From Thermodesulfobacteriota bacterium (GTDB lineage Bacteria > Desulfobacterota > Binatia > Bin18), in NCBI GenBank assembly GCA_964291405.2, contig OZ219926.1, positions 704,001 to 768,000 on the forward strand: a DNA stretch of 64,000 nt, read 5' to 3'. The notes under the pieces were generated by a model, which was given only the letters and a program-made list of their open reading frames with translations, was not told the DNA's origin and did no database searches. A program made the position numbers and the translations under genes. Below are positions 1 to 64,000 of the stretch, one piece after another; position 1 is the first letter of the stretch, and every line of letters begins with the position of its first letter.

Positions 1-266
1 GCTGGCAGCAGGACACCCGTCACCGGCTGGCAACGGCACGCGCGCGTCTGGATGCGGTTCTGAACGCGGCCGACCTGCGCGTGGTGGGCGGTGTAGAGCT
101 CTTCCGCTTTGTTGAGGTAGACGCCGCCGGTAGTGTCTGGCACCACTTGGCCAAGTGCGGCATCTCCGTTCGCCGCTTTGACTGGAGCCGAAACCGGCTG
201 CGTATCGGTCTACCGCCCGATGCAGATGCAGAAGCACGTCTCGCCCAGGCGCTGCTCGCCCGCTGA
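1..266 (+). CDS. cobD: Threonine-phosphate decarboxylase (CobD/CobC-type PLP enzyme), C-terminal part, truncated by window edge
   Basis: Frame open from window start (WQQDTRHRLATARARLDAVL...GISVRRF...RLRIGLP), typical C-terminus of the family; cobalamin context. Confidence 0.75.
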   Translation, partial: WQQDTRHRLATARARLDAVLNAADLRVVGGVELFRFVEVDAAGSVWHHLAKCGISVRRFDWSRNRLRIGLPPDADAEARLAQALLAR

Positions 267-329
267 CCTTTCGAGAGTATCTCCGGGTCGGGCGCGATTT
301 TGCAGTCGGAGTTCCGTCCGGCCCGCGAT

Positions 330-2375
330 TCAGAACTCCGCCCGGAAGCCGGTCATGAAAGTCGTCTCCGCGGACGAGAAGTACAGGACTTCCTGATAGT
401 CGGCATCAAACAGATTCATCACCTTTCCCTCCAGGGTCAGAGCCCGGATACCCCAGCGGTCCTCGAACAGCAGATAGGACAGGGCCACGTCCGCCCGCTC
501 GTAGCCGTCATGGAGGGTGCCACGCCGTTCGGTGACATTGCCCTTGATATACAGATGAAAGTTGGCGTTCAGGCGCTCGCCGGCGTAGTTCAGGGTGAAG
601 GAAGCCACGTGCTTAGGCCGTCGAACCAGGGGTCCGCCCTGCCTGAAGGACCCGAACCCGTCGTTTCCGGCGTTCGCGAGCACCTTGGTTTCCAGATAGG
701 TATACGAGCCCCGTATCGAGAATCCATAGGGTAAGATGGCGGATGTCCCGACTTCAAGCCCGCGACTCCGGGCGCGGTGAACGTTCACATAGTTCGGTGC
801 TGGTGCAGGCGCGAAGGTATACGCGATCAGATTTTTGTATTCGGTCGAAAAATACGTCAGGCTCACCTGGGTGTCGAACATGCCTAGGGCGAAGGGCTGG
901 TCAATGCCGATTTCCCAACTCTTGGACTGCTCCGCCTCCAGGTCGGAATTTCCTCGGGAAAATGCGGTGTCGATGTTCTGGGAAAAACTGGCCGCCTTGA
1001 TGCCCTGGCTGTAGCCGCCCCGCAGTTTGGTGTCCAGACCGGGGAGGATCAGGGCGGCCGAGACCCGCGGGCTGACGTGCGTCCCATACGTGACCGCGTC
1101 ATCCAAGCGGAACCCGGACGTCAAGAACATCGTCTCCTGCCACGCCAAATGCAGTTGAGAGTAGAATGCCTGGGCGTTCCGACTCCCGCTGGGCCCGTTC
1201 TGTTGATTGTAGTGCTCGTCTTCGACATAGCCCCCAAGGGTAAAGGTCGGCACAACGCCGAGCATGACTGGCAGGAAAAAATCGGAGGAGTAGTCGGCAG
1301 ACAACCGGTACTCCCTATTGATGGTGAGGGAGCCCATACCGTCACAGTCGTTCCAGGTCGCAGTGTCGTCGTCTCGGCAATCGACCCCGCCGTCTTCCGG
1401 GTCACGATAGGTGAACCATTCGTACAGCAGCCCCAGTTGGAGATTATGTCTCCACCACGAGGTAGGCTGATAGGTAGCCCGCGGGCCGAGAATGAGACGA
1501 CGGTTGTCACTGGTCCCCCGTGGGTCCAGTCCGTTCCCCTGCCGGTCGAGGATATCGCCGCTGTTGGTGGCCACATGAAAGCGGCTGTCAATATAGCGGA
1601 GGGTGGTCGTGAGTTGCAGATCGTTACTGGGGTCAAGGTCAAAGCGGGAGGCGACGGTCGTGCTGCTATAGTCGTTATTGATCGGTAGGATACCTCCGCT
1701 ATCAATCCGTCCTACGGCCACGTTATAGCCATACAGCTCTGTCCCACCGGAAATGCTGAGACTTTCCTCAAAGGTATCGGGGTTGCCGGCACGGAAGCTC
1801 AGGGTTCCGCGGGCCGGTCCCTGTCCGCGCGGTGTCAAGAGTTGGATGACCGTACTCATGGCATCAGAGCCGTACAGAGCGCTCTGCGGGCCGCGCACTA
1901 CCTCAATGCGGCCTATACCCAGGGTCGTCATATCGCCGAACTTGAAGCTGCCACCCGCCCGGTTGACCTTCACCCCGTCGATCAGGATCATATTATGGTC
2001 CGACTCACCGCCACGCGTAAAAAGCGAAGTCCTCGCACCGCGACTACCGGTCTGGCTGAAGGAGAAACCCGGCACCTCGCGCAACTGGTCGAACAGGTCG
2101 GTTGTCTGACGCCGCGCAATGTCTTCCTGCGTCACGACCGTTACCGCATTTGATACCCGTGAAAGTGGCTCTTCAAACTTTGACGCCGTGACAATGATGG
2201 GGTCCAGCGCGGTGGTTGGTACGGGTTGCTGGGCCGCGTGCGTCTCATCGGCCGGAGCAACCGTGGGAGATGACATCGAAGGAGACTGGGCCTGGGCCGA
2301 CATGGATGGACCACCGCCGCCCCAGATCAAGAGCGATACGGCAAGAACGAATATCGAATATGCGGACTTTCCCAT
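330..2375 (-). CDS. btuB: TonB-dependent receptor, probable vitamin B12 transporter
   Basis: Signal peptide, IIVTASK TonB-box region, plug motif RIEVVRGPQSALYGSDA, C-terminal Phe; cobalamin riboswitch upstream. Confidence 0.85.
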   Translation of the reverse strand: MGKSAYSIFVLAVSLLIWGGGGPSMSAQAQSPSMSSPTVAPADETHAAQQPVPTTALDPIIVTASKFEEPLSRVSNAVTVVTQEDIARRQTTDLFDQLREVPGFSFSQTGSRGARTSLFTRGGESDHNMILIDGVKVNRAGGSFKFGDMTTLGIGRIEVVRGPQSALYGSDAMSTVIQLLTPRGQGPARGTLSFRAGNPDTFEESLSISGGTELYGYNVAVGRIDSGGILPINNDYSSTTVASRFDLDPSNDLQLTTTLRYIDSRFHVATNSGDILDRQGNGLDPRGTSDNRRLILGPRATYQPTSWWRHNLQLGLLYEWFTYRDPEDGGVDCRDDDTATWNDCDGMGSLTINREYRLSADYSSDFFLPVMLGVVPTFTLGGYVEDEHYNQQNGPSGSRNAQAFYSQLHLAWQETMFLTSGFRLDDAVTYGTHVSPRVSAALILPGLDTKLRGGYSQGIKAASFSQNIDTAFSRGNSDLEAEQSKSWEIGIDQPFALGMFDTQVSLTYFSTEYKNLIAYTFAPAPAPNYVNVHRARSRGLEVGTSAILPYGFSIRGSYTYLETKVLANAGNDGFGSFRQGGPLVRRPKHVASFTLNYAGERLNANFHLYIKGNVTERRGTLHDGYERADVALSYLLFEDRWGIRALTLEGKVMNLFDADYQEVLYFSSAETTFMTGFRAEF

Positions 2376-2529
2376 CTTCCCTCCTCGGGGAAGCCTTTCC
2401 CTGGTAGAGAAGAGAAGCGGGTATGTTGGGAGCTACTGAAAACCATCCAGAGCGGGTGGGCAGCAACCCGCGTATCCAGAATGGTAACACGCTGTAACCC
2501 TTCTCCCTCCGCGGAGAGGCCGGTTCACG

Positions 2530-2715
2530 GCTTCAGGCAGGTTTCCTGGCTTAGGGGTTCAGGGGTTTCCCCCCAATGCCTGCCAACGGCCTTCCCACCG
2601 GCTTGCACCAGCAGTGGCGTCATCGAGACAGGCTCCCCCATCACAGTGGCGGGACCGCGCCGGCTTTGCACCGACTTCCCTTATTTCACCCGGTATGGGC
2701 ACCTCAAGCACGGTT
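2530..2715 (-). ncRNA. Cobalamin (AdoCbl) riboswitch
   Basis: Minus strand carries the conserved elements in order: GGTGCCC...TAAGGGAAGTCGGTGCAAAGCCGGCGCGGTCCCGCCACTGTGA...GCCACTG...GGGAAGG...AGCCAGGAAACCTGCC. Confidence 0.95.
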
Positions 2716-2785
2716 CAGGCCAGTTGGTATAGGAGGGTCTGTATATTGTCAAGCACAACACCGGCAAACGCGGTGTCGCAATGGC

Positions 2786-4159
2786 TCATGCGGAAGCCAG
2801 CCGGACGAGTTGCTGAGCAAAGGTCGGATTGCTACCAAAGTGCAGATGGATATAACTCGCCAGGCAGCGCTTATACACATGACCCTCGGGTCGAGTCGCC
2901 TCCGCTGCACGCTGGCGGACCTGATACAGCGTCCGAGTCTGCTTGACGGGAAGGTCCGGCACCAATTCCGAGTAGTGGAATTCGTGACCACGGACCCGCA
3001 GGGCGGGGAACAGACCATTGGTCGGCGGAATAGTCACCTCTGCGTATCCCAGCGCGCTCAGGCGCGACTGCATGCGTACAACGGTGGGATAGACGCCAAC
3101 CATAGGAAAGTCGTGTCCCTCAACGTCCCGAATGCCTTGGGTCAGATACATGAACCCGCCACACTCGGCATACACCGTTTTCCCGTCTTGAATAAAGTCT
3201 TTCATCTCCTGACGCATAGTCGTGTTGGCGGCTAATGTCTGGGCGTGGACTTCAGGATAGCCACCCCCCAGGTAGAGACCGTGCAGGTCCGGGGGGAGAT
3301 GCGTATCGTGCAACGGACTAAAAAAAACGAGGGTAGCGCCTGCGTGTTCCAGGAGTTCCAGATTGTCGGGATAGTAAAAACAGAAGGCTTCGTCCCGGGC
3401 GATACCAAAGCGCACAGGAGAGGCCGGTGACACCCTAGCGGGCTGGGGCTGGGGGTTGGGGGTTGGGGGTTGGGGAAAGGTACTCAGCTGAAGGAGTGAG
3501 GACAGGTCGAGGTGGTCTTCTATCACTCCGGCCAAGTGATTGATCTGTCCGGCAGACACTGGCCGCTCTTCTCTGGTGACCAGTCCCAAGTGGCGTTCGG
3601 GCAGGGTGATGGTCTCGTCGGATGGAAGTCCGCCGAGTATGGTAATATTGGGAACATCACGGACGGCTTCTTCGAGATAGCGCAGATGCCCTGGCCCGCC
3701 TACCTTGTTAAAGATCACACCAGCGACATTCAGCTCCGGATCGAAATACTGAAATCCGTGAATGACGGCTGCAACACTGCGCGCCATGGCTGAGGCATCA
3801 ATCACCAGGAAAACTGGCAGCCCCAGCCATTTTGCTATTTCTGCTGTACTACCTGCTTCGCTCTTGCCGTCATAGCCGTCAAAGAGGCCCATCATTCCTT
3901 CCACAATGCCCACATCGTGGCCGTACAGACTACGGTTGAACACGGCGGTGTTGTACGCTCGTGACAACATCCAGCCATCCAGGTTTCTGGATGGAACCCC
4001 GGTGACCGCAGTGTGGAGCCCTGGGTCAATAAAGTCCGGACCTATCTTAAAAGGCTGGACGGACAAGCCGCGTTTTCGGAAAGCGGCCAGCAAGCCCAGG
4101 GTCAGCGTGGTTTTCCCAACACCGCTCTGCGTACCGGCAATAACGAATCCGTGCACCAA
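2786..4159 (-). CDS. cbiA: Cobyrinate a,c-diamide synthase
   Basis: SGVGKTT P-loop, FKIGPDFIDP, EGMMGLFDG, GGGYPE and AECGGFMYL glutaminase motifs. Confidence 0.95.
   Translation of the reverse strand: MVHGFVIAGTQSGVGKTTLTLGLLAAFRKRGLSVQPFKIGPDFIDPGLHTAVTGVPSRNLDGWMLSRAYNTAVFNRSLYGHDVGIVEGMMGLFDGYDGKSEAGSTAEIAKWLGLPVFLVIDASAMARSVAAVIHGFQYFDPELNVAGVIFNKVGGPGHLRYLEEAVRDVPNITILGGLPSDETITLPERHLGLVTREERPVSAGQINHLAGVIEDHLDLSSLLQLSTFPQPPTPNPQPQPARVSPASPVRFGIARDEAFCFYYPDNLELLEHAGATLVFFSPLHDTHLPPDLHGLYLGGGYPEVHAQTLAANTTMRQEMKDFIQDGKTVYAECGGFMYLTQGIRDVEGHDFPMVGVYPTVVRMQSRLSALGYAEVTIPPTNGLFPALRVRGHEFHYSELVPDLPVKQTRTLYQVRQRAAEATRPEGHVYKRCLASYIHLHFGSNPTFAQQLVRLASA
3440..3475. repeat. Short G-rich heptamer tandem repeat inside cbiA
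   Basis: GGGCTGGGG CTGGGGG TTGGGGG TTGGGGG TTGGGG; encodes the PQPPTPNPQPQP linker. Confidence 0.8.
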
Positions 4160-4228
4160 TCCTCCTTATCCGTGCATCATAGGCCATTACCTTGCAATCT
4201 GTGAATGTCCTCGGCATCATGGCCCCCC

Positions 4229-4657
4229 ATGGCTTTACAAGACCCCCCTCCCCTGGGCTCGGTTGAAGGGCAAAAGGCCGGCGTTGTGGCGTATCGGCAA
4301 GAGCCGGACGGAACATATGCCATCCTGATCATTACCGCCCGGCGGCAGCGCGATGCCTGGATCTTCCCGGTCGGAACGGTTGATCCGGGCGAGACGCTGC
4401 AGCAAGCCGCAGCTCGCGAATGTATGGAGGAGAGTGGCTATACGGTTCGAACCGGGCCGCTGCTGAAAGCTCTCGATCTCACACATAAAAACGGTCTCCG
4501 CCGTTTTTCGTTTTTTGCTGCCCAGGTGACGGGCGAGGTGGACGAGTACGAAACTGATCGGCGTCGACGTTGGGTGCCGCTGGCCCAACTCGTCGATACC
4601 GTCAGCGAGGCGTTTGCTCCGGTCGCGCGGGCGGCGCTGGTCTATCTGTCCACTTAG
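4229..4657 (+). CDS. NUDIX hydrolase
   Basis: Nudix box GTVDPGETLQQAAARECMEESGY; start uncertain (4205 or 4229). Confidence 0.85.
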   Translation: MALQDPPPLGSVEGQKAGVVAYRQEPDGTYAILIITARRQRDAWIFPVGTVDPGETLQQAAARECMEESGYTVRTGPLLKALDLTHKNGLRRFSFFAAQVTGEVDEYETDRRRRWVPLAQLVDTVSEAFAPVARAALVYLST

Positions 4658-4676
4658 CTTACCAGATGCAACCGCC

Positions 4677-6173
4677 ATGAGCGCACGGGCTCTCATGATT
4701 CAGGGAACCGGCTCCGACGTCGGAAAGTCTGTCGTGGTCGCGGGGTTGTGCCGCCTGGCCAAGCAACGAGGCTGGAAGGTCGCTCCGTTCAAGCCACAAA
4801 ATATGTCGAATAACGCAGCCGCGTGTGCGGCTGGCGGGGAGATTGGCCGGGCGCAGGCTCTACAGGCTCGCGCTGCCGGGCTCGAACCGCACCCGGATTT
4901 CAATCCCGTGTTGTTGAAGCCACAGACTGACCGCGGGGCGCAGATCGTCGTCCACGGCAAACCGGTCGGCCTGCTGAACGCCGCGGACTATACCACCGGA
5001 CGCGCCCGTCTGATGACTGCCGTCATGCAGAGTTTCCAGCGTCTCGTCGCCGCCCATGACCTGGTTATCGTCGAAGGGGCCGGCAGTCCAGCCGAGGTCA
5101 ACCTGCGAACCGGTGATATTGCAAATATGGGGTTCGCGCTCGCCGCAGGGGTGCCTGTCTGCCTCGTCGGCGATATTGACCGTGGAGGTGTCATCGCCGC
5201 CCTAGTTGGGACCCAGAGTGTGTTGGACCCCGAAGACAGCGCGATGATCGTCGGGTTTCTGATCAACAAATTTCGAGGTGACCCAACTCTATTTACAGAG
5301 GGAGTCTCGGTAATTGAGCGACGCACTGGCTGGACGTGCTTTGGCGTGGTCCCGTGGATGCCGGCAGCGACGCGCCTGCCCGCGGAAGACGCGGTGTCGC
5401 TCTCACTCGGGCACAGCGAGCGCACCGATTGTATCCGGATTGCAGCACCCCTGCTGTCCCGCCTGGCCAACTTCGACGACGCCGATCCGCTCCGGTTTGA
5501 ACCGAACGTGGATTTCATTTTTGTGCCACCCGGTCATCCGATTCCGCGTGACGTGGACGTCGTGATCCTCTTTGGCACCAAATCGACCAACGGTGACCTG
5601 GACTTCCTGCGCGCCCAGGGCTGGGACCACGACGTGATAGCGCACGCCAGAGCCGGCGGCCGCGTATTGGGCGTGTGCGGCGGCTTCCAGATGTTGGGCC
5701 GTCACATTCACGACCCATCGGGTGCGGACGGTCCGATCGGGTCGCGCCCTGGGCTTGGCCTTCTCGAACTCGAGACGACCATGGCTGGTGAAAAAACCGT
5801 TCGCCCGGCACGTGGGCACTGCACCCTGAGTGGTGCATCTGTCGCGGGCTATGAAATTCACACTGGTCAATCAGACGGTCGCGCCCTTACCCGGCCCATG
5901 TTTCAACTCGAAACCGGCCCGGACGGCGCGCGCAGCCAAGACGGGCTGATCGAGGGTACGTATCTGCACGGGCTGTTCGGGAACGATGCGTATCGACGCG
6001 CCTGGCTCGGACGCATCCGCGACACCGGGACTGCGACTCTACAATACGAGGCCAGCGTCGAGGCGGCCCTGGACGACGTAGCCGCTACGCTGGCCGATAC
6101 TGTGGATACGGATGCGCTGTTCTCTACGGCGCGGCAACCCATCCCAGCAACGCCGGCGGCTCAGATGCCGTAG
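4677..6173 (+). CDS. cobQ: Cobyric acid synthase
   Basis: MIQGTGSDVGKS, FKPQNMSNN, EGAGSPAEVNLR, GVCGGFQMLG, GTYLHGLF. Confidence 0.95.
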   Translation: MSARALMIQGTGSDVGKSVVVAGLCRLAKQRGWKVAPFKPQNMSNNAAACAAGGEIGRAQALQARAAGLEPHPDFNPVLLKPQTDRGAQIVVHGKPVGLLNAADYTTGRARLMTAVMQSFQRLVAAHDLVIVEGAGSPAEVNLRTGDIANMGFALAAGVPVCLVGDIDRGGVIAALVGTQSVLDPEDSAMIVGFLINKFRGDPTLFTEGVSVIERRTGWTCFGVVPWMPAATRLPAEDAVSLSLGHSERTDCIRIAAPLLSRLANFDDADPLRFEPNVDFIFVPPGHPIPRDVDVVILFGTKSTNGDLDFLRAQGWDHDVIAHARAGGRVLGVCGGFQMLGRHIHDPSGADGPIGSRPGLGLLELETTMAGEKTVRPARGHCTLSGASVAGYEIHTGQSDGRALTRPMFQLETGPDGARSQDGLIEGTYLHGLFGNDAYRRAWLGRIRDTGTATLQYEASVEAALDDVAATLADTVDTDALFSTARQPIPATPAAQMP

Positions 6174-7294
6174 ACCTGGGCGACGCTATCCCCGAGCAGA
6201 TTATTGCGCGCGGTCTCTGACAGCGGCGCGACCAGCTCCTCTAACTCTTCCATATAGTTTCCGGGATGATCGAAGTGAGGGTAATCGGTCGCCCAGAAGA
6301 AACGATCGTTACCCACATACTCAATGATATGCGCCAGCGCCCGCTCGTCCGGGTCCCCGGAAATCCAGCACTGGCGCTTAAAATAGACGCTCGGTTTTTC
6401 CTTGAGCGGCACATTATAACCGAGGCTGGTTTCATACGTCGCATCCATCCGGTCCAGGGCCGCGCCTATCCACCCCGCGCCAGACTCAAGCAGCACGACT
6501 TTGATCTGGGGAAAGCGATCAAACAGCCCCCATTGAAACAGGCCGTAGAGCGCCTGCTGTGGCCCCTGCATACCGAGCGTGATTTGCATCCAGCGCGCGC
6601 GCTTCATACCATCAAAACGCTGATAGGTCCGAATCTTGGGATGCTCGGTCATAGGATGAATGGCAACCGGCACCCCGAGTTCTTGGGCTTTTGCCCAAAA
6701 GATATCGTGATCAGGATGGGCATGCGGGATGCGGGTGAGCGTATAGGGGGCGAGAAAGGCGCCCTTGGCTCCTGCGCGCACGGAGCGTTCGAGTTCGGCC
6801 GCAGCCGCGGTCGGGTCGGCCAGCGAAATATGGGCAGTGGCAATCAAGCGGCCGTCCGAGTCAGAACAGAAGTCACAGATCCAGCGGTTGTACGCTTTGG
6901 CATAGGCCAGGGACAGATCGACGTCATCGATCTCACACTCCCACATTAAACCCAGGCTGGGGTAGAGAATGGCTTTGGCAATGCCTTCTCGATCCAGTAG
7001 GGCTACCCGCTCCTGGGGGTCCATGGAGCCAAAGGGAGCGCTGCCGGGATAGGACTGCTTCATCATCTGTCCGATCTCTTTGGCCCCCTTCCCCATGCCA
7101 CCAAGGACCGTCAGGATGTGTACGTCATAAAAGCGAGACGGCATACCGTTCATTTCCAGGATGTCCCGTCCCTCAAGCGTCCGAATGCGGAGCGCCCGGT
7201 CCCGATAGGCAGGATCGATATACCGCTCCCAGGTGTCTGCCGGCTCAAGGATGTGGCCGTCCGCGTCGATGATGTTGTCATAGTCGAGCGCCAT
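6161..7294 (-). CDS. Amidohydrolase_2 family metal-dependent hydrolase
   Basis: IIDADGHILEP, VAIHP, LLESGAGW, WATDYPHFD motifs. Confidence 0.9.
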   Translation of the reverse strand: MALDYDNIIDADGHILEPADTWERYIDPAYRDRALRIRTLEGRDILEMNGMPSRFYDVHILTVLGGMGKGAKEIGQMMKQSYPGSAPFGSMDPQERVALLDREGIAKAILYPSLGLMWECEIDDVDLSLAYAKAYNRWICDFCSDSDGRLIATAHISLADPTAAAAELERSVRAGAKGAFLAPYTLTRIPHAHPDHDIFWAKAQELGVPVAIHPMTEHPKIRTYQRFDGMKRARWMQITLGMQGPQQALYGLFQWGLFDRFPQIKVVLLESGAGWIGAALDRMDATYETSLGYNVPLKEKPSVYFKRQCWISGDPDERALAHIIEYVGNDRFFWATDYPHFDHPGNYMEELEELVAPLSETARNNLLGDSVAQVYGI

Positions 7295-7442
7295 TTCACT
7301 CTCTCTCCCTGTTCCGTTTCTCTTCCAGCCCGTCTTCCAGATTGGAATGTCCCGCCTGCGGCGTATGAGACACCATATGGTCTTGGACTTTTGTCATACC
7401 AACTTCCAGCCGGTCCATCTACTCAGCCTGCTGCCTGACATG

Positions 7443-8297
7443 TCAACCGTGATGATCAATCCGTGAGTCCGCTCTTATCTTGACACCCAGGACATAGGCA
7501 TCCCGTTTGGTGATCTGGCACACCTCGCTCACCACGCGCGCGGCCTCTTTCACGCCGACCCCGTCCGCCAAGAGTTGCCGCATCAGTTCGGCTGCGGATT
7601 GTGCTGGAGCGTCCCCATCTTTCCCGTCCCAGCCCTCGACCACGAGTGCGACTTCACCCTTGACCGACCGGTTGTGGAACGCGATGCAAACCGTGCTGAT
7701 GGGTCCACGCAGGATTTCCTCGAACTGCTTGGTCAGCTCCCGGCCAACCACGACGCGACGATCCCCGAAAATATGCGCAAGGTCAGCCAGAGTGCTCAAC
7801 AGACGGTGTGGAGACTCGTAAAAAATGAGAGGCCGCTTCTCGTGGCAGAGCTCCCGCAACGCTCTTTGGCGCTGCCCTTTCTTTGCCGGCAAAAACCCTT
7901 CAAAAACGAAACGATCGGTTGGCAAACCGCCTACACTCATCAACGTGGTCAGCATGGATGGACCGGGAATGGGCACGACCGGGATGTCGGCCTCAGCGGC
8001 ACCCTTGACCAAACGATAGCCAGGGTCGGAGATGCACGGGGTACCGGCATCACTGACCAGAGCGATGTTCTTGCCCGCCAGCAAGGTTTCAATGAGTACG
8101 GGAGCTTTGGTTGATTCGCTGTGATCGTGATAACTCGTCAGCGGAGTCGGAATGTCATAATGTGTCAGGAGCTTGCGGGTATGGCGGGTGTCTTCTGCCG
8201 CGATCAGGTCAACTTCCTTGAGGATACGCAACGCCCGGAGGGTGATGTCCTCTAAGTTGCCTATGGGCGTGGCGACAATGTAGAGCGTGCCGGCCAC
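7443..8297 (-). CDS. rsmI: 16S rRNA (cytidine1402-2'-O)-methyltransferase
   Basis: LYIVATPIGNLEDIT, AEDTR, VSDAGTPCISDPG, RELTKQFEE; GTG start abuts nadE stop. Confidence 0.95.
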   Translation of the reverse strand: MAGTLYIVATPIGNLEDITLRALRILKEVDLIAAEDTRHTRKLLTHYDIPTPLTSYHDHSESTKAPVLIETLLAGKNIALVSDAGTPCISDPGYRLVKGAAEADIPVVPIPGPSMLTTLMSVGGLPTDRFVFEGFLPAKKGQRQRALRELCHEKRPLIFYESPHRLLSTLADLAHIFGDRRVVVGRELTKQFEEILRGPISTVCIAFHNRSVKGEVALVVEGWDGKDGDAPAQSAAELMRQLLADGVGVKEAARVVSEVCQITKRDAYVLGVKIRADSRIDHHG

Positions 8298-8298
8298 G

Positions 8299-9126
8299 TC
8301 ACCGGCCCCAGTCGCGGGCATACCGAAAATCACGATCAATCGTGCGCTGAGAGACCTTGGCAATGACCGGAAGGCGGCGCTTGTACTGCGAGTTCATGAT
8401 CCGGCGCGCAATCTGATCGATAAAGTCGGCATGAAACCCCTCGGCGCGCAATTCCTCACGAGAGTAGCGTTGGTCGACCAGGAGATATAATAACTCATCA
8501 ACCTCCTGATACGAAAATCCCAGTTCCTGCTCATCGGTCTGCCCCGCCCACAGATCTGCGGAGGGCTGTTTGGTCACAACGGCCTCTGGCACGCCTACAC
8601 AATCGGACAAGGCCCAGACCTGGGTCTTATACAAATCGCCCAAGGGATTAATGGCTGAGGCCATATCGCCAAAGAGTGTCCCATAGCCCAGCAGCAGTTC
8701 AGTTTTATTACTCGTACCCAGCACAAGCGCATTCCAGCGGGCCGAGTGGTCATACAGAATAGTCATACGCTCGCGGGCCATTTTATTGCCACGGCGCATA
8801 TTGTCGGCGTCGGGGAATTTGGCGAAATACGCGTCCACCTGGGCTGAAATATCAACCGTGATCGACGCTATCCCAGTTGCGGCAATCACCAGGTCGGCGT
8901 GCTCGATACTCTCTTTACTCGACGTTTTATACGGCATTTTTACGGCCAGCACATTGTCGGGCCCCAAGGCCGCAGCCGCCAGACACGTGCTCAGGGCAGA
9001 GTCCACCCCACCCGAGAGACCCACAACCACCCGTGTGAGGCCGACTTTATGGACTTCGTTGACAATGAATGCAGACAAGACGTGCCGGAGGAGTTCCGGA
9101 TTGGTTGGAATACGACTCATGCTCAC
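8299..9126 (-). CDS. nadE: NAD+ synthetase (single-domain form)
   Basis: [46 protein letters not shown]. Confidence 0.95.
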
Positions 9127-9194
9127 CCGTCTTTTGTCACTCGCGTCGTGGCCGGAGGCACACAGGGCAGTCGTCCCTCTCAGGGAGCGCGTCC

Positions 9195-9977
9195 TTAGCC
9201 CATCAGCCCAGGGTTGGCTCCGCCGTCTATGGTGATATTGGCACCGTGGATAAAGGCCGCACGCGCGGAGGAGAGAAACAGGATCAGGTCCGCGACTTCC
9301 TCCGCTTCGCCAACGCGGCCCAGCGGGGTCATTTTGCGGAGGGTTGCTTCAGGGCTGCCGCCTCCCTGACTAAAGACGGAGGCAAACTTTTGGAGCCGTT
9401 CGGTCAGAATCGGGCCGGGGTTGATGCCGGCGACTCGAACCCCGTGCTTCGCCCCTTCGGCAGCCAGGGCTTTGGTAAAATGGTTGAGCGCCGCATTAGC
9501 CGCGCCACCGACCATATAATTGGCTATGGGCCGCAGGCCACCGGTTCCAATAATATTCACAATAACGCCGCTGCCCTGCTGCTGCATGTGCGGAAAAACC
9601 TCGCGCGCCATCCGCACATAGCCAAAAAACTTGAGCGTCCAGTCCTCCGTCCAGTCCTCGTCCGAGATTTCAAGAAACGGACCGGGCCGGGCACTGCCGG
9701 CATTGTTCACTAGAATGTCGATCCGTCCGAATTCTTCCAGGCAACGTGCCACCACGTTTTTGATCGCCTCAGCCTGGGTAAGGTCAGCCTGCACGGCGAT
9801 GAGGCGTCCACGCCCCACACCCTGGGCAAGCGCGACGGTCTCGTCCAGGGCCTCTGAGCCCCGAGCGCAAATGAGGACAGCCGCCCCTTCGGCGAGAAAA
9901 CCAAGCGCGGCCGCCCGGCCTATGCCTTTGCTGCCGCCGGTTACGAGCACGACTTTGTTTTCGAGTTCGAGTTGCAT
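9195..9977 (-). CDS. SDR family oxidoreductase
   Basis: [23 protein letters not shown]. Confidence 0.9.
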
Positions 9978-9985
9978 GCGACGCT

Positions 9986-10402
9986 CTACACCGGACGAAA
10001 TTTTGGGATCTTAACCCCAGGTTCGTGTTCAACAAAGACGACCTCGACCGGCATATCCATGGTGATTGCGTCATTGTCGATATCGACCAGACTGGTCACC
10101 ATAATAAGGTCGACATCTTCGTCCAATTGCACCTGCGCCACGTTATACGGCACTTTTTCATTCGCGGCCGGGTGGACCGGATGGACAATAATGGTCCACG
10201 AAAACACTTTACCTCTACCGCTCATTTTCACCCATTCGTGCTCCAGGGCGTTACAGTGCGGGCACATGGGTTTGGGCAGCCAACGAAACCGCTGGCAGGC
10301 AGTACACCGCTGCATCAGCAGTTCATCGCGATTGCAGCCATTCCAGAATTCTTCATCGTCGATATTCGGTACCGGGCGAGGAAAATTTATTGCGTCAGCC
10401 AC
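9986..10402 (-). CDS. Zn-ribbon/OB-fold protein (DUF35/ChsH2-like)
   Basis: CxxC-x10-CxxC followed by SGRGKVFSWT OB-fold; SD AAGGGGAG before GTG. Confidence 0.88.
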   Translation of the reverse strand: MADAINFPRPVPNIDDEEFWNGCNRDELLMQRCTACQRFRWLPKPMCPHCNALEHEWVKMSGRGKVFSWTIIVHPVHPAANEKVPYNVAQVQLDEDVDLIMVTSLVDIDNDAITMDMPVEVVFVEHEPGVKIPKFRPV

Positions 10403-10455
10403 ACTCAGGTCTCCCCTTTCCTTATCCTGGTGATTTTCCTTATCCCAGAACAACC

Positions 10456-11316
10456 CTATTGAATAGAGGTAATCAGCTTTGCGTGCCGTTCGAGAACCGG
10501 CCACTGCGTGTCAGATTGGTCCGGCTCAATAAGAAAGAGGATGCGATTCGCCCCAACGCTCAGCAGTTCCTCAACCCGGCTTTCGACCGAGTTCTCTCCG
10601 GCAAACGCTGCTCCGGTGATCACACTCAGGTCAAACTGATCCATAGAGCGCCCGTACTGCTCCATCTGTTCGCGGATCGCAGCGAGCCCGCTAGCCAGGT
10701 CTGGTCGATCAATGGGAATCCAGCCGTCACAGTATTCGGCAATCCGCTTTGGCGACCACTTCGAATCCGCGCCCATTAGGATCGGCGGGCCGCCCGCCTG
10801 TACCGGCTTGGGCCAGCACCAGATAGGATCGAAGTCAACAAACTGACCGTGAAATTCCGCCTCGTCCCTGGTCCAGATTTCCCGGATGGCCAGAACGCGT
10901 TCGCGGGTCTGTTTCCAGCGATCCTTGAACGCTATCCCATGATCGCCCATCTCCTCGGCGTTCCAGCCCGCACCAATACCAAACAGGAAGCGGCCGTTGG
11001 ACACCCGGTCCAGACAGGCTGTGCTCTTGGCCAGATTAATGGGATTGTGCTCCGGCACCAGACAGACCGACGTTCCAATCTTGAGCGTGCGGGTCACTGC
11101 CGCAGCCGCGGTCAACCCGACAAAAGGATCGTAGAACTCGCTGTAATACATGGGGAGTTCCCCGCCCAGCGGAAACGGCGTCTTGCGGCTAGTGGGAATA
11201 TGCGAGTGCTCTCCAAAGAACAGGGACTCAAAGCCCTTCTCTTCGGCCCAACGCGCCAGGTCTGCGGGTTGGATGCTGTAATGCGTTGGAATTGTTACCA
11301 GGCCAAAGTCTGCCAT
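10456..11316 (-). CDS. LLM-class (probably F420-dependent) oxidoreductase
   Basis: FESLFFGEHSHIP, YDPFVGL, GRFLFGIGAGWNAEEM, WPKPVQ. Confidence 0.9.
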   Translation of the reverse strand: MADFGLVTIPTHYSIQPADLARWAEEKGFESLFFGEHSHIPTSRKTPFPLGGELPMYYSEFYDPFVGLTAAAAVTRTLKIGTSVCLVPEHNPINLAKSTACLDRVSNGRFLFGIGAGWNAEEMGDHGIAFKDRWKQTRERVLAIREIWTRDEAEFHGQFVDFDPIWCWPKPVQAGGPPILMGADSKWSPKRIAEYCDGWIPIDRPDLASGLAAIREQMEQYGRSMDQFDLSVITGAAFAGENSVESRVEELLSVGANRILFLIEPDQSDTQWPVLERHAKLITSIQ

Positions 11317-11352
11317 ACGTCTCTCCCTTCTATTCCCTTCCCTGAGTGGACC

Positions 11353-11387
11353 AAAAAACAAAAAGGGCGGCCGTGCGGTCGCCCTTT
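11353..11387 (-). terminator. Intrinsic terminator
   Basis: Minus strand AAAGGGCGACCG-CA-CGGCCGCCCTTT followed by TGTTTTTT. Confidence 0.75.
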
Positions 11388-11406
11388 CAGTACGGTTGCC
11401 ATCACC

Positions 11407-11949
11407 TTAGTGCGCATGCGCCGGCTGCTTCTTCTTTTGCTTCCCCTGTCCGTGGCGGTGGGAATGGGTATGGTCGTGCGCCTGCCCTTTTGTCTGTGCG
11501 TGTCCGTGGAGCCGGAAGTTGGTGTCATGACTGTGCGTGTGTCCGTAGTCATGATCATGCCCGTGCGTCGCCGGTGCATAGGTGGGCTGTTTGAGCCCAC
11601 GCTGCTTGCGGACTTCCTTGGCCCGAGCAACGGAGTCGTCAAACTGGTTGCCCTTGCCCGCGGCGTGCGCGGCAAAACGTTTAACCGAATACTCATCCAT
11701 GTGGCAGGACAGCGGGATTTGCGAGTGCTGCATACACAAAGGTCGTGGGTCACGCGAGTTCTTGCGCGAGGCGGCCACCGGATCATAGGGTTCCCCGCTC
11801 ACGCCATGAGAAATGGCAAAAGAGGAAACGATCCGGGGAGCCTTTCTGCCACAGTCCGGACAAGGCTTTTTCGTCTGCGCCTCACCCAGGGAGCAGAGTT
11901 CTTCAAAGACGATGTCACAGGGCGGGCAGTGGTATTCGTAGAGTGGCAT
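11407..11949 (-). CDS. FmdB-family zinc-ribbon protein with His-rich C-terminal tail
   Basis: MPLYEYHCPPC...CPDCG N-terminus; HGHDHDYGHTHSHD...HDHTHSHRHG tail. Confidence 0.8.
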   Translation of the reverse strand: MPLYEYHCPPCDIVFEELCSLGEAQTKKPCPDCGRKAPRIVSSFAISHGVSGEPYDPVAASRKNSRDPRPLCMQHSQIPLSCHMDEYSVKRFAAHAAGKGNQFDDSVARAKEVRKQRGLKQPTYAPATHGHDHDYGHTHSHDTNFRLHGHAQTKGQAHDHTHSHRHGQGKQKKKQPAHAH

Positions 11950-11977
11950 GCTGACATATCCTCTTTACCTCATGGCT

Positions 11978-12763
11978 TTACTCAATGGCGGTTGGTGCGT
12001 GGGGCAGCTCATCCCAGTCTTCCGGATCGTGCGAGATCCAGACCGTACACTCGTGCAGATCCCGAATAGCCCGTAGGCGTTGGATGGATAACGACGAAGT
12101 CGCGGGGTCGGTGTCCAGCGGCATCCCGGACAGAGTGTTGAATTGCTCACGCAGGTGGAGCGTGTCGCCGACCAGGAGGATGGAACGATTCGGCAGACGG
12201 ACATGTAGGGAGCTTTCCCCAGGAGTATGCCCCGGAGTTTTCAGCATATGCAGGCTGCCGTCCCCGAAAATATCAAAGTCGCCGTTGAGCTCAAGCCACT
12301 GAAAACCCCGTGTGGGAACGATATCCTTGAACACAAACACGTCGCGCAGGTGGGGCTCCGGCCAGTAGGCGTAACGCAACTCGTCCTTCATGATGATGAA
12401 GGTCGCGTTGGGGAAGGCGTGCATATAGCCCGTGTGGTCGAGGTGTAGATGGGAGAGCAGGACATACTTGATGTCCGACATCTTGTAGCCGAGCGCCTGA
12501 ATCTGCCGGTCGAGCAGCATCTCCTTGGGATACGAAACCTGAAGATGCTCGGCAAACGGCCCCCAGTGCGCAACCGGGTCATCCGCCACCGCGGGGTGGC
12601 AGCCGGTGTCGAACAGAACCAGGCCCTTCTCATGTTCAATCAGATAGGCCGGACAGGGTATGGTCACCAAATCCGGGGCACCGCCGTGCATCAGCAACGC
12701 TTGCGGAACGGTCAGTTCCGCGTTCGGCAATGCCCACATACGCCGCGCTTTTCCATCCGCCAT
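11978..12763 (-). CDS. Metallo-beta-lactamase fold hydrolase, N-acyl homoserine lactonase family
   Basis: SHLHLDHTG (HxHxDH), TPGHTPG, GD and SHD motifs. Confidence 0.85.
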   Translation of the reverse strand: MADGKARRMWALPNAELTVPQALLMHGGAPDLVTIPCPAYLIEHEKGLVLFDTGCHPAVADDPVAHWGPFAEHLQVSYPKEMLLDRQIQALGYKMSDIKYVLLSHLHLDHTGYMHAFPNATFIIMKDELRYAYWPEPHLRDVFVFKDIVPTRGFQWLELNGDFDIFGDGSLHMLKTPGHTPGESSLHVRLPNRSILLVGDTLHLREQFNTLSGMPLDTDPATSSLSIQRLRAIRDLHECTVWISHDPEDWDELPHAPTAIE

Positions 12764-12882
12764 AAAACCCTCCTGTTTTTGTCGGAAAGCCCTGTTGGAA
12801 ACCTGCTCGAAACCGTTGAACGCATCCTAGGCCATGCCTGTTCGCTGTGTCAAACACAGCATCCTCGCCCACCTACCTTAAA

Positions 12883-13593
12883 TTATTTGGTTGCCCTGTG
12901 CTGACGTAGGAGGTTGGCGATTTCCATGTGGCCTGCCCGTGCCGCCCTATGAAGCGCGGTCGCTCCGCGCCAGTCTTGCTCGTCCACATTCGCCCCGTGC
13001 TCCAAGAGAATCCCGACACTTGCCGTGTCGCCTGCTCCTGCCGCCCTGTGGAGCGCGGTTTCTCCGCACCCGGCTTGCGCCTGCACATTCGCTCCGTGTT
13101 CCAGGAGAGCCCTGACAATTTCCGTATGACCACTACCTACCGCCGAATTGAGCGCGGTCCAGCCGCCCTGGTCTTGTACATCCACATCCACGCCGTGTTC
13201 CAGGAGCAGCTTGACGGTGGCCGTGTCGCCCGTTCGTACCGCCTCGTGGAGCGCGGTCCAACCGTCTTTGTCTTGCACGGACGCATCCGCGCCGTGTTCC
13301 AGAAGCACTCTCATACTTGCCGTGTGGTCCTCCCATAGCGCCCAAAGGAACGCGGTCGCCCCGTCCTTGTCCTGCGCATCCACGTCCGCCCCGTGCTCTA
13401 GGAGAATTCTGACGAGGTCTGTCTTGTCCGCCCATGCCGCCCAATGGAGCGCGGTCGCTCCGTCTCCGTCTGGCGTGTTCACATTCGCCCCATTTTCAAG
13501 GAGGCGCTTAACGGTTGCCGCGTCACCCGCCCTTACCACCCTATGGAACGGGGTTGCTCCGTCCGTGGCTTGGGTATGGGTATTTTCGGCCAT
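12883..13593 (-). CDS. Ankyrin repeat protein
   Basis: About seven 33-aa repeats of G-x-T-A-L-H...LLEHGA-D/N-V. Confidence 0.95.
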   Translation of the reverse strand: MAENTHTQATDGATPFHRVVRAGDAATVKRLLENGANVNTPDGDGATALHWAAWADKTDLVRILLEHGADVDAQDKDGATAFLWALWEDHTASMRVLLEHGADASVQDKDGWTALHEAVRTGDTATVKLLLEHGVDVDVQDQGGWTALNSAVGSGHTEIVRALLEHGANVQAQAGCGETALHRAAGAGDTASVGILLEHGANVDEQDWRGATALHRAARAGHMEIANLLRQHRATK

Positions 13594-13625
13594 GTCTTCT
13601 CCTTCCGTTCTTCTCCGCCACCACC

Positions 13626-14813
13626 TTACCGACTTTTCGGTAACTTCAGCACGCGCTCGCCGATGACCCCACGCAGAATTTCATTTGTGCCGGCGGCAAT
13701 GGTCCCGGACCGGGCGGTGAGAGCCCGGTACGACCAGCGTGCCTGATCAATGGCAAATGGGGAGTCTTTGGCCAGGGTCGAGTAAGGCCCCAGAAGCTCC
13801 ATGGCAAAATTGGCGACACGCAGATTCAGTTCCGTAGAAGTGATTTTCGCAAAAGACCCTTCCGGGCCCGGCGGCTGTCCCTTTATCTGACGCGTAAGCC
13901 GCCGCAGTTCATTATACTTTATCGCTGCTCCTTCTATGGCAAACTGGACGAGTTGCTGGCGTACGGCGGCGTTTTCGCTGGCCGGCTTTCCATCGCGTTC
14001 CAGCCGGTGTGCCAGGTCATACAGTTGGGGCAGGAGCGTCTCCACCCGGTAGTAACTGCTGGTGGCCACACGTTCAAACATCAGGGTGGTAATCGCCACC
14101 ATCCAGCCGCGGTTTTTTTCGCCAACCAGGTGCTCTTTGGGCACCCGGACGTCTTCGAAAAAGACTTCGTTAAACTCGGCATCGCCATTCATTTGGACGA
14201 GCGGCCGGACCGTAATACCAGGACTACGCATATCAACCAGCAGATAGCTGATACCGTTATGCTTGGGCGCGTCCGGGTCAGTGCGGACCAGCAAAAAACA
14301 CCAGTCCGAGTGCTGCGCCCAGCTTGTCCATACCTTCTGACCGTTCACCACAAAATGATCGCCGTCTTCCACCGCACGCGTCTGGAGGGAGGCCAGGTCC
14401 GAACCCGAGTCCGGCTCGGAGTAGCCCTGACACCACAGCTCTTCGGCCGGCAGGATTTTGGGCAGGAAGCGCTGCTTTTGCTCCTCCGTCCCCCAGTGCA
14501 TGAGCGTTGGCCCCAGCATGGTGACCCCGCTCATATTGATCCCACCGGGCACCTGGGCACGCGCCAGCTCTTCGTTGAAAATTGCCTGCTCACTGACCGA
14601 CGCCCCCCGTCCGCCGTATTCCTGCGGCCACCACAGGCCAATCCAGCCCCCGGCGTGCAGTGTTTTATGCCAGTCCTTTCGCCGTTCCCAGCGTTCGTCG
14701 ACGCTGAGGTCATCGTCTTTTCCGGCTCGTAAGTCGGCTGGTATATGTGCTTCCAGCCAGGAGCGGACCTCATGGCGAAATTGCTCTTCTTCGGACGTAT
14801 AGCTGAAGTCCAT
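13626..14813 (-). CDS. Acyl-CoA dehydrogenase
   Basis: WCQGYSEPDSGSDLASL, NGQKVWTS, FNEVFFEDVRVP, IAAGTNEI. Confidence 0.93.
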   Translation of the reverse strand: MDFSYTSEEEQFRHEVRSWLEAHIPADLRAGKDDDLSVDERWERRKDWHKTLHAGGWIGLWWPQEYGGRGASVSEQAIFNEELARAQVPGGINMSGVTMLGPTLMHWGTEEQKQRFLPKILPAEELWCQGYSEPDSGSDLASLQTRAVEDGDHFVVNGQKVWTSWAQHSDWCFLLVRTDPDAPKHNGISYLLVDMRSPGITVRPLVQMNGDAEFNEVFFEDVRVPKEHLVGEKNRGWMVAITTLMFERVATSSYYRVETLLPQLYDLAHRLERDGKPASENAAVRQQLVQFAIEGAAIKYNELRRLTRQIKGQPPGPEGSFAKITSTELNLRVANFAMELLGPYSTLAKDSPFAIDQARWSYRALTARSGTIAAGTNEILRGVIGERVLKLPKSR

Positions 14814-15014
14814 ACCCTCTCCTTTTCTGCGCAGTCTGGGTATTACACCAAACGTCTTTCTGAGGCACAAGAGGATTGTTGAGCAGCAGTCTGATGCAGA
14901 GCCCGGAGCCTGACTCCGTGAGGCAGGCAATTTCCGTTGCCGGAGAAAACTTATACAATCACTGAAGTCTGAGATAAGGTAGGCAAGAATCGATCCTACC
15001 CGGAAGCAGCGCAG

Positions 15015-16301
15015 ATGATTACCACAGCCTGTATTTTTATTCCTGCGACAGGCCCTGACCCCTTGGCCCTGCTAGGGGGGATATCTCTTCTCAAACGCGC
15101 CATCCTCAGCGCCCAACGCGTTGGAGCAAAAACGTGCTATCTAGCCATGGACGCACGCTCGGGACTCCAGTCCGCCCGGCAGGAAGCACTGCAACGCGAC
15201 CTGTGCGGCGATAAACGCCTCACGACTCAAATCGTCTGGACGCAGACGACTGACGCTCAACCCGAACCAGTCCGGACTGTTACCAACGGGCGCTGTCTCT
15301 ACTATTCGCTCGCCACGCTCTTTTCCCCAGCTCTGGCATTTGACCTCGACCGAACTGCTCAGCCTGGCGAGACGCTGAGCGTCGGAACGGAGGGCGGCAC
15401 GTCCGCGTTGGTCCTCGGCCCGCAGCCGGATGCAGCCTGCGGTCTTCCTGTCCAGGAAACGGCAGTCAGGACTGGGACGACGGCTCTGGCCGCCCACCCT
15501 CAGACACCGCTCAGGGCCGTTTCTGCCTCCCCTCACCTGCTCTACCGGTTGACTGATTCGACTTCCCTCCGGCGCGCGGAATCGGCCCTCCTCGCCTCGC
15601 TCGATAATCCAAAGGACGGTTTGGTCGATACCTATCTCAATCGCAAACTCTCTCGTTCTTTGACGCATTTTCTTTTACGGACGGCTCTGACTCCGAACCA
15701 GATTACGTCACTGTCCTGCCTGATTGGCCTCTTCGGCGCGGCCTGTTTCTTTCGGGCCGACTATTGGGGACCCGTTTTTGGCGCCCTCCTCTTACAGCTC
15801 TCCGCCGTGCTTGACTGCTGTGATGGAGAAGTCGCCCGGATGAAGTTTCTCGAGTCCCGGCTAGGTGCCTGGCTCGATATTACGCTCGACACCGTCGTTC
15901 ACCTCGCCACCTTCGTCGGCCTGGGCTTCGCAGTCTGGGCTCAGGGCGGGACGCAGGCGCCATTTGTTCTTGTCGGCCTCATGGTCGGAGGAATCGTGTT
16001 GTCTTTCGCCTGTGTCGTCGTGGCGGACCGAACGGTCGTACCCGATCCGTACCAGCGCACCTGGCAGGCTAGGCTGTTACACAGAATGGTATTCGGCTTA
16101 GCAAGTCGTGACTATTCGTTATTGATCTTCCCGTGCGCGGTATTTCAACAATTATCGTGGTTTCTCTGGGCCTCGGCCGTTGGAGTACAGGTGTTCTGGC
16201 TGACGGTGACGGTCTTGTTGTATCACGTCCGACGGTTCAAACGCGCGACCCATTGCCCGGCACACGCGCCCGTGCAACACTCATCTTCCCGCCTGCCCTA
16301 G
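15015..16301 (+). CDS. CDP-alcohol phosphatidyltransferase family protein with degenerate nucleotidyltransferase-like N-terminus
   Basis: TPNQIT and LDCCDGEVAR...GAWLDITLD signature. Confidence 0.85.
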   Translation: MITTACIFIPATGPDPLALLGGISLLKRAILSAQRVGAKTCYLAMDARSGLQSARQEALQRDLCGDKRLTTQIVWTQTTDAQPEPVRTVTNGRCLYYSLATLFSPALAFDLDRTAQPGETLSVGTEGGTSALVLGPQPDAACGLPVQETAVRTGTTALAAHPQTPLRAVSASPHLLYRLTDSTSLRRAESALLASLDNPKDGLVDTYLNRKLSRSLTHFLLRTALTPNQITSLSCLIGLFGAACFFRADYWGPVFGALLLQLSAVLDCCDGEVARMKFLESRLGAWLDITLDTVVHLATFVGLGFAVWAQGGTQAPFVLVGLMVGGIVLSFACVVVADRTVVPDPYQRTWQARLLHRMVFGLASRDYSLLIFPCAVFQQLSWFLWASAVGVQVFWLTVTVLLYHVRRFKRATHCPAHAPVQHSSSRLP

Positions 16302-16384
16302 GCGCGTCTCACCGCCACGCCTTGCACGGCTCTGCTCCGGTCCGTACCATGTGATGGAACGCCCGACAGCCCAAGGATAGTACT

Positions 16385-17536
16385 ATGGATTTTGCCTTTT
16401 CAGAAGACCAACTCTTGCTGCAACAGACCCTCCGCCAATACGCCAAAGACAAGCTGGCGCCCAATTATCACCGCTGGGACCGGGGCGAGGTCATTTCCCG
16501 TGCGCTCATCAAAGAAGCCGCTGAACTCGGCGTCTTTGGCCTGCGGGTCCCGGAACAGTTTGGTGGGATGATGGCCGACTACGTGACCTGCGGCTTGATG
16601 GCCGAAGAACTATCTCGGGGTGACTTTAACTATAGTCTCTATATTCAGCTTGGTCTCATTGCCTCCGAACTGTTGGCAGACTTTGCCCACCCCGGAGTCC
16701 AGGCAGAATGGCTCCCCCGGCACGCGGCCGGCGAGGCGGTGATCGCTTTTGGCCTGACAGAGCCGGGGGCGGGTTCGGACGCGGCCAATATCACGACCCG
16801 GGCAAAGAGAATGGGCGACGACTACATCATTACTGGAGAAAAAGCCTCCATCACTTTTGCCGGGTATGCAGACGCGTGTATTGTCTTTGCCCGGACCGGA
16901 GACACTGGCGCACGCGGGATCTCGGCCTTTCTGGTTCCGCTCAACGCTCCCGGCGTCACCCGCCAGCCCTATTTTGCGGCTGGAGAGCGATTGACTCAGC
17001 GCGGATCTCTCTTTTTCGATGAAGTCCGAGTGCCTGCGCGCAATATGGTAGGCGAGCCAGGCAAAGGCTTTTACCAGGCGATGATCGCCTTTGATTTCAA
17101 CCGGGCAATCATTGCCCTGGCGTGTATTGGAGCGGCTCAGCAGTCTATTGATGAGACGATTGAGTATACAAAGGGTCGGGAGGTGTTTGGCAAACCGCTA
17201 GCAACATTTGAAGGGGTCGCCTTCCAGATTGCCGAACACTTGACGCTGTTAGAGTCCGCCCGGGTATTGTCGTATAAATGTTTGTGGCTCAAAGATCAGG
17301 GGCGCAAACACACGTCAGAAGCAGCCATGGTCAAATGGTTTGGCCCGAAGTCAGCGGCCGAGGCCATTCATGCCTGTATGATCTTACATGGGCACTACGG
17401 TTATAATATGGAATCTCCGCTTGAACAGCGCTGGCGCGATGTAGTGGGACTCGAAATCGGCGACGGAACACCGGAGATCATGAAGGGCATCGTTGCCCGG
17501 GAAGCGTTTGGTCGGGAATATACTTCGTATCGATAG
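16385..17536 (+). CDS. Acyl-CoA dehydrogenase (cyclohexanecarboxyl-CoA dehydrogenase-like)
   Basis: FGLTEPGAGSDAA, GEKASITF, LEIGDGTPEIMK. Confidence 0.9.
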   Translation: MDFAFSEDQLLLQQTLRQYAKDKLAPNYHRWDRGEVISRALIKEAAELGVFGLRVPEQFGGMMADYVTCGLMAEELSRGDFNYSLYIQLGLIASELLADFAHPGVQAEWLPRHAAGEAVIAFGLTEPGAGSDAANITTRAKRMGDDYIITGEKASITFAGYADACIVFARTGDTGARGISAFLVPLNAPGVTRQPYFAAGERLTQRGSLFFDEVRVPARNMVGEPGKGFYQAMIAFDFNRAIIALACIGAAQQSIDETIEYTKGREVFGKPLATFEGVAFQIAEHLTLLESARVLSYKCLWLKDQGRKHTSEAAMVKWFGPKSAAEAIHACMILHGHYGYNMESPLEQRWRDVVGLEIGDGTPEIMKGIVAREAFGREYTSYR

Positions 17537-17571
17537 AAGCAAGGGCACGACTTGCCGTGCCCTTGCTGAAC

Positions 17572-18363
17572 TTAGGCCAGAAAACTCCGGACCTTCTTAA
17601 CAAACGTATCCGCCTGCTCAACCTCGGGGCGATGACCACACCCCTCCAGCACGACCAGTTCGGAGCCGGCAATGGACTGCTGATAGACCGCGGCCGCGCT
17701 CACCGGAGCGATTTGGTCGTCCTGGCCCCAGATAATCAGCGTCTTGACTTCGTCGCCGCACTCAAGCAGGGGTCCCAGACTGGGGTTGAACATATACGGC
17801 TCCCAGGCAATGCGTGCGCTTTCAGCCCGCGCATCTTCCCATGCCTCGAATTGCTCTGGAGTGGGTTCGCCACCGTACAGCTTTGCAAACTCTGGGGTCC
17901 CTTCAATATCCTTCACACCCGCGTCCAGGTAGGCCTTGGCGGTCACCTGGAACATATCCGCAATATATCCCTCTGGAGGACGAACGCCAAAAGGCGCTAC
18001 GAGCACCATACGTCGAAACTGAGCAGCATTGCAGGCCGCCATCTCGGCCGCAATCCAGCCTCCCAGGGAAAAACCGATAACATTTGCCGGCGCGAGATTC
18101 TGTTCTCGGAGTATACGACTGTACAGGCCAGCCAAGTCACGAATATTGCTCACCCACTCGACACGCTCGGTCTGACCGAATCCCGGATGTAAGGGGATCA
18201 TGACCGTATGGTCCCGAGCCAGTTCGTTATGCCAGTTCGTAATCCCAGGGTGGCCAAGTTCTTCATGCAGAACGATCAGAGGGCTGCCGGAACCGCTCTC
18301 AATAACGGTCAACTCAGCGTCCCCGACTTTAACTTTCTTTTCCTCCCATTGTGTCTCTGCCAA
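17572..18363 (-). CDS. Alpha/beta hydrolase
   Basis: GFSLGG nucleophile elbow, WGQDD, GCGHRP. Confidence 0.9.
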   Translation of the reverse strand: MAETQWEEKKVKVGDAELTVIESGSGSPLIVLHEELGHPGITNWHNELARDHTVMIPLHPGFGQTERVEWVSNIRDLAGLYSRILREQNLAPANVIGFSLGGWIAAEMAACNAAQFRRMVLVAPFGVRPPEGYIADMFQVTAKAYLDAGVKDIEGTPEFAKLYGGEPTPEQFEAWEDARAESARIAWEPYMFNPSLGPLLECGDEVKTLIIWGQDDQIAPVSAAAVYQQSIAGSELVVLEGCGHRPEVEQADTFVKKVRSFLA

Positions 18364-18529
18364 AGCAGTGTCTCCTTTCCTTTTATATACAGAGCGGCCA
18401 CCCCTACCACACCCCGTTCGGGATGGAAAGAGCACACCGTCGAAAAGGGTAATACGTACGACATTTACCCACCTATCGGGACTGACCGGATAGGTGAGAA
18501 GAAGAGCAATCAGCTCTCAACGTTTTGAT

Positions 18530-19018
18530 TTAGTTCCCGCCAGGGAGAGGAGAGAAGTGCCAGCTCACAATCTGCCATTGTCCCGAGGGACGCGCATACG
18601 TGAACATGTACTGCCCATTCACCGTCTGCACCATACCGCCCTTCGGCTTAGTCGTCAGTTGATAGAGCCCCCAGGCAACTCCGGTCTCCCCGGTGACCAT
18701 ATATTCTTCATGCGCCGGGTTGAGGTTCGCCTCTTCAAAGGTGTCAAAGTAGTCTTGTACGGCCTGGCGGAAGGCTGCCTTACCGACGGCAGGAAACGGA
18801 GAATATAACCCAAACAAGACAACATCCTCGTGAACGTGGGACATCACGGCATCGAGGTCTTTCCCGTTAATTGCCTGGAGTTCCTCCCCAAAGCTCGTAA
18901 TTAAAGCATCACGCGTCTGCTGGGCAGCGCTCTCCGAGGCGATATTCCCAAGCACCAATACAACGGCGACAACAAGCACATATCTCCAACTCATGGTCCT
19001 TCTTTCCTGGTTTCTCAT
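18530..19018 (-). CDS. Exported SnoaL/NTF2-like protein
   Basis: Signal peptide; C-terminal GQYMFTY...WQIVSWHFSPL. Confidence 0.8.
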   Translation of the reverse strand: MRNQERRTMSWRYVLVVAVVLVLGNIASESAAQQTRDALITSFGEELQAINGKDLDAVMSHVHEDVVLFGLYSPFPAVGKAAFRQAVQDYFDTFEEANLNPAHEEYMVTGETGVAWGLYQLTTKPKGGMVQTVNGQYMFTYARPSGQWQIVSWHFSPLPGGN

Positions 19019-19030
19019 TGCACCCCTCCT

Positions 19031-19495
19031 TTACTCTTCGACCCCGAGTGGAGAGAAATGCAGCCCAACCAGGACCCATTTCCCATCTCTTTTTGCGTAG
19101 GTGAATGTATATCGACCATGGATTACCTCTCGCGGCCCAACAGCTGGCACCTCGGTATTCGTAAAATGCCCCCAGGCCAAGGCACTCGCGCCGATAATGC
19201 GGAATTCGGGATTAATCGGCGTCAAGACAACCCGTTCGCTATCGGCAAAGAATCCTTCCAGCATTTCCGTTATGGCTACTTTGCCCCTAACGGCAAAGGG
19301 CGACAGCATGCCGAATAGCACCACATCATCATGCGCGTTCGTAGCAAAAGCCGATGCATCCTTGGCATTAAAACGCTTCATATCGGCGTTAAAGGCCGTT
19401 CTCACATCATCCAAGTCATCTCCATAGGCTGCTCCGGTTACGCACAAGAACAGCAACGCAATACCAGCGACAATTCCTCGCTTCTCGTAAACCAT
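19031..19495 (-). CDS. Exported SnoaL/NTF2-like protein (paralogue of neighbour)
   Basis: Signal peptide; HDDVVLFG.SPF and GRYTFTY...WVLVGLHFSPL shared with 18530-19018. Confidence 0.8.
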   Translation of the reverse strand: MVYEKRGIVAGIALLFLCVTGAAYGDDLDDVRTAFNADMKRFNAKDASAFATNAHDDVVLFGMLSPFAVRGKVAITEMLEGFFADSERVVLTPINPEFRIIGASALAWGHFTNTEVPAVGPREVIHGRYTFTYAKRDGKWVLVGLHFSPLGVEE

Positions 19496-19636
19496 GCGTC
19501 CTCCTTTCTGTCGGATCATTTTTCTTCCCCTGAGGTTTGTAAATATGAAAAAGGACGAAAACGCAAGGGTGACAGTGTATCCAATGGCCACTACAACGAA
19601 TGGAGCCGGACATTGCCGGAAACAAAAGAAAGAAAG

Positions 19637-19711
19637 CGCGCCCTGGAGGATTCGAACCTCCGACCTACAGATTCGTAGTCTGCCGCTCTATCCGGACTGA
19701 GCTAAGGGCGC
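19637..19711 (-). tRNA. tRNA-Arg(ACG)
   Basis: GCGCCCTTAGCTCAG...GCAGA-CTACGAA-TCTGT...GGTTCGAATCC...AGGGCGCG cloverleaf; CCA not encoded. Confidence 0.97.
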
Positions 19712-19792
19712 GCAGGTGGGAAAACGTGGGAACAATTCGGCAGAGCCCCTTCCTTACCACACGTAGGAAGGAAACCGCAACGTCGATCAGAA

Positions 19793-19881
19793 CGGAGAGG
19801 GAGGGATTCGAACCCTCGGTACGCGGTTAAACGTACACTCGCTTAGCAGGCGAGCGCCTTCGACCACTCGGCCACCTCTCC
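19793..19881 (-). tRNA. tRNA-Ser(GCT)
   Basis: GGAGAGGTGGCCGAGTGG...CTCGC-CTGCTAA-GCGAG, long variable arm, GGTTCGAATCC. Confidence 0.97.
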
Positions 19882-19900
19882 GTATCAATGTGAGCTGCCG

Positions 19901-19929
19901 ATAGTATCGATTCCTTCTCCTACGCGCAA
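19901..19929 (-). promoter_or_regulatory. Sigma70-type promoter of the tRNA-Ser/tRNA-Arg pair
   Basis: TTGCGC-17 bp-TACTAT on minus strand. Confidence 0.55.
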
Positions 19930-19971
19930 CGATGCCGCTTTATGTTATCGATAAATCTCTGTACCAGGGTA

Positions 19972-20006
19972 TTGACAATTGAAATTGAAAATGATTTTCA
20001 ATTTCA
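19972..20006 (+). promoter_or_regulatory. Fur-type operator overlapping a promoter
   Basis: TTGACA at 19972-19977, then perfect 27-bp palindrome TGAAATTGAAAAT-G-ATTTTCAATTTCA (19980-20006), matching the TGAAAATnATTTTCA Fur box described for deltaproteobacteria. Confidence 0.85.
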
Positions 20007-20009
20007 TCT

Positions 20010-20258
20010 ATGAACGAAACAGGCCAACCTTCCAAGTCTGTTACCGATGTTCACGTTGTTTATGAATGTCGGTGTCCGTGCGGCAGTCTGTTAGCCAGGC
20101 AGAACACTGACGGCATAGAACTCAAGTGTCGCCGCTGCAAGCGCGTTGTTTTCATCCCCTGGGAGACCCCTTCGACATGGCAGAGTGTCACAACGCAGTC
20201 ACCCGAGGGACAGGCAGAACAATGCGAACCTGGACAAAAAAATGGACGGCCCCAATGA
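20010..20258 (+). CDS. Small zinc-ribbon protein, Mu Com-like
   Basis: CRCPCGSLLAR...IELKCRRCKR pattern. Confidence 0.7.
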   Translation: MNETGQPSKSVTDVHVVYECRCPCGSLLARQNTDGIELKCRRCKRVVFIPWETPSTWQSVTTQSPEGQAEQCEPGQKNGRPQ

Positions 20259-20294
20259 AGCGACCGCCCACGAAAACACCAAGCGAGGTAGAAG

Positions 20295-20756
20295 TTATTT
20301 CACTCGACGAAGCGTGACCTCAGGCTCAACATTTTTCGTTTCCACCATGCCCAGGTACATCTCCAATTCTTCAATGTCCTCCTGCTCCCCTTCGATATGG
20401 TTCTCAAGCATGGAGCGTAGCGCGACATTGCCTTCGGCCAGGGCATGGGCTTCCAGATACGCCTGCATGGCTTCTTTTTCGAGCGCCAAGTCCTGCTGTA
20501 GCATTTCTTCCAGGTCGGTTGACTGGTGCACCGTCGTCCCAATCTCAACTGAGGGGACACCACCCAGGGAAACGATCTTTTGGCCAAACGTATGGGCATG
20601 GGACAGCGCGGTCTTGCTTTGGCCTTCAAAAAAATCAGCAAAAACCTTACGCCACAGACCGTTCACGAGGAGGGCATGCTGCTGGTATTGGAGGGTCGCG
20701 GCGTGTTCAAGGGAAATGGCTTTGTTCAACGCGGTAATAACTTTTTGGGTATCCAT
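20295..20756 (-). CDS. Ferritin-like (bacterioferritin-related) protein
   Basis: LNKAISLE...QY, HA...KIVSLGGVP, EEMLQQDLALE four-helix-bundle motifs; SD AAGGAGG. Confidence 0.88.
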   Translation of the reverse strand: MDTQKVITALNKAISLEHAATLQYQQHALLVNGLWRKVFADFFEGQSKTALSHAHTFGQKIVSLGGVPSVEIGTTVHQSTDLEEMLQQDLALEKEAMQAYLEAHALAEGNVALRSMLENHIEGEQEDIEELEMYLGMVETKNVEPEVTLRRVK

Positions 20757-20802
20757 GAGAGACCTCCTTGGTTACGAAAATTAATCAACCAACGATGAAT
20801 AC

Positions 20803-20831
20803 ACTATACACATCCGCATGACCCTTGTCAA
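20803..20831 (-). promoter_or_regulatory. Sigma70 promoter for ferritin-like gene
   Basis: TTGACA-17 bp-TATAGT on minus strand. Confidence 0.75.
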
Positions 20832-20856
20832 CCCTAAGTTATTGATTTTATTGAGG

Positions 20857-20917
20857 AATTGATTTTGAAAATCGTTTTCAATTAAGTACCGAAACGATTT
20901 TGAAATTCACTTTCAAT
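20857..20917. promoter_or_regulatory. Two Fur-type boxes in divergent intergenic region
   Basis: TTGAAAATCGTTTTCAA (20865-20881) and TTGAAATTCACTTTCAA (20900-20916), each preceded by an extra GATTTT hexamer. Confidence 0.8.
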
Positions 20918-20999
20918 ATGACCCGAATAACGCTCTATAGCCCGGATAACAGACCTACGACAGAGATAATCGAACAGACAAAAAGGAAGGGAGAGACTG

Positions 21000-21236
21000 A
21001 TGAGACACAATGAGAAAGGCGGGCAAGACCTACAGGATCAATTTGCGAAGGTCTTTACCAATGACGCCGGTATTACGGCGCGCGTCTGCCCACAAGGACA
21101 TGTCTATCTTCAGGTGGGACACACCTGCATTTCGTTCCGTAAAGAGCACTTTGTGGACTTGGCTCAGGTCGTCCACGCGGCAGAACGACATATCTTAGAG
21201 ACCAGCTCCCATTGGAGCTCGCACACACAACATTAG
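21000..21236 (+). CDS. Small hypothetical protein, Cys/His-containing (paralogue 1 of 3)
   Basis: Strong SD AGGAAGGGAG; aligns without gaps to 26266-26469 and to the C-terminus of 25797-26201. Confidence 0.75.
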   Translation: MRHNEKGGQDLQDQFAKVFTNDAGITARVCPQGHVYLQVGHTCISFRKEHFVDLAQVVHAAERHILETSSHWSSHTQH

Positions 21237-21365
21237 AGCGCTACGACAATCGACGATGCTGTAACAAAACACTCAACAACCTTCCCTGAGCATACAGCGG
21301 CCCGCGGTCCCAACCCAGAGCCCAGCGCAAAACGCACTCGGGTATCCGTTTCATCGGAGGGTAGA

Positions 21366-21650
21366 ATGTTCCGCGACCCGTTCATTGCTGAAGCTTGGCA
21401 ACTCCGTCACCAAGCAAACCTCGTTCCTTTCCACGTCTTCCTGTCGGCAGCCGTGTGGCTGGAAGAGCGCTATCAGCGTTCCCCATCGGCTCAGACCGCT
21501 CGCAGCATTGCTTTCCACTATTTACTGCTGGCCATGCGTCCGAACTTGGCGTCTGTCCACATGGCTGAGGAGTATGCTGCCCGTGCGGTCCGCTGGCGAG
21601 AACGGGCTGGAGAAGCGTTCACGCCTGAGCAGGCTCTCTTCTTACAATAA
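21366..21650 (+). CDS. Hypothetical helical protein
   Basis: GGAGG SD 6 nt before ATG; no recognised family. Confidence 0.65.
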   Translation: MFRDPFIAEAWQLRHQANLVPFHVFLSAAVWLEERYQRSPSAQTARSIAFHYLLLAMRPNLASVHMAEEYAARAVRWRERAGEAFTPEQALFLQ

Positions 21651-21652
21651 CA

Positions 21653-21835
21653 GTGGGGGGAGTCCTCCTCCCAAGGTCCCTAGAGCGTGTTAGGGACTTC
21701 TGGTAACCTCTTGATTTTAGTATTTTTCACGAGATCGCCCAAGACCACTCTGAGGGAGCTCCTGAATCATCCTCCGAGGAAAATGAATCGCCTAGGGATC
21801 CCTCCTCCCTAGGGACCCCCTCCCTCCTTCTCTTA
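21653..21835 (+). ncRNA. Candidate structured RNA with C-rich anti-SD loop (element 1)
   Basis: Hairpins at 21655-21672 and 21674-21699; CCTAGGGA-[TCCCTCC]-TCCCTAGG (21791-21813) followed by CCCCCTCCCTCCTTCTCTT. Confidence 0.45.
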
Positions 21836-22008
21836 TCGAACGGAGGCGTGAACAGAGACGGGCGAGCAAAACAACGTCGTGCAGAAAAAGGAGCGTACAG
21901 AATGGCTGGGCCGTAACATTTCACCAAGAGTAACGTACCGGGAATCCCGCCAGCTCTGACCGGGCAGGCGGACAACACAACAGCAGACACAAACAAGGAG
22001 CACACAGA

Positions 22009-23673
22009 ATGACCGCATCTCAACCTTTCACCATATCGACTTGGAAATGGCTGCTCGGTCTGAGCGTTTTTTTTCTCGCCCTACTTATCAGCGTGCCGAG
22101 TTTTGCCCGGATTGTCGTGACACTCGAAAATCCAGGCCAGGGAGACACGGCCTCGGGTGTGACCGCGATTTCGGGCTGGACCTATTCGACTGAAGGCGCA
22201 GACGTGACTGTCAAACTGCGTCTGAACGGAGAAACAGGCGAAGAGATCCCGTGCTGTGGTCCACGTGAGGATGTCAAATATGCTCTCTCGGACGCCCCAC
22301 TGGAAACCGGCTTTGGGCTGTTATTCAACTATGGGCGGCTTCCAGCCGGGGTCCATACCGTTGGCGTAGAAGTCAGCGCCGGCGAAGAAATCATGGTCGT
22401 CGATCATGCCGTCACCGTCGTTGTCCCCGCTGATTCTGAATTTCTCAGCGCCGTTGATCTCAGCGGGGCTTCGGCCAGCATTGAGGGGGACAAAATTGTC
22501 GTGAGCGGGGTTGAAGTCACGGATAAAGACAGTGGTGATATGATGACCGTCGATGTCGACCTCAACTATAAGACCGGTCTGCAGTCCTTTCAGGTCACGG
22601 AAGCGCAAGGGCCTGCTGGTGACCTGCATGTAGACGAAATCTTGATGGATGTCGCCCACGCCATTTTCGCCACCTATGACGCCCTGAATATGGCGGCGCA
22701 CGACCCGGATGCGGCGGGCGGCAGAGAGGTGAACGTGGACACCCTGTCCTCAGCAGTCTTTTCCTTGGTCGGGGTAAGTGCTGCTAGCGAGGCTGATGCT
22801 ATTGCCCTGTTGCCCGCCGTCCAACATGCCTGGCGGGATGCGCGTGTCCCCTGGGAGCAGAGCGAGGCGTTTCTGTTCGGGCCGGTGGACACGGACGAAC
22901 ACGACCCCTTCCTGGACACCTGGCCACTTAACGTCACTGACCTCGAAGCCATCATCGCGTCCAACGCTGACATTGATGCCGTCGAGCTTACTGATGACGT
23001 TCAGGGCTTCCATGCCCTGGAATATCTGCTGTTCCAGGATATGAACGGCAACACCGACTCAGCCGCGATTGTGAATGCCCTCCACACCGACCCACGCAGG
23101 AGAGCCTACATGCGGAGGGTGATGGGGGAGTTTACCAATCACACCCAGGCACTTCGCGACAGTTGGGATCCCGATATGGGGAATTTCGTGGCGGAACTTG
23201 CCATGGCTGGCCACGGCAGTCCCCGTATGACCTACGGCAGCGAGAGAGCGGCCATGCAAACGCTGCTCGAAGCCATGATAGGGATTGCTGCCGAGCTGCA
23301 TGACGCCAAACTGGGGGCCTCAAGCCCCGCTGAAGAAGAGTCGCGCTTCAGCAACAACTCCAGGATCGACTTCCTCAACAACGTGCGCAGTATCAACAAC
23401 GTCTATGAGGGCCGTTTTGATCAGAGCGACAGCACCTCGATGGGGGTGACGGATTTTGTCGCCAATAAAAACCCGGCCCTGGACGCGGAGGTCCGAATGG
23501 CAATCCGTGATGCCAAGGCGGCTATCATCGCCATCCCGGAGCCCTTTGGACAGAGCATCACCGCCCATCCCGATGCTGTCGCAAATGCTATCCAAGCCGC
23601 CATGGCATTGGAGACGAAGCTGGTAGAGGTTCTTGACGCTGTCAATGCGGCGGATTTCGGCCACGACCACTAA
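22009..23673 (+). CDS. Imelysin-family iron-regulated protein with N-terminal beta-rich domain
   Basis: Signal peptide; AWRDARVPWEQSEAFLFGP, GFHALEYLLF (GxHxxE), EESRFSNNS motifs. Confidence 0.88.
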   Translation: MTASQPFTISTWKWLLGLSVFFLALLISVPSFARIVVTLENPGQGDTASGVTAISGWTYSTEGADVTVKLRLNGETGEEIPCCGPREDVKYALSDAPLETGFGLLFNYGRLPAGVHTVGVEVSAGEEIMVVDHAVTVVVPADSEFLSAVDLSGASASIEGDKIVVSGVEVTDKDSGDMMTVDVDLNYKTGLQSFQVTEAQGPAGDLHVDEILMDVAHAIFATYDALNMAAHDPDAAGGREVNVDTLSSAVFSLVGVSAASEADAIALLPAVQHAWRDARVPWEQSEAFLFGPVDTDEHDPFLDTWPLNVTDLEAIIASNADIDAVELTDDVQGFHALEYLLFQDMNGNTDSAAIVNALHTDPRRRAYMRRVMGEFTNHTQALRDSWDPDMGNFVAELAMAGHGSPRMTYGSERAAMQTLLEAMIGIAAELHDAKLGASSPAEEESRFSNNSRIDFLNNVRSINNVYEGRFDQSDSTSMGVTDFVANKNPALDAEVRMAIRDAKAAIIAIPEPFGQSITAHPDAVANAIQAAMALETKLVEVLDAVNAADFGHDH

Positions 23674-23756
23674 CCGCACGATTGCAGGACCAATGAGCCG
23701 GAGTGGGGTGATCCCGCTCCGGCTACCAAGACAGGGCCTCACATTGGGAACAGTTC

Positions 23757-25640
23757 ATGCAGAAACCTCGCTTTGTCGTCTTCACCCTCACGTTGGTCAC
23801 CCTGTGTGTCTCCGTCTTCTTCCGGCATTCCTCGGCCTGGGCCACTATTACCGCGACCCTGGAAAACCCGCCCGACGGAGAACACATGTCCGGCATTCAT
23901 ACCATCTCGGGCTGGGCGTATAGCGATACGGGCGCGCCGGTCAGTGTCCGGCTGCGCATTGACGGCGAACTCCGGGAAACGATTCCGTGTTGCGGGGAAC
24001 GCAACGATGTTCAGGCCGTTTTTCCGGACGCCCCTTTGGCCACATCTTTCAGTTTGTTGTTCAATTACGGCCGGCTCAGCGCCGGGGTACATATCATTGG
24101 AATTGAGGTCCAGGCCGCTGGTGAGACCACAGTGGTTCTGGATCACGCTGTGGCGGTCGTCAAACCGGGGGACGTGGAGTTTGTGGAGACGATGGATATG
24201 ACGGCCGCCACTGTCCGCATTGAGGACAACGAGCTGCTGATAGCCGATGCGCTTGTCGAGCATATCCCGACTGACCTGCGTCTCAAATATGCCACCAGCC
24301 TCCAATCGCCGCTCCTCGTTGAAGCCAGGCCGAGCGGAGCCGATGGCAGCCAGAGCGCGGCCCTGGCCGGCGGAGCCACCACGCTTTTTGATGCCTCCAG
24401 CCAGGCGTTTGAGATGCCGGCACCGAATCTTGAGGGGGCACGGCTGGATAAGCATCTGGCTGGAGATGTCGCTTTTGGAGATAGTTTTGTCACCGCTCCT
24501 GCTCCGATCTTCAGCGGGCTGGGACCCATCTTCAATAATACTGCCTGCGATAGCTGCCATCCAAAAAACGGCCGCGGACGACCGCCGCGAGACGGCGAAC
24601 GCATGGCCTCCATGTTTCTTCGGGTCAGCCTGCCCGGCACCGATCCCTTGACGGGCGGTCCTCTGGCGGTCCCCGGTATGGGCACGCAGTTCCAGCACCT
24701 GGCCAACTTTGGAGTGCCGCCCGAAGGCGATGTTGTTATCAGCGAAGAGTTCAGCGACGGCATGTTTGGCGCTGGCGAGGCGTTTGAGTTGCGCCGTCTG
24801 CACTTTCAGATCGAGAATCCCGCCCAGCCGATTCCGGATACGGTTCTCACTTCACCACGGGTGGCTCTGCCAGTCTTTGGGCGGGGTCTGCTTGAAGCGA
24901 TTGATGAGGACACGATTCTCGGCTTAGCGGACGAGGACGACGCGGACGGCGATGGCATCTCGGGTCGGCCCAATTGGGTCTGGGACGTGGTGCGGCAGCG
25001 AACAGCGCTCGGACGCTTTGGCTGGAAGGCCAATAATCCAACCCTCTTGCAGCAAACCTTTACCGCCTACAACCAGGACATGGGCGTGACCAACCCCTTC
25101 CTTCCCCAAGAAAGCGCATTTGGTCAGATCCAGGATGACGGCTTGGCGGATGACCCTGAGATTGATCTGGAAACGGTTGATGTCGCCACTTTTTATATCC
25201 AGACACTCGCCGTGCCCGCCCGCCGCAACCTCGACGATCCGCAGGTACAGCAGGGAGAAGACCTCTTTCATGAGGCGCAGTGCACGGGCTGTCATATTCC
25301 CACTATCCGAACCGGCGTCTTAGCCGGGGTGCCGGAAGTGTCCAACCAGACCATTCATCCCTACACCGACCTGCTCCTGCACGACATGGGAGACGGCCTG
25401 GCGGATGGCCGGCCGGATTTTGTCGCAACCGGCCGGGAATGGCGGACACCGCCGTTGTGGGGCATCGGCCTGACCCTGCGCGCCCAAGGTCACACCCTGT
25501 TCCTGCACGATGGTCGGGCGCGCAATCTCACAGAGGCCATTCTGTGGCATGGCGGAGAAGCCGAAGCCGCCCGGGAGGCTTTCCGCCTGATGACCCTGGG
25601 CGAGCGCGAGGCATTATTCACCTTTCTGGAGTCGCTATAG
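23757..25640 (+). CDS. Di-haem oxidoreductase family (DHOR) protein with the same N-terminal domain
   Basis: Two CxxCH (CDSCH, CTGCH), GLGPIFN, DGDGISGRPN, GRFGWKA, TDLLLHDMG, EWRTPPLWGIG, LHDGRAR. Confidence 0.92.
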   Translation: MQKPRFVVFTLTLVTLCVSVFFRHSSAWATITATLENPPDGEHMSGIHTISGWAYSDTGAPVSVRLRIDGELRETIPCCGERNDVQAVFPDAPLATSFSLLFNYGRLSAGVHIIGIEVQAAGETTVVLDHAVAVVKPGDVEFVETMDMTAATVRIEDNELLIADALVEHIPTDLRLKYATSLQSPLLVEARPSGADGSQSAALAGGATTLFDASSQAFEMPAPNLEGARLDKHLAGDVAFGDSFVTAPAPIFSGLGPIFNNTACDSCHPKNGRGRPPRDGERMASMFLRVSLPGTDPLTGGPLAVPGMGTQFQHLANFGVPPEGDVVISEEFSDGMFGAGEAFELRRLHFQIENPAQPIPDTVLTSPRVALPVFGRGLLEAIDEDTILGLADEDDADGDGISGRPNWVWDVVRQRTALGRFGWKANNPTLLQQTFTAYNQDMGVTNPFLPQESAFGQIQDDGLADDPEIDLETVDVATFYIQTLAVPARRNLDDPQVQQGEDLFHEAQCTGCHIPTIRTGVLAGVPEVSNQTIHPYTDLLLHDMGDGLADGRPDFVATGREWRTPPLWGIGLTLRAQGHTLFLHDGRARNLTEAILWHGGEAEAAREAFRLMTLGEREALFTFLESL

Positions 25641-25691
25641 AGGTCAACATGCAGCGAACAAGCGCGCCACATATCTATGGAATATCAAGTT

Positions 25692-25765
25692 GCAGGGGGG
25701 AGGCTGCCTTCCCTGCCGCAGGCCCTGGGGTTTTCCTACCCCAACCCTGGGGCCTGCTCCCCTCG
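25692..25765 (+). ncRNA. Candidate structured RNA with C-rich loop (element 2)
   Basis: GGGGGGAG hairpin, then 15-bp stem 25718-25732/25743-25757 (two G-U pairs) closing loop TTCCTACCCC, followed by TCCCCTC. Confidence 0.45.
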
Positions 25766-25796
25766 GGCTGACATTTCGGACTAAATGAGGATTAGT

Positions 25797-26201
25797 ATGG
25801 TACGAAAAAGCGTATCCTCCCGCAGACGGCAGACTGGCTATCTCAGCGCCCGTGCCATGCTCTTGCTCTCCGAATACAGCCTGATCGTCTTTCTCTTGTG
25901 GGCGGTCGCTGTCGAGCAGACCAAATCCACCCGGCCATCAGTTGGTCAGCGACCCGGAGCCGCAGAGAGGTCGCTGAGCAGCGTAGCCTATGCAGCTCTC
26001 CCGTCCCATTTATCGCCGGCACAACACATGCCCACACAGTGGCAATGTCAGCCGGCTGAAATCTCTGGGCAACTTCATGGCGTGCCCCAGGTTGATCTGT
26101 GTCCCGACCCTGGCGTGCCCATCCAAATCGGCATGCTCCGTTTACACGTCTGTCAGCGCGACTTTTTTCAGATAGCCCAGGCTATTAGCAGCCGTGGCTG
26201 A
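25797..26201 (+). CDS. Hypothetical protein, one hydrophobic segment plus C-terminal small-paralogue domain (2 of 3)
   Basis: GAGGA SD before ATG 25797; C-terminal VDLCPDPGVPIQIGMLRLHVCQRDFFQIAQAI aligns with neighbours. Confidence 0.55.
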   Translation: MVRKSVSSRRRQTGYLSARAMLLLSEYSLIVFLLWAVAVEQTKSTRPSVGQRPGAAERSLSSVAYAALPSHLSPAQHMPTQWQCQPAEISGQLHGVPQVDLCPDPGVPIQIGMLRLHVCQRDFFQIAQAISSRG

Positions 26202-26265
26202 AACAGCGACACCGCTGAACAAAACAAACCCGGACCATGGTCCCCAAGAATAAAGGAGAACGAGT

Positions 26266-26469
26266 ATGTATGACACGCACCTATGGCAAACGCCGGATAA
26301 ACGCATCACTGTTTCTTTGTGTTCCGAAGGCTGTCTTCATGTCATGGTGGGCCGGGCCATCATTAAAATGACCCCGGAAGAATTCTTTGCTCTACAAACC
26401 GTGGTAGCCAAGGCGGCCCAGGATTTGCGGAATTCGCCCGTCCCCCAGCAAGACTCGGTAGGCCATTAA
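26266..26469 (+). CDS. Small hypothetical protein (paralogue 3 of 3)
   Basis: AAGGAG SD; ITVSLCSEGCLHVMVGRAIIKMTPEEFFAL. Confidence 0.78.
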   Translation: MYDTHLWQTPDKRITVSLCSEGCLHVMVGRAIIKMTPEEFFALQTVVAKAAQDLRNSPVPQQDSVGH

Positions 26470-26543
26470 GAGCGGTGATACGCTCGGAAGCGATCTACAG
26501 GCCCCAATAACCAACGATATCCGTCAGAATAGGGTCAGTGCGT

Positions 26544-27302
26544 TCAAATCAATCTCGGCAATATGGCGCGCCGTTGCAAAGGATAATTCTCAAACGTCTC
26601 ATGATACCATGCGTGGCGCCAGAGTGCCCTCGGCACCATGTTTGCAATCGTCCACAGGGCAAACGCGAGGCCCGGCAGCGACCAGCTCAACAGTGCGAAG
26701 CCGACCCATTCGATTATTTCGCCCAGCAGATTGGGGCACGACACGAGATTGAAAACACCGCCGCGGGGAATGACGTATTTGCCATCGTTATCCATACGCA
26801 ATCGCCGGAGACGATAGTCAGACCAGATATTTAACATGCCCCCGCTTATTGCCAACGTCAGACCGATGGCAAATCGCGGGTCAGTCACCCAATCGTTGGC
26901 ATACTCGGCGATGTATCCCATAGACCATCCCCATAAGCCGCCATTGAGTACATTGAAAACTATGCCGGACACGCACAGCATGACTCGCATCTTGCTATCG
27001 CGTCGTGGAACAATCCACGGCCATATCAGCGCTCGATGGGTGTAGTGCGCGACCCACAGAGCGACCACTGTATTGCCGACAAAATGGTGGTGCGGACTGA
27101 AAAAGTATATGCCCGGGAAGGTAAGTAGCGCGGGCGCCTCCATTACAAACCAACCCCAGCGGCTGTTGATACGAGGCCCGATACCTGTGCCCCCAACGCG
27201 CTCCACCGGGTCCCACTTCATCAAACCCGCGATCAGTACCAACGGCGACAGCCCCACCCAAATCCCGGCGAGGATCTCAAATGAGGGAAATTCCCCGCTC
27301 AC
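26544..27302 (-). CDS. Steroid 5-alpha-reductase family (3-oxo-5-alpha-steroid 4-dehydrogenase-like) membrane protein
   Basis: GWFVMEAP, HYTHRALIWP, YVIPRGGVFNLVSCPNLLGEIIEWVGFA, PRALWRHAWY; GTGA overlap with upstream stop. Confidence 0.9.
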   Translation of the reverse strand: MSGEFPSFEILAGIWVGLSPLVLIAGLMKWDPVERVGGTGIGPRINSRWGWFVMEAPALLTFPGIYFFSPHHHFVGNTVVALWVAHYTHRALIWPWIVPRRDSKMRVMLCVSGIVFNVLNGGLWGWSMGYIAEYANDWVTDPRFAIGLTLAISGGMLNIWSDYRLRRLRMDNDGKYVIPRGGVFNLVSCPNLLGEIIEWVGFALLSWSLPGLAFALWTIANMVPRALWRHAWYHETFENYPLQRRAILPRLI

Positions 27303-28360
27303 AAATACATGCCTTGCTCTTTGAACCAATTGAGGGCATCGCGGATCGATTCTTCAAGTGGTCGAGATTCGTATCCCAATTGTCTCCTCGCCGAGGACTC
27401 ATCAACAGACACCGGACAGTCGCGCAAAAGGTCAAGCGAATTTCTGGAGTAAAGAGGTGGTCGATTTTTTATCGCGGCATACAGTTGAACAAAAGGCAAA
27501 CCCGCCAGGGCCAGAAAATAGGGCATGGCGGGGCGCGTCACACGACGCCCCAGAATGTGGGAACACAGACGCGCTAGTTCAATAATCTTTGCGTATCGGC
27601 CCACGGTAAAATACACCTCGCCATGACATTCGCTCTGCCCCACCGCATTTGCGGCAGCGGCCGCCACATCTCGCATATCGCTCCACCAGAATCCCTCGTC
27701 AATGAGACATGGCAACCGCTTTTGCGCGATGGCGAGCAACATGTCACCAACGAGGGTCGGCTGCGTATCGCCGGGACCTATAAGACTCGAAGGACAGATA
27801 ACAGAGGCATTAATCCGACCACTCCTCGCCGCTTCGAGCACGCTGCTATGCGCTTCGGCTTTTGTAGCCGTATAGGGGATTTTGGAATGCTGTCCCGGCT
27901 TTGAATCAGCGTCTAAAACCCGTCCACGCAACGGGCTGAATGCGTGTATGGAACCGATGTGCACCAGCCTGCGTACGCCGTTGTCAACACACGCTTTAAT
28001 CACGTTTCGGGTACCCGTCAGGTTGACCGCCCTGACCAAATCCTCGGGATCGGTGCCAATCGTCACCATCGCAGCATTGTGTACGACGGCATCAGTATTT
28101 TGGAATGCCAAGTTCAACGATTCGACATTTCGAATATCCGCAGGCCACAATTCGACCCGCTTGTTCAGGTCATCGGGGAATTTGCGACTGCTGCCCTGAC
28201 GCGTAACAGCACGTACCGTATACCCACACCGCAGCAAGGCGCGGCATATATGGCTCCCGAGAAAACCCGCAGCACCGGTCACGGCAACGAGGCGTTTGGT
28301 GTCTTTAGGACCGTATGCCTTGTCGTTGGAATCGGACATCACCCATTCCTCAGTTATCAT
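27299..28360 (-). CDS. NAD-dependent epimerase/dehydratase (HpnA/dihydroflavonol reductase-like)
   Basis: VTGAAGFLG, VNLTGTRNV, YTATK. Confidence 0.88.
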   Translation of the reverse strand: MITEEWVMSDSNDKAYGPKDTKRLVAVTGAAGFLGSHICRALLRCGYTVRAVTRQGSSRKFPDDLNKRVELWPADIRNVESLNLAFQNTDAVVHNAAMVTIGTDPEDLVRAVNLTGTRNVIKACVDNGVRRLVHIGSIHAFSPLRGRVLDADSKPGQHSKIPYTATKAEAHSSVLEAARSGRINASVICPSSLIGPGDTQPTLVGDMLLAIAQKRLPCLIDEGFWWSDMRDVAAAAANAVGQSECHGEVYFTVGRYAKIIELARLCSHILGRRVTRPAMPYFLALAGLPFVQLYAAIKNRPPLYSRNSLDLLRDCPVSVDESSARRQLGYESRPLEESIRDALNWFKEQGMYL

Positions 28361-28534
28361 TGGTGGCGCTATTGGCCAATTCCAGGACGAGTGTCACTCC
28401 CTACGCCTTTCTCCAGACCGTGCAACACGAAGACTTGCACCGACAAATCCTCTATCCACTTGTGAACGCGTAAAAAATCTCTTCAGTGAACCTCGACATG
28501 CTACAGTATCCGTTTCAATATCCTTCGTCACTTG

Positions 28535-28692
28535 AAAAGACGAGAGCCCTTCAGGGCCAACCTCGCCGGCTGCTCCGCTGTTGGAAATGCAGAGTGGCGG
28601 TCCGGCCGGTCCTAGGTCTGTAGGGAGAAGCCCCGGGGCGGTAGGAGGGATGCCCCGGGGCCGGATGCAAGGTCCAACACCAAACCTTGCAT
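28535..28692 (-). ncRNA. Candidate structured RNA with anti-SD loop (element 3)
   Basis: Consecutive hairpins on minus strand, including GCCCCGGGGC-[ATCCCTCCTACC]-GCCCCGGGGC; G-U pairs form only on the minus strand; ends in GCCC-TGAA-GGGC plus pyrimidine tract. Confidence 0.5.
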
Positions 28693-28733
28693 AGCGAAAA
28701 CGACGAACCTGCGGCCTGTATGCTACCTTGCAC

Positions 28734-28765
28734 AAAAAAGCCCGCAGCGACGACTACTGCGGGCT
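28734..28765 (-). terminator. Intrinsic terminator
   Basis: AGCCCGCAG-9 nt-CTGCGGGC then TTTTTT on minus strand. Confidence 0.8.
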
Positions 28766-28799
28766 CGAGGCTCAAAGGCCGTGGGCCGGGTACGGATTC

Positions 28800-28860
28800 A
28801 ATTGAAATTGATATTCAATTTCAATTATGCACTTCTAGCCTTCGAGACGATATTTGTCAA
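28800..28860 (-). promoter_or_regulatory. Sigma70 promoter with Fur-type box at the predicted start site
   Basis: TTGACA-17 bp-TAGAAG, followed by palindrome AATTGAAATTGA-NNN-TCAATTTCAATT (28800-28826); core matches GATAATGATAATCATTATC at 14/19. Confidence 0.75.
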
Positions 28861-28922
28861 GTGCTGCAGTCAAGGGAATGTAGGTAGGGATATGGAGAAT
28901 GGCGTTTCTACCGAAAGAATGG

Positions 28923-29141
28923 CTACTTAGGCACCGGTACAGGCGCGCGCTCCTCTGCCTGAAAGCCCGCTTCTATGTGGCTGCCGTCACAGTACGGCTT
29001 GTTTTTGGACTTGCCACACCGACATAAATACAGTGGGTCTTTTTGTCCCCGGTACTTCCCCCCTCTCCTGTCGGTGAGACTGGTTTCTCCGCGCACTTCA
29101 TAGGGACCGTTCTTTAAGGCGCGGATGATCACTTTTGCCAT
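28923..29141 (-). CDS. CDGSH iron-sulfur domain protein
   Basis: NGPYEV...LCRCGKSKNKPYCDGSH. Confidence 0.93.
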   Translation of the reverse strand: MAKVIIRALKNGPYEVRGETSLTDRRGGKYRGQKDPLYLCRCGKSKNKPYCDGSHIEAGFQAEERAPVPVPK

Positions 29142-29266
29142 ACAGGTCGCTTTCTTTTTGGCATTCTTGGAGCCACGCTATCATTCACGAGAATACGCGC
29201 TAGGGCGGTTCTACCCCCAGCCGAGGGCGCTTTGGAATCGAACCAGAGTTCGACAGGGCTTGTTTC

Positions 29267-29293
29267 TATAATTGAAATTGACTATCAATTTCA
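29267..29293 (+). promoter_or_regulatory. -10 box plus Fur-type operator of feo operon
   Basis: TATAAT immediately followed by TGAAATTGA-CTA-TCAATTTCA. Confidence 0.82.
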
Positions 29294-29349
29294 GCTAGGA
29301 AGAGAAATCGGGCCTACCTGAACGAAATCCCCATACTTCTACGTATCTT

Positions 29350-29577
29350 ATGAAAACACTAGCCGACCTCGGCCCCGAAGAGCAGGGACGTATTCACTCC
29401 ATCACGGGCACAGACGGCATTTCCCAGCGGCTGGCTGAACTCGGCTTTACCAGCGGTCAGACCGTGCGGGTCATCCGTTTTGCGCCGTTGGGTGATCCCA
29501 TGCAAATACGTATCCGAGGCTTTTCCCTCGCGCTCCGGCTCCATGAGGCCAAACGGGTCCATCTTGCCGAACAATAA
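29350..29577 (+). CDS. feoA: Ferrous iron transport protein A
   Basis: RLAELGF...APLGDPMQIRIRGFSLALR. Confidence 0.95.
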   Translation: MKTLADLGPEEQGRIHSITGTDGISQRLAELGFTSGQTVRVIRFAPLGDPMQIRIRGFSLALRLHEAKRVHLAEQ

Positions 29578-29602
29578 AAATGAGGAGTAGGCTACCTAGT
29601 AC

Positions 29603-31837
29603 GTGCCTCGCCCTGTCGCTATGGATGTCGAAACACCAGTTGCTTCGTCTGCTCGTACCGCCACCGCCCCCGATATCGCTTCTTATCGGGTTGCGGTGAT
29701 TGGGAATCCCAATACGGGCAAGACAACCCTCTTTAACGCCCTCACCGGACTCAGCCAACACACCGGTAATTACCCTGGAGTGACAGTCGAGAGCGCGCTC
29801 GGCGAGTTTCGTCAGAATGGCGTGCGGTTTCTCGCGGTTGACCTGCCGGGTGTTTATTCGCTGGCGCCCCGCGCTCCGGATGAGATGGTCGCCGTCTCTG
29901 TCCTGCTCGGCTCCGGCGACGAATCAGTCACACCGGATGTTGTCCTGTGCGTGGTCGATGCGACGAACCTCGATCGCAATCTGTATATTGTGACCCAGAT
30001 CATGGATATCGGGCTTCCCTGCGTCATCGCGCTGACCATGCTCGATCTGGCGGAAAAGCAGGGCATGCATATCGATATTGCTACCCTTGAAAAACGTCTG
30101 GGAGTGCGCGTTGTCCCGGTGCAGGCCACAAAACGTCGAGGGATCGATCAACTCCGTCAGACCCTGTGCGATACGCTCAACGCAGGCGTCTCCCCTTCCC
30201 GCCCTGTTGTGTTTCCCGAAGCGTTCACACAAGAGGCCCAGACGCTGGCCCAGCAACTCACCCAAGCTCATCCGACTGCCCGCTTCCCTCGCTTTCTGAT
30301 TGAACGGCTGCTGATCGACACCGGTGGCATGGTTGAGCGGGACCTCACCCGACAGCACGGAGAGCAAGTACGTGACTCCGTCCGCGCGGCTCGCCAGCGT
30401 TTAGCCGCTGACGCGGTCCAGCTCCCGCAGATGGAAGTGGATCACCGCTATGCATGGATCGCCCAGGTCGTGGCGGACGCGCGTCGCTCTTCGTCCAGCC
30501 TGGGCCGTGACCGGACCGATTGGTCCGAGCTGATTGACTCCCTCGTCACCCATAAAGTCTGGGGGCTGGTGATTTTTCTGACGGTTATGGGCGTGACCTT
30601 TCAGTCGATTTTTTCCTGGGCGCTCCCCCTTATGGACAGCATTGACACCGTCTTTTCGGCACTGGGCCCCTGGGTCGGCAGCGCGCTGCCCGAGGGTCCG
30701 CTGCAAAGCCTGATGGTCGATGGCGTAATCGGCGGAGTGGGTGCGGTTGTGGTGTTTGTCCCGCAGATTGCGATTCTGTTCGGTTTGATCGCCATCCTTG
30801 AAGATTCCGGCTATATGGCGCGAGCAGCCTTTCTCATGGATCGGGTGATGGCCGGCTTTGGACTGTCGGGGCGGAGCTTTATTCCGCTGCTCTCCTCTTT
30901 CGCCTGTGCGATTCCGGGCATTATGGCAACTCGAACGATCGATAATCAGCGTGACCGGATTGCGACCATTCTTATCGCGCCCCTGATGAGCTGTAGCGCA
31001 CGGCTACCCGTATATGTGCTGTTGATCGCGGCTTTTATCCCGGCTCAGACCGTGTGGGGCATTTTTGGCTTGCAGGGGCTGACGCTCTTTTGCATGTATT
31101 GTCTCGGCCTGTTTGTTGCCCCTCCCGTTGCCTGGATACTCAAGCGGACGCTGCTGAGCGGCGAGGCCGTGCCTTTTCTCATGGAACTGCCGCCCTTTAA
31201 GCTGCCGGCCTGGCGGGTGGTCGTGTTTCGTATGTACGACCGTAGCATGGCCTTTCTCAAGCGTGCCGGCAGCATCATCCTGGCCACGACGATCCTGGTC
31301 TGGGCCCTCTCCTATTATCCGAATCAGGATCTCGTCTCAGAGGAATTTGAGACCCGCCGGGCAACTGCCACGGAAGCCGAGTTGGCGCTGCTTGAGACTG
31401 AGGCGGCCGGCATTCGCTTACGTGAAAGTTATCTCGGACAGGCCGGACGAGCGATTGAACCGTTTGTTCAGCCCTTAGGCTGGGACTGGAAAATCGGCAT
31501 GGCCACGCTGGCGAGTTTTCCGGCTCGTGAGGTGATTATTGCCGCCCTCGGGACGATCTATAATCTGGGTGCCGGTCAGGATGAAGAGAGCGTCGAATTG
31601 CGCCAAGCCATGCGGGCGGAGCGCTGGCCGGATGGCCGACCGGTGTACACACCGGTTGTGGCGATTTCAATCATGGTCTTTTTTGCCCTGTGCTGTCAGT
31701 GCGGAGCCACCTTGGCGACCATCAAGCGGGAAACTAATTCCTGGGGCTATCCGCTCTTGACGTTTGTCTATATGACGGGTCTGGCGTATCTTGGAGCGCT
31801 GGCGGTGTATCAAATAGGCAGCCGGCTGATTGGGTAA
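29603..31837 (+). CDS. feoB: Ferrous iron transport protein B
   Basis: GNPNTGKTTLFN, NYPGVTVE, DLPGVYSL, EDSGYMAR, PLMSCSARLP; start could be ATG 29621. Confidence 0.97.
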   Translation: MPRPVAMDVETPVASSARTATAPDIASYRVAVIGNPNTGKTTLFNALTGLSQHTGNYPGVTVESALGEFRQNGVRFLAVDLPGVYSLAPRAPDEMVAVSVLLGSGDESVTPDVVLCVVDATNLDRNLYIVTQIMDIGLPCVIALTMLDLAEKQGMHIDIATLEKRLGVRVVPVQATKRRGIDQLRQTLCDTLNAGVSPSRPVVFPEAFTQEAQTLAQQLTQAHPTARFPRFLIERLLIDTGGMVERDLTRQHGEQVRDSVRAARQRLAADAVQLPQMEVDHRYAWIAQVVADARRSSSSLGRDRTDWSELIDSLVTHKVWGLVIFLTVMGVTFQSIFSWALPLMDSIDTVFSALGPWVGSALPEGPLQSLMVDGVIGGVGAVVVFVPQIAILFGLIAILEDSGYMARAAFLMDRVMAGFGLSGRSFIPLLSSFACAIPGIMATRTIDNQRDRIATILIAPLMSCSARLPVYVLLIAAFIPAQTVWGIFGLQGLTLFCMYCLGLFVAPPVAWILKRTLLSGEAVPFLMELPPFKLPAWRVVVFRMYDRSMAFLKRAGSIILATTILVWALSYYPNQDLVSEEFETRRATATEAELALLETEAAGIRLRESYLGQAGRAIEPFVQPLGWDWKIGMATLASFPAREVIIAALGTIYNLGAGQDEESVELRQAMRAERWPDGRPVYTPVVAISIMVFFALCCQCGATLATIKRETNSWGYPLLTFVYMTGLAYLGALAVYQIGSRLIG

Positions 31838-31840
31838 ACC

Positions 31841-31981
31841 ATGGATTTCCAAACTCTGCTGATATTCCCGGTTCTTATCGTCGCCGTATTCTACATCGGC
31901 CGCTCGCTCTGGCCCAGACGTGAGAAAACAGCGTGCGCCTCGTGTCCGCAGAATCGGCAGCGCGCAGACGACTACGTATGA
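31841..31981 (+). CDS. FeoB-associated small Cys-containing membrane protein (46 aa, not in ORF track)
   Basis: MDFQTLLIFPVLIVAVFYIGRSLWPRREKTACASCPQNRQRADDYV; starts 3 nt after feoB stop. Confidence 0.8.
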   Translation: MDFQTLLIFPVLIVAVFYIGRSLWPRREKTACASCPQNRQRADDYV

Positions 31982-32056
31982 AGTGAGGCACTGCGGACCC
32001 TACCCCTGCCCTTTTGCGTTCCGGTTGTCCGTTCCTTCCAACGGCCCCTAACCGCC

Positions 32057-33277
32057 ATGAACATGCGCCAAGCCACCCCCCTGGCTCTCTTCTGGTTTCT
32101 GATCATGGGCGCCCTCGGAGTCTTTTTCCCCTACTACGGTCTGTATCTACGTGAGAATATCGGCCTTGACGGGTTTCAGGTGGGCGTTGTCTTTGCCACC
32201 CTGCCCCTGGTCGGCTTCTTTGTTCAGCCCCTGTGGGGCATTGTCGCGGATCGGAGTGGGCTGCGGATTCGCGTCCTGGCGGTGTTAGCCTCGGGTTCGG
32301 CGGTCGGGTATTTCTTCCTTGGTCGTGTGGAGAGCTTTCCGGCTCTGGTGGGTATCACGGTTCTGTTCGCCTTTTTTTCTCGCGCCCTTATTCCTATGAC
32401 GGTTTCGGTGAGCCTGGCGGTATTACAGGGGAGTCAGCATGCCTTTGGTATTATCAGAGCGTTTGGAACACTCGGGTTTTTCTGCGCCGTGCTTGGATTT
32501 CCGTGGCTGTTGGCCTCCCTCCCGCCGCCGGCAGTCTTCCAGACAACCCATCTTGGTCTGCCGTCAGAGCCCCAGCTTGGTATACTGTTCCCGCTGGCCG
32601 CCGGCCTTACCCTGTGTGCAACCGCCTCAGCGCTCACCCTTCCCCACCGTGGGCCAGTTGCGTTGCGCGCTCTGCAAGGTGAGTGGCGCAGCCTCCTCTC
32701 TCAGGGCCCGTTCCTGCGCGTGACCCTGGTCGGATTTCTCGCCTTTTTCTTTCTCCACGGCCCGATGGATATCTTTCCCATTTATATCCGCGACCGAGGG
32801 GGCGATATCGAGACCATTCGCAACATGTGGTGTGTGATGCTCATCCCGGAGATTATCTTCATGACCTTACTGGGAACGAGTGTTCGCCGCCTCGGTGCGC
32901 GTGGACTCCTGGCCGTGGGGATCGGTGCCGGCGCCATCCGCTGGCTTTTCCTCAGCCAAGTGACCGCCCTCCCTCTGCTTTACCCGATCCAGGTCCTCCA
33001 TGCCCTGACAGTCACCGGGCTCTTTCTGGGGGGACCGCTCTATCTCGAAGCAACGATACCGCCCCAACTGCGCTCAACCGGCCAGGCCCTCTTTAGCATG
33101 ATCAGTATGGGCTTGGGCGGGGGGTGTTCCAGCTTGATGACCGGAGCCCTCCTTGAGCAGGCCGGGATTAACGCGCCGTATCTCGTCGGCGGATCTGGCG
33201 CGCTCCTGTTGGCCCTGCTGCTCCCGTCTCTCCTCCCGTCCCTTCAGCCCCCTCCCCCGTCGCGTGACCACGGCTAA
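32057..33277 (+). CDS. MFS transporter
   Basis: About 12 hydrophobic segments, QPLWGIVADRSG, IRAFGTLGF, LRSTGQAL. Confidence 0.9.
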   Translation: MNMRQATPLALFWFLIMGALGVFFPYYGLYLRENIGLDGFQVGVVFATLPLVGFFVQPLWGIVADRSGLRIRVLAVLASGSAVGYFFLGRVESFPALVGITVLFAFFSRALIPMTVSVSLAVLQGSQHAFGIIRAFGTLGFFCAVLGFPWLLASLPPPAVFQTTHLGLPSEPQLGILFPLAAGLTLCATASALTLPHRGPVALRALQGEWRSLLSQGPFLRVTLVGFLAFFFLHGPMDIFPIYIRDRGGDIETIRNMWCVMLIPEIIFMTLLGTSVRRLGARGLLAVGIGAGAIRWLFLSQVTALPLLYPIQVLHALTVTGLFLGGPLYLEATIPPQLRSTGQALFSMISMGLGGGCSSLMTGALLEQAGINAPYLVGGSGALLLALLLPSLLPSLQPPPPSRDHG

Positions 33278-33278
33278 A

Positions 33279-35342
33279 TTACTGCGGGATCTCGATGTAA
33301 AAGTCGCCGTATGCTGAGACCTTCAAGGTATGGCCGGGAAAGACGATAATCGTCGTGGTCGGCAGCTCGACGACGGCCGGGCCCCGTACCGTCATGCCGG
33401 ACTCGAGCGCTTGATCCGCGTAGATATTCGTGTCGGTGAAACCGTCGTGGTCGGGAAAGTAGAGCGGCCGCGTGCCCGACTTTGCCGATGACGGATCTTC
33501 AGGACCTAGCGTCTGCTCTTCCAGCAGCAGCGGCGGCAGCTGGCCTATCGCGGTGACCCGCCAACCGTTCATGTCGACCGGCATATCGCGCAGGCTATAA
33601 GTGTAGAGGCGTTCGTGGGCACCGTGGAAGGAGTTGGCCATGCGTTCGATGTCGTCCTCGCCGAGTGGACCGCTCGGGATCGATACGATGATTTCGTGCG
33701 TCTGGTAGGGGTATTTCGCGTCGGCAAACCGTGTCGTCTTGATGTTCTCGGCCGCGAAGCCCTGCGCCTTAAGCTCCGCCTGAGCCTGCGCCTCCATCTC
33801 GTCGTAGATCGTATTAACGACACTAATATCCATGTCCCCGGTATTCATCGGGCGCGTCGTGAGGTAGGCGTGTCCGACGTCTGCGGCGAGCATGCCGAAC
33901 GCGCACAATCCGCCTGCGATGGTCGGGCAGATGGCCTTGCTGACACCGAGCTCCTGCGCGATCTTTGCAGCGTGCGCGCCGCCGGCTCCGCCACCGACGA
34001 CGACGGTATAGCCGCGCGGATCAACACCGCGCATGACCGACACCGCGCGCATCGCACCGACCATCTCGGTGTTGATGATTCGGTAGATTGCTGCGGCCGT
34101 TTCGACCGCGCTCATGTCGAGACGGTCGCCGATGGTCGTCAACGCGTGTTCGGCCGCCGTGCGGTCGAGCGTCATCCGTCCGCCGAGAAAATTCTCGGGA
34201 TTGATATAGCCGAGGATCAGGTTCGCATCGGTAACGGTCGGCGCCGTGCCGCCGTGGCCATAACACGCGGGCCCCGGCGCAGCGCCGGCGCTTTGCGGTC
34301 CTACGCGTAACATGCCGCCGGGATCGATCCACGCCATGCTACCACCGCCCGCCCCGATCGAATGGATGTCGACGGCGGCCACACCGAGCGGAAAGCCCGC
34401 AATCTCCATATCCGTGCTCATCGGGATCTCGCCGCCCGTGATCATGGACACCTCGAAGCTCGTGCCACCCATCTCGATCAGCATTTGATTCTGCTCGCCG
34501 TAGCGATGACCGATGAATAAGCTCGCCGGTGGACCTGCGGCGGGCCCCGAGCCGACCGCGAGTACCGGTCGCTTCTGGATCTCGGGCACACGTGCCGATC
34601 CGCCGGTGACCTGCATGATCAAGAGGTCCTTCTGATAGCCATTGTCACGAAAGAACTCGGCGATTTTGGTCAGATAGTCTTCGATCGCGGGACCGACGTA
34701 GGCGCTCAACACCGTGGCACAGGCCCTCGGGTATTCCCGGATCCGGGGTAGGATGTCGGTGCTTAATGCCGTATAGGCGTCCGGCATTTCCTCGGCGAGA
34801 ATCGCCTCGATGCGCCTTTCGTGCGCGGGATTGATCATCGACCAAATCAGGCACACGGCGACCGAGTCTACGCCCTCCTTTTTGAAGTGGGCGAGCGCAC
34901 GCCGCACGCTGTCTTCGTCGAGCGGTTCCTCGACTTCGCCGGTATAGAGCATGCGTTCGGATACGCCCAGGCGCAAGTGGCGCGGGATCAGCGGCTCGGG
35001 AGGCAAGAGCTGGAGGTTATAGCGGTCCGGTTTGTAGCCGTCGCGAAGGTATAGGATGTCGCGAAATCCATCGGTGTGAAGGATTCCCATCTTGGGGCCA
35101 CTGCGATTGATGATGGTATTGGTGGCGATGGTGGTTCCGTGGATGATGTAGTCGCACCGTGAGACGAATTGTGCGACGTCCAGGCCCTGTTGCCGAGCGA
35201 GGTCCCGCACGCCGTCGAAGACGGCTTGCTCGGGCGCCGTCGGCGTGCTCGGCGTCTTCCAGACCTTGAGGCCGTCCGCCTCGGTCGCAAGGATGAAATC
35301 GGTGAATGTGCCGCCGATATCGATGCCGAGGCGCGTGCCCAT
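33279..35342 (-). CDS. Hydantoinase A/oxoprolinase family, ATP-binding subunit
   Basis: MGTRLGIDIGGTFTD, HGTTIATN, SGPAAG, SIGAGGGS, GPQSAGAAPGPACY, PTVTDANL. Confidence 0.93.
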   Translation of the reverse strand: MGTRLGIDIGGTFTDFILATEADGLKVWKTPSTPTAPEQAVFDGVRDLARQQGLDVAQFVSRCDYIIHGTTIATNTIINRSGPKMGILHTDGFRDILYLRDGYKPDRYNLQLLPPEPLIPRHLRLGVSERMLYTGEVEEPLDEDSVRRALAHFKKEGVDSVAVCLIWSMINPAHERRIEAILAEEMPDAYTALSTDILPRIREYPRACATVLSAYVGPAIEDYLTKIAEFFRDNGYQKDLLIMQVTGGSARVPEIQKRPVLAVGSGPAAGPPASLFIGHRYGEQNQMLIEMGGTSFEVSMITGGEIPMSTDMEIAGFPLGVAAVDIHSIGAGGGSMAWIDPGGMLRVGPQSAGAAPGPACYGHGGTAPTVTDANLILGYINPENFLGGRMTLDRTAAEHALTTIGDRLDMSAVETAAAIYRIINTEMVGAMRAVSVMRGVDPRGYTVVVGGGAGGAHAAKIAQELGVSKAICPTIAGGLCAFGMLAADVGHAYLTTRPMNTGDMDISVVNTIYDEMEAQAQAELKAQGFAAENIKTTRFADAKYPYQTHEIIVSIPSGPLGEDDIERMANSFHGAHERLYTYSLRDMPVDMNGWRVTAIGQLPPLLLEEQTLGPEDPSSAKSGTRPLYFPDHDGFTDTNIYADQALESGMTVRGPAVVELPTTTIIVFPGHTLKVSAYGDFYIEIPQ

Positions 35343-35374
35343 GAATGCCGTTTCCCTGGTCGTCGGAGTGGGAA

Positions 35375-37333
35375 TTAGAGCGTGGCGTCCGCATCCTCCG
35401 GCGGTAGCGGATTGAGCGCGTACTCGTCCCCCGGTCCGAGGAGGGAGCGGAAGTAAGTCCCCGCGTTCGGCCCTGGCGGATCGATGATCTCGATGGTCTG
35501 ATCCGCCTGCATCTCGGCGCGTAACGCCTGGGTGGCCGCTTCGTCTACCGCGAGGGTTTCCGGATCGAGCACGACGCCGTAATCGTTGCGTGCGGTTTCG
35601 ACGCTGATGAACTCGTCGCGCACGTCGCGCACGACTTTGTCCATCGGGCGATCGAGTGGATTGCCGTAACCACCGCCGCCGGTCGAGACTGCACACCAAG
35701 TCTCGCCTTCGCGCGTACGGAAGTACGATGACGCACTCACGATATACTTCTTGCCGTCCTTGTCCACGCGGTACAGCGCGCCGCCGTCACCTGGCTTGCC
35801 GCCGAACAAGCCGAACGGCGGATTGGACATGCCGTCGCCGTACCCGTAATTGTCGATCTGGCCGGTGCCGCGTGGCGTCACAAAGAAATTCAGACCCGGT
35901 CCACCGCAATGCTTGCCGGCGCCCATCGAATCGGTGCGTACCTGGTATTCCTTCACCACGAGCGGGAAGTGCAGTTCGACGATCTCGGTCGGAGCAAAGC
36001 GCAGCCCACCCACCGTACCGGGTGTGACCATAAACGGCCAGCCGTCGGAGGTTGCAGACGCACCCCCGCCGGAGCTGCCGTTGAAGAGGATCACCCCGAA
36101 GGGTTTCTCAACGCCTTCGATACGTCGGTCGATCCCGGTCGTCACGCAGTTCGGCGTCACGTGCCCGCAACCGGCGACAACCTTCTCCGGGATCGCCTGT
36201 GCGAGACATTTCCACACCGCGTCGGTGATCGAATCGGCCGGCACAATGGTTGCCGCGGCAGTCGGACCCGGCCATTCGGCGTTGACGATGGTGCCCTTCG
36301 GCGCCTTGACCTCGATGTGTTGCAGGCACCCTTCGTTGTGCGGGATGCTGGGATCGATGCACATGAGAACCGCGGTCGACACCGAATTGCGGCAGGTCGC
36401 CCAGCCCGCGTTCACGCCACCGCGCCCCTGTGGATCGGAGCCTTCGAAATCGACGCTGAGCTTGTGTCCGTCGATGGTCAGCTTGCAGCGAATCGCGATA
36501 TCGGTGCGCCCGTAGCCGTCCGAATCGACCCATGCTTCGGATTCGTAGATTCCGTCCGGCCAGGTTTCAAGCTCTTCGCGCGCGCGCCGGTCGGCGTACT
36601 CGATGATTTCGCGCGAGAAGCGTTTGAGCGTACTGGCACCCCAAGTGTCCAGGAGCTCTAGCAGGCGCTTCTTACCGGTTTTCGCTGAACCGATTTGTGA
36701 CATCAGATCGCCGTAGATGAAGTCGCGGTAGCGGACGTTTTCCAACAGGAAGTTCAGGACATCCTTTCGCATCTCGCCGCGGTCGGCGATCTTCAAGGGC
36801 GAGATCTGCAGGCCCTCGCTCCAAATATCGGTAGCGTAGGTCGGCACGCTGGTACGATACGCCGAGCCGACGTCCATTTGGTGCCCAGTCGCCGCCGCCC
36901 AGAACAGGTGCTCGCCCTTGTAGAAGACGGGTGTAGCAAGCACAAAATCGCCCAGATGCGTATTTCCGTAATAAGCGCTGTTGACGAGGATCAAATCACC
37001 GTCGTGGAGTTCCTCGGGGCCGAAGAACTTCGCGATCTCGCCGATCGCGACGGGCTGTGCGTTGACGTGAATGGGCAACCCGTCGAACACGCAGAGTGCG
37101 TTCGGCGGGATCTCCGCATCGTAGACCGCGCAGGAGAAATCCCGCGCCTCTGCGATGATTGACGACCACGCGGAGTACTCGAAGGTCAACGACATCTCCT
37201 TGACGATCGCGTTGAGTGCGTTGAAGACCACCGCAAAGGTGGTCGGATCGAGTTTGCGCGTGGCGTCTTCGAGCGTCCCGCACGCCGTCGTGAGATCCTC
37301 GGCGAAAGCGTCCTTCTTGATTGTGTTCACCAC
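35375..37333 (-). CDS. Hydantoinase B/oxoprolinase family subunit
   Basis: EARDFSCA, GNTHLGD, HQMDVG, GGGGYGNP. Confidence 0.93.
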   Translation of the reverse strand: MVNTIKKDAFAEDLTTACGTLEDATRKLDPTTFAVVFNALNAIVKEMSLTFEYSAWSSIIAEARDFSCAVYDAEIPPNALCVFDGLPIHVNAQPVAIGEIAKFFGPEELHDGDLILVNSAYYGNTHLGDFVLATPVFYKGEHLFWAAATGHQMDVGSAYRTSVPTYATDIWSEGLQISPLKIADRGEMRKDVLNFLLENVRYRDFIYGDLMSQIGSAKTGKKRLLELLDTWGASTLKRFSREIIEYADRRAREELETWPDGIYESEAWVDSDGYGRTDIAIRCKLTIDGHKLSVDFEGSDPQGRGGVNAGWATCRNSVSTAVLMCIDPSIPHNEGCLQHIEVKAPKGTIVNAEWPGPTAAATIVPADSITDAVWKCLAQAIPEKVVAGCGHVTPNCVTTGIDRRIEGVEKPFGVILFNGSSGGGASATSDGWPFMVTPGTVGGLRFAPTEIVELHFPLVVKEYQVRTDSMGAGKHCGGPGLNFFVTPRGTGQIDNYGYGDGMSNPPFGLFGGKPGDGGALYRVDKDGKKYIVSASSYFRTREGETWCAVSTGGGGYGNPLDRPMDKVVRDVRDEFISVETARNDYGVVLDPETLAVDEAATQALRAEMQADQTIEIIDPPGPNAGTYFRSLLGPGDEYALNPLPPEDADATL

Positions 37334-37345
37334 ACCGTCACCCGA

Positions 37346-37999
37346 TCACGCAACGCGGGTCGAGGGTTCGGGTAGCTGCTTAAAGGCCTCGAGCAGCTGC
37401 TCAAGACTCCACACGGCACCCCAGCCAACTTCGCACATTCTGATGGTCGGGGCGTGTAGATCGGGTACGGTCGTACCGCAGCAGTCCTCGATCATGATGG
37501 CCTTATAGTCGCGGTACATCGCGTCCTTCGTGGTGCCGGCGACACATTGATTCGTGAGCACACCCGAGATGATCAGGGTCTCGACCGCGAGCCCCTTCAG
37601 GATCGTATCGAGCTCGGTGTTGAAGAACGCACTCAGGCGCCGCTTGTCCACGGTCCACTCGTCGGGGAGCACTTCGTACTCGTCGTATATGCCGTGGCCC
37701 CAGGAGCCGACGCGGAAGCCGCCGCCGTGTAGAAACGGCCGAGTATCCCAGAAGACCCCGGCATCGATCTCGTTGTGCAGGCCGTGGGTGGTCCATATCA
37801 CCGGTATGCCCTTGGCGCGAGCGCCGTCGAGCATGCGCTTGGTCGGCTCGATAACGCGTTGCATGTGGGAGATGTCGACGCCGCTCTTCGCGTACCAGCC
37901 GTCGTCCGAAAGAACGTCGTTTTGTAGGTCGATCAGGACCAAAGCGGTATGGCCGGGCACCAGTGACCAATCGGGAGCGTCATACGGTTGTCTTGACAT
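37346..37999 (-). CDS. Isochorismatase-family cysteine hydrolase
   Basis: LIDLQND, KRRLSAFFNT, GVLTNQCV catalytic D-K-C. Confidence 0.92.
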   Translation of the reverse strand: MSRQPYDAPDWSLVPGHTALVLIDLQNDVLSDDGWYAKSGVDISHMQRVIEPTKRMLDGARAKGIPVIWTTHGLHNEIDAGVFWDTRPFLHGGGFRVGSWGHGIYDEYEVLPDEWTVDKRRLSAFFNTELDTILKGLAVETLIISGVLTNQCVAGTTKDAMYRDYKAIMIEDCCGTTVPDLHAPTIRMCEVGWGAVWSLEQLLEAFKQLPEPSTRVA

Positions 38000-38012
38000 T
38001 GGAAACCTCCTC

Positions 38013-39017
38013 TCAGCGAATATAAGGCATTACCTTGTTGGCAAACAGTTCGAGCGACTTGGCCACCTTTTCGTGTGCCAGGCCTGGGAAGTGCCACAGG
38101 CCCCACACCTCGTGGATGTCGGGATAATCTGCCTTGAGCTTGTTCACGCGTTCGATCGCGTGCTCGGGCGTACCGACGATGTAGAGGTCGTCCGCCAGCA
38201 GATCATCTGCGTTGAGTTCGTCACCGATCACCTGGGTCACGCCGCGATCCTTCGAATTCTGAAACCATTTGTCGTAGACCTTCATCATGTTCTCGGCATA
38301 GGGTTTCAATTCAGCCCAGGTTTTCTCAGGATCCTCGGAAACGACGAAGTAGCGAAGGTGGCGCACGTCCCCAGGTCCCCAGCCGAGCTTCTTGCATTCC
38401 TCTGCGTAGAGCTTGGGGGACTCCATGCCTGGTCCTTGAGAGAGAATTCCGACGCGGTCTCTCGCCGCACGGCGCAGGCCAGCGGGCGCGCGGCCGCCAT
38501 AGAGGATCGGGATATCATGCGCGGGCGGCGGGTCCGGCGTGATGTTGGAGTATTGCCAGAATTCGCCGTCGTAGCTGAAGGTCTCACCCTGCCAGCACTT
38601 GCGAATGATGTCCGCGCCTTCGCTCAGGCGCCGTCCGCGCTCACTGGTCGAGATCCCCCAGCCGTCGTACTCGACCGCACGGTAGCCCTGCACGAGCCCG
38701 AGGCAGAAGCGCCCGCCGGACATCAAGTCGATGACGGCTGCTTCCTCTGCCACCAAAACGGGGTCGTGCAGCGGCAGGATGAGGTTCGGCCCGATCTCCA
38801 TACGTTTGGTGCGCGCTGCCAGCGCGGCGCAGACCGCCATAGGCGAGGTGCAATGGCCTTCGGGCTCAGTGAAATGATGCTCATAGACCCAGCAGCTGTC
38901 GAACCCCAACTCTTCGGCATACACAGCGAGATCGATTTCATCCTGATAGAGCTGTGACCAGGATTTGGTGCGGAACTGCTGTGGATACCTCATGTGGATC
39001 GAGAAACCTACTTTCAT
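38013..39017 (-). CDS. LLM-class flavin-dependent oxidoreductase
   Basis: AEELGFDSCWVYEHHF, LPLHDPVLVAEE, DLMSGGRF. Confidence 0.92.
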   Translation of the reverse strand: MKVGFSIHMRYPQQFRTKSWSQLYQDEIDLAVYAEELGFDSCWVYEHHFTEPEGHCTSPMAVCAALAARTKRMEIGPNLILPLHDPVLVAEEAAVIDLMSGGRFCLGLVQGYRAVEYDGWGISTSERGRRLSEGADIIRKCWQGETFSYDGEFWQYSNITPDPPPAHDIPILYGGRAPAGLRRAARDRVGILSQGPGMESPKLYAEECKKLGWGPGDVRHLRYFVVSEDPEKTWAELKPYAENMMKVYDKWFQNSKDRGVTQVIGDELNADDLLADDLYIVGTPEHAIERVNKLKADYPDIHEVWGLWHFPGLAHEKVAKSLELFANKVMPYIR

Positions 39018-39331
39018 GCGGTTCTCCGTTGACTGTCTATCCAATGCAGAATGGTGGGCAATTGCTCGAGTGACGGTGTGGGCGTAACCATGGCTTCGTT
39101 GTTGCTGTGGAGCGATATCTAGCGTACCAGTAGCCAGCCAATAAGCTGCACTATAACACTATACGAATGAAAAGCGCTATACTTTCATACTCCGAAATAG
39201 GCCACTGCGAACACCGCAGCCATTACGATAACGCCGATCCCGGTCATCCTCCTCGGCTGTCGCAAGACCACGGATGAACCGCCATCTTCGCGGTACGGTT
39301 TTCTAAGGACGACTCTCCCGCAGCACACCCG

Positions 39332-39742
39332 TCAGTCCGTCCGACGAATGACTTCCACCTCGATAGTGGACGAAGAGGCGGGCGTATGGGTCTCAAGGCG
39401 CCGCCGAATAGCGCGCTTCAGCGCGGCCCGAGTTGGGGGGAAGAGCAAACTGAAACCGACGATATCGGTCACAATCCCCGGTGTAATCAAGAGGAGTCCG
39501 GCCCCGAGAATAAGCGCAGCGTCGATCAACTCTCCGGTTGGGGCAATCCCGTTGTGGAGGTTTTCCTGCATCTGTCGCAACGTCCGCCAGCCTTCCAGCC
39601 GCGCCAGATACGCGCCAACAACCCCCGTGCCGACAACTAGGAGGATTGTCAGGCCGACTCCGAGGATACTGCCGACCTGAAGGAGCAGATACAATTCCGC
39701 GAGCGGAACAATGGTGAACAATACGAGGAGTCGAAAGAACAT
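39332..39742 (-). CDS. fxsA: FxsA family membrane protein
   Basis: VPLAELYLL...LLLITPGIVTDIVG. Confidence 0.9.
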   Translation of the reverse strand: MFFRLLVLFTIVPLAELYLLLQVGSILGVGLTILLVVGTGVVGAYLARLEGWRTLRQMQENLHNGIAPTGELIDAALILGAGLLLITPGIVTDIVGFSLLFPPTRAALKRAIRRRLETHTPASSSTIEVEVIRRTD

Positions 39743-39801
39743 GGCTTCCACAACATCGGGGCCAAGCCTGTCCGAGGCGACGAAAGGCAGTGACAGGATC
39801 G

Positions 39802-39987
39802 TTACCGCACGTCGCGTCTCAATCGATCAGGCAGAAGATTACGCATAAACGGCAGTCCGACCACGAGAACGGCTGCGCCGAGAACGAACCAGATTCCGTT
39901 ACGCCACACCAGTCCCATGACGATCATGGACACACCCCACAGGGCGATGAGAAGACAGAGGGCGGCTTGTAGGACAACAGGATTCAT
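39802..39987 (-). CDS. Small two-TM membrane protein
   Basis: AAGGAG SD; two hydrophobic helices. Confidence 0.65.
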   Translation of the reverse strand: MNPVVLQAALCLLIALWGVSMIVMGLVWRNGIWFVLGAAVLVVGLPFMRNLLPDRLRRDVR

Positions 39988-40033
39988 CAGCGTATCTCTC
40001 CTTGAAGAGATTCTCATTCGGCGCGCGCTGCCC

Positions 40034-40618
40034 TTAGGGGGCCTTCTGGGCCTGGTCGGCAGCCAGGGCGTCAACTCTATGGTCTACCAGGGCGTCGGCT
40101 CGCGCGAGCAGGGCTTCATCGTTGGTGAATTTCTCGACCATATAACTCAGGTCGCTGAGATCGTGAATCAGGAGCTTGACCGCCTGTTCACGGACCATCT
40201 GTTCGCGGACGACATGGAGCAGGTCAACGACCACGTCTTCTAGCTCGGAGCCTTCGACGTCTATGGCCATTTCAAAAGCACGCTCGACGGAAATCTCTTT
40301 TCCAGCCTCGCGGCTATAGGCGTTGAGGAGAGACCGGAGACGAACCACGGTTGACGGATCGAACCAGACCTTGCTGCTCTCTGCAACACTAGGGTCGTTT
40401 TCAACCACGCCTTCGACGAGGGCCAGCGCTCCAAGATGACTGGCTTCGTGACGCGCCATGCCAAACCAGAACTTGCGCAGTTCCTCCTGGCCTTCAAACA
40501 GGTGGGTGAACTGCATATAGAGGGCCATCGCCTTTTTCTCGAGATTGACCGCGGTACGGAGAATATCTCTCACCGTTGTCCGTTGCGGTCGCCGCCGCAG
40601 ATCCGCTCGCTCAGCCAT
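40034..40618 (-). CDS. Ferritin/rubrerythrin-like domain protein
   Basis: AVNLEKKAMALY, MARHEASH, AFEMAIDVE. Confidence 0.75.
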   Translation of the reverse strand: MAERADLRRRPQRTTVRDILRTAVNLEKKAMALYMQFTHLFEGQEELRKFWFGMARHEASHLGALALVEGVVENDPSVAESSKVWFDPSTVVRLRSLLNAYSREAGKEISVERAFEMAIDVEGSELEDVVVDLLHVVREQMVREQAVKLLIHDLSDLSYMVEKFTNDEALLARADALVDHRVDALAADQAQKAP

Positions 40619-40678
40619 ACACTTCTCTTAGCAAAATTGGGGTGGAGAAAAAACCGGGACGTGCAGGCTGGGGAGGCA

Positions 40679-41434
40679 TTACAGCACGACTTTCTGCTGC
40701 TTCAGCATCACGCCTTGTTCCGGGTCAAGGGTCACGACAGCCACACTCCCGCCGTCATCCACCCCCATATATAACGGGGCCGGCGTGCCGGGATAACACG
40801 ACGTTGTTACCCCCTGACTGAGGTCACTGAAAACATGCACATGGCCCATGGCCAGATAATCCAGGCCGGACTGTGCGATCTCTTCCGGTTCCACTGGCGA
40901 GGAGCGCTGTATCTCTTCCTCTTCGACGTAATAGCCGTGGGCCATACCGATATGCCACCAATCTCCTTGGCGATTCGGTACTCCGGCCAGGGGGCGGAAG
41001 GAGGGGTCATGATCGACCAGGCCCTTGCCCCACACGGTTGCCTGCAATTCCGGGAATTGGATTGTGCGGCCCGTCTCTTCCGTCAGGGTGTGGACGTGCG
41101 GTCCGGCCGCGGTAAAATCGACCTTTTTGTATATCGACCGATGGTCATAACAGTCGTGATTGCCAGGAATGAGGATAACCGGACAGGGCACACGCCGGAG
41201 TTCGGCATTGACAAATTCGACTCCGGATTCCGGCACCCGGTTTGAGTCAAACAGGTCGCCGGCAATGAGGAATAAATCGGCCGGCGTATCGCACACCAGG
41301 TCAACGACTCTTCGGAACGCGTCCTGAATACGGCTTCGATAGGCCTGGCCTGCCTCTCCACGGCCAAAGGTATCGCTCTCAAGATGAACATCAGAGGTAT
41401 GAATAATCGTCAGGCGTGATTGCGCCATGTACAC
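40679..41434 (-). CDS. Metallophosphoesterase (SbcD/Mre11-like)
   Basis: HTSDVHL, AGDLFD, PGNHD, AHG, YLAMGHVH. Confidence 0.9.
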   Translation of the reverse strand: MYMAQSRLTIIHTSDVHLESDTFGRGEAGQAYRSRIQDAFRRVVDLVCDTPADLFLIAGDLFDSNRVPESGVEFVNAELRRVPCPVILIPGNHDCYDHRSIYKKVDFTAAGPHVHTLTEETGRTIQFPELQATVWGKGLVDHDPSFRPLAGVPNRQGDWWHIGMAHGYYVEEEEIQRSSPVEPEEIAQSGLDYLAMGHVHVFSDLSQGVTTSCYPGTPAPLYMGVDDGGSVAVVTLDPEQGVMLKQQKVVL

Positions 41435-41447
41435 TCCTTTGGGCGGT

Positions 41448-41894
41448 CTAGGTCGAATCAGGATCAGCTTTCAAAGGCAGGAGCACCGTCGCACTCCCAA
41501 GCGTGAGCCGAGCCGCTTCCGCATCCTCAACCCAGATATCGCAGATGACATGGCCCGTCCCGGCTTCAATCCACTTCTTGGTCACCGTGCCTGTACACAC
41601 CAGACGCTCATTGACATAGGCAATATCGCGGTTGGCATACGATAGCTTCTTCAGCGTTCCTTGTTCACCAATCCACCCCGTCAATAATTGCGATAAAAAC
41701 GCCCCGCGCAGCGGACCGTGCACCACAATATCCCGATAGCCTTCGCCCTGGGTGAAATCCTTATCAAAGTGAATCCGCTGGGGGTTCCAGGTGATACTGC
41801 TATACAGGAACAGCAGGGTGTTTGACGGCGTCTTCTCCAGACTCGGCAGCGTCATCCCCTCGGTCACGTCTTCAAAATACAACTGTGTATCCAT
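41448..41894 (-). CDS. MaoC-like dehydratase
   Basis: YFEDV.EG, NPQRIHFD, IVVHGPL. Confidence 0.85.
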   Translation of the reverse strand: MDTQLYFEDVTEGMTLPSLEKTPSNTLLFLYSSITWNPQRIHFDKDFTQGEGYRDIVVHGPLRGAFLSQLLTGWIGEQGTLKKLSYANRDIAYVNERLVCTGTVTKKWIEAGTGHVICDIWVEDAEAARLTLGSATVLLPLKADPDST

Positions 41895-41915
41895 GACTCC
41901 CCGGCCCCGCACCTG

Positions 41916-42410
41916 TCAACGCAAAATAGACGACCCTTTTTCAACAACGACGACCTCATCGTTCTGGTTCGTATAGGTGGTCTCTCGCACCACGAAGATC
42001 AAGGGTCCAGATCTCCCTTCTTTCTGGTAAATGTCCACGATTTTACTGCGCGCGGTCAGGATATCGCCAACGCGCATGGGAACAAAAAACTCGATGTCCG
42101 TTCCGCCATCCATCAGGCGCGGAAGCGGGGTCGGAGGAATGGGGAAGCGCCCTTCGTAGGGCAGCCCGTCGGGACGGAGTTCGTCTTCGGGGACCGGGTC
42201 CGTCAGCGGGGCCATATAGAACAGGGGCGGCGCTATCAGCCCGCCATAGCGGCTCTGCTTCGCTCGCTCGGCATCCGTGTAGAGTGGGTTGCGGTCATCG
42301 GTTGCCACCGCAAAGCGTTTGACATCCAGTGCTGTGACCTCAATCGTCCAAGGCGGCGCCTGACGACCGATCCAGGCCCGAATTTCGTCCGTAATCAGCA
42401 ATTCTGCCAC
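41916..42410 (-). CDS. MaoC N-terminal-type dehydratase partner
   Basis: RFAVATDDRNPLY, IAPPLF, DGGTDIEF, YTNQNDE. Confidence 0.85.
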   Translation of the reverse strand: MAELLITDEIRAWIGRQAPPWTIEVTALDVKRFAVATDDRNPLYTDAERAKQSRYGGLIAPPLFYMAPLTDPVPEDELRPDGLPYEGRFPIPPTPLPRLMDGGTDIEFFVPMRVGDILTARSKIVDIYQKEGRSGPLIFVVRETTYTNQNDEVVVVEKGSSILR

Positions 42411-42559
42411 AATCTTCCTCGTCAGCGATCTGATAATTAGTCCCATCTCCCTACCAGTTGGCCGTTGGAACGGCAAGCGGGAACACCGCGCCCAGACTTC
42501 CTCAAGGAGGCTCTCCCTCCCGGCTTGAGATCATATTCGGGGGTCGGTACAGTCCGGGC

Positions 42560-43390
42560 ATGACTGACTTTGCGCATACATTTCTCCTCCTCTTCGGCCA
42601 ACTCGCCTTTGGCGGTATCTTTGCCCTGAGCGTACCGGGGTTCCATGAGATTGAACGTGGGTTTTTCAAGTCCACGGCCTGCGTCTATCTGGGGTGTGGT
42701 CTGATTATCTGCGTCGGCAAACTGTCCCTGGCCTACTCAGCACTTCCAGGCACGCTATGGAATACGCGGACCTTTGAAGGCAGTTTGTGGCTGCTGTTTT
42801 GTGTGCTGTGCGGACTGTACACCTATACGTTATGGGGAGAGCGCTTTGTCCTGCGTGCACGTGCCTACCTGTTCACCCTCCTCTCTGGGCTGATTGCTTT
42901 GAGTTTTAGCGCCAGCGTGTATCGGACGGTCCCGTTTTTTTCAGTCGAGACGCTTGTCTATCCGCTCAGTTTTCTGACCTCGGCCCTGATGCTGGGCGCG
43001 GTGGCAACCGGTATGTCCCTGGGGCACTGGTACCTCATCGAACTCGACCTCTCTCTCGACCCTTTTAAGCGCATCTTCAGGTTCTATGCCGGCACTATCG
43101 TCGTCCATCTCGCAACCCTGACGCTTGGCCTCGGCCTCCTTCTGCTCAGTAGCCATGCGGTCACAAGCACGAGCGTCCGGGAGCTGTGGACAGATCATCA
43201 GACTCTGCTCTGGATGCGGCTTGGCTTGGGACCGCTAGCCTCACTCGGTGTCGCCTATATGATCTGGCGGACACTTCAGATTCCGCAGACCATGGCGGCA
43301 ACCGGTCTTTTTTATGTCGCTATCCTGTCGGCTATTGTGGGTGAATTTTTGGGGCGTTTTGTACTGTTTCGGACAACCCTGCCGCTCTAA
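42560..43390 (+). CDS. Multi-pass membrane protein
   Basis: About 8 hydrophobic segments; LGHWYL and TMAATGLFY motifs; family not assigned. Confidence 0.75.
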   Translation: MTDFAHTFLLLFGQLAFGGIFALSVPGFHEIERGFFKSTACVYLGCGLIICVGKLSLAYSALPGTLWNTRTFEGSLWLLFCVLCGLYTYTLWGERFVLRARAYLFTLLSGLIALSFSASVYRTVPFFSVETLVYPLSFLTSALMLGAVATGMSLGHWYLIELDLSLDPFKRIFRFYAGTIVVHLATLTLGLGLLLLSSHAVTSTSVRELWTDHQTLLWMRLGLGPLASLGVAYMIWRTLQIPQTMAATGLFYVAILSAIVGEFLGRFVLFRTTLPL

Positions 43391-43416
43391 TGACCGTGCG
43401 CCTCAACAGATGAGGG

Positions 43417-43698
43417 CTAGTCGTAGATTTTCAGGGTCGATATGCGCAGCCCCTGCGAAGTCCAGCCAACGTCAAAGCCTACACGCATGCCCTCGGTCAG
43501 GAATCGAATGTCCAGACGCGGGGCCCCAATCAGCCGTAAAAACGGAAAGACAAAGGGAATTTCTTTCCCGGAATCGCTCAGGACGACACCGGTTTCATTG
43601 CCGGAAGAAATTTTATGGATCACTCCCCGGTAGAAACGATCCTGGGAGTGGTCCGAAGCGGGTTCGCCCTCCGGCTTTTGCGGTGTATCCTGTGCCAC
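43417..43698 (-). CDS. Cold-shock-like OB-fold protein
   Basis: YRGVI...GVVLSDSGKEIPF...LTEGMRVGFDV; lacks canonical GFGFI/VHFS. Confidence 0.6.
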   Translation of the reverse strand: MAQDTPQKPEGEPASDHSQDRFYRGVIHKISSGNETGVVLSDSGKEIPFVFPFLRLIGAPRLDIRFLTEGMRVGFDVGWTSQGLRISTLKIYD

Positions 43699-43724
43699 GG
43701 CTGGGCCATTTTTCCTGTTCGGCT

Positions 43725-45431
43725 CTACGCAAAGAGCATTTCGTGCATGGCGCTACCGGCCGGCACCATGGGGAACACCCCTTCGCTTTTTGGAATGACC
43801 ACTTCCACCAGAACGGGCCCCGCCTCCGCAAAGGCGGCCTGTAGCGTGGCGGACAGCTCGGACGATTTTTCTGCCCGAAACCCTTTGGCTCCATAGGCTT
43901 CGGCCAGTCTCACAAAGTCCGGCATGGCATCCATATAGGAGTGAGAGTAGCGCTCCTCGTAGAACTTCTCCTGCCACTGCCGGACCATACCCAGATAGTG
44001 GTTGTTCAGAATGATAACTTTGACCGGAACATTATATTGGACGGCAGCGGACAGTTCCTGAATGTTCATCTGAATACTGCCGTCACCGCTAATCACGACG
44101 ACCTGCCTGTCAGGAGCGGCAAAATGAGCGCCGATCCCGGCCGGCAAGCCGTAGCCCATGGTCCCCAATCCCCCCGACGTCAGCCATGAACGCGGCTGGG
44201 TGAACTTCATCATCTGAGCGGCCCACATCTGGTGTTGCCCCACATCGGTCACGACAATAGCCTCGCCTCCGGTTATCTGATTGATCTCTTCCAGCACGGC
44301 CCGGGGGAGAATTTCCCCATTTGCGCCCTGGGTCTGATAGGGAAGCGGCTTTTCCTGTTTCCAGGCCATGATGAGCTGACGCCATTCTCCCCATATCTTC
44401 TGGCGCGGCGCCAGTTGTTCGCGGGTTTTCACTTTTCCGAGCATGACCTGCAAGACTTCCTTGATATCACCCACAATGGGGACATCGACTTTGATGTTCT
44501 TACTGATCGAAGAGGGATCAATATCGATATGGACGATCTTCTCTGCTTTGGGGGCAAAGTCGCTCGTCCGGCCCGTGACTCGGTCATCAAACCGTGCTCC
44601 CACGGCAATAAGCGCGTCACAGTTCTGCACCGCCATATTGGTCCAATACCCGCCGTGCATACCCAACATACCCAGGCTCAACGGGTCATCGCTCGGATAC
44701 ACGCCCAAGGCCATGACCGTTGTAGTAATTGGAATCTTGAGACCGCGGACCAGTTCGATGAGCGGTTCGGACGCCCCGGACCACTGCACCCCGCCGCCCA
44801 CGTAGAAGAGCGGTCGTTCGGCCTGTTCTATGACTTCGAGTGCGCGTTCGATCTGTCGGATATTCCCCTTGAAGGTCGGCTTATAGCCGCGCATGCTCAC
44901 GGTTTCGGGATAGGAAAAGGGAGCTTCGGCGGTCTGCACGTCCTTGGGTAAATCAATCAGGACCGGTCCCGGTCGTCCGCTACCGGCAATGTGGAAGGCC
45001 TCTTTAATCGTCCGGGAGATGTCGTTGACGTCACGGATCAAATAATTGTGCTTCGTGCAGGGACGGGTGATACCGGTCACATCGGCTTCCTGAAAAGCAT
45101 CATTGCCGATCATATTGGTCGGCACCTGACCACAGATGACAACGAGAGGGGTCGAATCCATATAGGCATCCGCGATGCCGGTAACCGTATTCGTTGCCCC
45201 TGGTCCCGAAGTCACCAGCACGACCCCGGGACGACCGGACACGCGCGCATACCCCTCGGCCATATGGGCCGCGCCCTGTTCGTGTCGGACCAGGATGTGG
45301 CGCAAGGCCGTATTCTGAACCAGGGCGTCATAGGTCGGCAGGATGGCACCGCCAGGGTAACCAAAGATGGTATCCACGCCTTCAGCCAGCAGGCTTTCGA
45401 TTGTAATCTGTGCACCGGTCATTGTTGTCAT
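43725..45431 (-). CDS. ilvB: Acetolactate synthase large subunit
   Basis: FGYPGGAIL, RHEQGA, TSGPGATN, MLGMHG, VGQHQMW, GDGSIQMN. Confidence 0.96.
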   Translation of the reverse strand: MTTMTGAQITIESLLAEGVDTIFGYPGGAILPTYDALVQNTALRHILVRHEQGAAHMAEGYARVSGRPGVVLVTSGPGATNTVTGIADAYMDSTPLVVICGQVPTNMIGNDAFQEADVTGITRPCTKHNYLIRDVNDISRTIKEAFHIAGSGRPGPVLIDLPKDVQTAEAPFSYPETVSMRGYKPTFKGNIRQIERALEVIEQAERPLFYVGGGVQWSGASEPLIELVRGLKIPITTTVMALGVYPSDDPLSLGMLGMHGGYWTNMAVQNCDALIAVGARFDDRVTGRTSDFAPKAEKIVHIDIDPSSISKNIKVDVPIVGDIKEVLQVMLGKVKTREQLAPRQKIWGEWRQLIMAWKQEKPLPYQTQGANGEILPRAVLEEINQITGGEAIVVTDVGQHQMWAAQMMKFTQPRSWLTSGGLGTMGYGLPAGIGAHFAAPDRQVVVISGDGSIQMNIQELSAAVQYNVPVKVIILNNHYLGMVRQWQEKFYEERYSHSYMDAMPDFVRLAEAYGAKGFRAEKSSELSATLQAAFAEAGPVLVEVVIPKSEGVFPMVPAGSAMHEMLFA

Positions 45432-45463
45432 GATGTGCCTCTGCTCCAGTCTCTGGGCGGATA

Positions 45464-45547
45464 ATTATACGAGGGACAGGAAAAAACTCAAGGAACCACA
45501 AGCTCCTGAATATTCGCTTGACAGAATAACCCATTCTCCGCTATTTG
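45464..45547. promoter_or_regulatory. Divergent promoters for ilvB and lrp-like gene
   Basis: Minus TTGAGT-16-TATAAT (45464-45491); plus TTGACA-18-TATTTG (45518-45547). Confidence 0.5.
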
Positions 45548-45610
45548 TTAGCCCCTTGGCGTCCTTCGCCTCAATAAATTCGGCATGTGATCAAAGTGAA
45601 CAGGGCCCAT

Positions 45611-46150
45611 ATGGAACTCGACAGTATCGACCATTTGGATAGGCATATCCTCTCGGTTCTCCAGGAAAATTGCAAACTGCCACTGGTGAAAATTGGCGAA
45701 CGCGTGGGACTGTCGGCTCCATCCGTTATCGAACGGATTAAGAAATTGGAAGAGAGCGGGGTCATACGCGGGTATACCGCCGTTCTCGATGCCCGCAAGC
45801 TGGGGAAGGATACCACCGCTTTTATTGGCGTTTCCATTAATCATCCGAAGCTGATTACGCAGTTTGAAACGGCTATTGATGGTTTTGAAGACATTCAGGA
45901 ATGTCACCACGTGACTGGCGAATACACCCTCCTGCTGAAGGTCAAAGCCGATAACACCTCAGACCTTGAGGAGGTCATTCGTCAAATTCGCTCGCTTGAA
46001 GGGGTGGAACGGACGGAAACATCCGTGGTGTTGTCCACGCATACTGAAGGACTGTGGCTGAGGCTCCAGTCGGAGCAAAAGGCGGTCGTGGACGGCCGGC
46101 AGCAGGCAGTGGCAACTGCCCTCGCCCCGCGGGTGAGACGCGGGGCCTGA
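45611..46150 (+). CDS. Lrp/AsnC family transcriptional regulator
   Basis: VGLSAPSVIERIKKLEESGVIRGY HTH; ECHHVTGEYTLLLKV. Confidence 0.93.
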   Translation: MELDSIDHLDRHILSVLQENCKLPLVKIGERVGLSAPSVIERIKKLEESGVIRGYTAVLDARKLGKDTTAFIGVSINHPKLITQFETAIDGFEDIQECHHVTGEYTLLLKVKADNTSDLEEVIRQIRSLEGVERTETSVVLSTHTEGLWLRLQSEQKAVVDGRQQAVATALAPRVRRGA

Positions 46151-46203
46151 CAGCCCACGGAAGCAGGAATCTCTATACGGCACAGGGACAGGAAGGGGCG
46201 TAT

Positions 46204-49200
46204 ATGACACACGCCGGTATACCTCAGAAACAAGGACTCTACGATCCCAGCTTTGAACACGACGCCTGCGGTATTGGCTTTGTGGTCAACATCAAAGGTG
46301 AGCGTTCGCATCAAGTGGTCGAACAAGGTTTAACCGTTCTGGTCAATCTGGATCATCGTGGGGCGCGCGGCTGTGAAGAAGGCACGGGAGACGGAGCGGG
46401 CATGCTCCTCCAACTCCCCCATCGCTTCCTGAGTGCAGCCTGTCGGGCTCTGGATATCAGCCTGCCCGCTCCGGGTCAGTACGGGGTCGGTATGGTCTAC
46501 CTGCCACCCGATAGGGCTCAGCGACACGATTGCGAGCAGCGCCTGGAGACCATCGTCAGAGAAGAAGGCCAAGCGGTCTTGGGCTGGCGGGATGTCCCGA
46601 CAAACAATGCAGGCCTGGGGGAGACGGCCAAGGCGTGTGAACCGTGCATTCGGCAAGTTTTCATTGGTCGTAGTGCCGACGGTCTGGCGAATGATCTCGC
46701 CTTCGAGCGCAAGCTGTATGTAATCCGCCGTCGCGTGACGAACGCCATCCGTTACGGTGGAGTCACCGGTGGAGAATATTTCTATATCCCCAGCCTGTCG
46801 TACAAAACCCTGATCTATAAAGGTATGCTCACGCCGCAGCAGCTCGAAACCTTCTATCCGGACCTGTCCGACCCGAACCTGGAAGCGCTATTGCCGTGGT
46901 CCACTCACGCTTTAGCACCAACACCTTTCCGAGCTGGGAACGCTCCCACCCGTATCGCTACCTCATCCATAATGGCGAGATTAATACCCTGCGGGGGAAC
47001 GTCAACTGGATGCGAGCCCGGCAAGCATTAATGGCGTCAGAACTCTTTGGTGACGATCTGTCGAAAGTCTTTCCCGTCATCCTGGAAGACGGCAGTGATT
47101 CCGCCATCTTTGATAACTGCTTGGAATTCCTGGCGCTGAGCGGACGTTCGCTGCCCCATGCGATGATGATGATGATCCCCGAGCCGTGGGAGAATCATGC
47201 CAGCATGGCCGACGCAAAGCGGGCCTTTTATGAATATCACAGTTGTCTGATGGAGCCCTGGGATGGCCCTGCCTCCATTGCCTTCACGGACGGCACCCGC
47301 GTGGGGGCCGTCTTGGACCGGAACGGACTCCGTCCGTCTCGGTACTATGTCACCAAGGATGACCTCGTCATCATGGGTTCCGAGGTCGGTGCGCTCGAAG
47401 TCGAGCCAGAACGCGTCTTAGAGAAACGACGGCTCCAGCCGGGGCGGATGTTCCTGGTCGACACGGAGAAGGGCCGCATTATTAGTGACGAGGAGTTGAA
47501 ACAGGAAATCATTAGCGCCCAACCCTACCGTCAGTGGCTGAACGAACACACGGTGTATTTCGATCAGCTCCCGGATGTAGAAGAGGAGCAACCGGTATAC
47601 GATCATGAGGCTACGCTCCAGCGTCTGCGTGCGCTTGGATACAGCTTTGAGGATTTGAAGGTCAATATCGGGCCAATGGCGATGAATAAAATCCAGCCCA
47701 TCGGTTCCATGGGCACGGATACGCCGCTGGCCGTGTTGTCCGATAAGCCACAGCTTTTATACAATTATTTTAAGCAGCTCTTTGCCCAGGTGACCAATCC
47801 TCCCATCGACCCGATTCGAGAAGAACTCGTCACCTCAACAACGCTGACGCTGGGCTCAGAGGGCAATTTACTCGACCCCCGGCCGGATAATTGTCGCCAA
47901 ATCCGGCTGCCTATTCCGATTCTGAAGAATTCGGACCTCGAAAAGCTGCGGCGTATTGACCAACCGGGGCTCAAGGCCGTGACCTTGCCCATGCTCTTTA
48001 ACCCCAAGAACGGTAAAGACGGCCTGGAGCAGGCTTTGGACGAGCTCTGTCAGGCCGCAGATACCGCGATTGAGCACGGCGCAACGCTGCTGATCCTGTC
48101 AGATAGAGACGTGAATGCCGAACGCGCCGCGATTCCGGCTTTGCTGGCGGCGTCGGGCTTGCACCACCACCTGATTCGGGCCGGTAGCCGGACCCAGGTC
48201 GGACTCGTGCTCGAATCGGGTGAGCCGCGTGAGGTCCATCATTTCTGTGTGCTGCTCGGTTATGGCGTCCAGGCGATTAATCCCTATATGGTCTACGAGT
48301 GTCTGAACGACATGATCGGCGAGGGCATGCTGACGGGCATTGCCTATCATGACGCAGTGAGCAGCTATATCAAAGCCGCGGTCAAGGGTATCGTCAAAGT
48401 CATGTCCAAGATGGGCATTTCAACGATTAAATCGTACTGCGGCGCGCAGATTTTTGAAGCCATCGGTCTGGGTCGGGATCTGGTTGATCGATATTTTACC
48501 TGGACACCCTCCCGCGTAGGCGGCATTAGTCTGGCGGAACTCGCCCAAGAAGCGAGCCAACAACATGCCAGGGCCTTCCCGGCCATTCCGGTTCGTGGTG
48601 AGACGCTTGAGGTGTACGGTCAGTATCAGTTCCGCAAGGACGGCGAACTGCACCTCTTTAACCCGCGTACTATTCATCTGCTGCAAAAGGCTTGTCGCAT
48701 AAACGACTATGCCACCTTTAAGGAGTATACGCGGCTCATAGACGACCAATCAGAGCGGCTCGCTACGCTGCGCGGGCTGCTGGAATTGAAACCGGCGGCT
48801 GAGCCGATTCCGCTTGAGGACGTCGAGCCGATTGAGGCCATTACCACCCGCTTTAAGACCGGCGCCATGTCCTATGGCTCGATCAGTAAAGAGGCGCATG
48901 AAGCGCTGGCCATTGCCATGAACCGTATCGGAGGCAAAAGCAACACGGGAGAAGGCGGAGAAGATATTGCGCGCTATACGCCGGACCCCAATGGTGACTC
49001 GCGGAATAGCGCGATCAAGCAGGTCGCCTCGGGCCGTTTTGGCGTCACCAGCGAATATCTGACCCAGGCGCGTGAAATCCAGATCAAAATGGCCCAAGGG
49101 GCGAAGCCCGGAGAAGGCGGTGAGCTGCCCGGTCGGAAAGTCTATCCGTGGATTGCCAAGGTGCGGCTGTCCACCCCCGGCGTCGGACTGATTTCGCCGC

Positions 49201-50804
49201 CTCCCCACCACGATATCTATTCAATTGAAGACCTGGCCCAACTCATTCACGACTTAAAGAACGCCAATACCGAGGCACGAATCAGCGTGAAACTGGTCTC
49301 CGAGGTCGGGGTCGGCACGATTGCCGCCGGCGTTGCCAAAGGTCATGCCGATGTCGTGCTGATTAGTGGTCACGATGGCGGGACCGGGGCCTCGCCGCAG
49401 ACGAGTATTAAGCACGCCGGCCTTCCCTGGGAGCTTGGCCTGGCGGAAACGCATCAAACCCTGGTCCTCAACAATCTGCGCAGCCGGATTGCCGTCGAAA
49501 CCGACGGTCAGCTCAAAACCGGACGAGATGTGATAATCGCCGCCCTGCTGGGCGCGGAAGAGTTCGGTTTCGCCACAGCCGCCCTGGTTTCATTAGGCTG
49601 TATTATGATGCGGGTCTGCCATCTCGACACCTGTCCGGTCGGCGTCGCGACCCAGAATCCTGCCTTGCGTAAGAAGTTCATGGGCGACCCGGTCCACGCA
49701 GTGAATTTCATGCAGTTCGTTGCTCAGGAAATCCGTGAGTATATGGCCCAACTCGGTTTTCGGACCATGAATGACATGATTGGTCGGACTGATAGGATCG
49801 AGGCCCATAAAGCCATAGACCACTGGAAAGCCAAGGGGCTGGACTACACCGATATTCTGCACCAACCCCAGGTGGGTCCCGAGATCGGGCGGTACTGTCA
49901 GATTGGCCAGAACCACGGCATTGAGCGCTCTCTGGATAAGCAGGCCCTGATTGACCTGGCACGTCCGGCGCTGGAACGTCAAGAAAAAGTGTCCGCTACG
50001 CTACCCATTCAAAACGTCAACCGCGTCACCGGAACGATCCTGGGCAGTGAGGTCACCCGACGCTACGGTCGAGACGGCCTGCCGGAAGATACCATACACT
50101 TTCATTTTCAGGGGTCAGCCGGTCAGAGTTTTGGAGCATTTGTCCCACCCGGTATGACGCTGGAACTAGAGGGTGATGCCAATGACTACTTCGCCAAAGG
50201 GCTTTCTGGTGGAAAGGTCATACTGTATCCCCCAACAGGTTCGACTTTTACCGCAGAGGAAAACATCATTGTCGGCAATGTCGCCTTTTATGGAGCGACC
50301 AACGGGGAGGCTTATATTCGCGGTATGGCAGGGGAACGCTTCTGTGTACGCAACAGCGGTGCACGCGCCGTAATCGAAGGAGTCGGCGACCATGGCTGCG
50401 AGTATATGACGGGCGGGCGCGTGATCGTGCTGGGCGAGGCCGGGCGCAACTTCGCTGCAGGCATGTCCGGGGGAATCGCCTACGTCTTGGACAGCAACGC
50501 GACTTTTCACAACCAGTGCAATCTCGAAACCGTCACCCTGGACAGGCTCAACGAGGGCGATCTCCGAGATGTCCGCGCCATGCTGCAAAAACACGTCCAG
50601 TATACCCACAGCACGCAAGCGCAGCAGATTCTTGACAACTGGGAGGCGAGAGCGCTGGAATTTGTCAAAGTCATGCCCAAGGACTATCAACGCATGCTCG
50701 ACGCGATTAACCGGGCCGAGGGTAGTGGCTTAGCCGGCGACGAAGCCATCATGGCGGCCTTTGAGGCCAATAAGAACGATGCCGCACGGGTGAGCGGCAA
50801 CTAA
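46204..50804 (+). CDS. gltB: Glutamate synthase large subunit, interrupted by a 1-nt frameshift near 46884
   Basis: [10 protein letters not shown]-terminus in one frame; [34 protein letters not shown] in the next. Confidence 0.95.
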
Positions 50805-50843
50805 CACTTTGCGACAGCAGGCAGACTGACGAAGGAAGACCGT

Positions 50844-52328
50844 ATGGGGAAGCCTACCGGATTCATGGAATACGAGCGGGAGTTACCCGTAGACCGTTCA
50901 CCAGCCGAGCGGGTTAATGACTGGGAGGAGTTTCATCAGCATTTTCCCGAGAGTAAACTTCAGGAGCAAGGCGGCCGCTGCATGGACTGCGGCATTCCAT
51001 TCTGTCACACCGGAACCTTGATCAGCGGCATGGCCTCGGGTTGCCCGATTAATAACCTAATCCCGGAGTGGAACGACCTAGTCTATCGTGGACTCTGGCG
51101 GGAGGCGCTGGAGCGGCTGCACAAAACCAATAATTTCCCGGAGTTCACCGGTCGGGTGTGCCCGGCGCCGTGCGAGGGGTCATGTGTCCTCGGGATTACG
51201 AATCCACCGGTCACCATCAAAAATATTGAGTGCTCCATCGTTGATCGAGGCTTTGCCGAAGGTTGGGTCATCCCGCACCAACCGGAGAAACGGACCGGGA
51301 AAAAGGTGGCGGTGGTTGGTTCGGGTCCAGCCGGGCTCTCGTGTGCCGCGCAGCTGAATAAGGCTGGCCATACAGTTACGGTCTATGAACGGGCTGACCG
51401 TATCGGCGGCCTACTCATGTATGGCATTCCCAATATGAAGCTGGACAAGGCCATTGTGCAGCGCCGTATCGACCTGATGGCTCAAGAGGGCATTACCTTT
51501 GTGACGAATACGGCCATTGGCAGCGACATTCCGGCTGCGCAATTACAGGAAGATTTTGACGCCATCGTCCTGTGCGGGGGAGCGACAAAACCACGTGACC
51601 TACCGGCAGAAGGCCGCGACCTCAACGGTATTCATTTCGCCATGGAGTTCCTCCACACCAACACCAAAAGCCTGCTCGACTCGGACCTTGCGGATGGAGC
51701 GTATATCTCCGCGACAGATAAAAATGTGATTGTTATTGGAGGTGGAGATACCGGTACCGACTGTGTTGGCACGTCACTCCGCCACAAATGCAAGACGCTG
51801 ACCCAATTTGAAATTCTTCCTCAGCCTCCCTTGGATCGGCAGCCGGACAATCCCTGGCCGGAGTGGCCCAAAATTTTGCGGGTCGATTATGGACAAGAGG
51901 AAGCAGAAGCCCGGTTTGGTGCGGACCCGCGTATTTATCTGATTCAGACGGAACGATTTACAGGTGACGCACACGGCAATGTCAAAGAGCTGCACACTGT
52001 CGAGATAGAATGGGGAAAAAACGAAAACGGCGCATTTATCCCCAAGCCCATCTCAGGAACAGAAAAGGTCTGGCCGGCAGACCTAGTTCTTCTGGCTATG
52101 GGCTTTCTTGGGCCGGAGGACCCGGTCCTCGAACAGCTCGGGGTTGAGCGTGATCCGCGCTCAAATGCTAAAGCAGAATATGGCCAGTTCCAGACAAACG
52201 TGGACGGCGTATTTGCCGCCGGCGATATGCGTCGCGGTCAGAGTCTGGTCGTCTGGGCCTTTAACGAAGGACGCGGGGCAGCCAGGGAGGTAGACCGATA
52301 CCTCATGGGCAGTACCGAGCTGCCATAG
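50844..52328 (+). CDS. gltD: Glutamate synthase small subunit
   Basis: [48 protein letters not shown]. Confidence 0.96.
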
Positions 52329-52376
52329 GGCATGCTCTTAAGATATACAGATAACGGAGTGAAAGGATCAGCCTTC

Positions 52377-52631
52377 ATGAAAAAGATTACCGTCTACTCA
52401 ACAGATTATTGAGGCTTTTGCACCGCAGCAAAGGCTTTGCTCACCCAAAAAGGCGTTCCATTCGAAGACATTGACGTGTCGGACGATCCCACGATGCGGC
52501 AAGAGATTGCTCAGCGTTCAGGACAGCGCACCGTACCCCAGATTTTTATTGGAGAAGAGCCCATCGGCGGCTTCATGGAGTTGCGAGCCCTGGAAGTCAG
52601 TGGCGAGCTAGACGATATGTTGGCCGAGTAG
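52377..52631 (+). CDS. grxC: Glutaredoxin 3-like selenoprotein (U-G-F-C active site)
   Basis: MKKITVYSTDY-TGA-GFC...TVPQIFI...IGG; TGA (52410-52412) at first Cys position of CxxC. Confidence 0.85.
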
Positions 52632-52738
52632 CACGACACCGCTTCGCCTCCGCATTCTCCATCTCAGCCGGCTTGCTTCTCTTTTTCTCCTGCCTGGACT
52701 TTGCTATACCCTCAACATCTTTTTTGAGGAGGAATAGA

Positions 52739-53047
52739 ATGGCACTCTATCTTGACGAAGTCTGGCTCAAGGACCCAAGCCCGGAGCGAATGAAGGAGTT
52801 TGTCGGGCTCATCGGCTCGGCCGCAAAAAATCCTGCCTCGGTCGGCGCCCCACAAGAGGTCCGCTTTGCCGGTGGCCCATGGTTCTCGAATGAAGAGCCC
52901 AAAGTCATCTTTCTGGTGGATATTCCCGACCATACTCCGACCTTCCAGGTCTTTGGCAAAATCGTCTCGAGCGGCCTGGTTGAAAAGCGACGCCTGACTC
53001 CGATTGTGGAATGGAGCGAGGTCGAGAAGCTGGTCGAGCAGTTGTAA
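52739..53047 (+). CDS. Hypothetical protein (probable dimeric alpha/beta barrel)
   Basis: GAGGAGG SD; 102-aa ORF with normal composition. Confidence 0.7.
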   Translation: MALYLDEVWLKDPSPERMKEFVGLIGSAAKNPASVGAPQEVRFAGGPWFSNEEPKVIFLVDIPDHTPTFQVFGKIVSSGLVEKRRLTPIVEWSEVEKLVEQL

Positions 53048-53075
53048 CGGTCCCGGCAAATGGCTCTTCTCTCAG

Positions 53076-53534
53076 TCAGTCGCTGGGAGGAGGTTGGACC
53101 AGCTCAAGAACGATCTGGTCGGGGTCCCAAAAGTAGCAGGTGTACCCTCCCCGGTTGACGCCTGAAGTGATGGCGTTCGGCGGCGAGAAGAAATGAACGC
53201 CGGCCGCCGTGAGTTGCTCGTAACGAGCGTGGATGTCTGTAACCGTTAGCGCGAGATGGGCCTCGCCGGGATTACAGATGTCCGGCTTCTGCCGCCTGCC
53301 TTTCGGATGGATGTACTCAACCAACTCAAGGTCGTGGGTCGAGCGACCGCGCGGCTGGCCTGGGATGACGAATTGGGCAACCTTGAGGTGGGCGTTCTCG
53401 TACCCAACCAAACGACTCGTATAGGCGTTGGCCTGTTCCTGGACGAGCAGCAACTCGAGTCCGAGCTGCTGGTAAAACGCGATTGATCGTTCAAGGTCCG
53501 AAACGGTTAGGCTGAAATGCCATACGCCCAACAT
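53076..53534 (-). CDS. VOC/glyoxalase family protein
   Basis: HFSLTVSDLERSIAFY, LELVEY, HLALTVTDI, YFWDPD..LELVQ. Confidence 0.9.
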   Translation of the reverse strand: MLGVWHFSLTVSDLERSIAFYQQLGLELLLVQEQANAYTSRLVGYENAHLKVAQFVIPGQPRGRSTHDLELVEYIHPKGRRQKPDICNPGEAHLALTVTDIHARYEQLTAAGVHFFSPPNAITSGVNRGGYTCYFWDPDQIVLELVQPPPSD

Positions 53535-53584
53535 GGCAGACTCCTTTGACGCTCAAGAAATAGAGAGCGCGTCTTCCGGATCCC

Positions 53585-54361
53585 TCAGTCAAATGCCAAT
53601 CCGCCGCAGACGTTAAGCGCTTGGCCGGTTATATAGCTCGCTGCATCTGACAGGAGAAACCAAATAACCTCAGCAACTTCCTGGGGACTTTCGATCCGTC
53701 CGAGGGGAATCGTGTCGGCCAACCCAGCCAGGGATTCTTCCACGCTGATGCCACGCCGGACAGCCCGTTCCCTATGGATGCCATACGTCATTGGAGTATC
53801 AACGATTCCTGGGCAGACCGCATTGACTTGGATATTGGCAGCAGCGAGACTGGCGGCGGCGGAGCGAACCAAACTGATGAGGCCGGCCTTACTCGCCGCG
53901 TAGTCGCTACTATCGGCACGTGGACCACGCCCGGCAACCGAGGCAACCATCACCATCCGGCCGGGTTGATTGTTCTCGATCAGGTGACGCCCAGTGGCCT
54001 GGATACTGCAAAATGCACCGGTCAGATTCACCTCGAACGTCTGTCGCCACTGACGGAGAGACAGCTCCAGGAAGTTGCCGGTATAGATAATGCCGGCCGT
54101 ATACACGAGCCGGGTGACGACACCGAAGGCCGCGTGCGCCTGGGCAATCAAAGAGGCAACGGACGCCTCATCGGTTACGTCAACGCTGCGGGCGAGGGCT
54201 TCGGTGGGGAGATTAGCGACGCTTGCCTCAGCACGCGCATAATCGATATCAGCGGCAACAAGCGGGACCCCCAGGTCGGCGAGCTTGGCAATAACCGCGC
54301 TGCCAATACCACCGCACCCAACCACCACAGTGGCTCCGCCAAGTGAGTCACGCCCTGCCAT
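53585..54361 (-). CDS. SDR family oxidoreductase
   Basis: GCGGIG, YAASK, VNAVCPG, YITGQALNVCGG. Confidence 0.9.
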   Translation of the reverse strand: MAGRDSLGGATVVVGCGGIGSAVIAKLADLGVPLVAADIDYARAEASVANLPTEALARSVDVTDEASVASLIAQAHAAFGVVTRLVYTAGIIYTGNFLELSLRQWRQTFEVNLTGAFCSIQATGRHLIENNQPGRMVMVASVAGRGPRADSSDYAASKAGLISLVRSAAASLAAANIQVNAVCPGIVDTPMTYGIHRERAVRRGISVEESLAGLADTIPLGRIESPQEVAEVIWFLLSDAASYITGQALNVCGGLAFD

Positions 54362-54382
54362 TGCGTCTCCTCGGAGGGAAAT

Positions 54383-54416
54383 CCCCACCCTGGCCCTCTC
54401 CCGAAAGGGGAGGAAA
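54383..54416. repeat. REP-like extragenic palindrome
   Basis: CCCCACCCTGGCCCTCTCCCGAAAGGGGAGG, resembling common CCCTCTCCC-loop-GGGAGAGG elements; only one copy seen. Confidence 0.4.
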
Positions 54417-54469
54417 CAGATCTCGGGGGCGATACTGTCTCCCTCTGCCTGACAGTCTGTGTCCGCCTC

Positions 54470-55369
54470 TTAAGCCGCCGTCTCACACACCCCGCAGGCT
54501 TCCGGGTCGTTCTGCTCGGCCAGAATACGGTCTTCTTCGGTTTGATACTGCGGAGTATCGCGGCGTGGGGTGCGGGTGTCGCCGTCATTCATCACGCTAT
54601 CTTTCCAGCCATCGTCCTCCGCCCAGCGGAACGGCAGGTGCTTGATCTGACCAGGCTCTGTAAACGAGGAGAACGCCTCAAGGGCCTCTAGCAGGATCGC
54701 GCGCTGGAGTTCCGGCTCGAACGGCTTGCCGGTTGTGTGGCCGAGCAAGTAGTCGAGAAAGGCCGCGCGCGGCGGATAAACGGACTGGAGAATATCCAGC
54801 GCACTCCCCATGCATAATGTCGGGATACCGGCGGCCTCAGCACTACGGGCAATCAGTCCCACGGACTGATGACACACCGGTCAAACGGGGACCAGCAAAG
54901 CCACATCAACGCGCTCGGCCTTCAACTGTTCGGTCAATTGCGGGGCTAATGCCTCACGGACTTTCCGAGTCGAATAAATCCCGCCCATAAAGGTAAAGGC
55001 ACGGTCAGCCAGCTCACCAATGACGCCCTCTTCTTCCAAGCGACGGAGCGTGTCAATCGGGAAAACGACGTTGGGATCACGCCGGGCGTCGGTCTGGTCG
55101 TAGGCAAAATGGGCGGTCCGCAGGTCTGAGGTTGCGACATCCTTGGGGATCGCTCGGAAGGAAAAATCATCCTTGGTATGAAAGGCGACCTGGCCGGTCA
55201 CATAAATGCCCCCGGAAGCGATCAGACCCAGGCGGCACTCCGACAGTGGCTTGGTCAGCGGGGTCCACGGCGGCGTGTCTTCGTTATGCACCCATTGATA
55301 CGTCTTGTAGCCCAGCGCGGCATAATTATCCGTAATGCGCTTGATGTACTCGACTGGTGGCTTCTGCAT
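54470..55369 (-). CDS. PrdB/GrdB-family (proline/glycine reductase selenoprotein B-like) selenoprotein, U-P-V-C motif
   Basis: Two track ORFs joined in frame across TGA 54881-54883: VDVALLVPV-U-PVCHQSVGLIAR...GIPT; DPNVVFPID family motif; SECIS-like hairpin follows. Confidence 0.88.
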
Positions 55370-55445
55370 ATATTCCTCCAACGCCTTCAGACTGTCAGGT
55401 TTTCTTTCCAAAGACAACGGGCCTCTGTTCCGTTTTCCCGAGTCT

Positions 55446-56228
55446 TTACGCTGATACGTCGTCGAATGCGGCAATAACCGGTGCGTGATCCGAAGCTCCC
55501 TTGCCTTTGCGCGCCTCGCGGTCTATAGCAACGTCCGTGCAGCGCTCGGCCAACGACTGGGTGACAAGAATGTGGTCAATACGCAGCCCCTTGTTTTTGG
55601 GGAAGGCCAGTTGACGATAATCCCACCAGCTATACAGCTTTCCTTCGGCGTGATGGAGGCGAAACGTATCAACCAGACCCCAGTCACACAGAGCAGAAAA
55701 TGTTTGGCGCATGTCCGGATGAAACAGGACGCTGTCTTCCCACTCCTCCGGGTCATGGACATCCCGCGCTTCGGGCGCGATATTCAGATCTCCGCACAGG
55801 GCGAGCGGTTTTCCGGCATCACCCTGTGCGTCAAGAAAGTGCCGGACGCGACTCAGCCAGGTGCGCTTATACGCAAACTTCTCGCTTCCGACTATCTGTC
55901 CGTTCGGAACGTAGAGACACAGGATATGGACCCCTGCAATCTGGGCGGACAAGAAGCGAGCTTCGGGGTCTTCGGGGTCACCATCGAGGCGGCGCACGAC
56001 CTGGCTCGGCTCCGAGCGAGACAGGATAGCGACGCCATTATACGTCTTTTGTCCACAAACGGTCACACAGTAGCCAACATCCTCAAATTCGCGGTGAGGA
56101 AAGGCATTATCCACGACTTTTGTTTCTTGCAGACAAACAATGTCAGGCAGTTGCTGGCGGGTGAGCCATTCCAACACCCGCTCCTTGCGCGCCCGAATCG
56201 AATTAACGTTCCAAGTGGCAATACGCAC
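55446..56228 (-). CDS. xth: Exodeoxyribonuclease III
   Basis: ATWNVNSIR, CLQETK, YNGVAIL, GDLNIAP, YSWWDYR, RIDH, SDHAPV. Confidence 0.95.
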   Translation of the reverse strand: MRIATWNVNSIRARKERVLEWLTRQQLPDIVCLQETKVVDNAFPHREFEDVGYCVTVCGQKTYNGVAILSRSEPSQVVRRLDGDPEDPEARFLSAQIAGVHILCLYVPNGQIVGSEKFAYKRTWLSRVRHFLDAQGDAGKPLALCGDLNIAPEARDVHDPEEWEDSVLFHPDMRQTFSALCDWGLVDTFRLHHAEGKLYSWWDYRQLAFPKNKGLRIDHILVTQSLAERCTDVAIDREARKGKGASDHAPVIAAFDDVSA

Positions 56229-56236
56229 CAGTCGGC

Positions 56237-57826
56237 CTATGATCCGGCTCCGGCCAAGAGTGCTCCCTGGAGACCAATCTTGCCATACGTCAGACCGGCA
56301 AAGGATGGGACCGAGTGCGTTAATTCGCTAAAGACGTCAGTAATCGAAACAGAGTCCGGGCCGTCCAACTGCGTGCTCAGCAAAGCCAGCGCTTCCCAAC
56401 CGGCTTTCGCTTCTCCCGGTGGCGGGAAGGCATGAGAGAGCCGCTGGACCCGCCCGGCCTGATTCGTACACGTCCCGTCCGTCTCCACGGCCGCCGCGAT
56501 CGGCAGAATAATGTCTGCATACTCTGTCGTGCCATTATAATCCGTGTCAAGCACGATAACGGTTGTTTCGCCCAGGGCACTATCAATGCGTTCTTGGCCG
56601 AATGCCGTGACGAGGTCCGCGCCAAGAATAAAGAGGACTTTTACCTCCCCCTGCTCTACCGCAGCGAGAACCGCCTCGGCCTCGCCTCCTCCGTTCAGCA
56701 GGCCCAGACTTTTCAGTCCTTGCGTATTCGGGTTTTTGTCGGCGTGGATCAAAAAGTCATCATGAAACGCATCGGCCGGAGACCATGACAAGCCTGCCGT
56801 GTGTGTGGAGCCGATTTGCTCTCTGAGGAGACGGGAAAGAAGAAAGGCTTCTTCGTTGGTTGCCTTGGCACCAATAACCGCCGCGACCGCATCCGCACCA
56901 TGCTCGTCTTGGGTCGAACGGACGGCTTGTGCCACCTTTTTTCCAGCCTCGTCCCACGAAGCGACTGTAAAAGACGATTCACTGCGGACTAAGGGGGTGG
57001 GAATCCGGCTTTCCTGTTGGAAGGACTTATACCAATGCCGCCCCTCATCACACATCCAGTACGCATTGACGTCGAGATTTTGGCGCGGACGAAACCGAAA
57101 GACCTCGCCCCGCCGATGGTAGATATCGATATTGCAGCCAGTGGCGCAGCGGGTGCAGGTTGAGGGCGTTTTTTCAAGATACCAGACCCGGGACTTGAAG
57201 CGGAAATCCTTGCTCGTCAGTGCCCCCACCGGGCACACATCAACAACATTGCCGGAGTAGGGATTGTCGAGTTGCTTCCCAGGAAAGAGACTGATGCGGG
57301 AATGATCCCCGCGTTCAAAAATGCCTAACTCGCCAGTCTGGGTTATTTCATCGCAGAAGCGGGTACAGCGGGCACATAGAATGCAGCGCTCTTCGTCGAG
57401 CACAACTTCAGGTCCAAGGTCAACCACTTTCCCCTTATGCACCTTGGCTTCAAGCTGCATCTCGCTCTTATAGGCACCGTACAGCATGTAATAGTCTTGG
57501 AGCTTGCACTCGCCAGCCTGGTCGCAGATGGGGCAATCGATCGGGTGGTTAATGAGAAGAAATTCGAGCACCGCGGCTTGGGCATGTTTCGCTCTTTCAC
57601 TGGTGGTTTTTACCACCATCCCATCGGCAACACGTGTATTACAGCCAATCTGAAGTTTGGGAACGTTTTCGATCTCGACCAGGCACATGCGGCAGTTGCC
57701 CGATATGCTGAGTCCGGGATGGTAACAGTAGTGCGGCACTTCAATGCCGACCTGTTCGGCAGCCTGGATGACGTTGAGGCCATCTTCGACCGTCACTTCT
57801 TGACCATCGATTTCAAGTGTTGGCAT
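56237..57826 (-). CDS. nuoG: NADH-quinone oxidoreductase subunit G (short form)
   Basis: PHYCYHP, GNCRMCLVE, NHPIDCPICDQAGECKLQ, RCILCARC, CPVGALT. Confidence 0.9.
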   Translation of the reverse strand: MPTLEIDGQEVTVEDGLNVIQAAEQVGIEVPHYCYHPGLSISGNCRMCLVEIENVPKLQIGCNTRVADGMVVKTTSERAKHAQAAVLEFLLINHPIDCPICDQAGECKLQDYYMLYGAYKSEMQLEAKVHKGKVVDLGPEVVLDEERCILCARCTRFCDEITQTGELGIFERGDHSRISLFPGKQLDNPYSGNVVDVCPVGALTSKDFRFKSRVWYLEKTPSTCTRCATGCNIDIYHRRGEVFRFRPRQNLDVNAYWMCDEGRHWYKSFQQESRIPTPLVRSESSFTVASWDEAGKKVAQAVRSTQDEHGADAVAAVIGAKATNEEAFLLSRLLREQIGSTHTAGLSWSPADAFHDDFLIHADKNPNTQGLKSLGLLNGGGEAEAVLAAVEQGEVKVLFILGADLVTAFGQERIDSALGETTVIVLDTDYNGTTEYADIILPIAAAVETDGTCTNQAGRVQRLSHAFPPPGEAKAGWEALALLSTQLDGPDSVSITDVFSELTHSVPSFAGLTYGKIGLQGALLAGAGS

Positions 57827-57845
57827 GAAAACCTCTGGGGTAGAC

Positions 57846-59138
57846 TTAGGCGGCTTCGGGCTGGACCGCTGCTTTTTTCAGCGGGCAACCGCCTTCCGTC
57901 ACATGGGCAACGAACTCATCACGGAACTTCGTCAGATAACTCTGGGTTGGCATGGCAGCCGCGTCAGCTAGGACACACACCGTATTGCCCATCATATTGG
58001 TACAAATCCGATCTATCAGGTCGATATCCTCGGCTTTGCCGTTGCCTTCTTCGAGTCGAACCAGGAGCTTGTGCAACCAGCCGGTTCCCTCCCGACACGG
58101 CGAGCACTGGCCGCAAGACTCATGGTGATAGAAGCGGTCAACGATCTCCAAGGCGCGCACCATACAGGTATCTTCGTCCATCACGATAATACCGGCGGTG
58201 CCCAGAAAGGCGCCAATGGCGCGCATGGAGTCAAAATCCATATGGACGTCAATCTCATCCGGCGTCAAAACGGGGAACGACGACCCGGCCGGCATGACGG
58301 CCTTGAGTTGCTTGCCATCCTTGATGCCCCCCGCATAGTCGTAAATCACCTCGCGCAGCGGCATACCCATGGGCAGTTCGAACATACCGGGCTTCTCAAC
58401 ATGCCCGCTGACTCCATATATTTTAGGACCCGGCCCGCTTTCCGGCCCAATGGACCGAAACCAGTCCGGGCCGTTTTTGATGATAGACGGCACGCAGGCA
58501 AGCGTTTCCACGTTATTCACAATAGTTGGACACCCAAATAAGCCGTATACGGCCGGGAACGGCGGTTTAATGCGCGGGTAGGCACGCTTGCCTTCAATCG
58601 ACTCAATCAGGCCGGTCTCCTCCCCACAAATATAGGCCCCAGCTCCCCGGTGGATATAGACCTCAAGATCAAATCCGGTGCCGAAAATATCTTTGCCAAA
58701 CAGTCCCTGGTCATACGCCTCGGCCAAAGCCTGTTCCAGGCATTTTGCGCCGTAGGCGAATTCACCCCTAATATAGATATAGGCCGTATGGGCGTTGATG
58801 GCGTAGCAGGTGATGAGAATCCCTTCGAGCAGGATATGGGTGTTCTTCTCGATGATCGCCCGATCTTTGAACGTTCCGGGCTCACTCTCGTCGGCATTGC
58901 AACACAGATAGACGGGCTTATCCGAGTCCTTGGGTAAGAACCCCCATTTGACGCCGGCCGGAAAACCCGCCCCACCTCGCCCACGCAGGTTCGATTCTTT
59001 TACTTGGGCAGTGACTTCCTCAGGCTTGAGCGTCGTCAGCGCCTCGCGTGCTGCGACATAGCCATCATGGGCCAGGTAGACATCAAGCTTGTGAATGTCA
59101 GGGACATCTTCATGGCGCAGTAAGACGTTTTCGGCCAT
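57846..59138 (-). CDS. nuoF: NADH-quinone oxidoreductase subunit F
   Basis: LRGRGGAGFP, NADESEPGTFKDR, GAGAYICGEET, ESCGQCSPCREG. Confidence 0.96.
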   Translation of the reverse strand: MAENVLLRHEDVPDIHKLDVYLAHDGYVAAREALTTLKPEEVTAQVKESNLRGRGGAGFPAGVKWGFLPKDSDKPVYLCCNADESEPGTFKDRAIIEKNTHILLEGILITCYAINAHTAYIYIRGEFAYGAKCLEQALAEAYDQGLFGKDIFGTGFDLEVYIHRGAGAYICGEETGLIESIEGKRAYPRIKPPFPAVYGLFGCPTIVNNVETLACVPSIIKNGPDWFRSIGPESGPGPKIYGVSGHVEKPGMFELPMGMPLREVIYDYAGGIKDGKQLKAVMPAGSSFPVLTPDEIDVHMDFDSMRAIGAFLGTAGIIVMDEDTCMVRALEIVDRFYHHESCGQCSPCREGTGWLHKLLVRLEEGNGKAEDIDLIDRICTNMMGNTVCVLADAAAMPTQSYLTKFRDEFVAHVTEGGCPLKKAAVQPEAA

Positions 59139-59285
59139 TCGTCCTTCCTTATCTCTCCTAAGGGAACATAAAATAAAGAGAAAATATCAGCTCCGGTCAG
59201 GATATCGGCCCCAGTTTTGAGTGTCAAACATCCTTATCGGGCGGCCATTTACATTTCTAGTGCCCTCTGGTTTAACGTCCGCCTG

Positions 59286-59816
59286 ATGAGTGATTTCATT
59301 CTCTTATGGACGCATGTCCTCAGCTTGGCGGTCTTCTTTGGCAGCGGCGTCACCCTCCTCGTCACCCTGCTTCCACCAGCCGCTCAGATTGATGACCCAG
59401 CGGCAAAACAAACCTACCTGGCCAAGGGTCTGAAATACTACAATCCACTCAGCATCGGCTCACTCGGAGTCGTGCTGATGACTGGCGCGTGGAATCTCAC
59501 GGCATTCAAAGCCAAGCCAGGCTTAGCATTCTTTACTCCAGAGGGATATTTATCAGACTTTGGAAGTCTGCTAAGCCTCAAACTCCTCATTGTCTTTATT
59601 CTGATTAACGTGAGCGCTGCGGTTTCCCTGGGCATGGGTCATCGCCTGGTCCGCACGGAGGTACGCGGGGAGGCCTTCCCGCCGGATAAGCTGCCTGGTC
59701 TGGTCAGGCGCATTCAAATTTTTACCGGAGTGGCGCTGGCCCTGACCGCCTGGATTGTCTGGATTTCGCTCGATATGTCGCGGCTGGGGTTGGCGGTGTC
59801 GGGATTGAGCTCATAG
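59286..59816 (+). CDS. Four-TM membrane protein (CopD-like topology)
   Basis: LWTHVL, VVLMTGAWN, LSLKLLIV pattern. Confidence 0.65.
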   Translation: MSDFILLWTHVLSLAVFFGSGVTLLVTLLPPAAQIDDPAAKQTYLAKGLKYYNPLSIGSLGVVLMTGAWNLTAFKAKPGLAFFTPEGYLSDFGSLLSLKLLIVFILINVSAAVSLGMGHRLVRTEVRGEAFPPDKLPGLVRRIQIFTGVALALTAWIVWISLDMSRLGLAVSGLSS

Positions 59817-59820
59817 GCAC

Positions 59821-60642
59821 TCACTTTCCTGACCAACGTGGCGGACGCTTTTCGGTAAAGGCGGCGACACCTTCCCGGAAGTCTGACTCGGTCATCATGC
59901 GGTCAATCAGGCTGCGCGAACGCCGGACCGCCGAGGCCGCGTCGCCGTGCAAGTCGGCATAGATCTGGTTTTTGGTTACCCGCAACGACCCAGGGGAAAC
60001 ACGGGCTATCATCTTGCGGATGTAGTCGTACGTGTAGGGTAGGAGTTCGTCGAACGGCAGGACTTTATTGACCAGCCCCAATTCATAGGCTTCTTCTGCC
60101 AGAAAGATGCGGCTCGTGAGCAGGATATCATTCGCCCGCGTGACGCCCATCAGGCGCGGGAGCAGCCAGGACAGACCAAACTCAGCCGGCAGGTTCAGGG
60201 CTCCGTGAGCAGTTGTGAATTTCGCGCCTTCCGCGGCAAAACGGATATCGGCATAGCAGGCGACAGCCAGACCAGCACCAGCGACCGCGCCGTTAATGGC
60301 CGCAATCACCGGTTTGGTCAGGCCAAATTGATACGCGAAATCCGCGTCAAACTCGGGTCGGACACCATAGCCAGGAGTCGGCATTGAGTCTGGAGTGCCT
60401 GGGTCGTAGCCACCTTTTTCAACATGTCCTTCAAGCGCCCGCGAATCTGCCCCAACGCAAAAATCTCGGCCCGCTCCGGTCACGAGAATGACTCGCACCT
60501 CCGGGTCGTTCTCGGCTTGCTCAATAGACCAGCGATACTCAACGTGCATTCTCCCCGTCCACGAGTTTCTGCGCTGAGGACGGTTGAGGGTGATCGTGGC
60601 GATATGGTCTCTGACGGTATATGCAATGACTTTCCGTTCCAT
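59821..60642 (-). CDS. Enoyl-CoA hydratase/isomerase family
   Basis: ITLNRP, FCVGAD, KPVIAAINGAVAG, DFREGVAAFTEKRPP. Confidence 0.93.
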   Translation of the reverse strand: MERKVIAYTVRDHIATITLNRPQRRNSWTGRMHVEYRWSIEQAENDPEVRVILVTGAGRDFCVGADSRALEGHVEKGGYDPGTPDSMPTPGYGVRPEFDADFAYQFGLTKPVIAAINGAVAGAGLAVACYADIRFAAEGAKFTTAHGALNLPAEFGLSWLLPRLMGVTRANDILLTSRIFLAEEAYELGLVNKVLPFDELLPYTYDYIRKMIARVSPGSLRVTKNQIYADLHGDAASAVRRSRSLIDRMMTESDFREGVAAFTEKRPPRWSGK

Positions 60643-60666
60643 AGCATCCCCTTTTATACGTACGGA

Positions 60667-61506
60667 TTACCCCCGCCAACTATTTGCCAGGCGCGCAAAG
60701 GCCTCAAGGCTCAGCGTCTCGCCACGGCGCTGCAAGTCAATATCCGCTCGTTGGCCAATGGCTTCAAGGTCTGCCCCACCAACTCCGCGCAACGCGTTAC
60801 GGAGTGTTTTTCTACGTTGATTGAAGGCCGCCTTCACGATCCGGCGAAACAGGCTTTCATCAGCAACGGCAACCCGGGGCTCCTTGTGGAAAATCAGTTT
60901 AATCACTTGAGAGTGCACTTGGGGTGCAGGGAAAAAGCTGCGGGGTGCAACCGAGTACACCGCTTCCGTCGTCGCGTAGAGTTGAATCAAGACGGACAGC
61001 ACGCCATACGCCTTTGTCCCTGGGGAGGCCGTAATGCGCTCGGCCACCTCTCGTTGGAGCATGACCGTGGCCTGCGGGAACTGCGTCCGATGATCGAGCA
61101 GTCGAAACAGGATGGGAGTCGCCGCATTGTAGGGGAGGCTAGCTACGACCTTGAGAGACTGGGCTCGAAACATTTCCTTCAGCTCCAGGCGAAGAAAGTC
61201 AGCCACAATCATCTGGACGTGCCCATCGTGGGCGAAGCGTTCAGCTAGTCGTGCAGCCAAAGTCGTGTCCATTTCGACTAAAACGAGCTGCCCTGCTTGT
61301 TTGACCAAGACTTCAGATAACGCCCCGAGCCCCGGTCCGATCTCCAACACGTTATCTTCAGGGCGTATGGCCGCCGCCGTCACCATACGCTGGATCACGT
61401 CGGCATCAATCAGAAAATGCTGACCAAGACGTTTATGGGGACGAATGCCAAGTTCGCCAAGGGCGAAACGGGCTTGTTGAAACAAAGTTGGCGGGACGGC
61501 TTTCAC
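60667..61506 (-). CDS. rsmA: 16S rRNA m6,2A dimethyltransferase
   Basis: LGQHFL, LEIGPGLG, SLPYN, MLQREVAER, AFNQRRKTLRN. Confidence 0.95.
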   Translation of the reverse strand: MKAVPPTLFQQARFALGELGIRPHKRLGQHFLIDADVIQRMVTAAAIRPEDNVLEIGPGLGALSEVLVKQAGQLVLVEMDTTLAARLAERFAHDGHVQMIVADFLRLELKEMFRAQSLKVVASLPYNAATPILFRLLDHRTQFPQATVMLQREVAERITASPGTKAYGVLSVLIQLYATTEAVYSVAPRSFFPAPQVHSQVIKLIFHKEPRVAVADESLFRRIVKAAFNQRRKTLRNALRGVGGADLEAIGQRADIDLQRRGETLSLEAFARLANSWRG

Positions 61507-61518
61507 ACCGGGGCTCTC

Positions 61519-62541
61519 CTAGAAATTTTCTAACGGCAGCACGGCAGACGCATTCAGATCCAACCCGGAGCGCTGTCCCGCGGCAAGACGCCAGGCCCCG
61601 GCAAAAGCGATCATCGCCGCATTATCCGTACACAGCTTCAACGACGGGAAGAAGGACCGGAAACCGTTTTGCTCTCCAGCTTCGATCATGCACTGGCGCA
61701 GCCGGGAATTGGCCGAGACGCCGCCGGATACGACAACGCGACTGATGTTCAGATCACGAGCCACTCGTATAGAGGTGTCCACCACAGGGTCTACCACGGC
61801 TTCTTGATAACTAGCCGCTATATCGGCCTGGGTATACCGATCTCGCTCCGGAGAGACCAGAAATTGTCGTAGCGCAGTCTTAAGCCCACTATAGCTAAAG
61901 TCGCACCTCGCCGTTTTGATACGCGCACGGGGAAATCGAATGGCGTCCCGTCGGCCTGCTTTAGCGAGTTCATCAATAATCCGACCGCCTGGGTACCCGA
62001 GGCCGAGCATTTTCGCGCCTTTGTCGAACGCTTCACCGGCCGCATCATCCCGGGTCGCGCCGAGACGCTGGTAGTGTCCCCAATCCCGCGCAAGATATAA
62101 ACTCGTATGGCCACCGGACACTAATGCGCAGAGGAATGGAAAATCGACCTCGTGTTCAAGCTGCACCGCCAGCAAGTGTCCCTCAAGGTGATTGATACCA
62201 ATAAAGGGGAGATTCTTGGCAAAGGCGAGCGACTTCGCAAGCGACACGCCAACCAGCAACGAACCGACCAAACCCGGCCCAGCAGTGACGGCAATCCCGT
62301 CAATCGCGTCGAGAGTGATGTGGGCTTGCTCCAACGCCGCATCGAGAACGGGAAGGGCATTTTGGATATGCTGCCGCGAGGCTAGTTCGGGAACAATCCC
62401 ACCATAGGGGCCATGAACCGAATCCTGAGATGAGACAATATTAGACAGGATACGCCGTCCACGCAGGACGGCCACGGCCGTGTCATCGCACGAGGACTCA
62501 ATGCCCAAGACCGTAAATTCCTTTTGACCCGGCATGTTCAC
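61519..62541 (-). CDS. tsaD: tRNA N6-adenosine threonylcarbamoyltransferase
   Basis: LGIESSCDDT, GGIVPELASR, NHLEGH, VSGGHT, DDAAGEAFDK, CTDNAAMIA. Confidence 0.96.
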   Translation of the reverse strand: MNMPGQKEFTVLGIESSCDDTAVAVLRGRRILSNIVSSQDSVHGPYGGIVPELASRQHIQNALPVLDAALEQAHITLDAIDGIAVTAGPGLVGSLLVGVSLAKSLAFAKNLPFIGINHLEGHLLAVQLEHEVDFPFLCALVSGGHTSLYLARDWGHYQRLGATRDDAAGEAFDKGAKMLGLGYPGGRIIDELAKAGRRDAIRFPRARIKTARCDFSYSGLKTALRQFLVSPERDRYTQADIAASYQEAVVDPVVDTSIRVARDLNISRVVVSGGVSANSRLRQCMIEAGEQNGFRSFFPSLKLCTDNAAMIAFAGAWRLAAGQRSGLDLNASAVLPLENF

Positions 62542-63149
62542 TGCTCACTCTCATCGGGCAACCGGGCAAGGCCACTCATAGCGCGTAAGCTTTGCGGAGA
62601 AATTTCCAGGCAACGTTGGTAACTGCGTCGAGCCTCCCCATATTCTCCTAAATCCTCATGAATCATTCCCTGGAGACACTTCGTTCTCGCCATCCAATCC
62701 GCGTTCTCTTCCGATAACGCGAGCTCCGCTTTCAGTAAAAATACCAAGGCCTGGTGTGCGTCACCTTGAGCAAAAGTCGCACGACCGAGAAAATAATAAC
62801 CGTAGGGTTGCAAGGGGGCCATATTCACTGCTTGCTCAAAAAAGATACGGGCGCGATGGAAATCTTCCTGACTCAATGCGGCCTGGCCTTGTTCTACAAA
62901 ATGGAGGGCTATGCGATCCTGGGGAGAAAATACGGCAGGGTCAGGTAGGGGAGGAGCCTCGTGCTCTTGCAGCATTCCTCGATACTGTCGTTGTCCTCCG
63001 TTTTGCTGCGCTGCTTCTTCGACTTGATTATGCGCTGTACCTTCTTGCGCGTATCCGGTGAGACTTCCACCTACCAACACGAGAATGACACTCGGCAGCA
63101 GAGACCTCGCTAGAGAACGCAGTAGCGCGATTACAATATATTCCACCAC
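62538..63149 (-). CDS. Exported TPR-repeat protein
   Basis: Signal-like segment; TPR-type helices (YYFLGRA..., QGMIHEDLGEYGEARRSYQRCLEISP). Confidence 0.75.
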   Translation of the reverse strand: MVEYIVIALLRSLARSLLPSVILVLVGGSLTGYAQEGTAHNQVEEAAQQNGGQRQYRGMLQEHEAPPLPDPAVFSPQDRIALHFVEQGQAALSQEDFHRARIFFEQAVNMAPLQPYGYYFLGRATFAQGDAHQALVFLLKAELALSEENADWMARTKCLQGMIHEDLGEYGEARRSYQRCLEISPQSLRAMSGLARLPDESEQ

Positions 63150-64000
63150 GGTTTTGATCGGCTCGGTTGGAGTGATGGCGTATCGGCTGAAACGGGGTGC
63201 AAAGACTCAGACAGCACCACAGGCGGTGCTCCAACAGGAAGTTTTGGTTCTGGGAATTGGTGGTCTGCTGACGTCGTACGAACGGGAGGACGGTGGGGGA
63301 TCGGGCCAGACGTATGGTACGGACACGAAAGAATCGGCTCCTGCCCCTTTGGGAAAGCTTCTTGCATGACATTGGGACAATATGGAGTCGCACGCAGACC
63401 AGTTTGTTGATCAATCGCCACGAGCGTCACTCCAGGTGGAGACGAAAAGTCCGTGACCGGCCTCCCTACCGTCGCGCGCTTCATAAATGCAGTCCAAATA
63501 GGTAAGGCTACTTGGGCGCCGGAGAGGTTGAGCGAAATTCGGCGATCGAATCCGACCCACACAGCCGTTAAGAGATCGGGCGTATAGCCTACAAACCAAG
63601 CGTCTCCGTAATCGTTCGTGGTCCCCGTCTTTCCTGCGGCAGGACGGACAAAGCCCCGCCGACGGGCTCCCACACCCGTTCCCTGTTTCATTACGCCCTC
63701 CAGCAGGTGAGTCAAAACATACGCATCATCTGGATGAATCCGCCGTTTGACCGCCATCTGATGCTGCTCAATTATTTCCCCCGTACGACTGGTGATCCAG
63801 TGAATAGTCTCTGGCCGTGTCGCAATACCTTGATTGGCCAGAGTACTATACGCGAAGGCGACCTCGAGGGGTGTCACCTCAGCCGCTCCGAGAGCAAGTG
63901 AAGGGTAGGCCGGCAAAGGACTGGTAAAGCCCAGACGAACAGCCATTTGGCGAGCGGGTTCAAGGCCGACTTCCTGGGCGATACGCGCCGTCGCCGCATT
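63131..64000 (-). CDS. Class A penicillin-binding protein (PBP1A/1B), C-terminal part, truncated by window edge
   Basis: SLALGAAEVTPLE, AAGKTGTTND..DAWFVGYTP, VWVGFD; frame open to window end. Confidence 0.92.
   Translation of the reverse strand, partial: NAATARIAQEVGLEPARQMAVRLGFTSPLPAYPSLALGAAEVTPLEVAFAYSTLANQGIATRPETIHWITSRTGEIIEQHQMAVKRRIHPDDAYVLTHLLEGVMKQGTGVGARRRGFVRPAAGKTGTTNDYGDAWFVGYTPDLLTAVWVGFDRRISLNLSGAQVALPIWTAFMKRATVGRPVTDFSSPPGVTLVAIDQQTGLRATPYCPNVMQEAFPKGQEPILSCPYHTSGPIPHRPPVRTTSADHQFPEPKLPVGAPPVVLSESLHPVSADTPSLQPSRSKPWWNIL

Follow-up and report, generated by a model that had tools for sequence, protein, structure and literature searches.

IsrR of Staphylococcus is an RNA of about 174 nt with several stem-loops, which has a Fur box in its promoter and another just past the transcription start, and whose conserved C-rich single-stranded loop regions pair with Shine-Dalgarno regions; it is conserved at the genus level, and its chaperone dependency differs from that of RyhB, PrrF and FsrA (PMC9410917). 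FsrA of Bacillus subtilis, according to the same source, is a Fur-repressed RNA that uses a C-rich motif to bind Shine-Dalgarno sequences and has FbpA, FbpB and FbpC, all small proteins, as partners (PMC9410917).

We analysed a stretch of 64,000 nt (the window) from the genome of an uncultured Binatia bacterium (4.95 Mb, 58% GC), in which an initial annotation had singled out three dispersed hairpins with C/U-rich loops (E1, E2 and E3) as a candidate family of iron-sparing small RNAs. That proposal is partly supported: a conserved, Fur-boxed unit around E3 and the kinship of E2 and E1 with it stood, whereas the targets it named did not. On sequence grounds, E3 is most likely part of a conserved non-coding gene behind a Fur site, a candidate iron-repressed small RNA, and E1 and E2 look like diverged copies of an E3-type core inside the neighbouring iron-uptake operon. 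By analogy, we read the E3 unit as a new small RNA under Fur repression whose C-rich loop is of the anti-Shine-Dalgarno type, and which would correspond in function to IsrR and FsrA. The in silico support covers its promoter, Fur box, conservation, covarying pairing, strand, duplication and independence from downstream genes, as well as the kinship of E2 with E3.

Hairpins, repeats and known RNA families

All three hairpins lie where they had been placed, and the predicted folds match those described. E1 (plus strand) has the stem CCUAGGGA/UCCCUAGG at 21791-21813, the loop UCCCUCC and a C/U-rich tail to 21834; E2 (plus strand, 25718-25757) has 15 pairs including two G-U, the loop UUCCUACCCC and the tail UCCCCUC; and E3 (minus strand, 28661-28630) has the 10-bp stem GCCCCGGGGC, the loop AUCCCUCCUACC and the tail UUCUCCCUAC. 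The loops of E1 and E3 share the word AUCCCUCCU and those of E2 and E3 the word UCCUACC, and GGGGGGAG hairpins follow stop codons at 21654-21673 (E1) and 25691-25717 (E2). Folded alone, each element was equalled by some shuffled sequences, 13/200 for E1 (z -1.76), 6/200 for E2 (z -2.09) and 41/200 for E3 (z -0.74). Judged in this way the single short elements are unremarkable, and it is the comparative evidence, itself drawn from sequence, that lifts them above chance.

Of 1767 perfect hairpins on contig C3 (stem of at least 8 bp, loop of 4-16 nt), 14 have a loop with at least 80% C/U and the word CCTCC; these include E1 and E3, which lie 6.8 kb apart, and E2 does not qualify here, since its stem contains G-U pairs. 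The 12 further hairpins of this type in the genome, the many shuffles that fold as well as the short elements, and the weak, local match of E1 in the studied genome to the family model described below (8.6-8.9 bits) could be taken to mean that all three are chance GC-rich hairpins or plain terminators with meaningless C/U-rich loops. We disfavour this explanation and consider it very improbable: in 4.95 Mb the model hits nothing but E3 and E2, copies occupy corresponding places throughout the genus, their stems covary while their loops stay invariant, and a perfect Fur box and a promoter precede E3. Plain intrinsic termination was rejected separately for E1, E2 and E3, whose C/U-rich tails lack a U-run and whose loops are conserved, yet UUUUU follows the E3 hairpin in two relatives (G016 and G012). 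Nor do the hairpins behave as a genome-wide generic repeat (two hits for one covariance model and two real hits for the other, see below), and blastn with the E3 unit found one copy in the genome, which speaks against an interspersed REP- or MITE-like element. The family is present in 19/28 genomes of the genus and once, weakly, in a sister genus; among 132 genomes of other Binatia it was found in none.

An Rfam search gave no match for E1, E2 or E3. At the gathering score it returned nothing over the window except a cobalamin riboswitch and two tRNAs, and at E up to 5 the region 20700-29400 gave only noise, such as Trp_leader, whose 20 bits fall short of its gathering score of 41. The sX13 RNA of the Xanthomonadaceae (Rfam RF02232) is a small RNA with C-rich loops, for which we know of no Fur control. 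Its model does not match E1, E2 or E3 at E up to 5. Two other loci of the genome match it over its full length, with 26.5 and 25.6 bits that remain below the gathering threshold of 50, which suggests that this organism employs C-rich-loop small RNAs repeatedly. Besides E1-E3, the genome holds a pair of C-rich-loop, small RNA-like loci with canonical terminators.

The E3 unit and its surroundings

E3 lies behind a Fur-boxed promoter, as the initial annotation had proposed; the promoter is conserved and sigma-70-like, its Fur box is a perfect palindrome, and E3 follows a short way downstream. All belong to a minus-strand unit (about 28866-28612) that comprises a TTGACA promoter, the palindrome, a nested terminator hairpin (T1) and two further hairpins (H2 and H3). 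The -35 box TTGACA (28861-28866) is identical in 15/15 aligned copies, and the similarity among paralogous copies starts there. The putative -10-like hexamer TAGAAG (28838-28843), 17 nt 3' of the -35 box, was read from the alignments, in which relatives have TAAACT or TAAAAA; a consensus promoter scan did not call it. Seven nucleotides further on, the Fur-box-like palindrome TTGAAATTGAnnnTCAATTTCAA (28802-28824) spans the predicted transcription start with 0 mismatches to the local consensus and 19/22 columns invariant across the 15 copies. The unit thus carries, in this palindrome at its promoter and start, a predicted Fur site of the kind that marks the Fur-repressed class of small RNAs.

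A gene for a CDGSH iron-sulfur protein (28923-29141, minus strand; Pfam PF09360, 1e-17) immediately precedes the E3 promoter in the same orientation, and T1 (28730-28766, minus strand), a hairpin with a U-run within the 5' part of the unit, is probably its terminator. T1 behaves as a plain intrinsic terminator, with a stem preserved through G-U changes and a freely varying loop. Its U-run is present in 16/16 orthologous copies, all with the CDGSH gene upstream, and degenerate in the 4 paralogous copies, which lack that gene; G016 and G012 have neither CDGSH nor T1. Downstream of T1, a conserved linker, GCCGCAGGUUCGYCGUUUUC... (28692-28720, minus strand; mean majority fraction 0.89 against 0.53 in the preceding stretch), leads to H2 (28666-28691, minus strand), which has a 7-bp stem (UGCAAGG/CCUUGCA) with one compensatory AU to GC change and the near-invariant loop UUUGGUGUUGGR. 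H3, which is E3 itself (28629-28662, minus strand), has an 11-bp stem in the alignments, a closing pair that changes from C-G to U-A among copies, and a loop core, UCCCUCCUA, identical in 15/15. The C/U-rich tail that follows (28612-28628, minus strand) is the likely 3' end, and paralog similarity stops about 12 nt after H3.

The 15 aligned copies (11 orthologous and 4 paralogous, since four relatives carry a second copy) all retain TTGACA, the Fur palindrome and UCCCUCCUA. On the minus strand 270/270 cells pair, with compensatory changes at 3 pairs, a count matched by 1/500 shuffles, and pairing drops to 28-61% of cells in slid controls; covariation events are few because the relatives are close kin. 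When E2 sequences are included, 98.4% of 575 cells pair and 6 pairs change on both sides (0/500 shuffles), in an alignment of 32 sequences fitted to a covariance model. The stems therefore keep pairing through compensatory and G-U changes, and the G-U cells pair on the minus strand only, which identifies the C-rich strand as the RNA strand. Loop conservation in relatives, on which the small RNA proposal depended, was found for both H2 (11/14 columns invariant in the 15 copies) and H3 (9/12); the loop of T1 (1/13) serves as an internal control and argues for selection on the H2 and H3 loop sequences. Folded in its entirety, the unit reaches -92.3 kcal/mol (z -5.23), a value attained by 0/200 shuffles, and indels among copies argue against coding. 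We conclude that the E3 unit is conserved, structured, non-coding and duplicated in four relatives.

The position of T1, a good terminator between the promoter and the conserved core, counts against reading the unit as a small RNA. An attenuator, moreover, usually has just this layout, a leader terminator with structured RNA behind it, and the modules could be cis-acting mRNA elements (5' leaders, or 3'-end and intercistronic hairpins serving the stability, processing or translation of adjacent Fur-regulated genes) rather than trans-acting RNAs, with the E3 unit as an orphaned leader or long 5' UTR. This would suit E1 and E2, which lie within an operon directly 3' of stop codons, and E3 itself, which is followed here, on the same strand, by a conserved stretch of about 270 nt and a 3-beta-HSD-like gene. 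In the sister genus (G136), an ORF of 66 aa lies behind the same series of promoter, Fur box, T1-like hairpin and module, so that the module is a leader there, and a second module follows the ORF. However, nothing on the same strand follows the unit in the 4 paralogous copies, which face a convergent ABC-transporter gene or a transposase, in G005 and G006, where it is convergent with ORF67, or in G016 and G012. Across 8 genomic contexts the neighbours are convergent or unrelated, which argues against a 5' UTR, and invariance extends to the loops as well as the stems.

An independent 3' end is supported by the contig of run X4, which joins 26473 to 28620 and thus lacks exactly 26474-28619, downstream genes included, and by the U-run directly after H3 in G016 and G012; it is opposed by T1 upstream of the core, by H3 lacking a U-run in the studied genome and by the leader arrangement in G136. 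On balance we think a cis-acting role rather unlikely, and give about an even chance to E3 being the 3' hairpin of a stand-alone Fur-repressed small RNA gene of about 220 nt on the minus strand (~28832 to ~28612).

Modules in the neighbouring operon

Fur-box-like palindromes cluster around these elements, with 6/12 of the genome-wide sites of up to 4 mismatches at 19979-29272 of the window. The motif also precedes feoA, dps/ORF78, exbB and a PepSY_TM gene, and the genome encodes two Fur-family genes. One site (29272-29294, 1 mismatch) lies between CDGSH (minus) and feoA-feoB (plus), whose products were identified by Pfam. Two weaker ones (20859-20922, 4 mismatches each) lie between dps (minus) and an operon of ORF78, ORF94, an imelysin-like gene and a di-haem oxidoreductase (DHOR) gene (plus), in a stretch that is conserved more widely than the rest of the region. 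The imelysin-like gene (22009-23673, plus strand; Pfam PF09375, 1.7e-51) and the DHOR gene (23757-25640, plus strand; Pfam PF06537, 2.7e-106) are flanked by E1 and E2. For ORF78, ORF94, ORF138 and ORF67, searches of Pfam and NCBIfam gave 0 hits each. The one RNA run that touches the stretch has contigs on parts of dps, ORF94, imelysin and other coding sequence, and is uninformative on E1, E2 and E3, which it leaves uncovered.

The annotation had supposed the three elements to be paralogous, and this holds for E2, a diverged copy of the two-hairpin core, and more weakly for E1, a third copy recognisable in relatives only. A covariance model from E3 copies alone (R1) has 2 hits at E up to 10 in the whole 4.95 Mb genome, E3 and E2, the latter with 29.4 bits (E 0.002 per genome). 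The E2 module (25661-25762, plus strand), in the 3' region of the DHOR gene, consists of an H2-like hairpin (25691-25717), an H3-like hairpin (25718-25757) and a tail, and lies at the same place in relatives. A widened model built with E2 rows (R2) scores it at 67.1 bits and gives 2 real hits on the genome plus 3 at E 0.57-7.7. The loop of E2 resembles an anti-Shine-Dalgarno sequence in the studied genome, as flagged, but reads UUUGACUACCCCU in about half of the relatives, and so is not of that kind there.

The E1 module begins directly 3' of the ORF94 stop codon with the hairpin GGGGGGAG.../...CCUCCUCCC (21654-21673, plus strand). Its second hairpin, with the C/U-rich tail (21791-21834, plus strand), has 8 bp here and 9-10 bp with the loop AAUCCCUCCUCG in relatives, one of which (G002) shows a compensatory stem change. 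Intact modules score 20-25.9 bits with R2 in 6/6 relatives, and the E1 match would rank as borderline in a search of a whole genome. A 111-bp insertion (21685-21795) with CCTAG at both flanks splits the module in the studied genome specifically; the flanks are contiguous in 11 relatives, and the insert is single-copy here, with similar stretches elsewhere in relatives. This insertion had gone unseen in the initial annotation.

Proposed working and known systems

As to transcription, the response to iron, the targets of base pairing and what E1 and E2 may do, we infer the following. With plentiful iron, Fur would occupy the palindrome over the transcription start and block transcription; when iron is scarce the RNA would be made, some transcripts probably ending at T1 and others running on through H2 and H3. 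The working parts would be the two sequence-invariant loops, UUUGGUGUUGG in H2 and AUCCCUCCUACC in H3, the latter pairing together with the C/U-rich tail with Shine-Dalgarno regions so as to block translation without Hfq. E2 and E1, as diverged H2-H3 cores after the DHOR and ORF94 stop codons of the neighbouring Fur-controlled operon, may be released as 3'-derived RNAs or act in cis. Iron sparing by this family is suggested by analogy only.

Targets were scanned by duplex energy against 4794 start regions, a crude prediction. The two proposed for the E3 loop proved ordinary (dps rank 2908, nuoF rank 2804), and this crude scan gave no enrichment of iron proteins. The best 19 H3-loop targets include one clear iron protein, cytochrome c', and PurF, which we take to be a possible one; duplexes of this loop average -11.7 kcal/mol across the whole set of start regions, so that in this 58% GC genome it pairs with almost any ribosome-binding site. 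For the H2 loop, 14 of the best 16 hits are annotated and 3 of these are iron-sulfur proteins: NuoG (rank 16), GltB, whose start the gene caller had misplaced, and a Rieske oxygenase, matched by a perfect 11-mer at +7. An iron-containing redox enzyme was also hit, and ten-mer matches to the loop occur at about chance frequency.

With no convincing mRNA target set from these scans, the loops might instead be sites for a protein, for instance one of the small proteins encoded next to them or an RNA-binding protein that responds to iron. Variable stems that carry invariant loops would fit this, as would the position of the modules beside the small Fur-regulated ORF78, ORF94, ORF138 and ORF67, which belong to no family. 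Yet the neighbouring genes have no visible RNA-binding domain, genes for CsrA and Hfq were not found in the genome, and the loop sequences of E1, E2 and E3 are unlike one another, so we hold protein binding to be improbable.

Read as a small RNA, the E3 unit differs from RyhB and PrrF1/PrrF2, which depend on Hfq, in belonging to a genome in which an Hfq gene was not found, and their seeds are not C-rich, unlike the H3 loop; E1-E3 also lack an Rfam match to them. It has no homology with FsrA, and small Fur-linked ORFs do occur near E1-E3, with nothing tying them to the RNA. From IsrR it differs in lacking similarity at the sequence or Rfam level, in having one clear C-rich loop and a G/U-rich loop instead of three C-rich regions, in the terminator nested in its 5' part, in the diverged copies of its core inside a neighbouring operon, and in its host, an uncultured Binatia bacterium of 58% GC in which G-rich targets are not rare. 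PrrH is a long form produced by read-through of an internal terminator, and the succession of T1 and a conserved core in the E3 unit recalls it. IsrR is matched by the E3 unit in the Fur box at the start, a comparable predicted size (about 220 nt), the conserved C-rich loop and the genus-level spread.

Three C/U-rich hairpins within an iron locus

The three hairpins described in the initial annotation are all there exactly as it gave them: E1 on the plus strand (21791-21813; an 8-bp stem, the loop UCCCUCC and a C/U-rich tail to 21834), E2 on the plus strand (25718-25757; 15 pairs including two G-U, the loop UUCCUACCCC and the tail UCCCCUC) and E3 on the minus strand (28661-28630; the 10-bp stem GCCCCGGGGC, the loop AUCCCUCCUACC and the tail UUCUCCCUAC). 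A hairpin of the GGGGGGAG type precedes both E1 and E2, shortly past a stop codon. The predicted folds themselves hold up, and taken singly they are unexceptional against shuffled sequences (z of -1.76 for E1, -2.09 for E2 and -0.74 for E3). Hairpins of the E1 and E3 kind are nevertheless rare in the genome: among 1767 perfect hairpins with stems of at least 8 bp in contig C3, only 14 combine a loop of at least 80% C/U with CCTCC, and E1 and E3 are among these 14. No Rfam family matched at the gathering score, nor in a search of 20700-29400 that admitted E-values up to 5; the E1/E2/E3 module lies outside every described RNA family and would be a new example of a familiar type of regulator. A second pair of sRNA-like loci occurs elsewhere on the minus strand of this contig (C3:2384627-2384693 and C3:2429703-2429775). 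In each of them AT-rich sequence precedes a hairpin with the loop UCUCCCCG or UCCUCCCCGU, which is followed by a canonical terminator with the loop UUUCCCCUCCUUU; the two are identical at 39/44 positions over the terminator. Aligned to the entire sX13 model of Rfam (RF02232), they reach 26.5 and 25.6 bits, short of the gathering score of 50.

The region around the elements is an iron locus in a genome of 4.95 Mb and 57.8% GC. It holds a dps/ferritin-like gene on the minus strand (20295-20756), an imelysin-like gene (22009-23673), a di-haem oxidoreductase gene (23757-25640), the four small ORFs of a putatively Fur-controlled operon (21000-21236, 21366-21650, 25785-26201 and 26266-26469), none of which has a Pfam or NCBIfam family, a pair of steroid-5-alpha-reductase-like and 3-beta-HSD-like genes on the minus strand (within 26474-28619), a CDGSH iron-sulfur protein gene also on the minus strand (28923-29141), and feoA (29350-29577) and feoB (29603-31837). 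A 23-bp palindrome, TTGAAATTGAnnnTCAATTTCAA, occurs genome-wide at 12 sites with at most four mismatches, six of them in window positions 19979-29272; the remaining sites precede exbB-like, PepSY_TM and nitroreductase genes, and two are near no informative gene. Because of this gene context and its likeness to the classical Fur box, the palindrome is treated here as a putative Fur site; two Fur-family proteins are encoded in the genome, a Fur gene lying at C3:1290964-1291326.

Several other features of the stretch deserve mention in their own right. The imelysin-like and di-haem oxidoreductase proteins have at their N-termini a common domain, about 190 aa long (22009-22600 and 23757-24340; 47% identical, E 4e-55), without a Pfam match. 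Between E1 and the imelysin start, inspection by eye revealed a mini-ORF of four codons (21885-21917; AAGGAG, 8 nt, then ATG GCT GGG CCG TAA), with a ribosome-binding site and spacing like those of the imelysin gene, in a stretch conserved in relatives. Among the small family-less ORFs found near modules, clear homologues of ORF67 occur both in relatives and in G136, a genome of a sister genus; a kinship with ORF78, suspected by eye, was dropped when BLASTP gave no alignment. A cobalamin riboswitch (2519-2721, 96.3 bits) and two tRNA genes (19637-19711 and 19793-19881) lie on the minus strand.

A conserved unit around the third hairpin

Aligning 11 orthologous and four paralogous copies, obtained from searches of relatives, places E3 within a larger minus-strand unit. 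This begins with an invariant -35 box, TTGACA (28866-28861), followed after 17 nt by a -10-like hexamer and by a perfect palindrome (28824-28802), the predicted Fur box, which spans the predicted start. After a variable stretch come a canonical terminator hairpin with its U-run (T1, 28766-28738), a conserved linker, a hairpin with the loop UUUGGUGUUGGR (H2, 28691-28666), the hairpin that is E3 itself (H3, 28662-28629) and a C/U-rich tail. In the paralogous copies similarity runs from the -35 box to about 12 nt beyond H3. The stems covary on the minus strand, as the initial annotation had proposed to check: all 270 of the 270 stem cells are paired and three pairs carry compensatory changes, as many as were reached in only 1 of 500 shuffles, and slid controls were only 28-61% paired. 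In a more distant copy, that of G038, the outer H2 pair is changed on both sides. The 221-nt unit folds at -92.3 kcal/mol, with a z of -5.23.

One-sided stem changes leave G-U pairs on the minus strand and would be A-C mismatches on the other, so that the C-rich strand is the RNA strand. This also bears on a CsrA sponge with GGA loops transcribed from the opposite strand, which we rule out on these G-U changes and because a CsrA gene, like an Hfq gene, was not found in the genome. A leader peptide in the 5' part of the unit was likewise ruled out, since there is neither an AUG nor a ribosome-binding site; the sole frame seen by eye has a UUG start and 8 codons, and lies inside the Fur box. The conservation of loops among relatives, on which the original proposal hinged, is evident: whereas the T1 loop varies freely (1/13 columns invariant), the loops of H2 (11/14) and H3 (9/12) are nearly fixed, which argues for selection on the loop sequence itself. 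Further distant copies strengthen the case: that of G003 has the loop CCGCCUUCUG; two others (G016 and G012) have UACCCUCCAA, keep TTGACA and the Fur box without T1, and end H3 with UUUUU, which makes it a true intrinsic terminator.

Such a unit could also be the leader of a downstream gene, and the neighbourhood of its copies speaks to this. Of the four paralogous copies, three are followed by a convergent ABC-transporter ATPase gene and one by a transposase gene; in G005 and G006 the ORF67 gene, also convergent, comes next, and in G016 and G012 there are convergent genes that are unrelated. A contig of the sequencing run X4, from a relative, joins 26473 to 28620 and thus lacks the minus-strand gene pair that lies beyond E3 in the genome under study, the break falling exactly at the end of the unit. 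In most genomes, then, the unit is probably no 5' UTR. In a genome of a sister genus (G136, locus L105, 1000-1620), TTGACA and a Fur box come first, then a T1-like terminator and the module, a 66-aa ORF and a second module, and after these another Fur box and feoA, with an ORF67 homologue and its own Fur box upstream; since the module there stands before the 66-aa ORF, it can be a leader too. Altogether, E3 is a candidate for a new Fur-repressed sRNA, well supported in silico. As side observations on gene order, the genus varies in whether it carries the steroid-5-alpha-reductase-like and 3-beta-HSD-like pair, which the X4 contig lacks, and in G136 the two modules flank one small ORF.

The position of T1 is a weak point of the sRNA reading. 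The CDGSH gene is directly upstream, on the same strand, in 16/16 orthologous copies, all with an intact T1 U-run; the four paralogous copies have no CDGSH gene and a degenerate U-run, and both CDGSH and T1 are absent from G016 and G012. T1 can accordingly be read as the terminator of the CDGSH gene, with the candidate sRNA promoter nested between the two. As T1 lies between promoter and core, a full-length RNA in this genome would need read-through. Within 28730-29141, no separate terminator of the CDGSH gene precedes the putative sRNA promoter; with T1 downstream of that promoter, a gene's terminator is nested in the transcription unit that comes next.

Kinship of the operon-borne hairpins and spread of the module

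A covariance model trained on the core of the E3 copies alone (R1) gave two matches in the whole genome at E up to 10: E3 itself (125.5 bits) and, with 29.4 bits and an E of 0.002 per genome, the plus-strand stretch 25661-25762, which is E2 plus the hairpin preceding it. That the same hairpins might recur genome-wide, which the initial annotation had reckoned with, is therefore not borne out. In the alignment UGCAGGG/CCCUGC corresponds to H2 and GGCCCUGGGGU...ACCCUGGGGCC to H3, and the match recurs at the orthologous place in 9 relatives; the E2 loop is UUUGACUACCCCU in about half of these, so that only CUACCCC is kept. By these sequence comparisons E2 appears to be a diverged copy of E3 within the operon. 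Only about 1 kb separates the two in G005, G006 and G035.

E1, which is disrupted in the genome under study, is probably a third copy. A model trained on E3 and E2 rows together (R2) aligns with the entire E1 module in 6/6 relatives tested, at 20-25.9 bits (E 1e-4 to 3e-3 when 87.6 kb was searched, 2.8e-5 to 8.4e-4 with 23.6 kb). These values would be borderline at whole-genome scale, and a class-wide R2 search at E 0.001 did not have E1 among its matches, so that E1 is a probable rather than a proven member. Its low score here (8.6-8.9 bits, a local match) is explained by a 111-bp insertion (21685-21795), with CCTAG at its flanks, which cuts the module within the 5' arm of the second hairpin. 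The flanks are contiguous in 11 relatives, in which the uninterrupted hairpin is GUCCCUAGG-GAAUCCCUCCUCG-CCUAGGGAC, with a compensatory stem change in G002. A MITE was considered for the insertion and set aside, as it is single-copy in this genome and no terminal inverted repeats were seen; several relatives carry stretches 73-93% similar to it elsewhere, at one to three sites.

R1 matches 19/28 genomes of the genus, and 16/20 of the high-quality ones. Under stricter filters than this count, R2 matches 12/151 genomes sampled across the class: besides the genome under study, 10/14 in the genus, 1/3 in a sister genus (31.8 bits) and 0/132 in 18 other families. Scanned for as a pattern, the conserved core turned up in 17 stretches, every one in a Candidatus Binatia MAG record. 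A narrow spread is typical of sRNAs, and the near confinement of the module to one genus is a distribution of this kind.

Predicted targets and possible roles

The initial annotation had proposed iron sparing, with dps and nuoF as possible targets, and this part of its interpretation found no support, in contrast to the standing of E3 as candidate sRNA, E2 as diverged copy and E1 as probable copy. Our target scan was crude, with our own ORF-based gene calls and duplex energies over 4794 start regions. The H3 loop forms duplexes with nearly any start region (mean -11.7 kcal/mol), and dps and nuoF, at ranks 2908 and 2804 of 4794, are unremarkable. The best match of this loop is rpoB; the best 19 of 4794 include two luciferase-like monooxygenases, Cas5, MazE and the like, with cytochrome c' as the only clear iron protein and PurF as a possible one. 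For the H2 loop there is a perfect 11-nt match at +7 of a Rieske oxygenase (C3:3117464), NuoG (56237-57826) at rank 16, and a 10-mer match at +43 of an iron-containing redox enzyme; of the 14 annotated among the top 16, only three are iron-sulfur proteins, and matches of 10 nt are as frequent as by chance. The Rieske site is exact in 13/16 genomes with the sRNA candidate and also in 2/5 without it, thus tracking phylogeny, and is a lead only. Iron proteins were not clearly enriched among the predicted targets of either loop over the 4794 start regions; with the named targets mid-genome, iron sparing is an analogy and not a result. The only RNA run with any of the stretch, X1 (a sponge metatranscriptome kept as contigs, with 5% of sampled words), has no contig over E1, E2 or E3, which speaks neither for nor against expression.

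A more elaborate reading, which we consider improbable, is that one RNA module exists in three forms in one Fur regulon. The free form would be the sRNA gene E3, and the embedded forms E1 and E2, after cistrons of the iron-uptake operon, would either be excised to add to the supply of the regulator or serve as decoys for it. T1, shared with the upstream CDGSH gene, would determine how much of the sRNA is short and how much full-length. If true, an uncultured sponge-associated phylum would have an iron circuit that links an sRNA, mRNA-borne copies and a shared terminator.

Fur-repressed sRNAs are central to the iron economy of well-studied bacteria, and each lineage has made its own. To our knowledge none is known for Binatia, a class of which no member is in culture; among the matches listed by a full-text literature search that combined Binatia with small RNA or Fur, no paper names Binatia, which is no proof. 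The E3 unit is a concrete, synthesisable candidate whose promoter, operator and conserved loops are defined, and a handle on iron regulation in sponge- and soil-associated Binatia, in which operon-borne sRNA-like modules can be compared with their free-standing copy. Its closest analogues are IsrR and FsrA. According to PMC9410917, IsrR has one Fur box in its promoter and another just past its start, and several stem-loops and a terminator, its C-rich loops pairing with Shine-Dalgarno regions, and FsrA binds Shine-Dalgarno sequences through a C-rich motif.

Follow-up and report, generated by a model that had tools for sequence, protein, structure and literature searches.

The N-terminal module shared by an imelysin and a di-haem oxidoreductase (DHOR) that are encoded side by side in a Binatia genome is very probably a two-part β unit widespread on secreted proteins, in which a divergent Big_7-type immunoglobulin (Ig)-like part of ~105 residues precedes a β sub-domain of ~60 residues. 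We tentatively propose that this module may be a pairing unit, acting in cis in proteins with tandem copies and in trans between imelysin and DHOR, with its two adjacent cysteines joined as a vicinal disulfide.

Two adjacent exported proteins

The two genes, here P0001 and P0002, lie on the same strand, 83 bp apart, in the window, which is the whole 64,000-nucleotide stretch of DNA analysed.

22009..23673, + strand: P0001, exported imelysin with N-terminal module, 554 aa (ORF; Pfam Peptidase_M75)
22009..22107, + strand: P0001 signal peptide, residues 1-33, cleavage SFA/R (read from sequence and compared with orthologues)
23005..23022, + strand: GxHxxE motif (GFHALE), P0001 residues 333-338 (sequence)
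23757..25640, + strand: P0002, exported di-haem DHOR with N-terminal module, 627 aa (ORF; Pfam DHOR)
23757..23843, + strand: P0002 signal peptide, residues 1-29, cleavage AWA/T (read from sequence and compared with orthologues)
24546..24560, + strand: first CxxCH haem-binding motif, CDSCH, P0002 residues 264-268 (sequence)
25281..25295, + strand: second CxxCH haem-binding motif, CTGCH, P0002 residues 509-513 (sequence)

Residues 265-538 of P0001 match the Pfam imelysin/Peptidase_M75 family (PF09375) with 176 bits against a cut-off of 23.5, and this score together with the GxHxxE motif, as defined in the available text of PMC3143127, identifies P0001 at the sequence level as an imelysin of GxHxxE type. 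Likewise, residues 202-627 of P0002 match Pfam DHOR (PF06537) with 356 bits against a cut-off of 22, and with its two CxxCH motifs P0002 is assigned to the DHOR di-haem oxidoreductases, haem binding and activity being predicted. No terminator-like site was found on the + strand between the two genes, which would be co-transcribed partners.

Both cleavage sites are of the AxA type and the module begins one residue after each, so that P0001 and P0002 are predicted to be exported via ordinary SPase-I signal peptides. In bacterial lipoproteins such as PIBO, IPPA and ICMP, the signal peptide closes with a lipobox, [LVI][ASTVI][GAS]C. P0001 has no cysteine before residue 82 and is thus not a lipoprotein, while Cys17 of P0002 stands in a non-canonical V-T-L-C context that varies among DHOR orthologues. 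Lipoprotein anchoring was therefore rejected for both proteins, in agreement with an earlier reading of the sequence alone that saw no canonical lipobox. That reading had also noted that known imelysins and DHOR proteins are often lipoproteins without such a domain, which holds for the structurally solved imelysins PIBO (384 aa) and IPPA (389 aa), both described in the available text of PMC3143127 with lipoprotein signal peptides and no extra domain; the window proteins, in contrast, have SPase-I signal peptides and the 165-aa module on both partners.

Only the N-termini of P0001 and P0002 align in BLASTP (98 of 226 residues identical, 43%, E 1e-47), and within the module, P0001 residues 35-200 and P0002 residues 31-190, identity rises to 51% (81 of 159 aligned residues). 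The sequence-only reading had placed one domain of ~165 aa on both proteins, at 22111-~22605 and 23847-~24326, with 40-50% identity judged by eye; the profile boundaries, 22111-22608 and 23847-24326, and the measured identities bear it out.

A divergent Big_7 domain with an extension

The AlphaFold2 (AF2) model of the module is all-β, with two sub-domains (pLDDT 86.6, pTM 0.71), which makes two β sub-domains of the single β-sandwich suggested earlier.

22111..22425 (boundary approximate), + strand: P0001 module sub-domain 1, divergent Big_7-type Ig-like sandwich (AF2 strands 2-103; Big_7 repeats match profile positions ~3-105; Atlas neighbours Big_7)
22252..22257, + strand: Cys82-Cys83 of P0001 (sequence)
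22426..22608, + strand: P0001 module sub-domain 2, ~60-residue β sub-domain without a named family (AF2 strands 112-165)
23847..24164 (boundary approximate), + strand: P0002 module sub-domain 1, Big_7-like (sub-threshold Pfam Big_7 match; alignment A3)
23988..23993, + strand: Cys78-Cys79 of P0002 (sequence)
24165..24326, + strand: P0002 module sub-domain 2 (alignment A3; profile coordinates)

The kinship of the first sub-domain to Pfam Big_7 (PF17957) is not apparent from the window alone, since the Pfam scan gives no Big_7 match on P0001 and only 13.5 bits (E 0.12, residues 32-76) on P0002, below the cut-off of 24.1. Homologous Cys-Cys modules of relatives do pass that cut-off (P0064 with 47.0, P0069 with 44.2, P0097 with 42.3 and P0182 with 27.5 bits), Big_7 matches 10 of 56 tandem proteins, and thus membership of the window copies follows by transitive homology. 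A Big_7 signature derived here from 224 repeats (P8, sGWa, DG, YG..RpDV, G.H) leads to the same assignment: P8, G22-W23, R52, D54, V55 and H82 are all present in the window modules, and only Y48-G49 has become Cys-Cys. P8, R52, D54, V55 and H82 are moreover common to 196 full modules and the 224 Big_7 repeats. Hence, as far as the alignments indicate, Cys-Cys in the first part of the module replaces the Tyr-Gly of the Big_7 motif YG..RPDV.

The predicted fold is consistent with this assignment. The nearest Atlas clusters of the module are Big_7 (score 0.97), whose likeness to the first ~105 residues extends over the signature ..SG...vsGWa....v.v.vDG......RpDV.....G.H.. and a predicted Ig-like sandwich. 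Foldseek against the PDB returned solely generic Ig-like/FN3/E-set matches for a single module (best E 6.7e-4, TM 0.47) and again no specific family for a tandem protein, so that the fold is, on the model, an Ig-like β-sandwich. Sequence searches of the PDB gave only E>1 for the single module and chance-level values (E 0.56 and 0.67) for the 20-sequence profile. The NCBIfam scan had no match anywhere on the module, and for sub-domain 2 there was no Pfam match and, searched alone, no usable Atlas match. The module also differs from Big_7 in its added ~60-residue β sub-domain, and in occurring in one or two copies where Big_7 forms arrays of 4-8.

Distribution and fusion partners

A profile built from 20 modules and searched alone, as the sequence-only reading had advised, matches 4236 representative proteins at E<=1e-3, 1808 at E<=1e-10 and 310 at E<=1e-30. 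The idea that the module is lineage-specific therefore has to be abandoned: its first part is a divergent form of a catalogued family, and its partners are many and unrelated. As for the alternative, raised at the same time, that the domain belongs to a characterised family already documented on such proteins, the first half is indeed divergent Big_7, but the main texts of open-access literature and bioRxiv yielded no description of the module on imelysin or DHOR proteins, nor of a Cys-Cys Big_7 variant.

Among the best 148 of the 4236 matches, 22 carry a single module, 9 a module with a truncated second piece and 77 exactly two in tandem, while none carries an array of more than two full modules; the remaining 40 are arrays of the N-terminal half only, that is, Pfam Big_7 repeats in 4-8 copies that lack the Cys-Cys. 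These proportions of pairs and singles should not be read as a census, because the scores of two modules add and the top-150 ranking favours two-module proteins. Within the same 148 matches, the linker between tandem modules spans 27-68 aa in 76 of 77, and single modules start at residues 17-47 in 21 of 22. Partners of the N-terminal single module are CHRD, cytochrome-c-like, Lcl_C, imelysin and DHOR proteins, with CHRD carrying an AHIH motif the commonest (7 of 22 scanned) and PSCyt1/cytochrome-c-like tails with C-x(2-5)-CH motifs on 7 of 24 single-module proteins examined; tandem modules are joined to propeller, β-helix, LRR and cadherin-like proteins. The window copies belong to a sub-clade that is always single at the mature N-terminus.

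These partners bear on the explanation that the module is a co-localising anchor, which would bind a common envelope component (peptidoglycan, exopolysaccharide, S-layer or an outer-membrane protein), keep imelysin and DHOR at one place without direct contact, and use the vicinal disulfide as a flat non-polar surface on which a sugar ring could lie. The parent Big_7 arrays occur on cell-wall amidases, glucosaminidases and S8 peptidases, the partners of tandem pairs are typical of surface or adhesin proteins (β-propellers, β-helix, LRR, cadherin-like), and a chitinase paper counts Big_7 among carbohydrate-binding domains in a bare listing within its available text (PMC8950537). In addition, a vicinal disulfide of the SusD protein Bt1762 forms a non-polar, sugar-contacting surface according to excerpts of PMC7782687, and among the generic Foldseek matches are Ig-like modules from glycan-binding proteins and from glycosidases (6e57, 6tn6, 3pdd). 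Nevertheless, we consider an anchor unlikely, since none of the structural matches is to a defined carbohydrate-binding family, the PDB sequence searches were empty, the Pfam scan of P0001 and P0002 has no CBM match, and the strict copy number of one or two is unusual for avidity-based binders.

The module in Binatia iron loci

Among 29 related loci, fetched with a 5-sequence alignment (A2), imelysin and DHOR fusions occur in Binatia only, and both genes keep the module in 18 loci besides the window; judged on these 29 loci, Binatia seem to be the only group with the module fused to imelysin and DHOR. One of them (L015) has three adjacent module-bearing genes, two for imelysins and one for DHOR. 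A module tree of 42 rows, built without L001 (almost the same as the window), the L010 imelysin (truncated by its contig) and the L022 DHOR (split), groups the modules per host protein and not per genome, with SH-aLRT 93 for the imelysin group. Both copies have thus been retained independently for a long time, and each fusion predates the divergence of the sampled Binatia lineages. Recent duplication or gene conversion between P0001 and P0002 was rejected on this clustering and on the identity of the two modules, only 51% in protein and 56% in coding DNA.

The same tree places the Binatia imelysin and DHOR modules in one clade with those of a CHRD protein (L018) and of L020, as against five proteobacterial modules. 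This is consistent with local duplication, and hence with the module being a passive structural add-on, a stabilising or spacer Ig-like domain without a specific partner that was duplicated early in Binatia onto both genes and kept because it aids folding or resistance to periplasmic proteases. Accessory domains of the Ig-like type abound, frequently without an assigned role, and every structure-search match is of the generic Ig/FN3/E-set kind. Such a role is, however, distinctly improbable, because conservation of the core motifs and of the Cys-Cys is strong in both genes across 18 genomes (29 of 166 columns invariant in alignment A4, 57 of 160 in A5) and because the fixed mature N-terminal position and the rule of one or two copies argue for a specific function.

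The genes around the pair have an iron theme that recurs in the Binatia loci:

20295..20756, - strand: ferritin-like gene (Pfam Ferritin, E 1.1e-22), beside the pair in 16 of 18 Binatia loci
28923..29141, - strand: small CDGSH iron-sulfur protein gene (Pfam zf-CDGSH, E 1e-17), in 14 of 18 loci
29350-29577, + strand: feoA (Pfam FeoA); feo in 16 of 18 loci
29603-31837, + strand: feoB, ferrous iron transporter (Pfam FeoB_N/Gate/FeoB_C); feo in 16 of 18 loci

A search for a Fur-box with the classical consensus gave no match with <=3 mismatches. Rfam finds two tRNAs and nothing else above threshold in 19500-30000.

This arrangement resembles clusters of the Pseudomonas aeruginosa PA4370-PA4373 type, for which the available text likewise describes a GxHxxE imelysin adjoining a di-haem protein with iron genes nearby, but the window has no second, IPPA-type imelysin. 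Excerpts of PMC3143127 also invite comparison with EfeO of the EfeUOB transporter, in which an exported imelysin domain follows an extra N-terminal β-sandwich in an iron-uptake context; EfeO works with a haem peroxidase-like partner, whereas the haem partner in the window is a DHOR with the same module. P0001 itself is not EfeO (NCBIfam EfeO 14.2 bits against a cut-off of 270, and no cupredoxin in the Pfam scan), and the genes annotated from 16.4 to 33.3 kb include neither an EfeU/FTR1 permease nor an EfeB of the DyP type.

The role of the Cys-Cys motif

The vicinal cysteines noticed in the sequence-only reading are present in both modules. Cys82-Cys83 are the sole cysteines of P0001, and mature P0002 has, besides Cys78-Cys79, only four cysteines, all in the two haem motifs. 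All 20 modules aligned from the window and the fetched loci have the pair, as do 175 of 196 full modules among the profile-search relatives; at the same columns, 224 N-half Big_7 repeats have Tyr in 140 and Gly in 174 cases. Mixed proteins also exist: P0102 has Tyr-Gly in its first module and Cys-Cys in its second, and P0098 combines one Cys-Cys module with one lacking it. Cys-Cys and Tyr-Gly are thus interchangeable and Cys-Cys needs no partner Cys-Cys, which makes obligatory inter-module disulfides between two such pairs unlikely. Most likely, the motif would be a vicinal disulfide that stands in structurally for the bulky Tyr-Gly of ordinary Big_7 domains, and we propose that it serves as neither a catalytic nor a metal site.

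The opposite explanation is a redox or metal site, in which Cys-Cys, perhaps together with acidic residues and the invariant His82, would bind Fe or Cu or cycle between dithiol and disulfide, and the module would supply the metal or haem domain joined to it with electrons or metal, as the cupredoxin of EfeO might. The near-invariance of Cys-Cys, the ferritin, CDGSH and FeoAB genes of the locus and the metal- or haem-centred partners of the single-module sub-clade (imelysin, di-haem DHOR, PSCyt1/cytochrome-c-like in 7 of 24, CHRD in 7 of 22) would fit, as would the metal-binding cupredoxin that the available text of PMC3143127 places N-terminal to the EfeO imelysin domain. Such a site is nonetheless the least probable of the functions considered: His82, Arg52, Asp54 and Glu/Asp6 also occur in Big_7 repeats without Cys-Cys and are thus features of the fold and not of a Cys-Cys-specific site; Cys-Cys swaps with Tyr-Gly, a pair without redox or ligand chemistry; the Cys-Cys module also sits on LRR, cadherin-like and β-helix domains, which have no known metal or redox chemistry; and the Pfam and NCBIfam scans gave no cupredoxin or thiol-oxidoreductase similarity.

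A possible pairing device

In the pairing proposal, the two tandem copies that most relatives carry on one chain would pack against each other, and the single copy per partner in the window would lead to association in trans, so that the iron-binding imelysin and the haem protein would be kept together as a heterodimer, either periplasmic or at the cell surface. The pattern of one or two copies, unlike the Big_7 arrays of 4-8 without Cys-Cys, counts indirectly for pairing, as do the retention of the module on both genes in the Binatia loci, its grouping per host protein and the lack of a terminator-like site between the two genes. The model of P0083, which consists of a signal peptide and two modules only, has a pTM of 0.75 with 72 of 433 residues disordered (10-row alignment), a value that would be near the ceiling if both modules were rigidly placed.

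Complex prediction between the imelysin module (18-row alignment) and the DHOR module (17-row) gave a score of 0.51, graded as weak support, a level at which, by the calibration, most passes are wrong if pairing was not already likely. The runs scored 0.85, 0.51 and 0.22 against 0.00 for the best of 3 controls; they share at least 37% of contacts, with partner pLDDT of at least 72. Of 157 solved complexes, 116 attain the mark, as do 2 of 215 mismatched pairs; passes at <=0.60 comprise 18 of the 157 solved complexes and both mismatched pairs that passed. The chains are, moreover, homologous Ig-like domains, which models are prone to place next to each other. Of the earlier suggestion that the module assembles both partners, this much computational backing can be given, and it is weak.

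The tightest-geometry Foldseek matches to sub-domain 1 are the E-set domains of sulfite oxidase/dehydrogenase (Mo-co_dimer; 2ca3_A, 2blf_A, 3r18), at TM 0.46-0.48 and rmsd 2.7-4.0 Å over ~120 columns with 12-13% identity and E 2.6e-3 or weaker. The Mo-co_dimer domain mediates homodimerisation, and it may serve as an analogue of how pairing could work, the resemblance being at the fold level and common to many Ig-like domains. Trans pairing with a neighbour is not general, since the three non-imelysin single-module genes whose context was fetched, in L018 (CHRD), L019 (Lcl_C) and L020 (unknown type), have no second module-bearing gene at their loci, and their products would have to homodimerise or act as monomers. 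That the module is a dedicated extracytoplasmic pairing device, which joins copies in cis in hundreds of tandem surface proteins and, in the Binatia iron locus, joins them in trans, is a somewhat doubtful extension of the proposal.

Significance

The analysis defines a large unnamed sub-family of Big_7, with Cys-Cys for Tyr-Gly, a 60-residue extension and one or two copies per chain, which is found on many secreted proteins and which Pfam misses or detects marginally. If the module proves to be a passive Ig-like add-on, the finding amounts to ordinary domain shuffling. In many bacteria, imelysin-like and DHOR proteins, which have been linked to iron uptake, are encoded by neighbouring genes, and the biochemical function is called unknown in the available text of PMC3143127. 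A shared pairing module, if true, would amount to a natural experiment in favour of a direct imelysin-DHOR complex, would give the first structural indication of a physical heterodimer of the two, and would offer a portable dimerisation tag for periplasmic proteins.

A module shared by an imelysin and a di-haem protein

Two adjoining plus-strand genes, separated by an intergenic gap of 83 bp, encode an exported imelysin and an exported di-haem DHOR protein:

22009-23673, plus strand, imelysin (P0001), 554 residues
23757-25640, plus strand, DHOR protein (P0002), 627 residues

Pfam places imelysin/Peptidase_M75 on residues 265-538 of P0001 (176 bits), whose GxHxxE motif reads GFHALE (333-338), and DHOR on residues 202-627 of P0002 (356 bits). 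In the first ~200 residues of both proteins, neither Pfam nor NCBIfam scans found an above-threshold family, and the sole trace there is a sub-threshold Pfam match to the bacterial Ig-like domain Big_7 (PF17957) on residues 32-76 of P0002 (13.5 bits, E 0.12). Nevertheless, the two proteins align by BLASTP, exclusively at their N-termini (98/226 identical, E 1e-47), and within the module directly after the signal peptides 81 of 159 aligned residues (51%) are identical, with 56% identity at the DNA level. The shared module is real and far above chance, and both the common N-terminal domain noted in the sequence-only reading and the coordinates assigned to it are confirmed. Its Cys-Cys lies at residues 82-83 of P0001, which has no other cysteine, and 78-79 of P0002, whose mature form otherwise has cysteines only in its two CxxCH motifs, four in all.

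Identity of the module

An AF2 model from an alignment (A3) of 20 module sequences, taken from the DNA of the window and of related loci, is confident (pLDDT 86.6, pTM 0.71) and all-beta, in keeping with the beta fold anticipated from the sequence, and consists of two sub-domains (strands 2-103 and 112-165) with a short helix immediately past the Cys-Cys. Sequence searches against PDB sequences returned no match, and Foldseek against the PDB matched solely generic Ig-like, FN3 and E-set folds, two of them at E<=1e-3 (top 6tn6, E 6.7e-4, TM 0.47); the dimerisation domain of sulfite oxidase/dehydrogenase superposed most tightly (rmsd 2.7-4.0 A over ~120 columns). When the A3 profile was run exhaustively with HMMER against 1.84 billion representatives, 4236 proteins scored E<=1e-3, of which 1808 reached E<=1e-10 and 310 reached E<=1e-30, so the module is not lineage-specific, contrary to what had been supposed.

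Several lines of evidence connect the module to Big_7. Pfam assigns repeats of its N-terminal half, carried by amidases, glucosaminidases, S8 peptidases and similar proteins, to this family; the Big_7 profile scores above its own cut-off on Cys-Cys modules of relatives (e.g. 47.0 bits on P0064, a representative from the profile search) and matches the module in 10 of 56 scanned tandem proteins; and the closest ESM-Atlas clusters are Big_7 (score 0.97). Column statistics over 428 aligned segments (196 full modules, 224 Big_7 repeats and eight intermediate segments that were set aside) point the same way.

Residues at A3 profile columns in full modules and in Big_7 repeats
Columns 48-49: Cys-Cys in 175/196 full modules; Tyr in 140/224 and Gly in 174/224 Big_7 repeats
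R52: 187/196 full modules; 224/224 Big_7 repeats
D54: 187/196 full modules; 222/224 Big_7 repeats
H82: 175/196 full modules; 202/224 Big_7 repeats

Thus, the module is a divergent Big_7 Ig-like domain in which Tyr-Gly is replaced by Cys-Cys, followed by a C-terminal beta sub-domain of ~60 residues for which no family was found. What is new is this Cys-Cys sub-family of Big_7 with its extension, newly seen on the imelysin-DHOR pair; a literature search of open-access papers and bioRxiv found no description of the module on imelysin or DHOR proteins.

Architectures and fusion partners

Architectures were counted in 148 of the best 150 of the 4236 profile matches, leaving aside two single-module imelysins (P0024 and P0048).

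Module architectures among the 148 proteins
Exactly two full modules in tandem: 77/148
One full module: 22/148
One full module and a truncated second piece: 9/148
N-terminal ~100 residues alone, in 4-8 repeats, without Cys-Cys: 40/148

The tandem pairs are located at the C-terminus (41), at the N-terminus (24) or elsewhere (12), with a linker of 27-68 residues in 76 of the 77. Single modules begin at residues 17-47 in 21 of 22 proteins, the exception, P0158, being a truncated pair. We argue that the module has a specific role rather than that of a spacer, because among these 148 best matches its copy number is one or two and never an array, because single copies hold a fixed place at the mature N-terminus, and because the Cys-Cys is near-invariant.

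Among 22 single-module representatives, the Pfam partner is CHRD in seven, and Lcl_C, DHOR, DUF4397 and PSCyt1 in one each; one more has a weak cytochrome c match, one has Big_7 on the module itself, and nine have no Pfam family. By inspection, a PSCyt1-like tail with a C-x(2-5)-CH motif occurs in 7 of 24 singles; in four single-module proteins with such a tail (P0146, P0153, P0172 and P0173), the presumed haem motif ranges from C-x3-CH to C-x5-CH instead of CxxCH. The 56 tandem-pair proteins scanned carry YNCE/lactonase propellers, SBBP/DUF7948, sortilin/BNR, beta-helix, LRR, cadherin-like/Big_9/Big_12, M23 peptidase, GSDH, FG-GAP and other domains, and 14 have no family at all. With the imelysin module as query, a word-indexed search returned 50 matches: 47 imelysins, one DHOR and two CHRD proteins.

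Conservation and history of the fusions

Scanning one genome per species with an alignment of five module sequences yielded 29 loci, 19 from 'Candidatus Binatia' and 10 from Pseudomonadota-type MAGs or isolates (28-46% identity), whose gene content was established by profile search over all their ORFs. An imelysin-DHOR pair with the module on both genes is found in L001-L009 and L011-L017; the pair is also present in L010, where the contig end cuts off the imelysin, and in L022 (10667-12602), where DHOR is broken up into one ORF of 82 residues and another of 557. This split falls within the module shortly before the Cys-Cys (profile positions 38-46) and is due to a frameshift or to an error of assembly. 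In L015, two imelysins and a DHOR protein lie in a row with the module on all three, as checked with Pfam; the two imelysin paralogues and the DHOR gene are followed (7082-15739 overall) by a 956-residue protein with cadherin-like and Calx-beta matches and two Big_7-like half-modules lacking Cys-Cys.

The imelysin module of L001 is 100% identical to that of the window, but its DHOR protein (11640-13529) has 629 residues, as against 627 in the window, and a different signal peptide, so the window comes from a close relative of the L001 genome and is not the same sequence. Two types of DHOR signal peptide circulate among these Binatia genomes. In every pair locus, the module starts one residue past an AxA-type signal-peptidase site, and none of the signal peptides of module-bearing imelysin or DHOR genes contains a canonical lipobox, as the sequence-only reading had noted for the window. 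A lipoprotein anchor as the module's role is rejected on these grounds.

In a tree built on 42 module sequences from the loci, all 18 imelysin-borne modules form one group (SH-aLRT 93) and the 17 carried by DHOR are consistent with a single group; the modules sort by the protein that bears them rather than by genome. Hence each fusion is older than the split between the Binatia lineages sampled, and these sequences give no sign of concerted evolution between the two modules. In a 120-row FastTree, the window's modules fall in a 33-row clade (support 99) made up exclusively of single-module proteins (8 imelysin modules, 6 DHOR modules and 19 other singles), apart from the tandem-pair copies, whose first and second copies are mostly separate.

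Genomic neighbourhood

Neighbouring genes were compared across 18 Binatia loci (the window, L002-L017 and L022; L001 was omitted as a near-copy). In 16 of the 18, the pair is found together with ferritin, feoA and feoB. Other features of the window's iron locus and its surroundings are:

19637-19711, minus strand, tRNA gene (Rfam tRNA, 68.5 bits)
19793-19881, minus strand, tRNA gene (Rfam tRNA, 63.7 bits)
21000-21236, plus strand, small putative ORF of 78 residues, conserved in 15/18 loci
21366-21650, plus strand, small putative ORF of 94 residues, conserved in 13/18 loci
26544-28360, minus strand, genes for a steroid 5-alpha-reductase-like membrane protein and an NAD-dependent epimerase/3-beta-HSD-like protein
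28923-29141, minus strand, small CDGSH iron-sulfur protein gene (Pfam zf-CDGSH, E 1e-17)
19986-20000, 20866-20880, 20901-20915, 28803-28817 and 28809-28823, copies of the palindrome TGAAAWYNRWTTTCA

The tRNA genes lie just upstream of the iron locus. The two small ORFs, neither matching a family in the Pfam scan, sit between the ferritin gene and the imelysin. The reductase-like and epimerase-like genes, unrelated in theme to the iron genes, stand between DHOR and feoAB on the opposite strand, and the CDGSH gene, kept in 14 of 18 loci, is just upstream of feoA, also on the opposite strand. The 15-bp palindrome occurs five times in the window with at most one mismatch (0.09 expected), always within the iron locus; some copies flank the ferritin gene, and the others lie upstream of feoA, between the genes for the epimerase and the CDGSH protein. 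Of the 29 fetched loci, 12 contain exact copies, for the most part 1-2 kb upstream of the imelysin gene. The palindrome is a candidate operator for a Fur-family regulator; a motif search with the classical Fur-box consensus gave 0 matches.

Possible roles of the Cys-Cys and of module pairing

The Cys-Cys may form a vicinal disulfide within the module, mimicking a bulky hydrophobic residue. This would fit the lack of any other cysteine in P0001, the interchangeability of Cys-Cys and Tyr-Gly across the family, and two proteins (P0102 and P0098) that each combine one module with Cys-Cys and one without. The module might also bind a ligand, a reading we keep alive by analogy with the SusD protein Bt1762, where PMC7782687 documents a vicinal disulfide as a non-polar, ligand-contacting surface. 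One may also argue for a redox or metal role, as the partners of single modules are rich in metal and haem proteins, but H82, D54 and R52, which would be the ligands, are features of Big_7 in general, and we consider this role improbable.

The reading we favour is that the modules pair with each other and would thereby hold imelysin and DHOR in one physical complex, a tentative proposal that we rate as possible rather than probable. P0083 consists of a signal peptide and two modules, nothing else, and its predicted structure reaches pTM 0.75 with 72 of 433 residues disordered, which we infer to be near the ceiling attainable only if both modules are rigidly placed. When the imelysin and DHOR modules were modelled together as a complex, the outcome was classed as 'weak support', with a score of 0.51 (runs 0.85, 0.51 and 0.22) against 0.00 for the best of three controls, contact agreement between runs of at least 37% and partner pLDDT of at least 72. 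Of 157 solved complexes 116 reach the mark applied, as do 2 of 215 mismatches; passing scores of 0.60 or below comprise 18 of the 157 solved complexes and both of those mismatches. By the calibration of the method, a pass of this kind is wrong more often than right without a good prior. It weighs less still because the two chains are homologous Ig-like domains. The earlier suggestion that the module assembles both partners is possibly right. Three other single-module genes with gene context (L018, L019 and L020) have no second module gene nearby, which counts against general pairing in trans.

Comparison with known imelysin systems

In PMC3143127, the characterised imelysins PIBO and IPPA are described as lipoproteins of 384 and 389 residues, without the module that the window's imelysin bears. 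The same paper describes EfeO with an N-terminal cupredoxin ahead of its imelysin domain, a layout analogous to that of the window's imelysin, and the P. aeruginosa operon PA4370-4373, in which imelysins stand alongside a di-haem protein, as imelysin and di-haem DHOR do here. Assignment of the window's imelysin to EfeO itself is rejected, since Pfam and NCBIfam scans failed to place it there. The shared module is of value chiefly as a concrete and testable clue that the imelysin and the DHOR protein may act as a physical complex.
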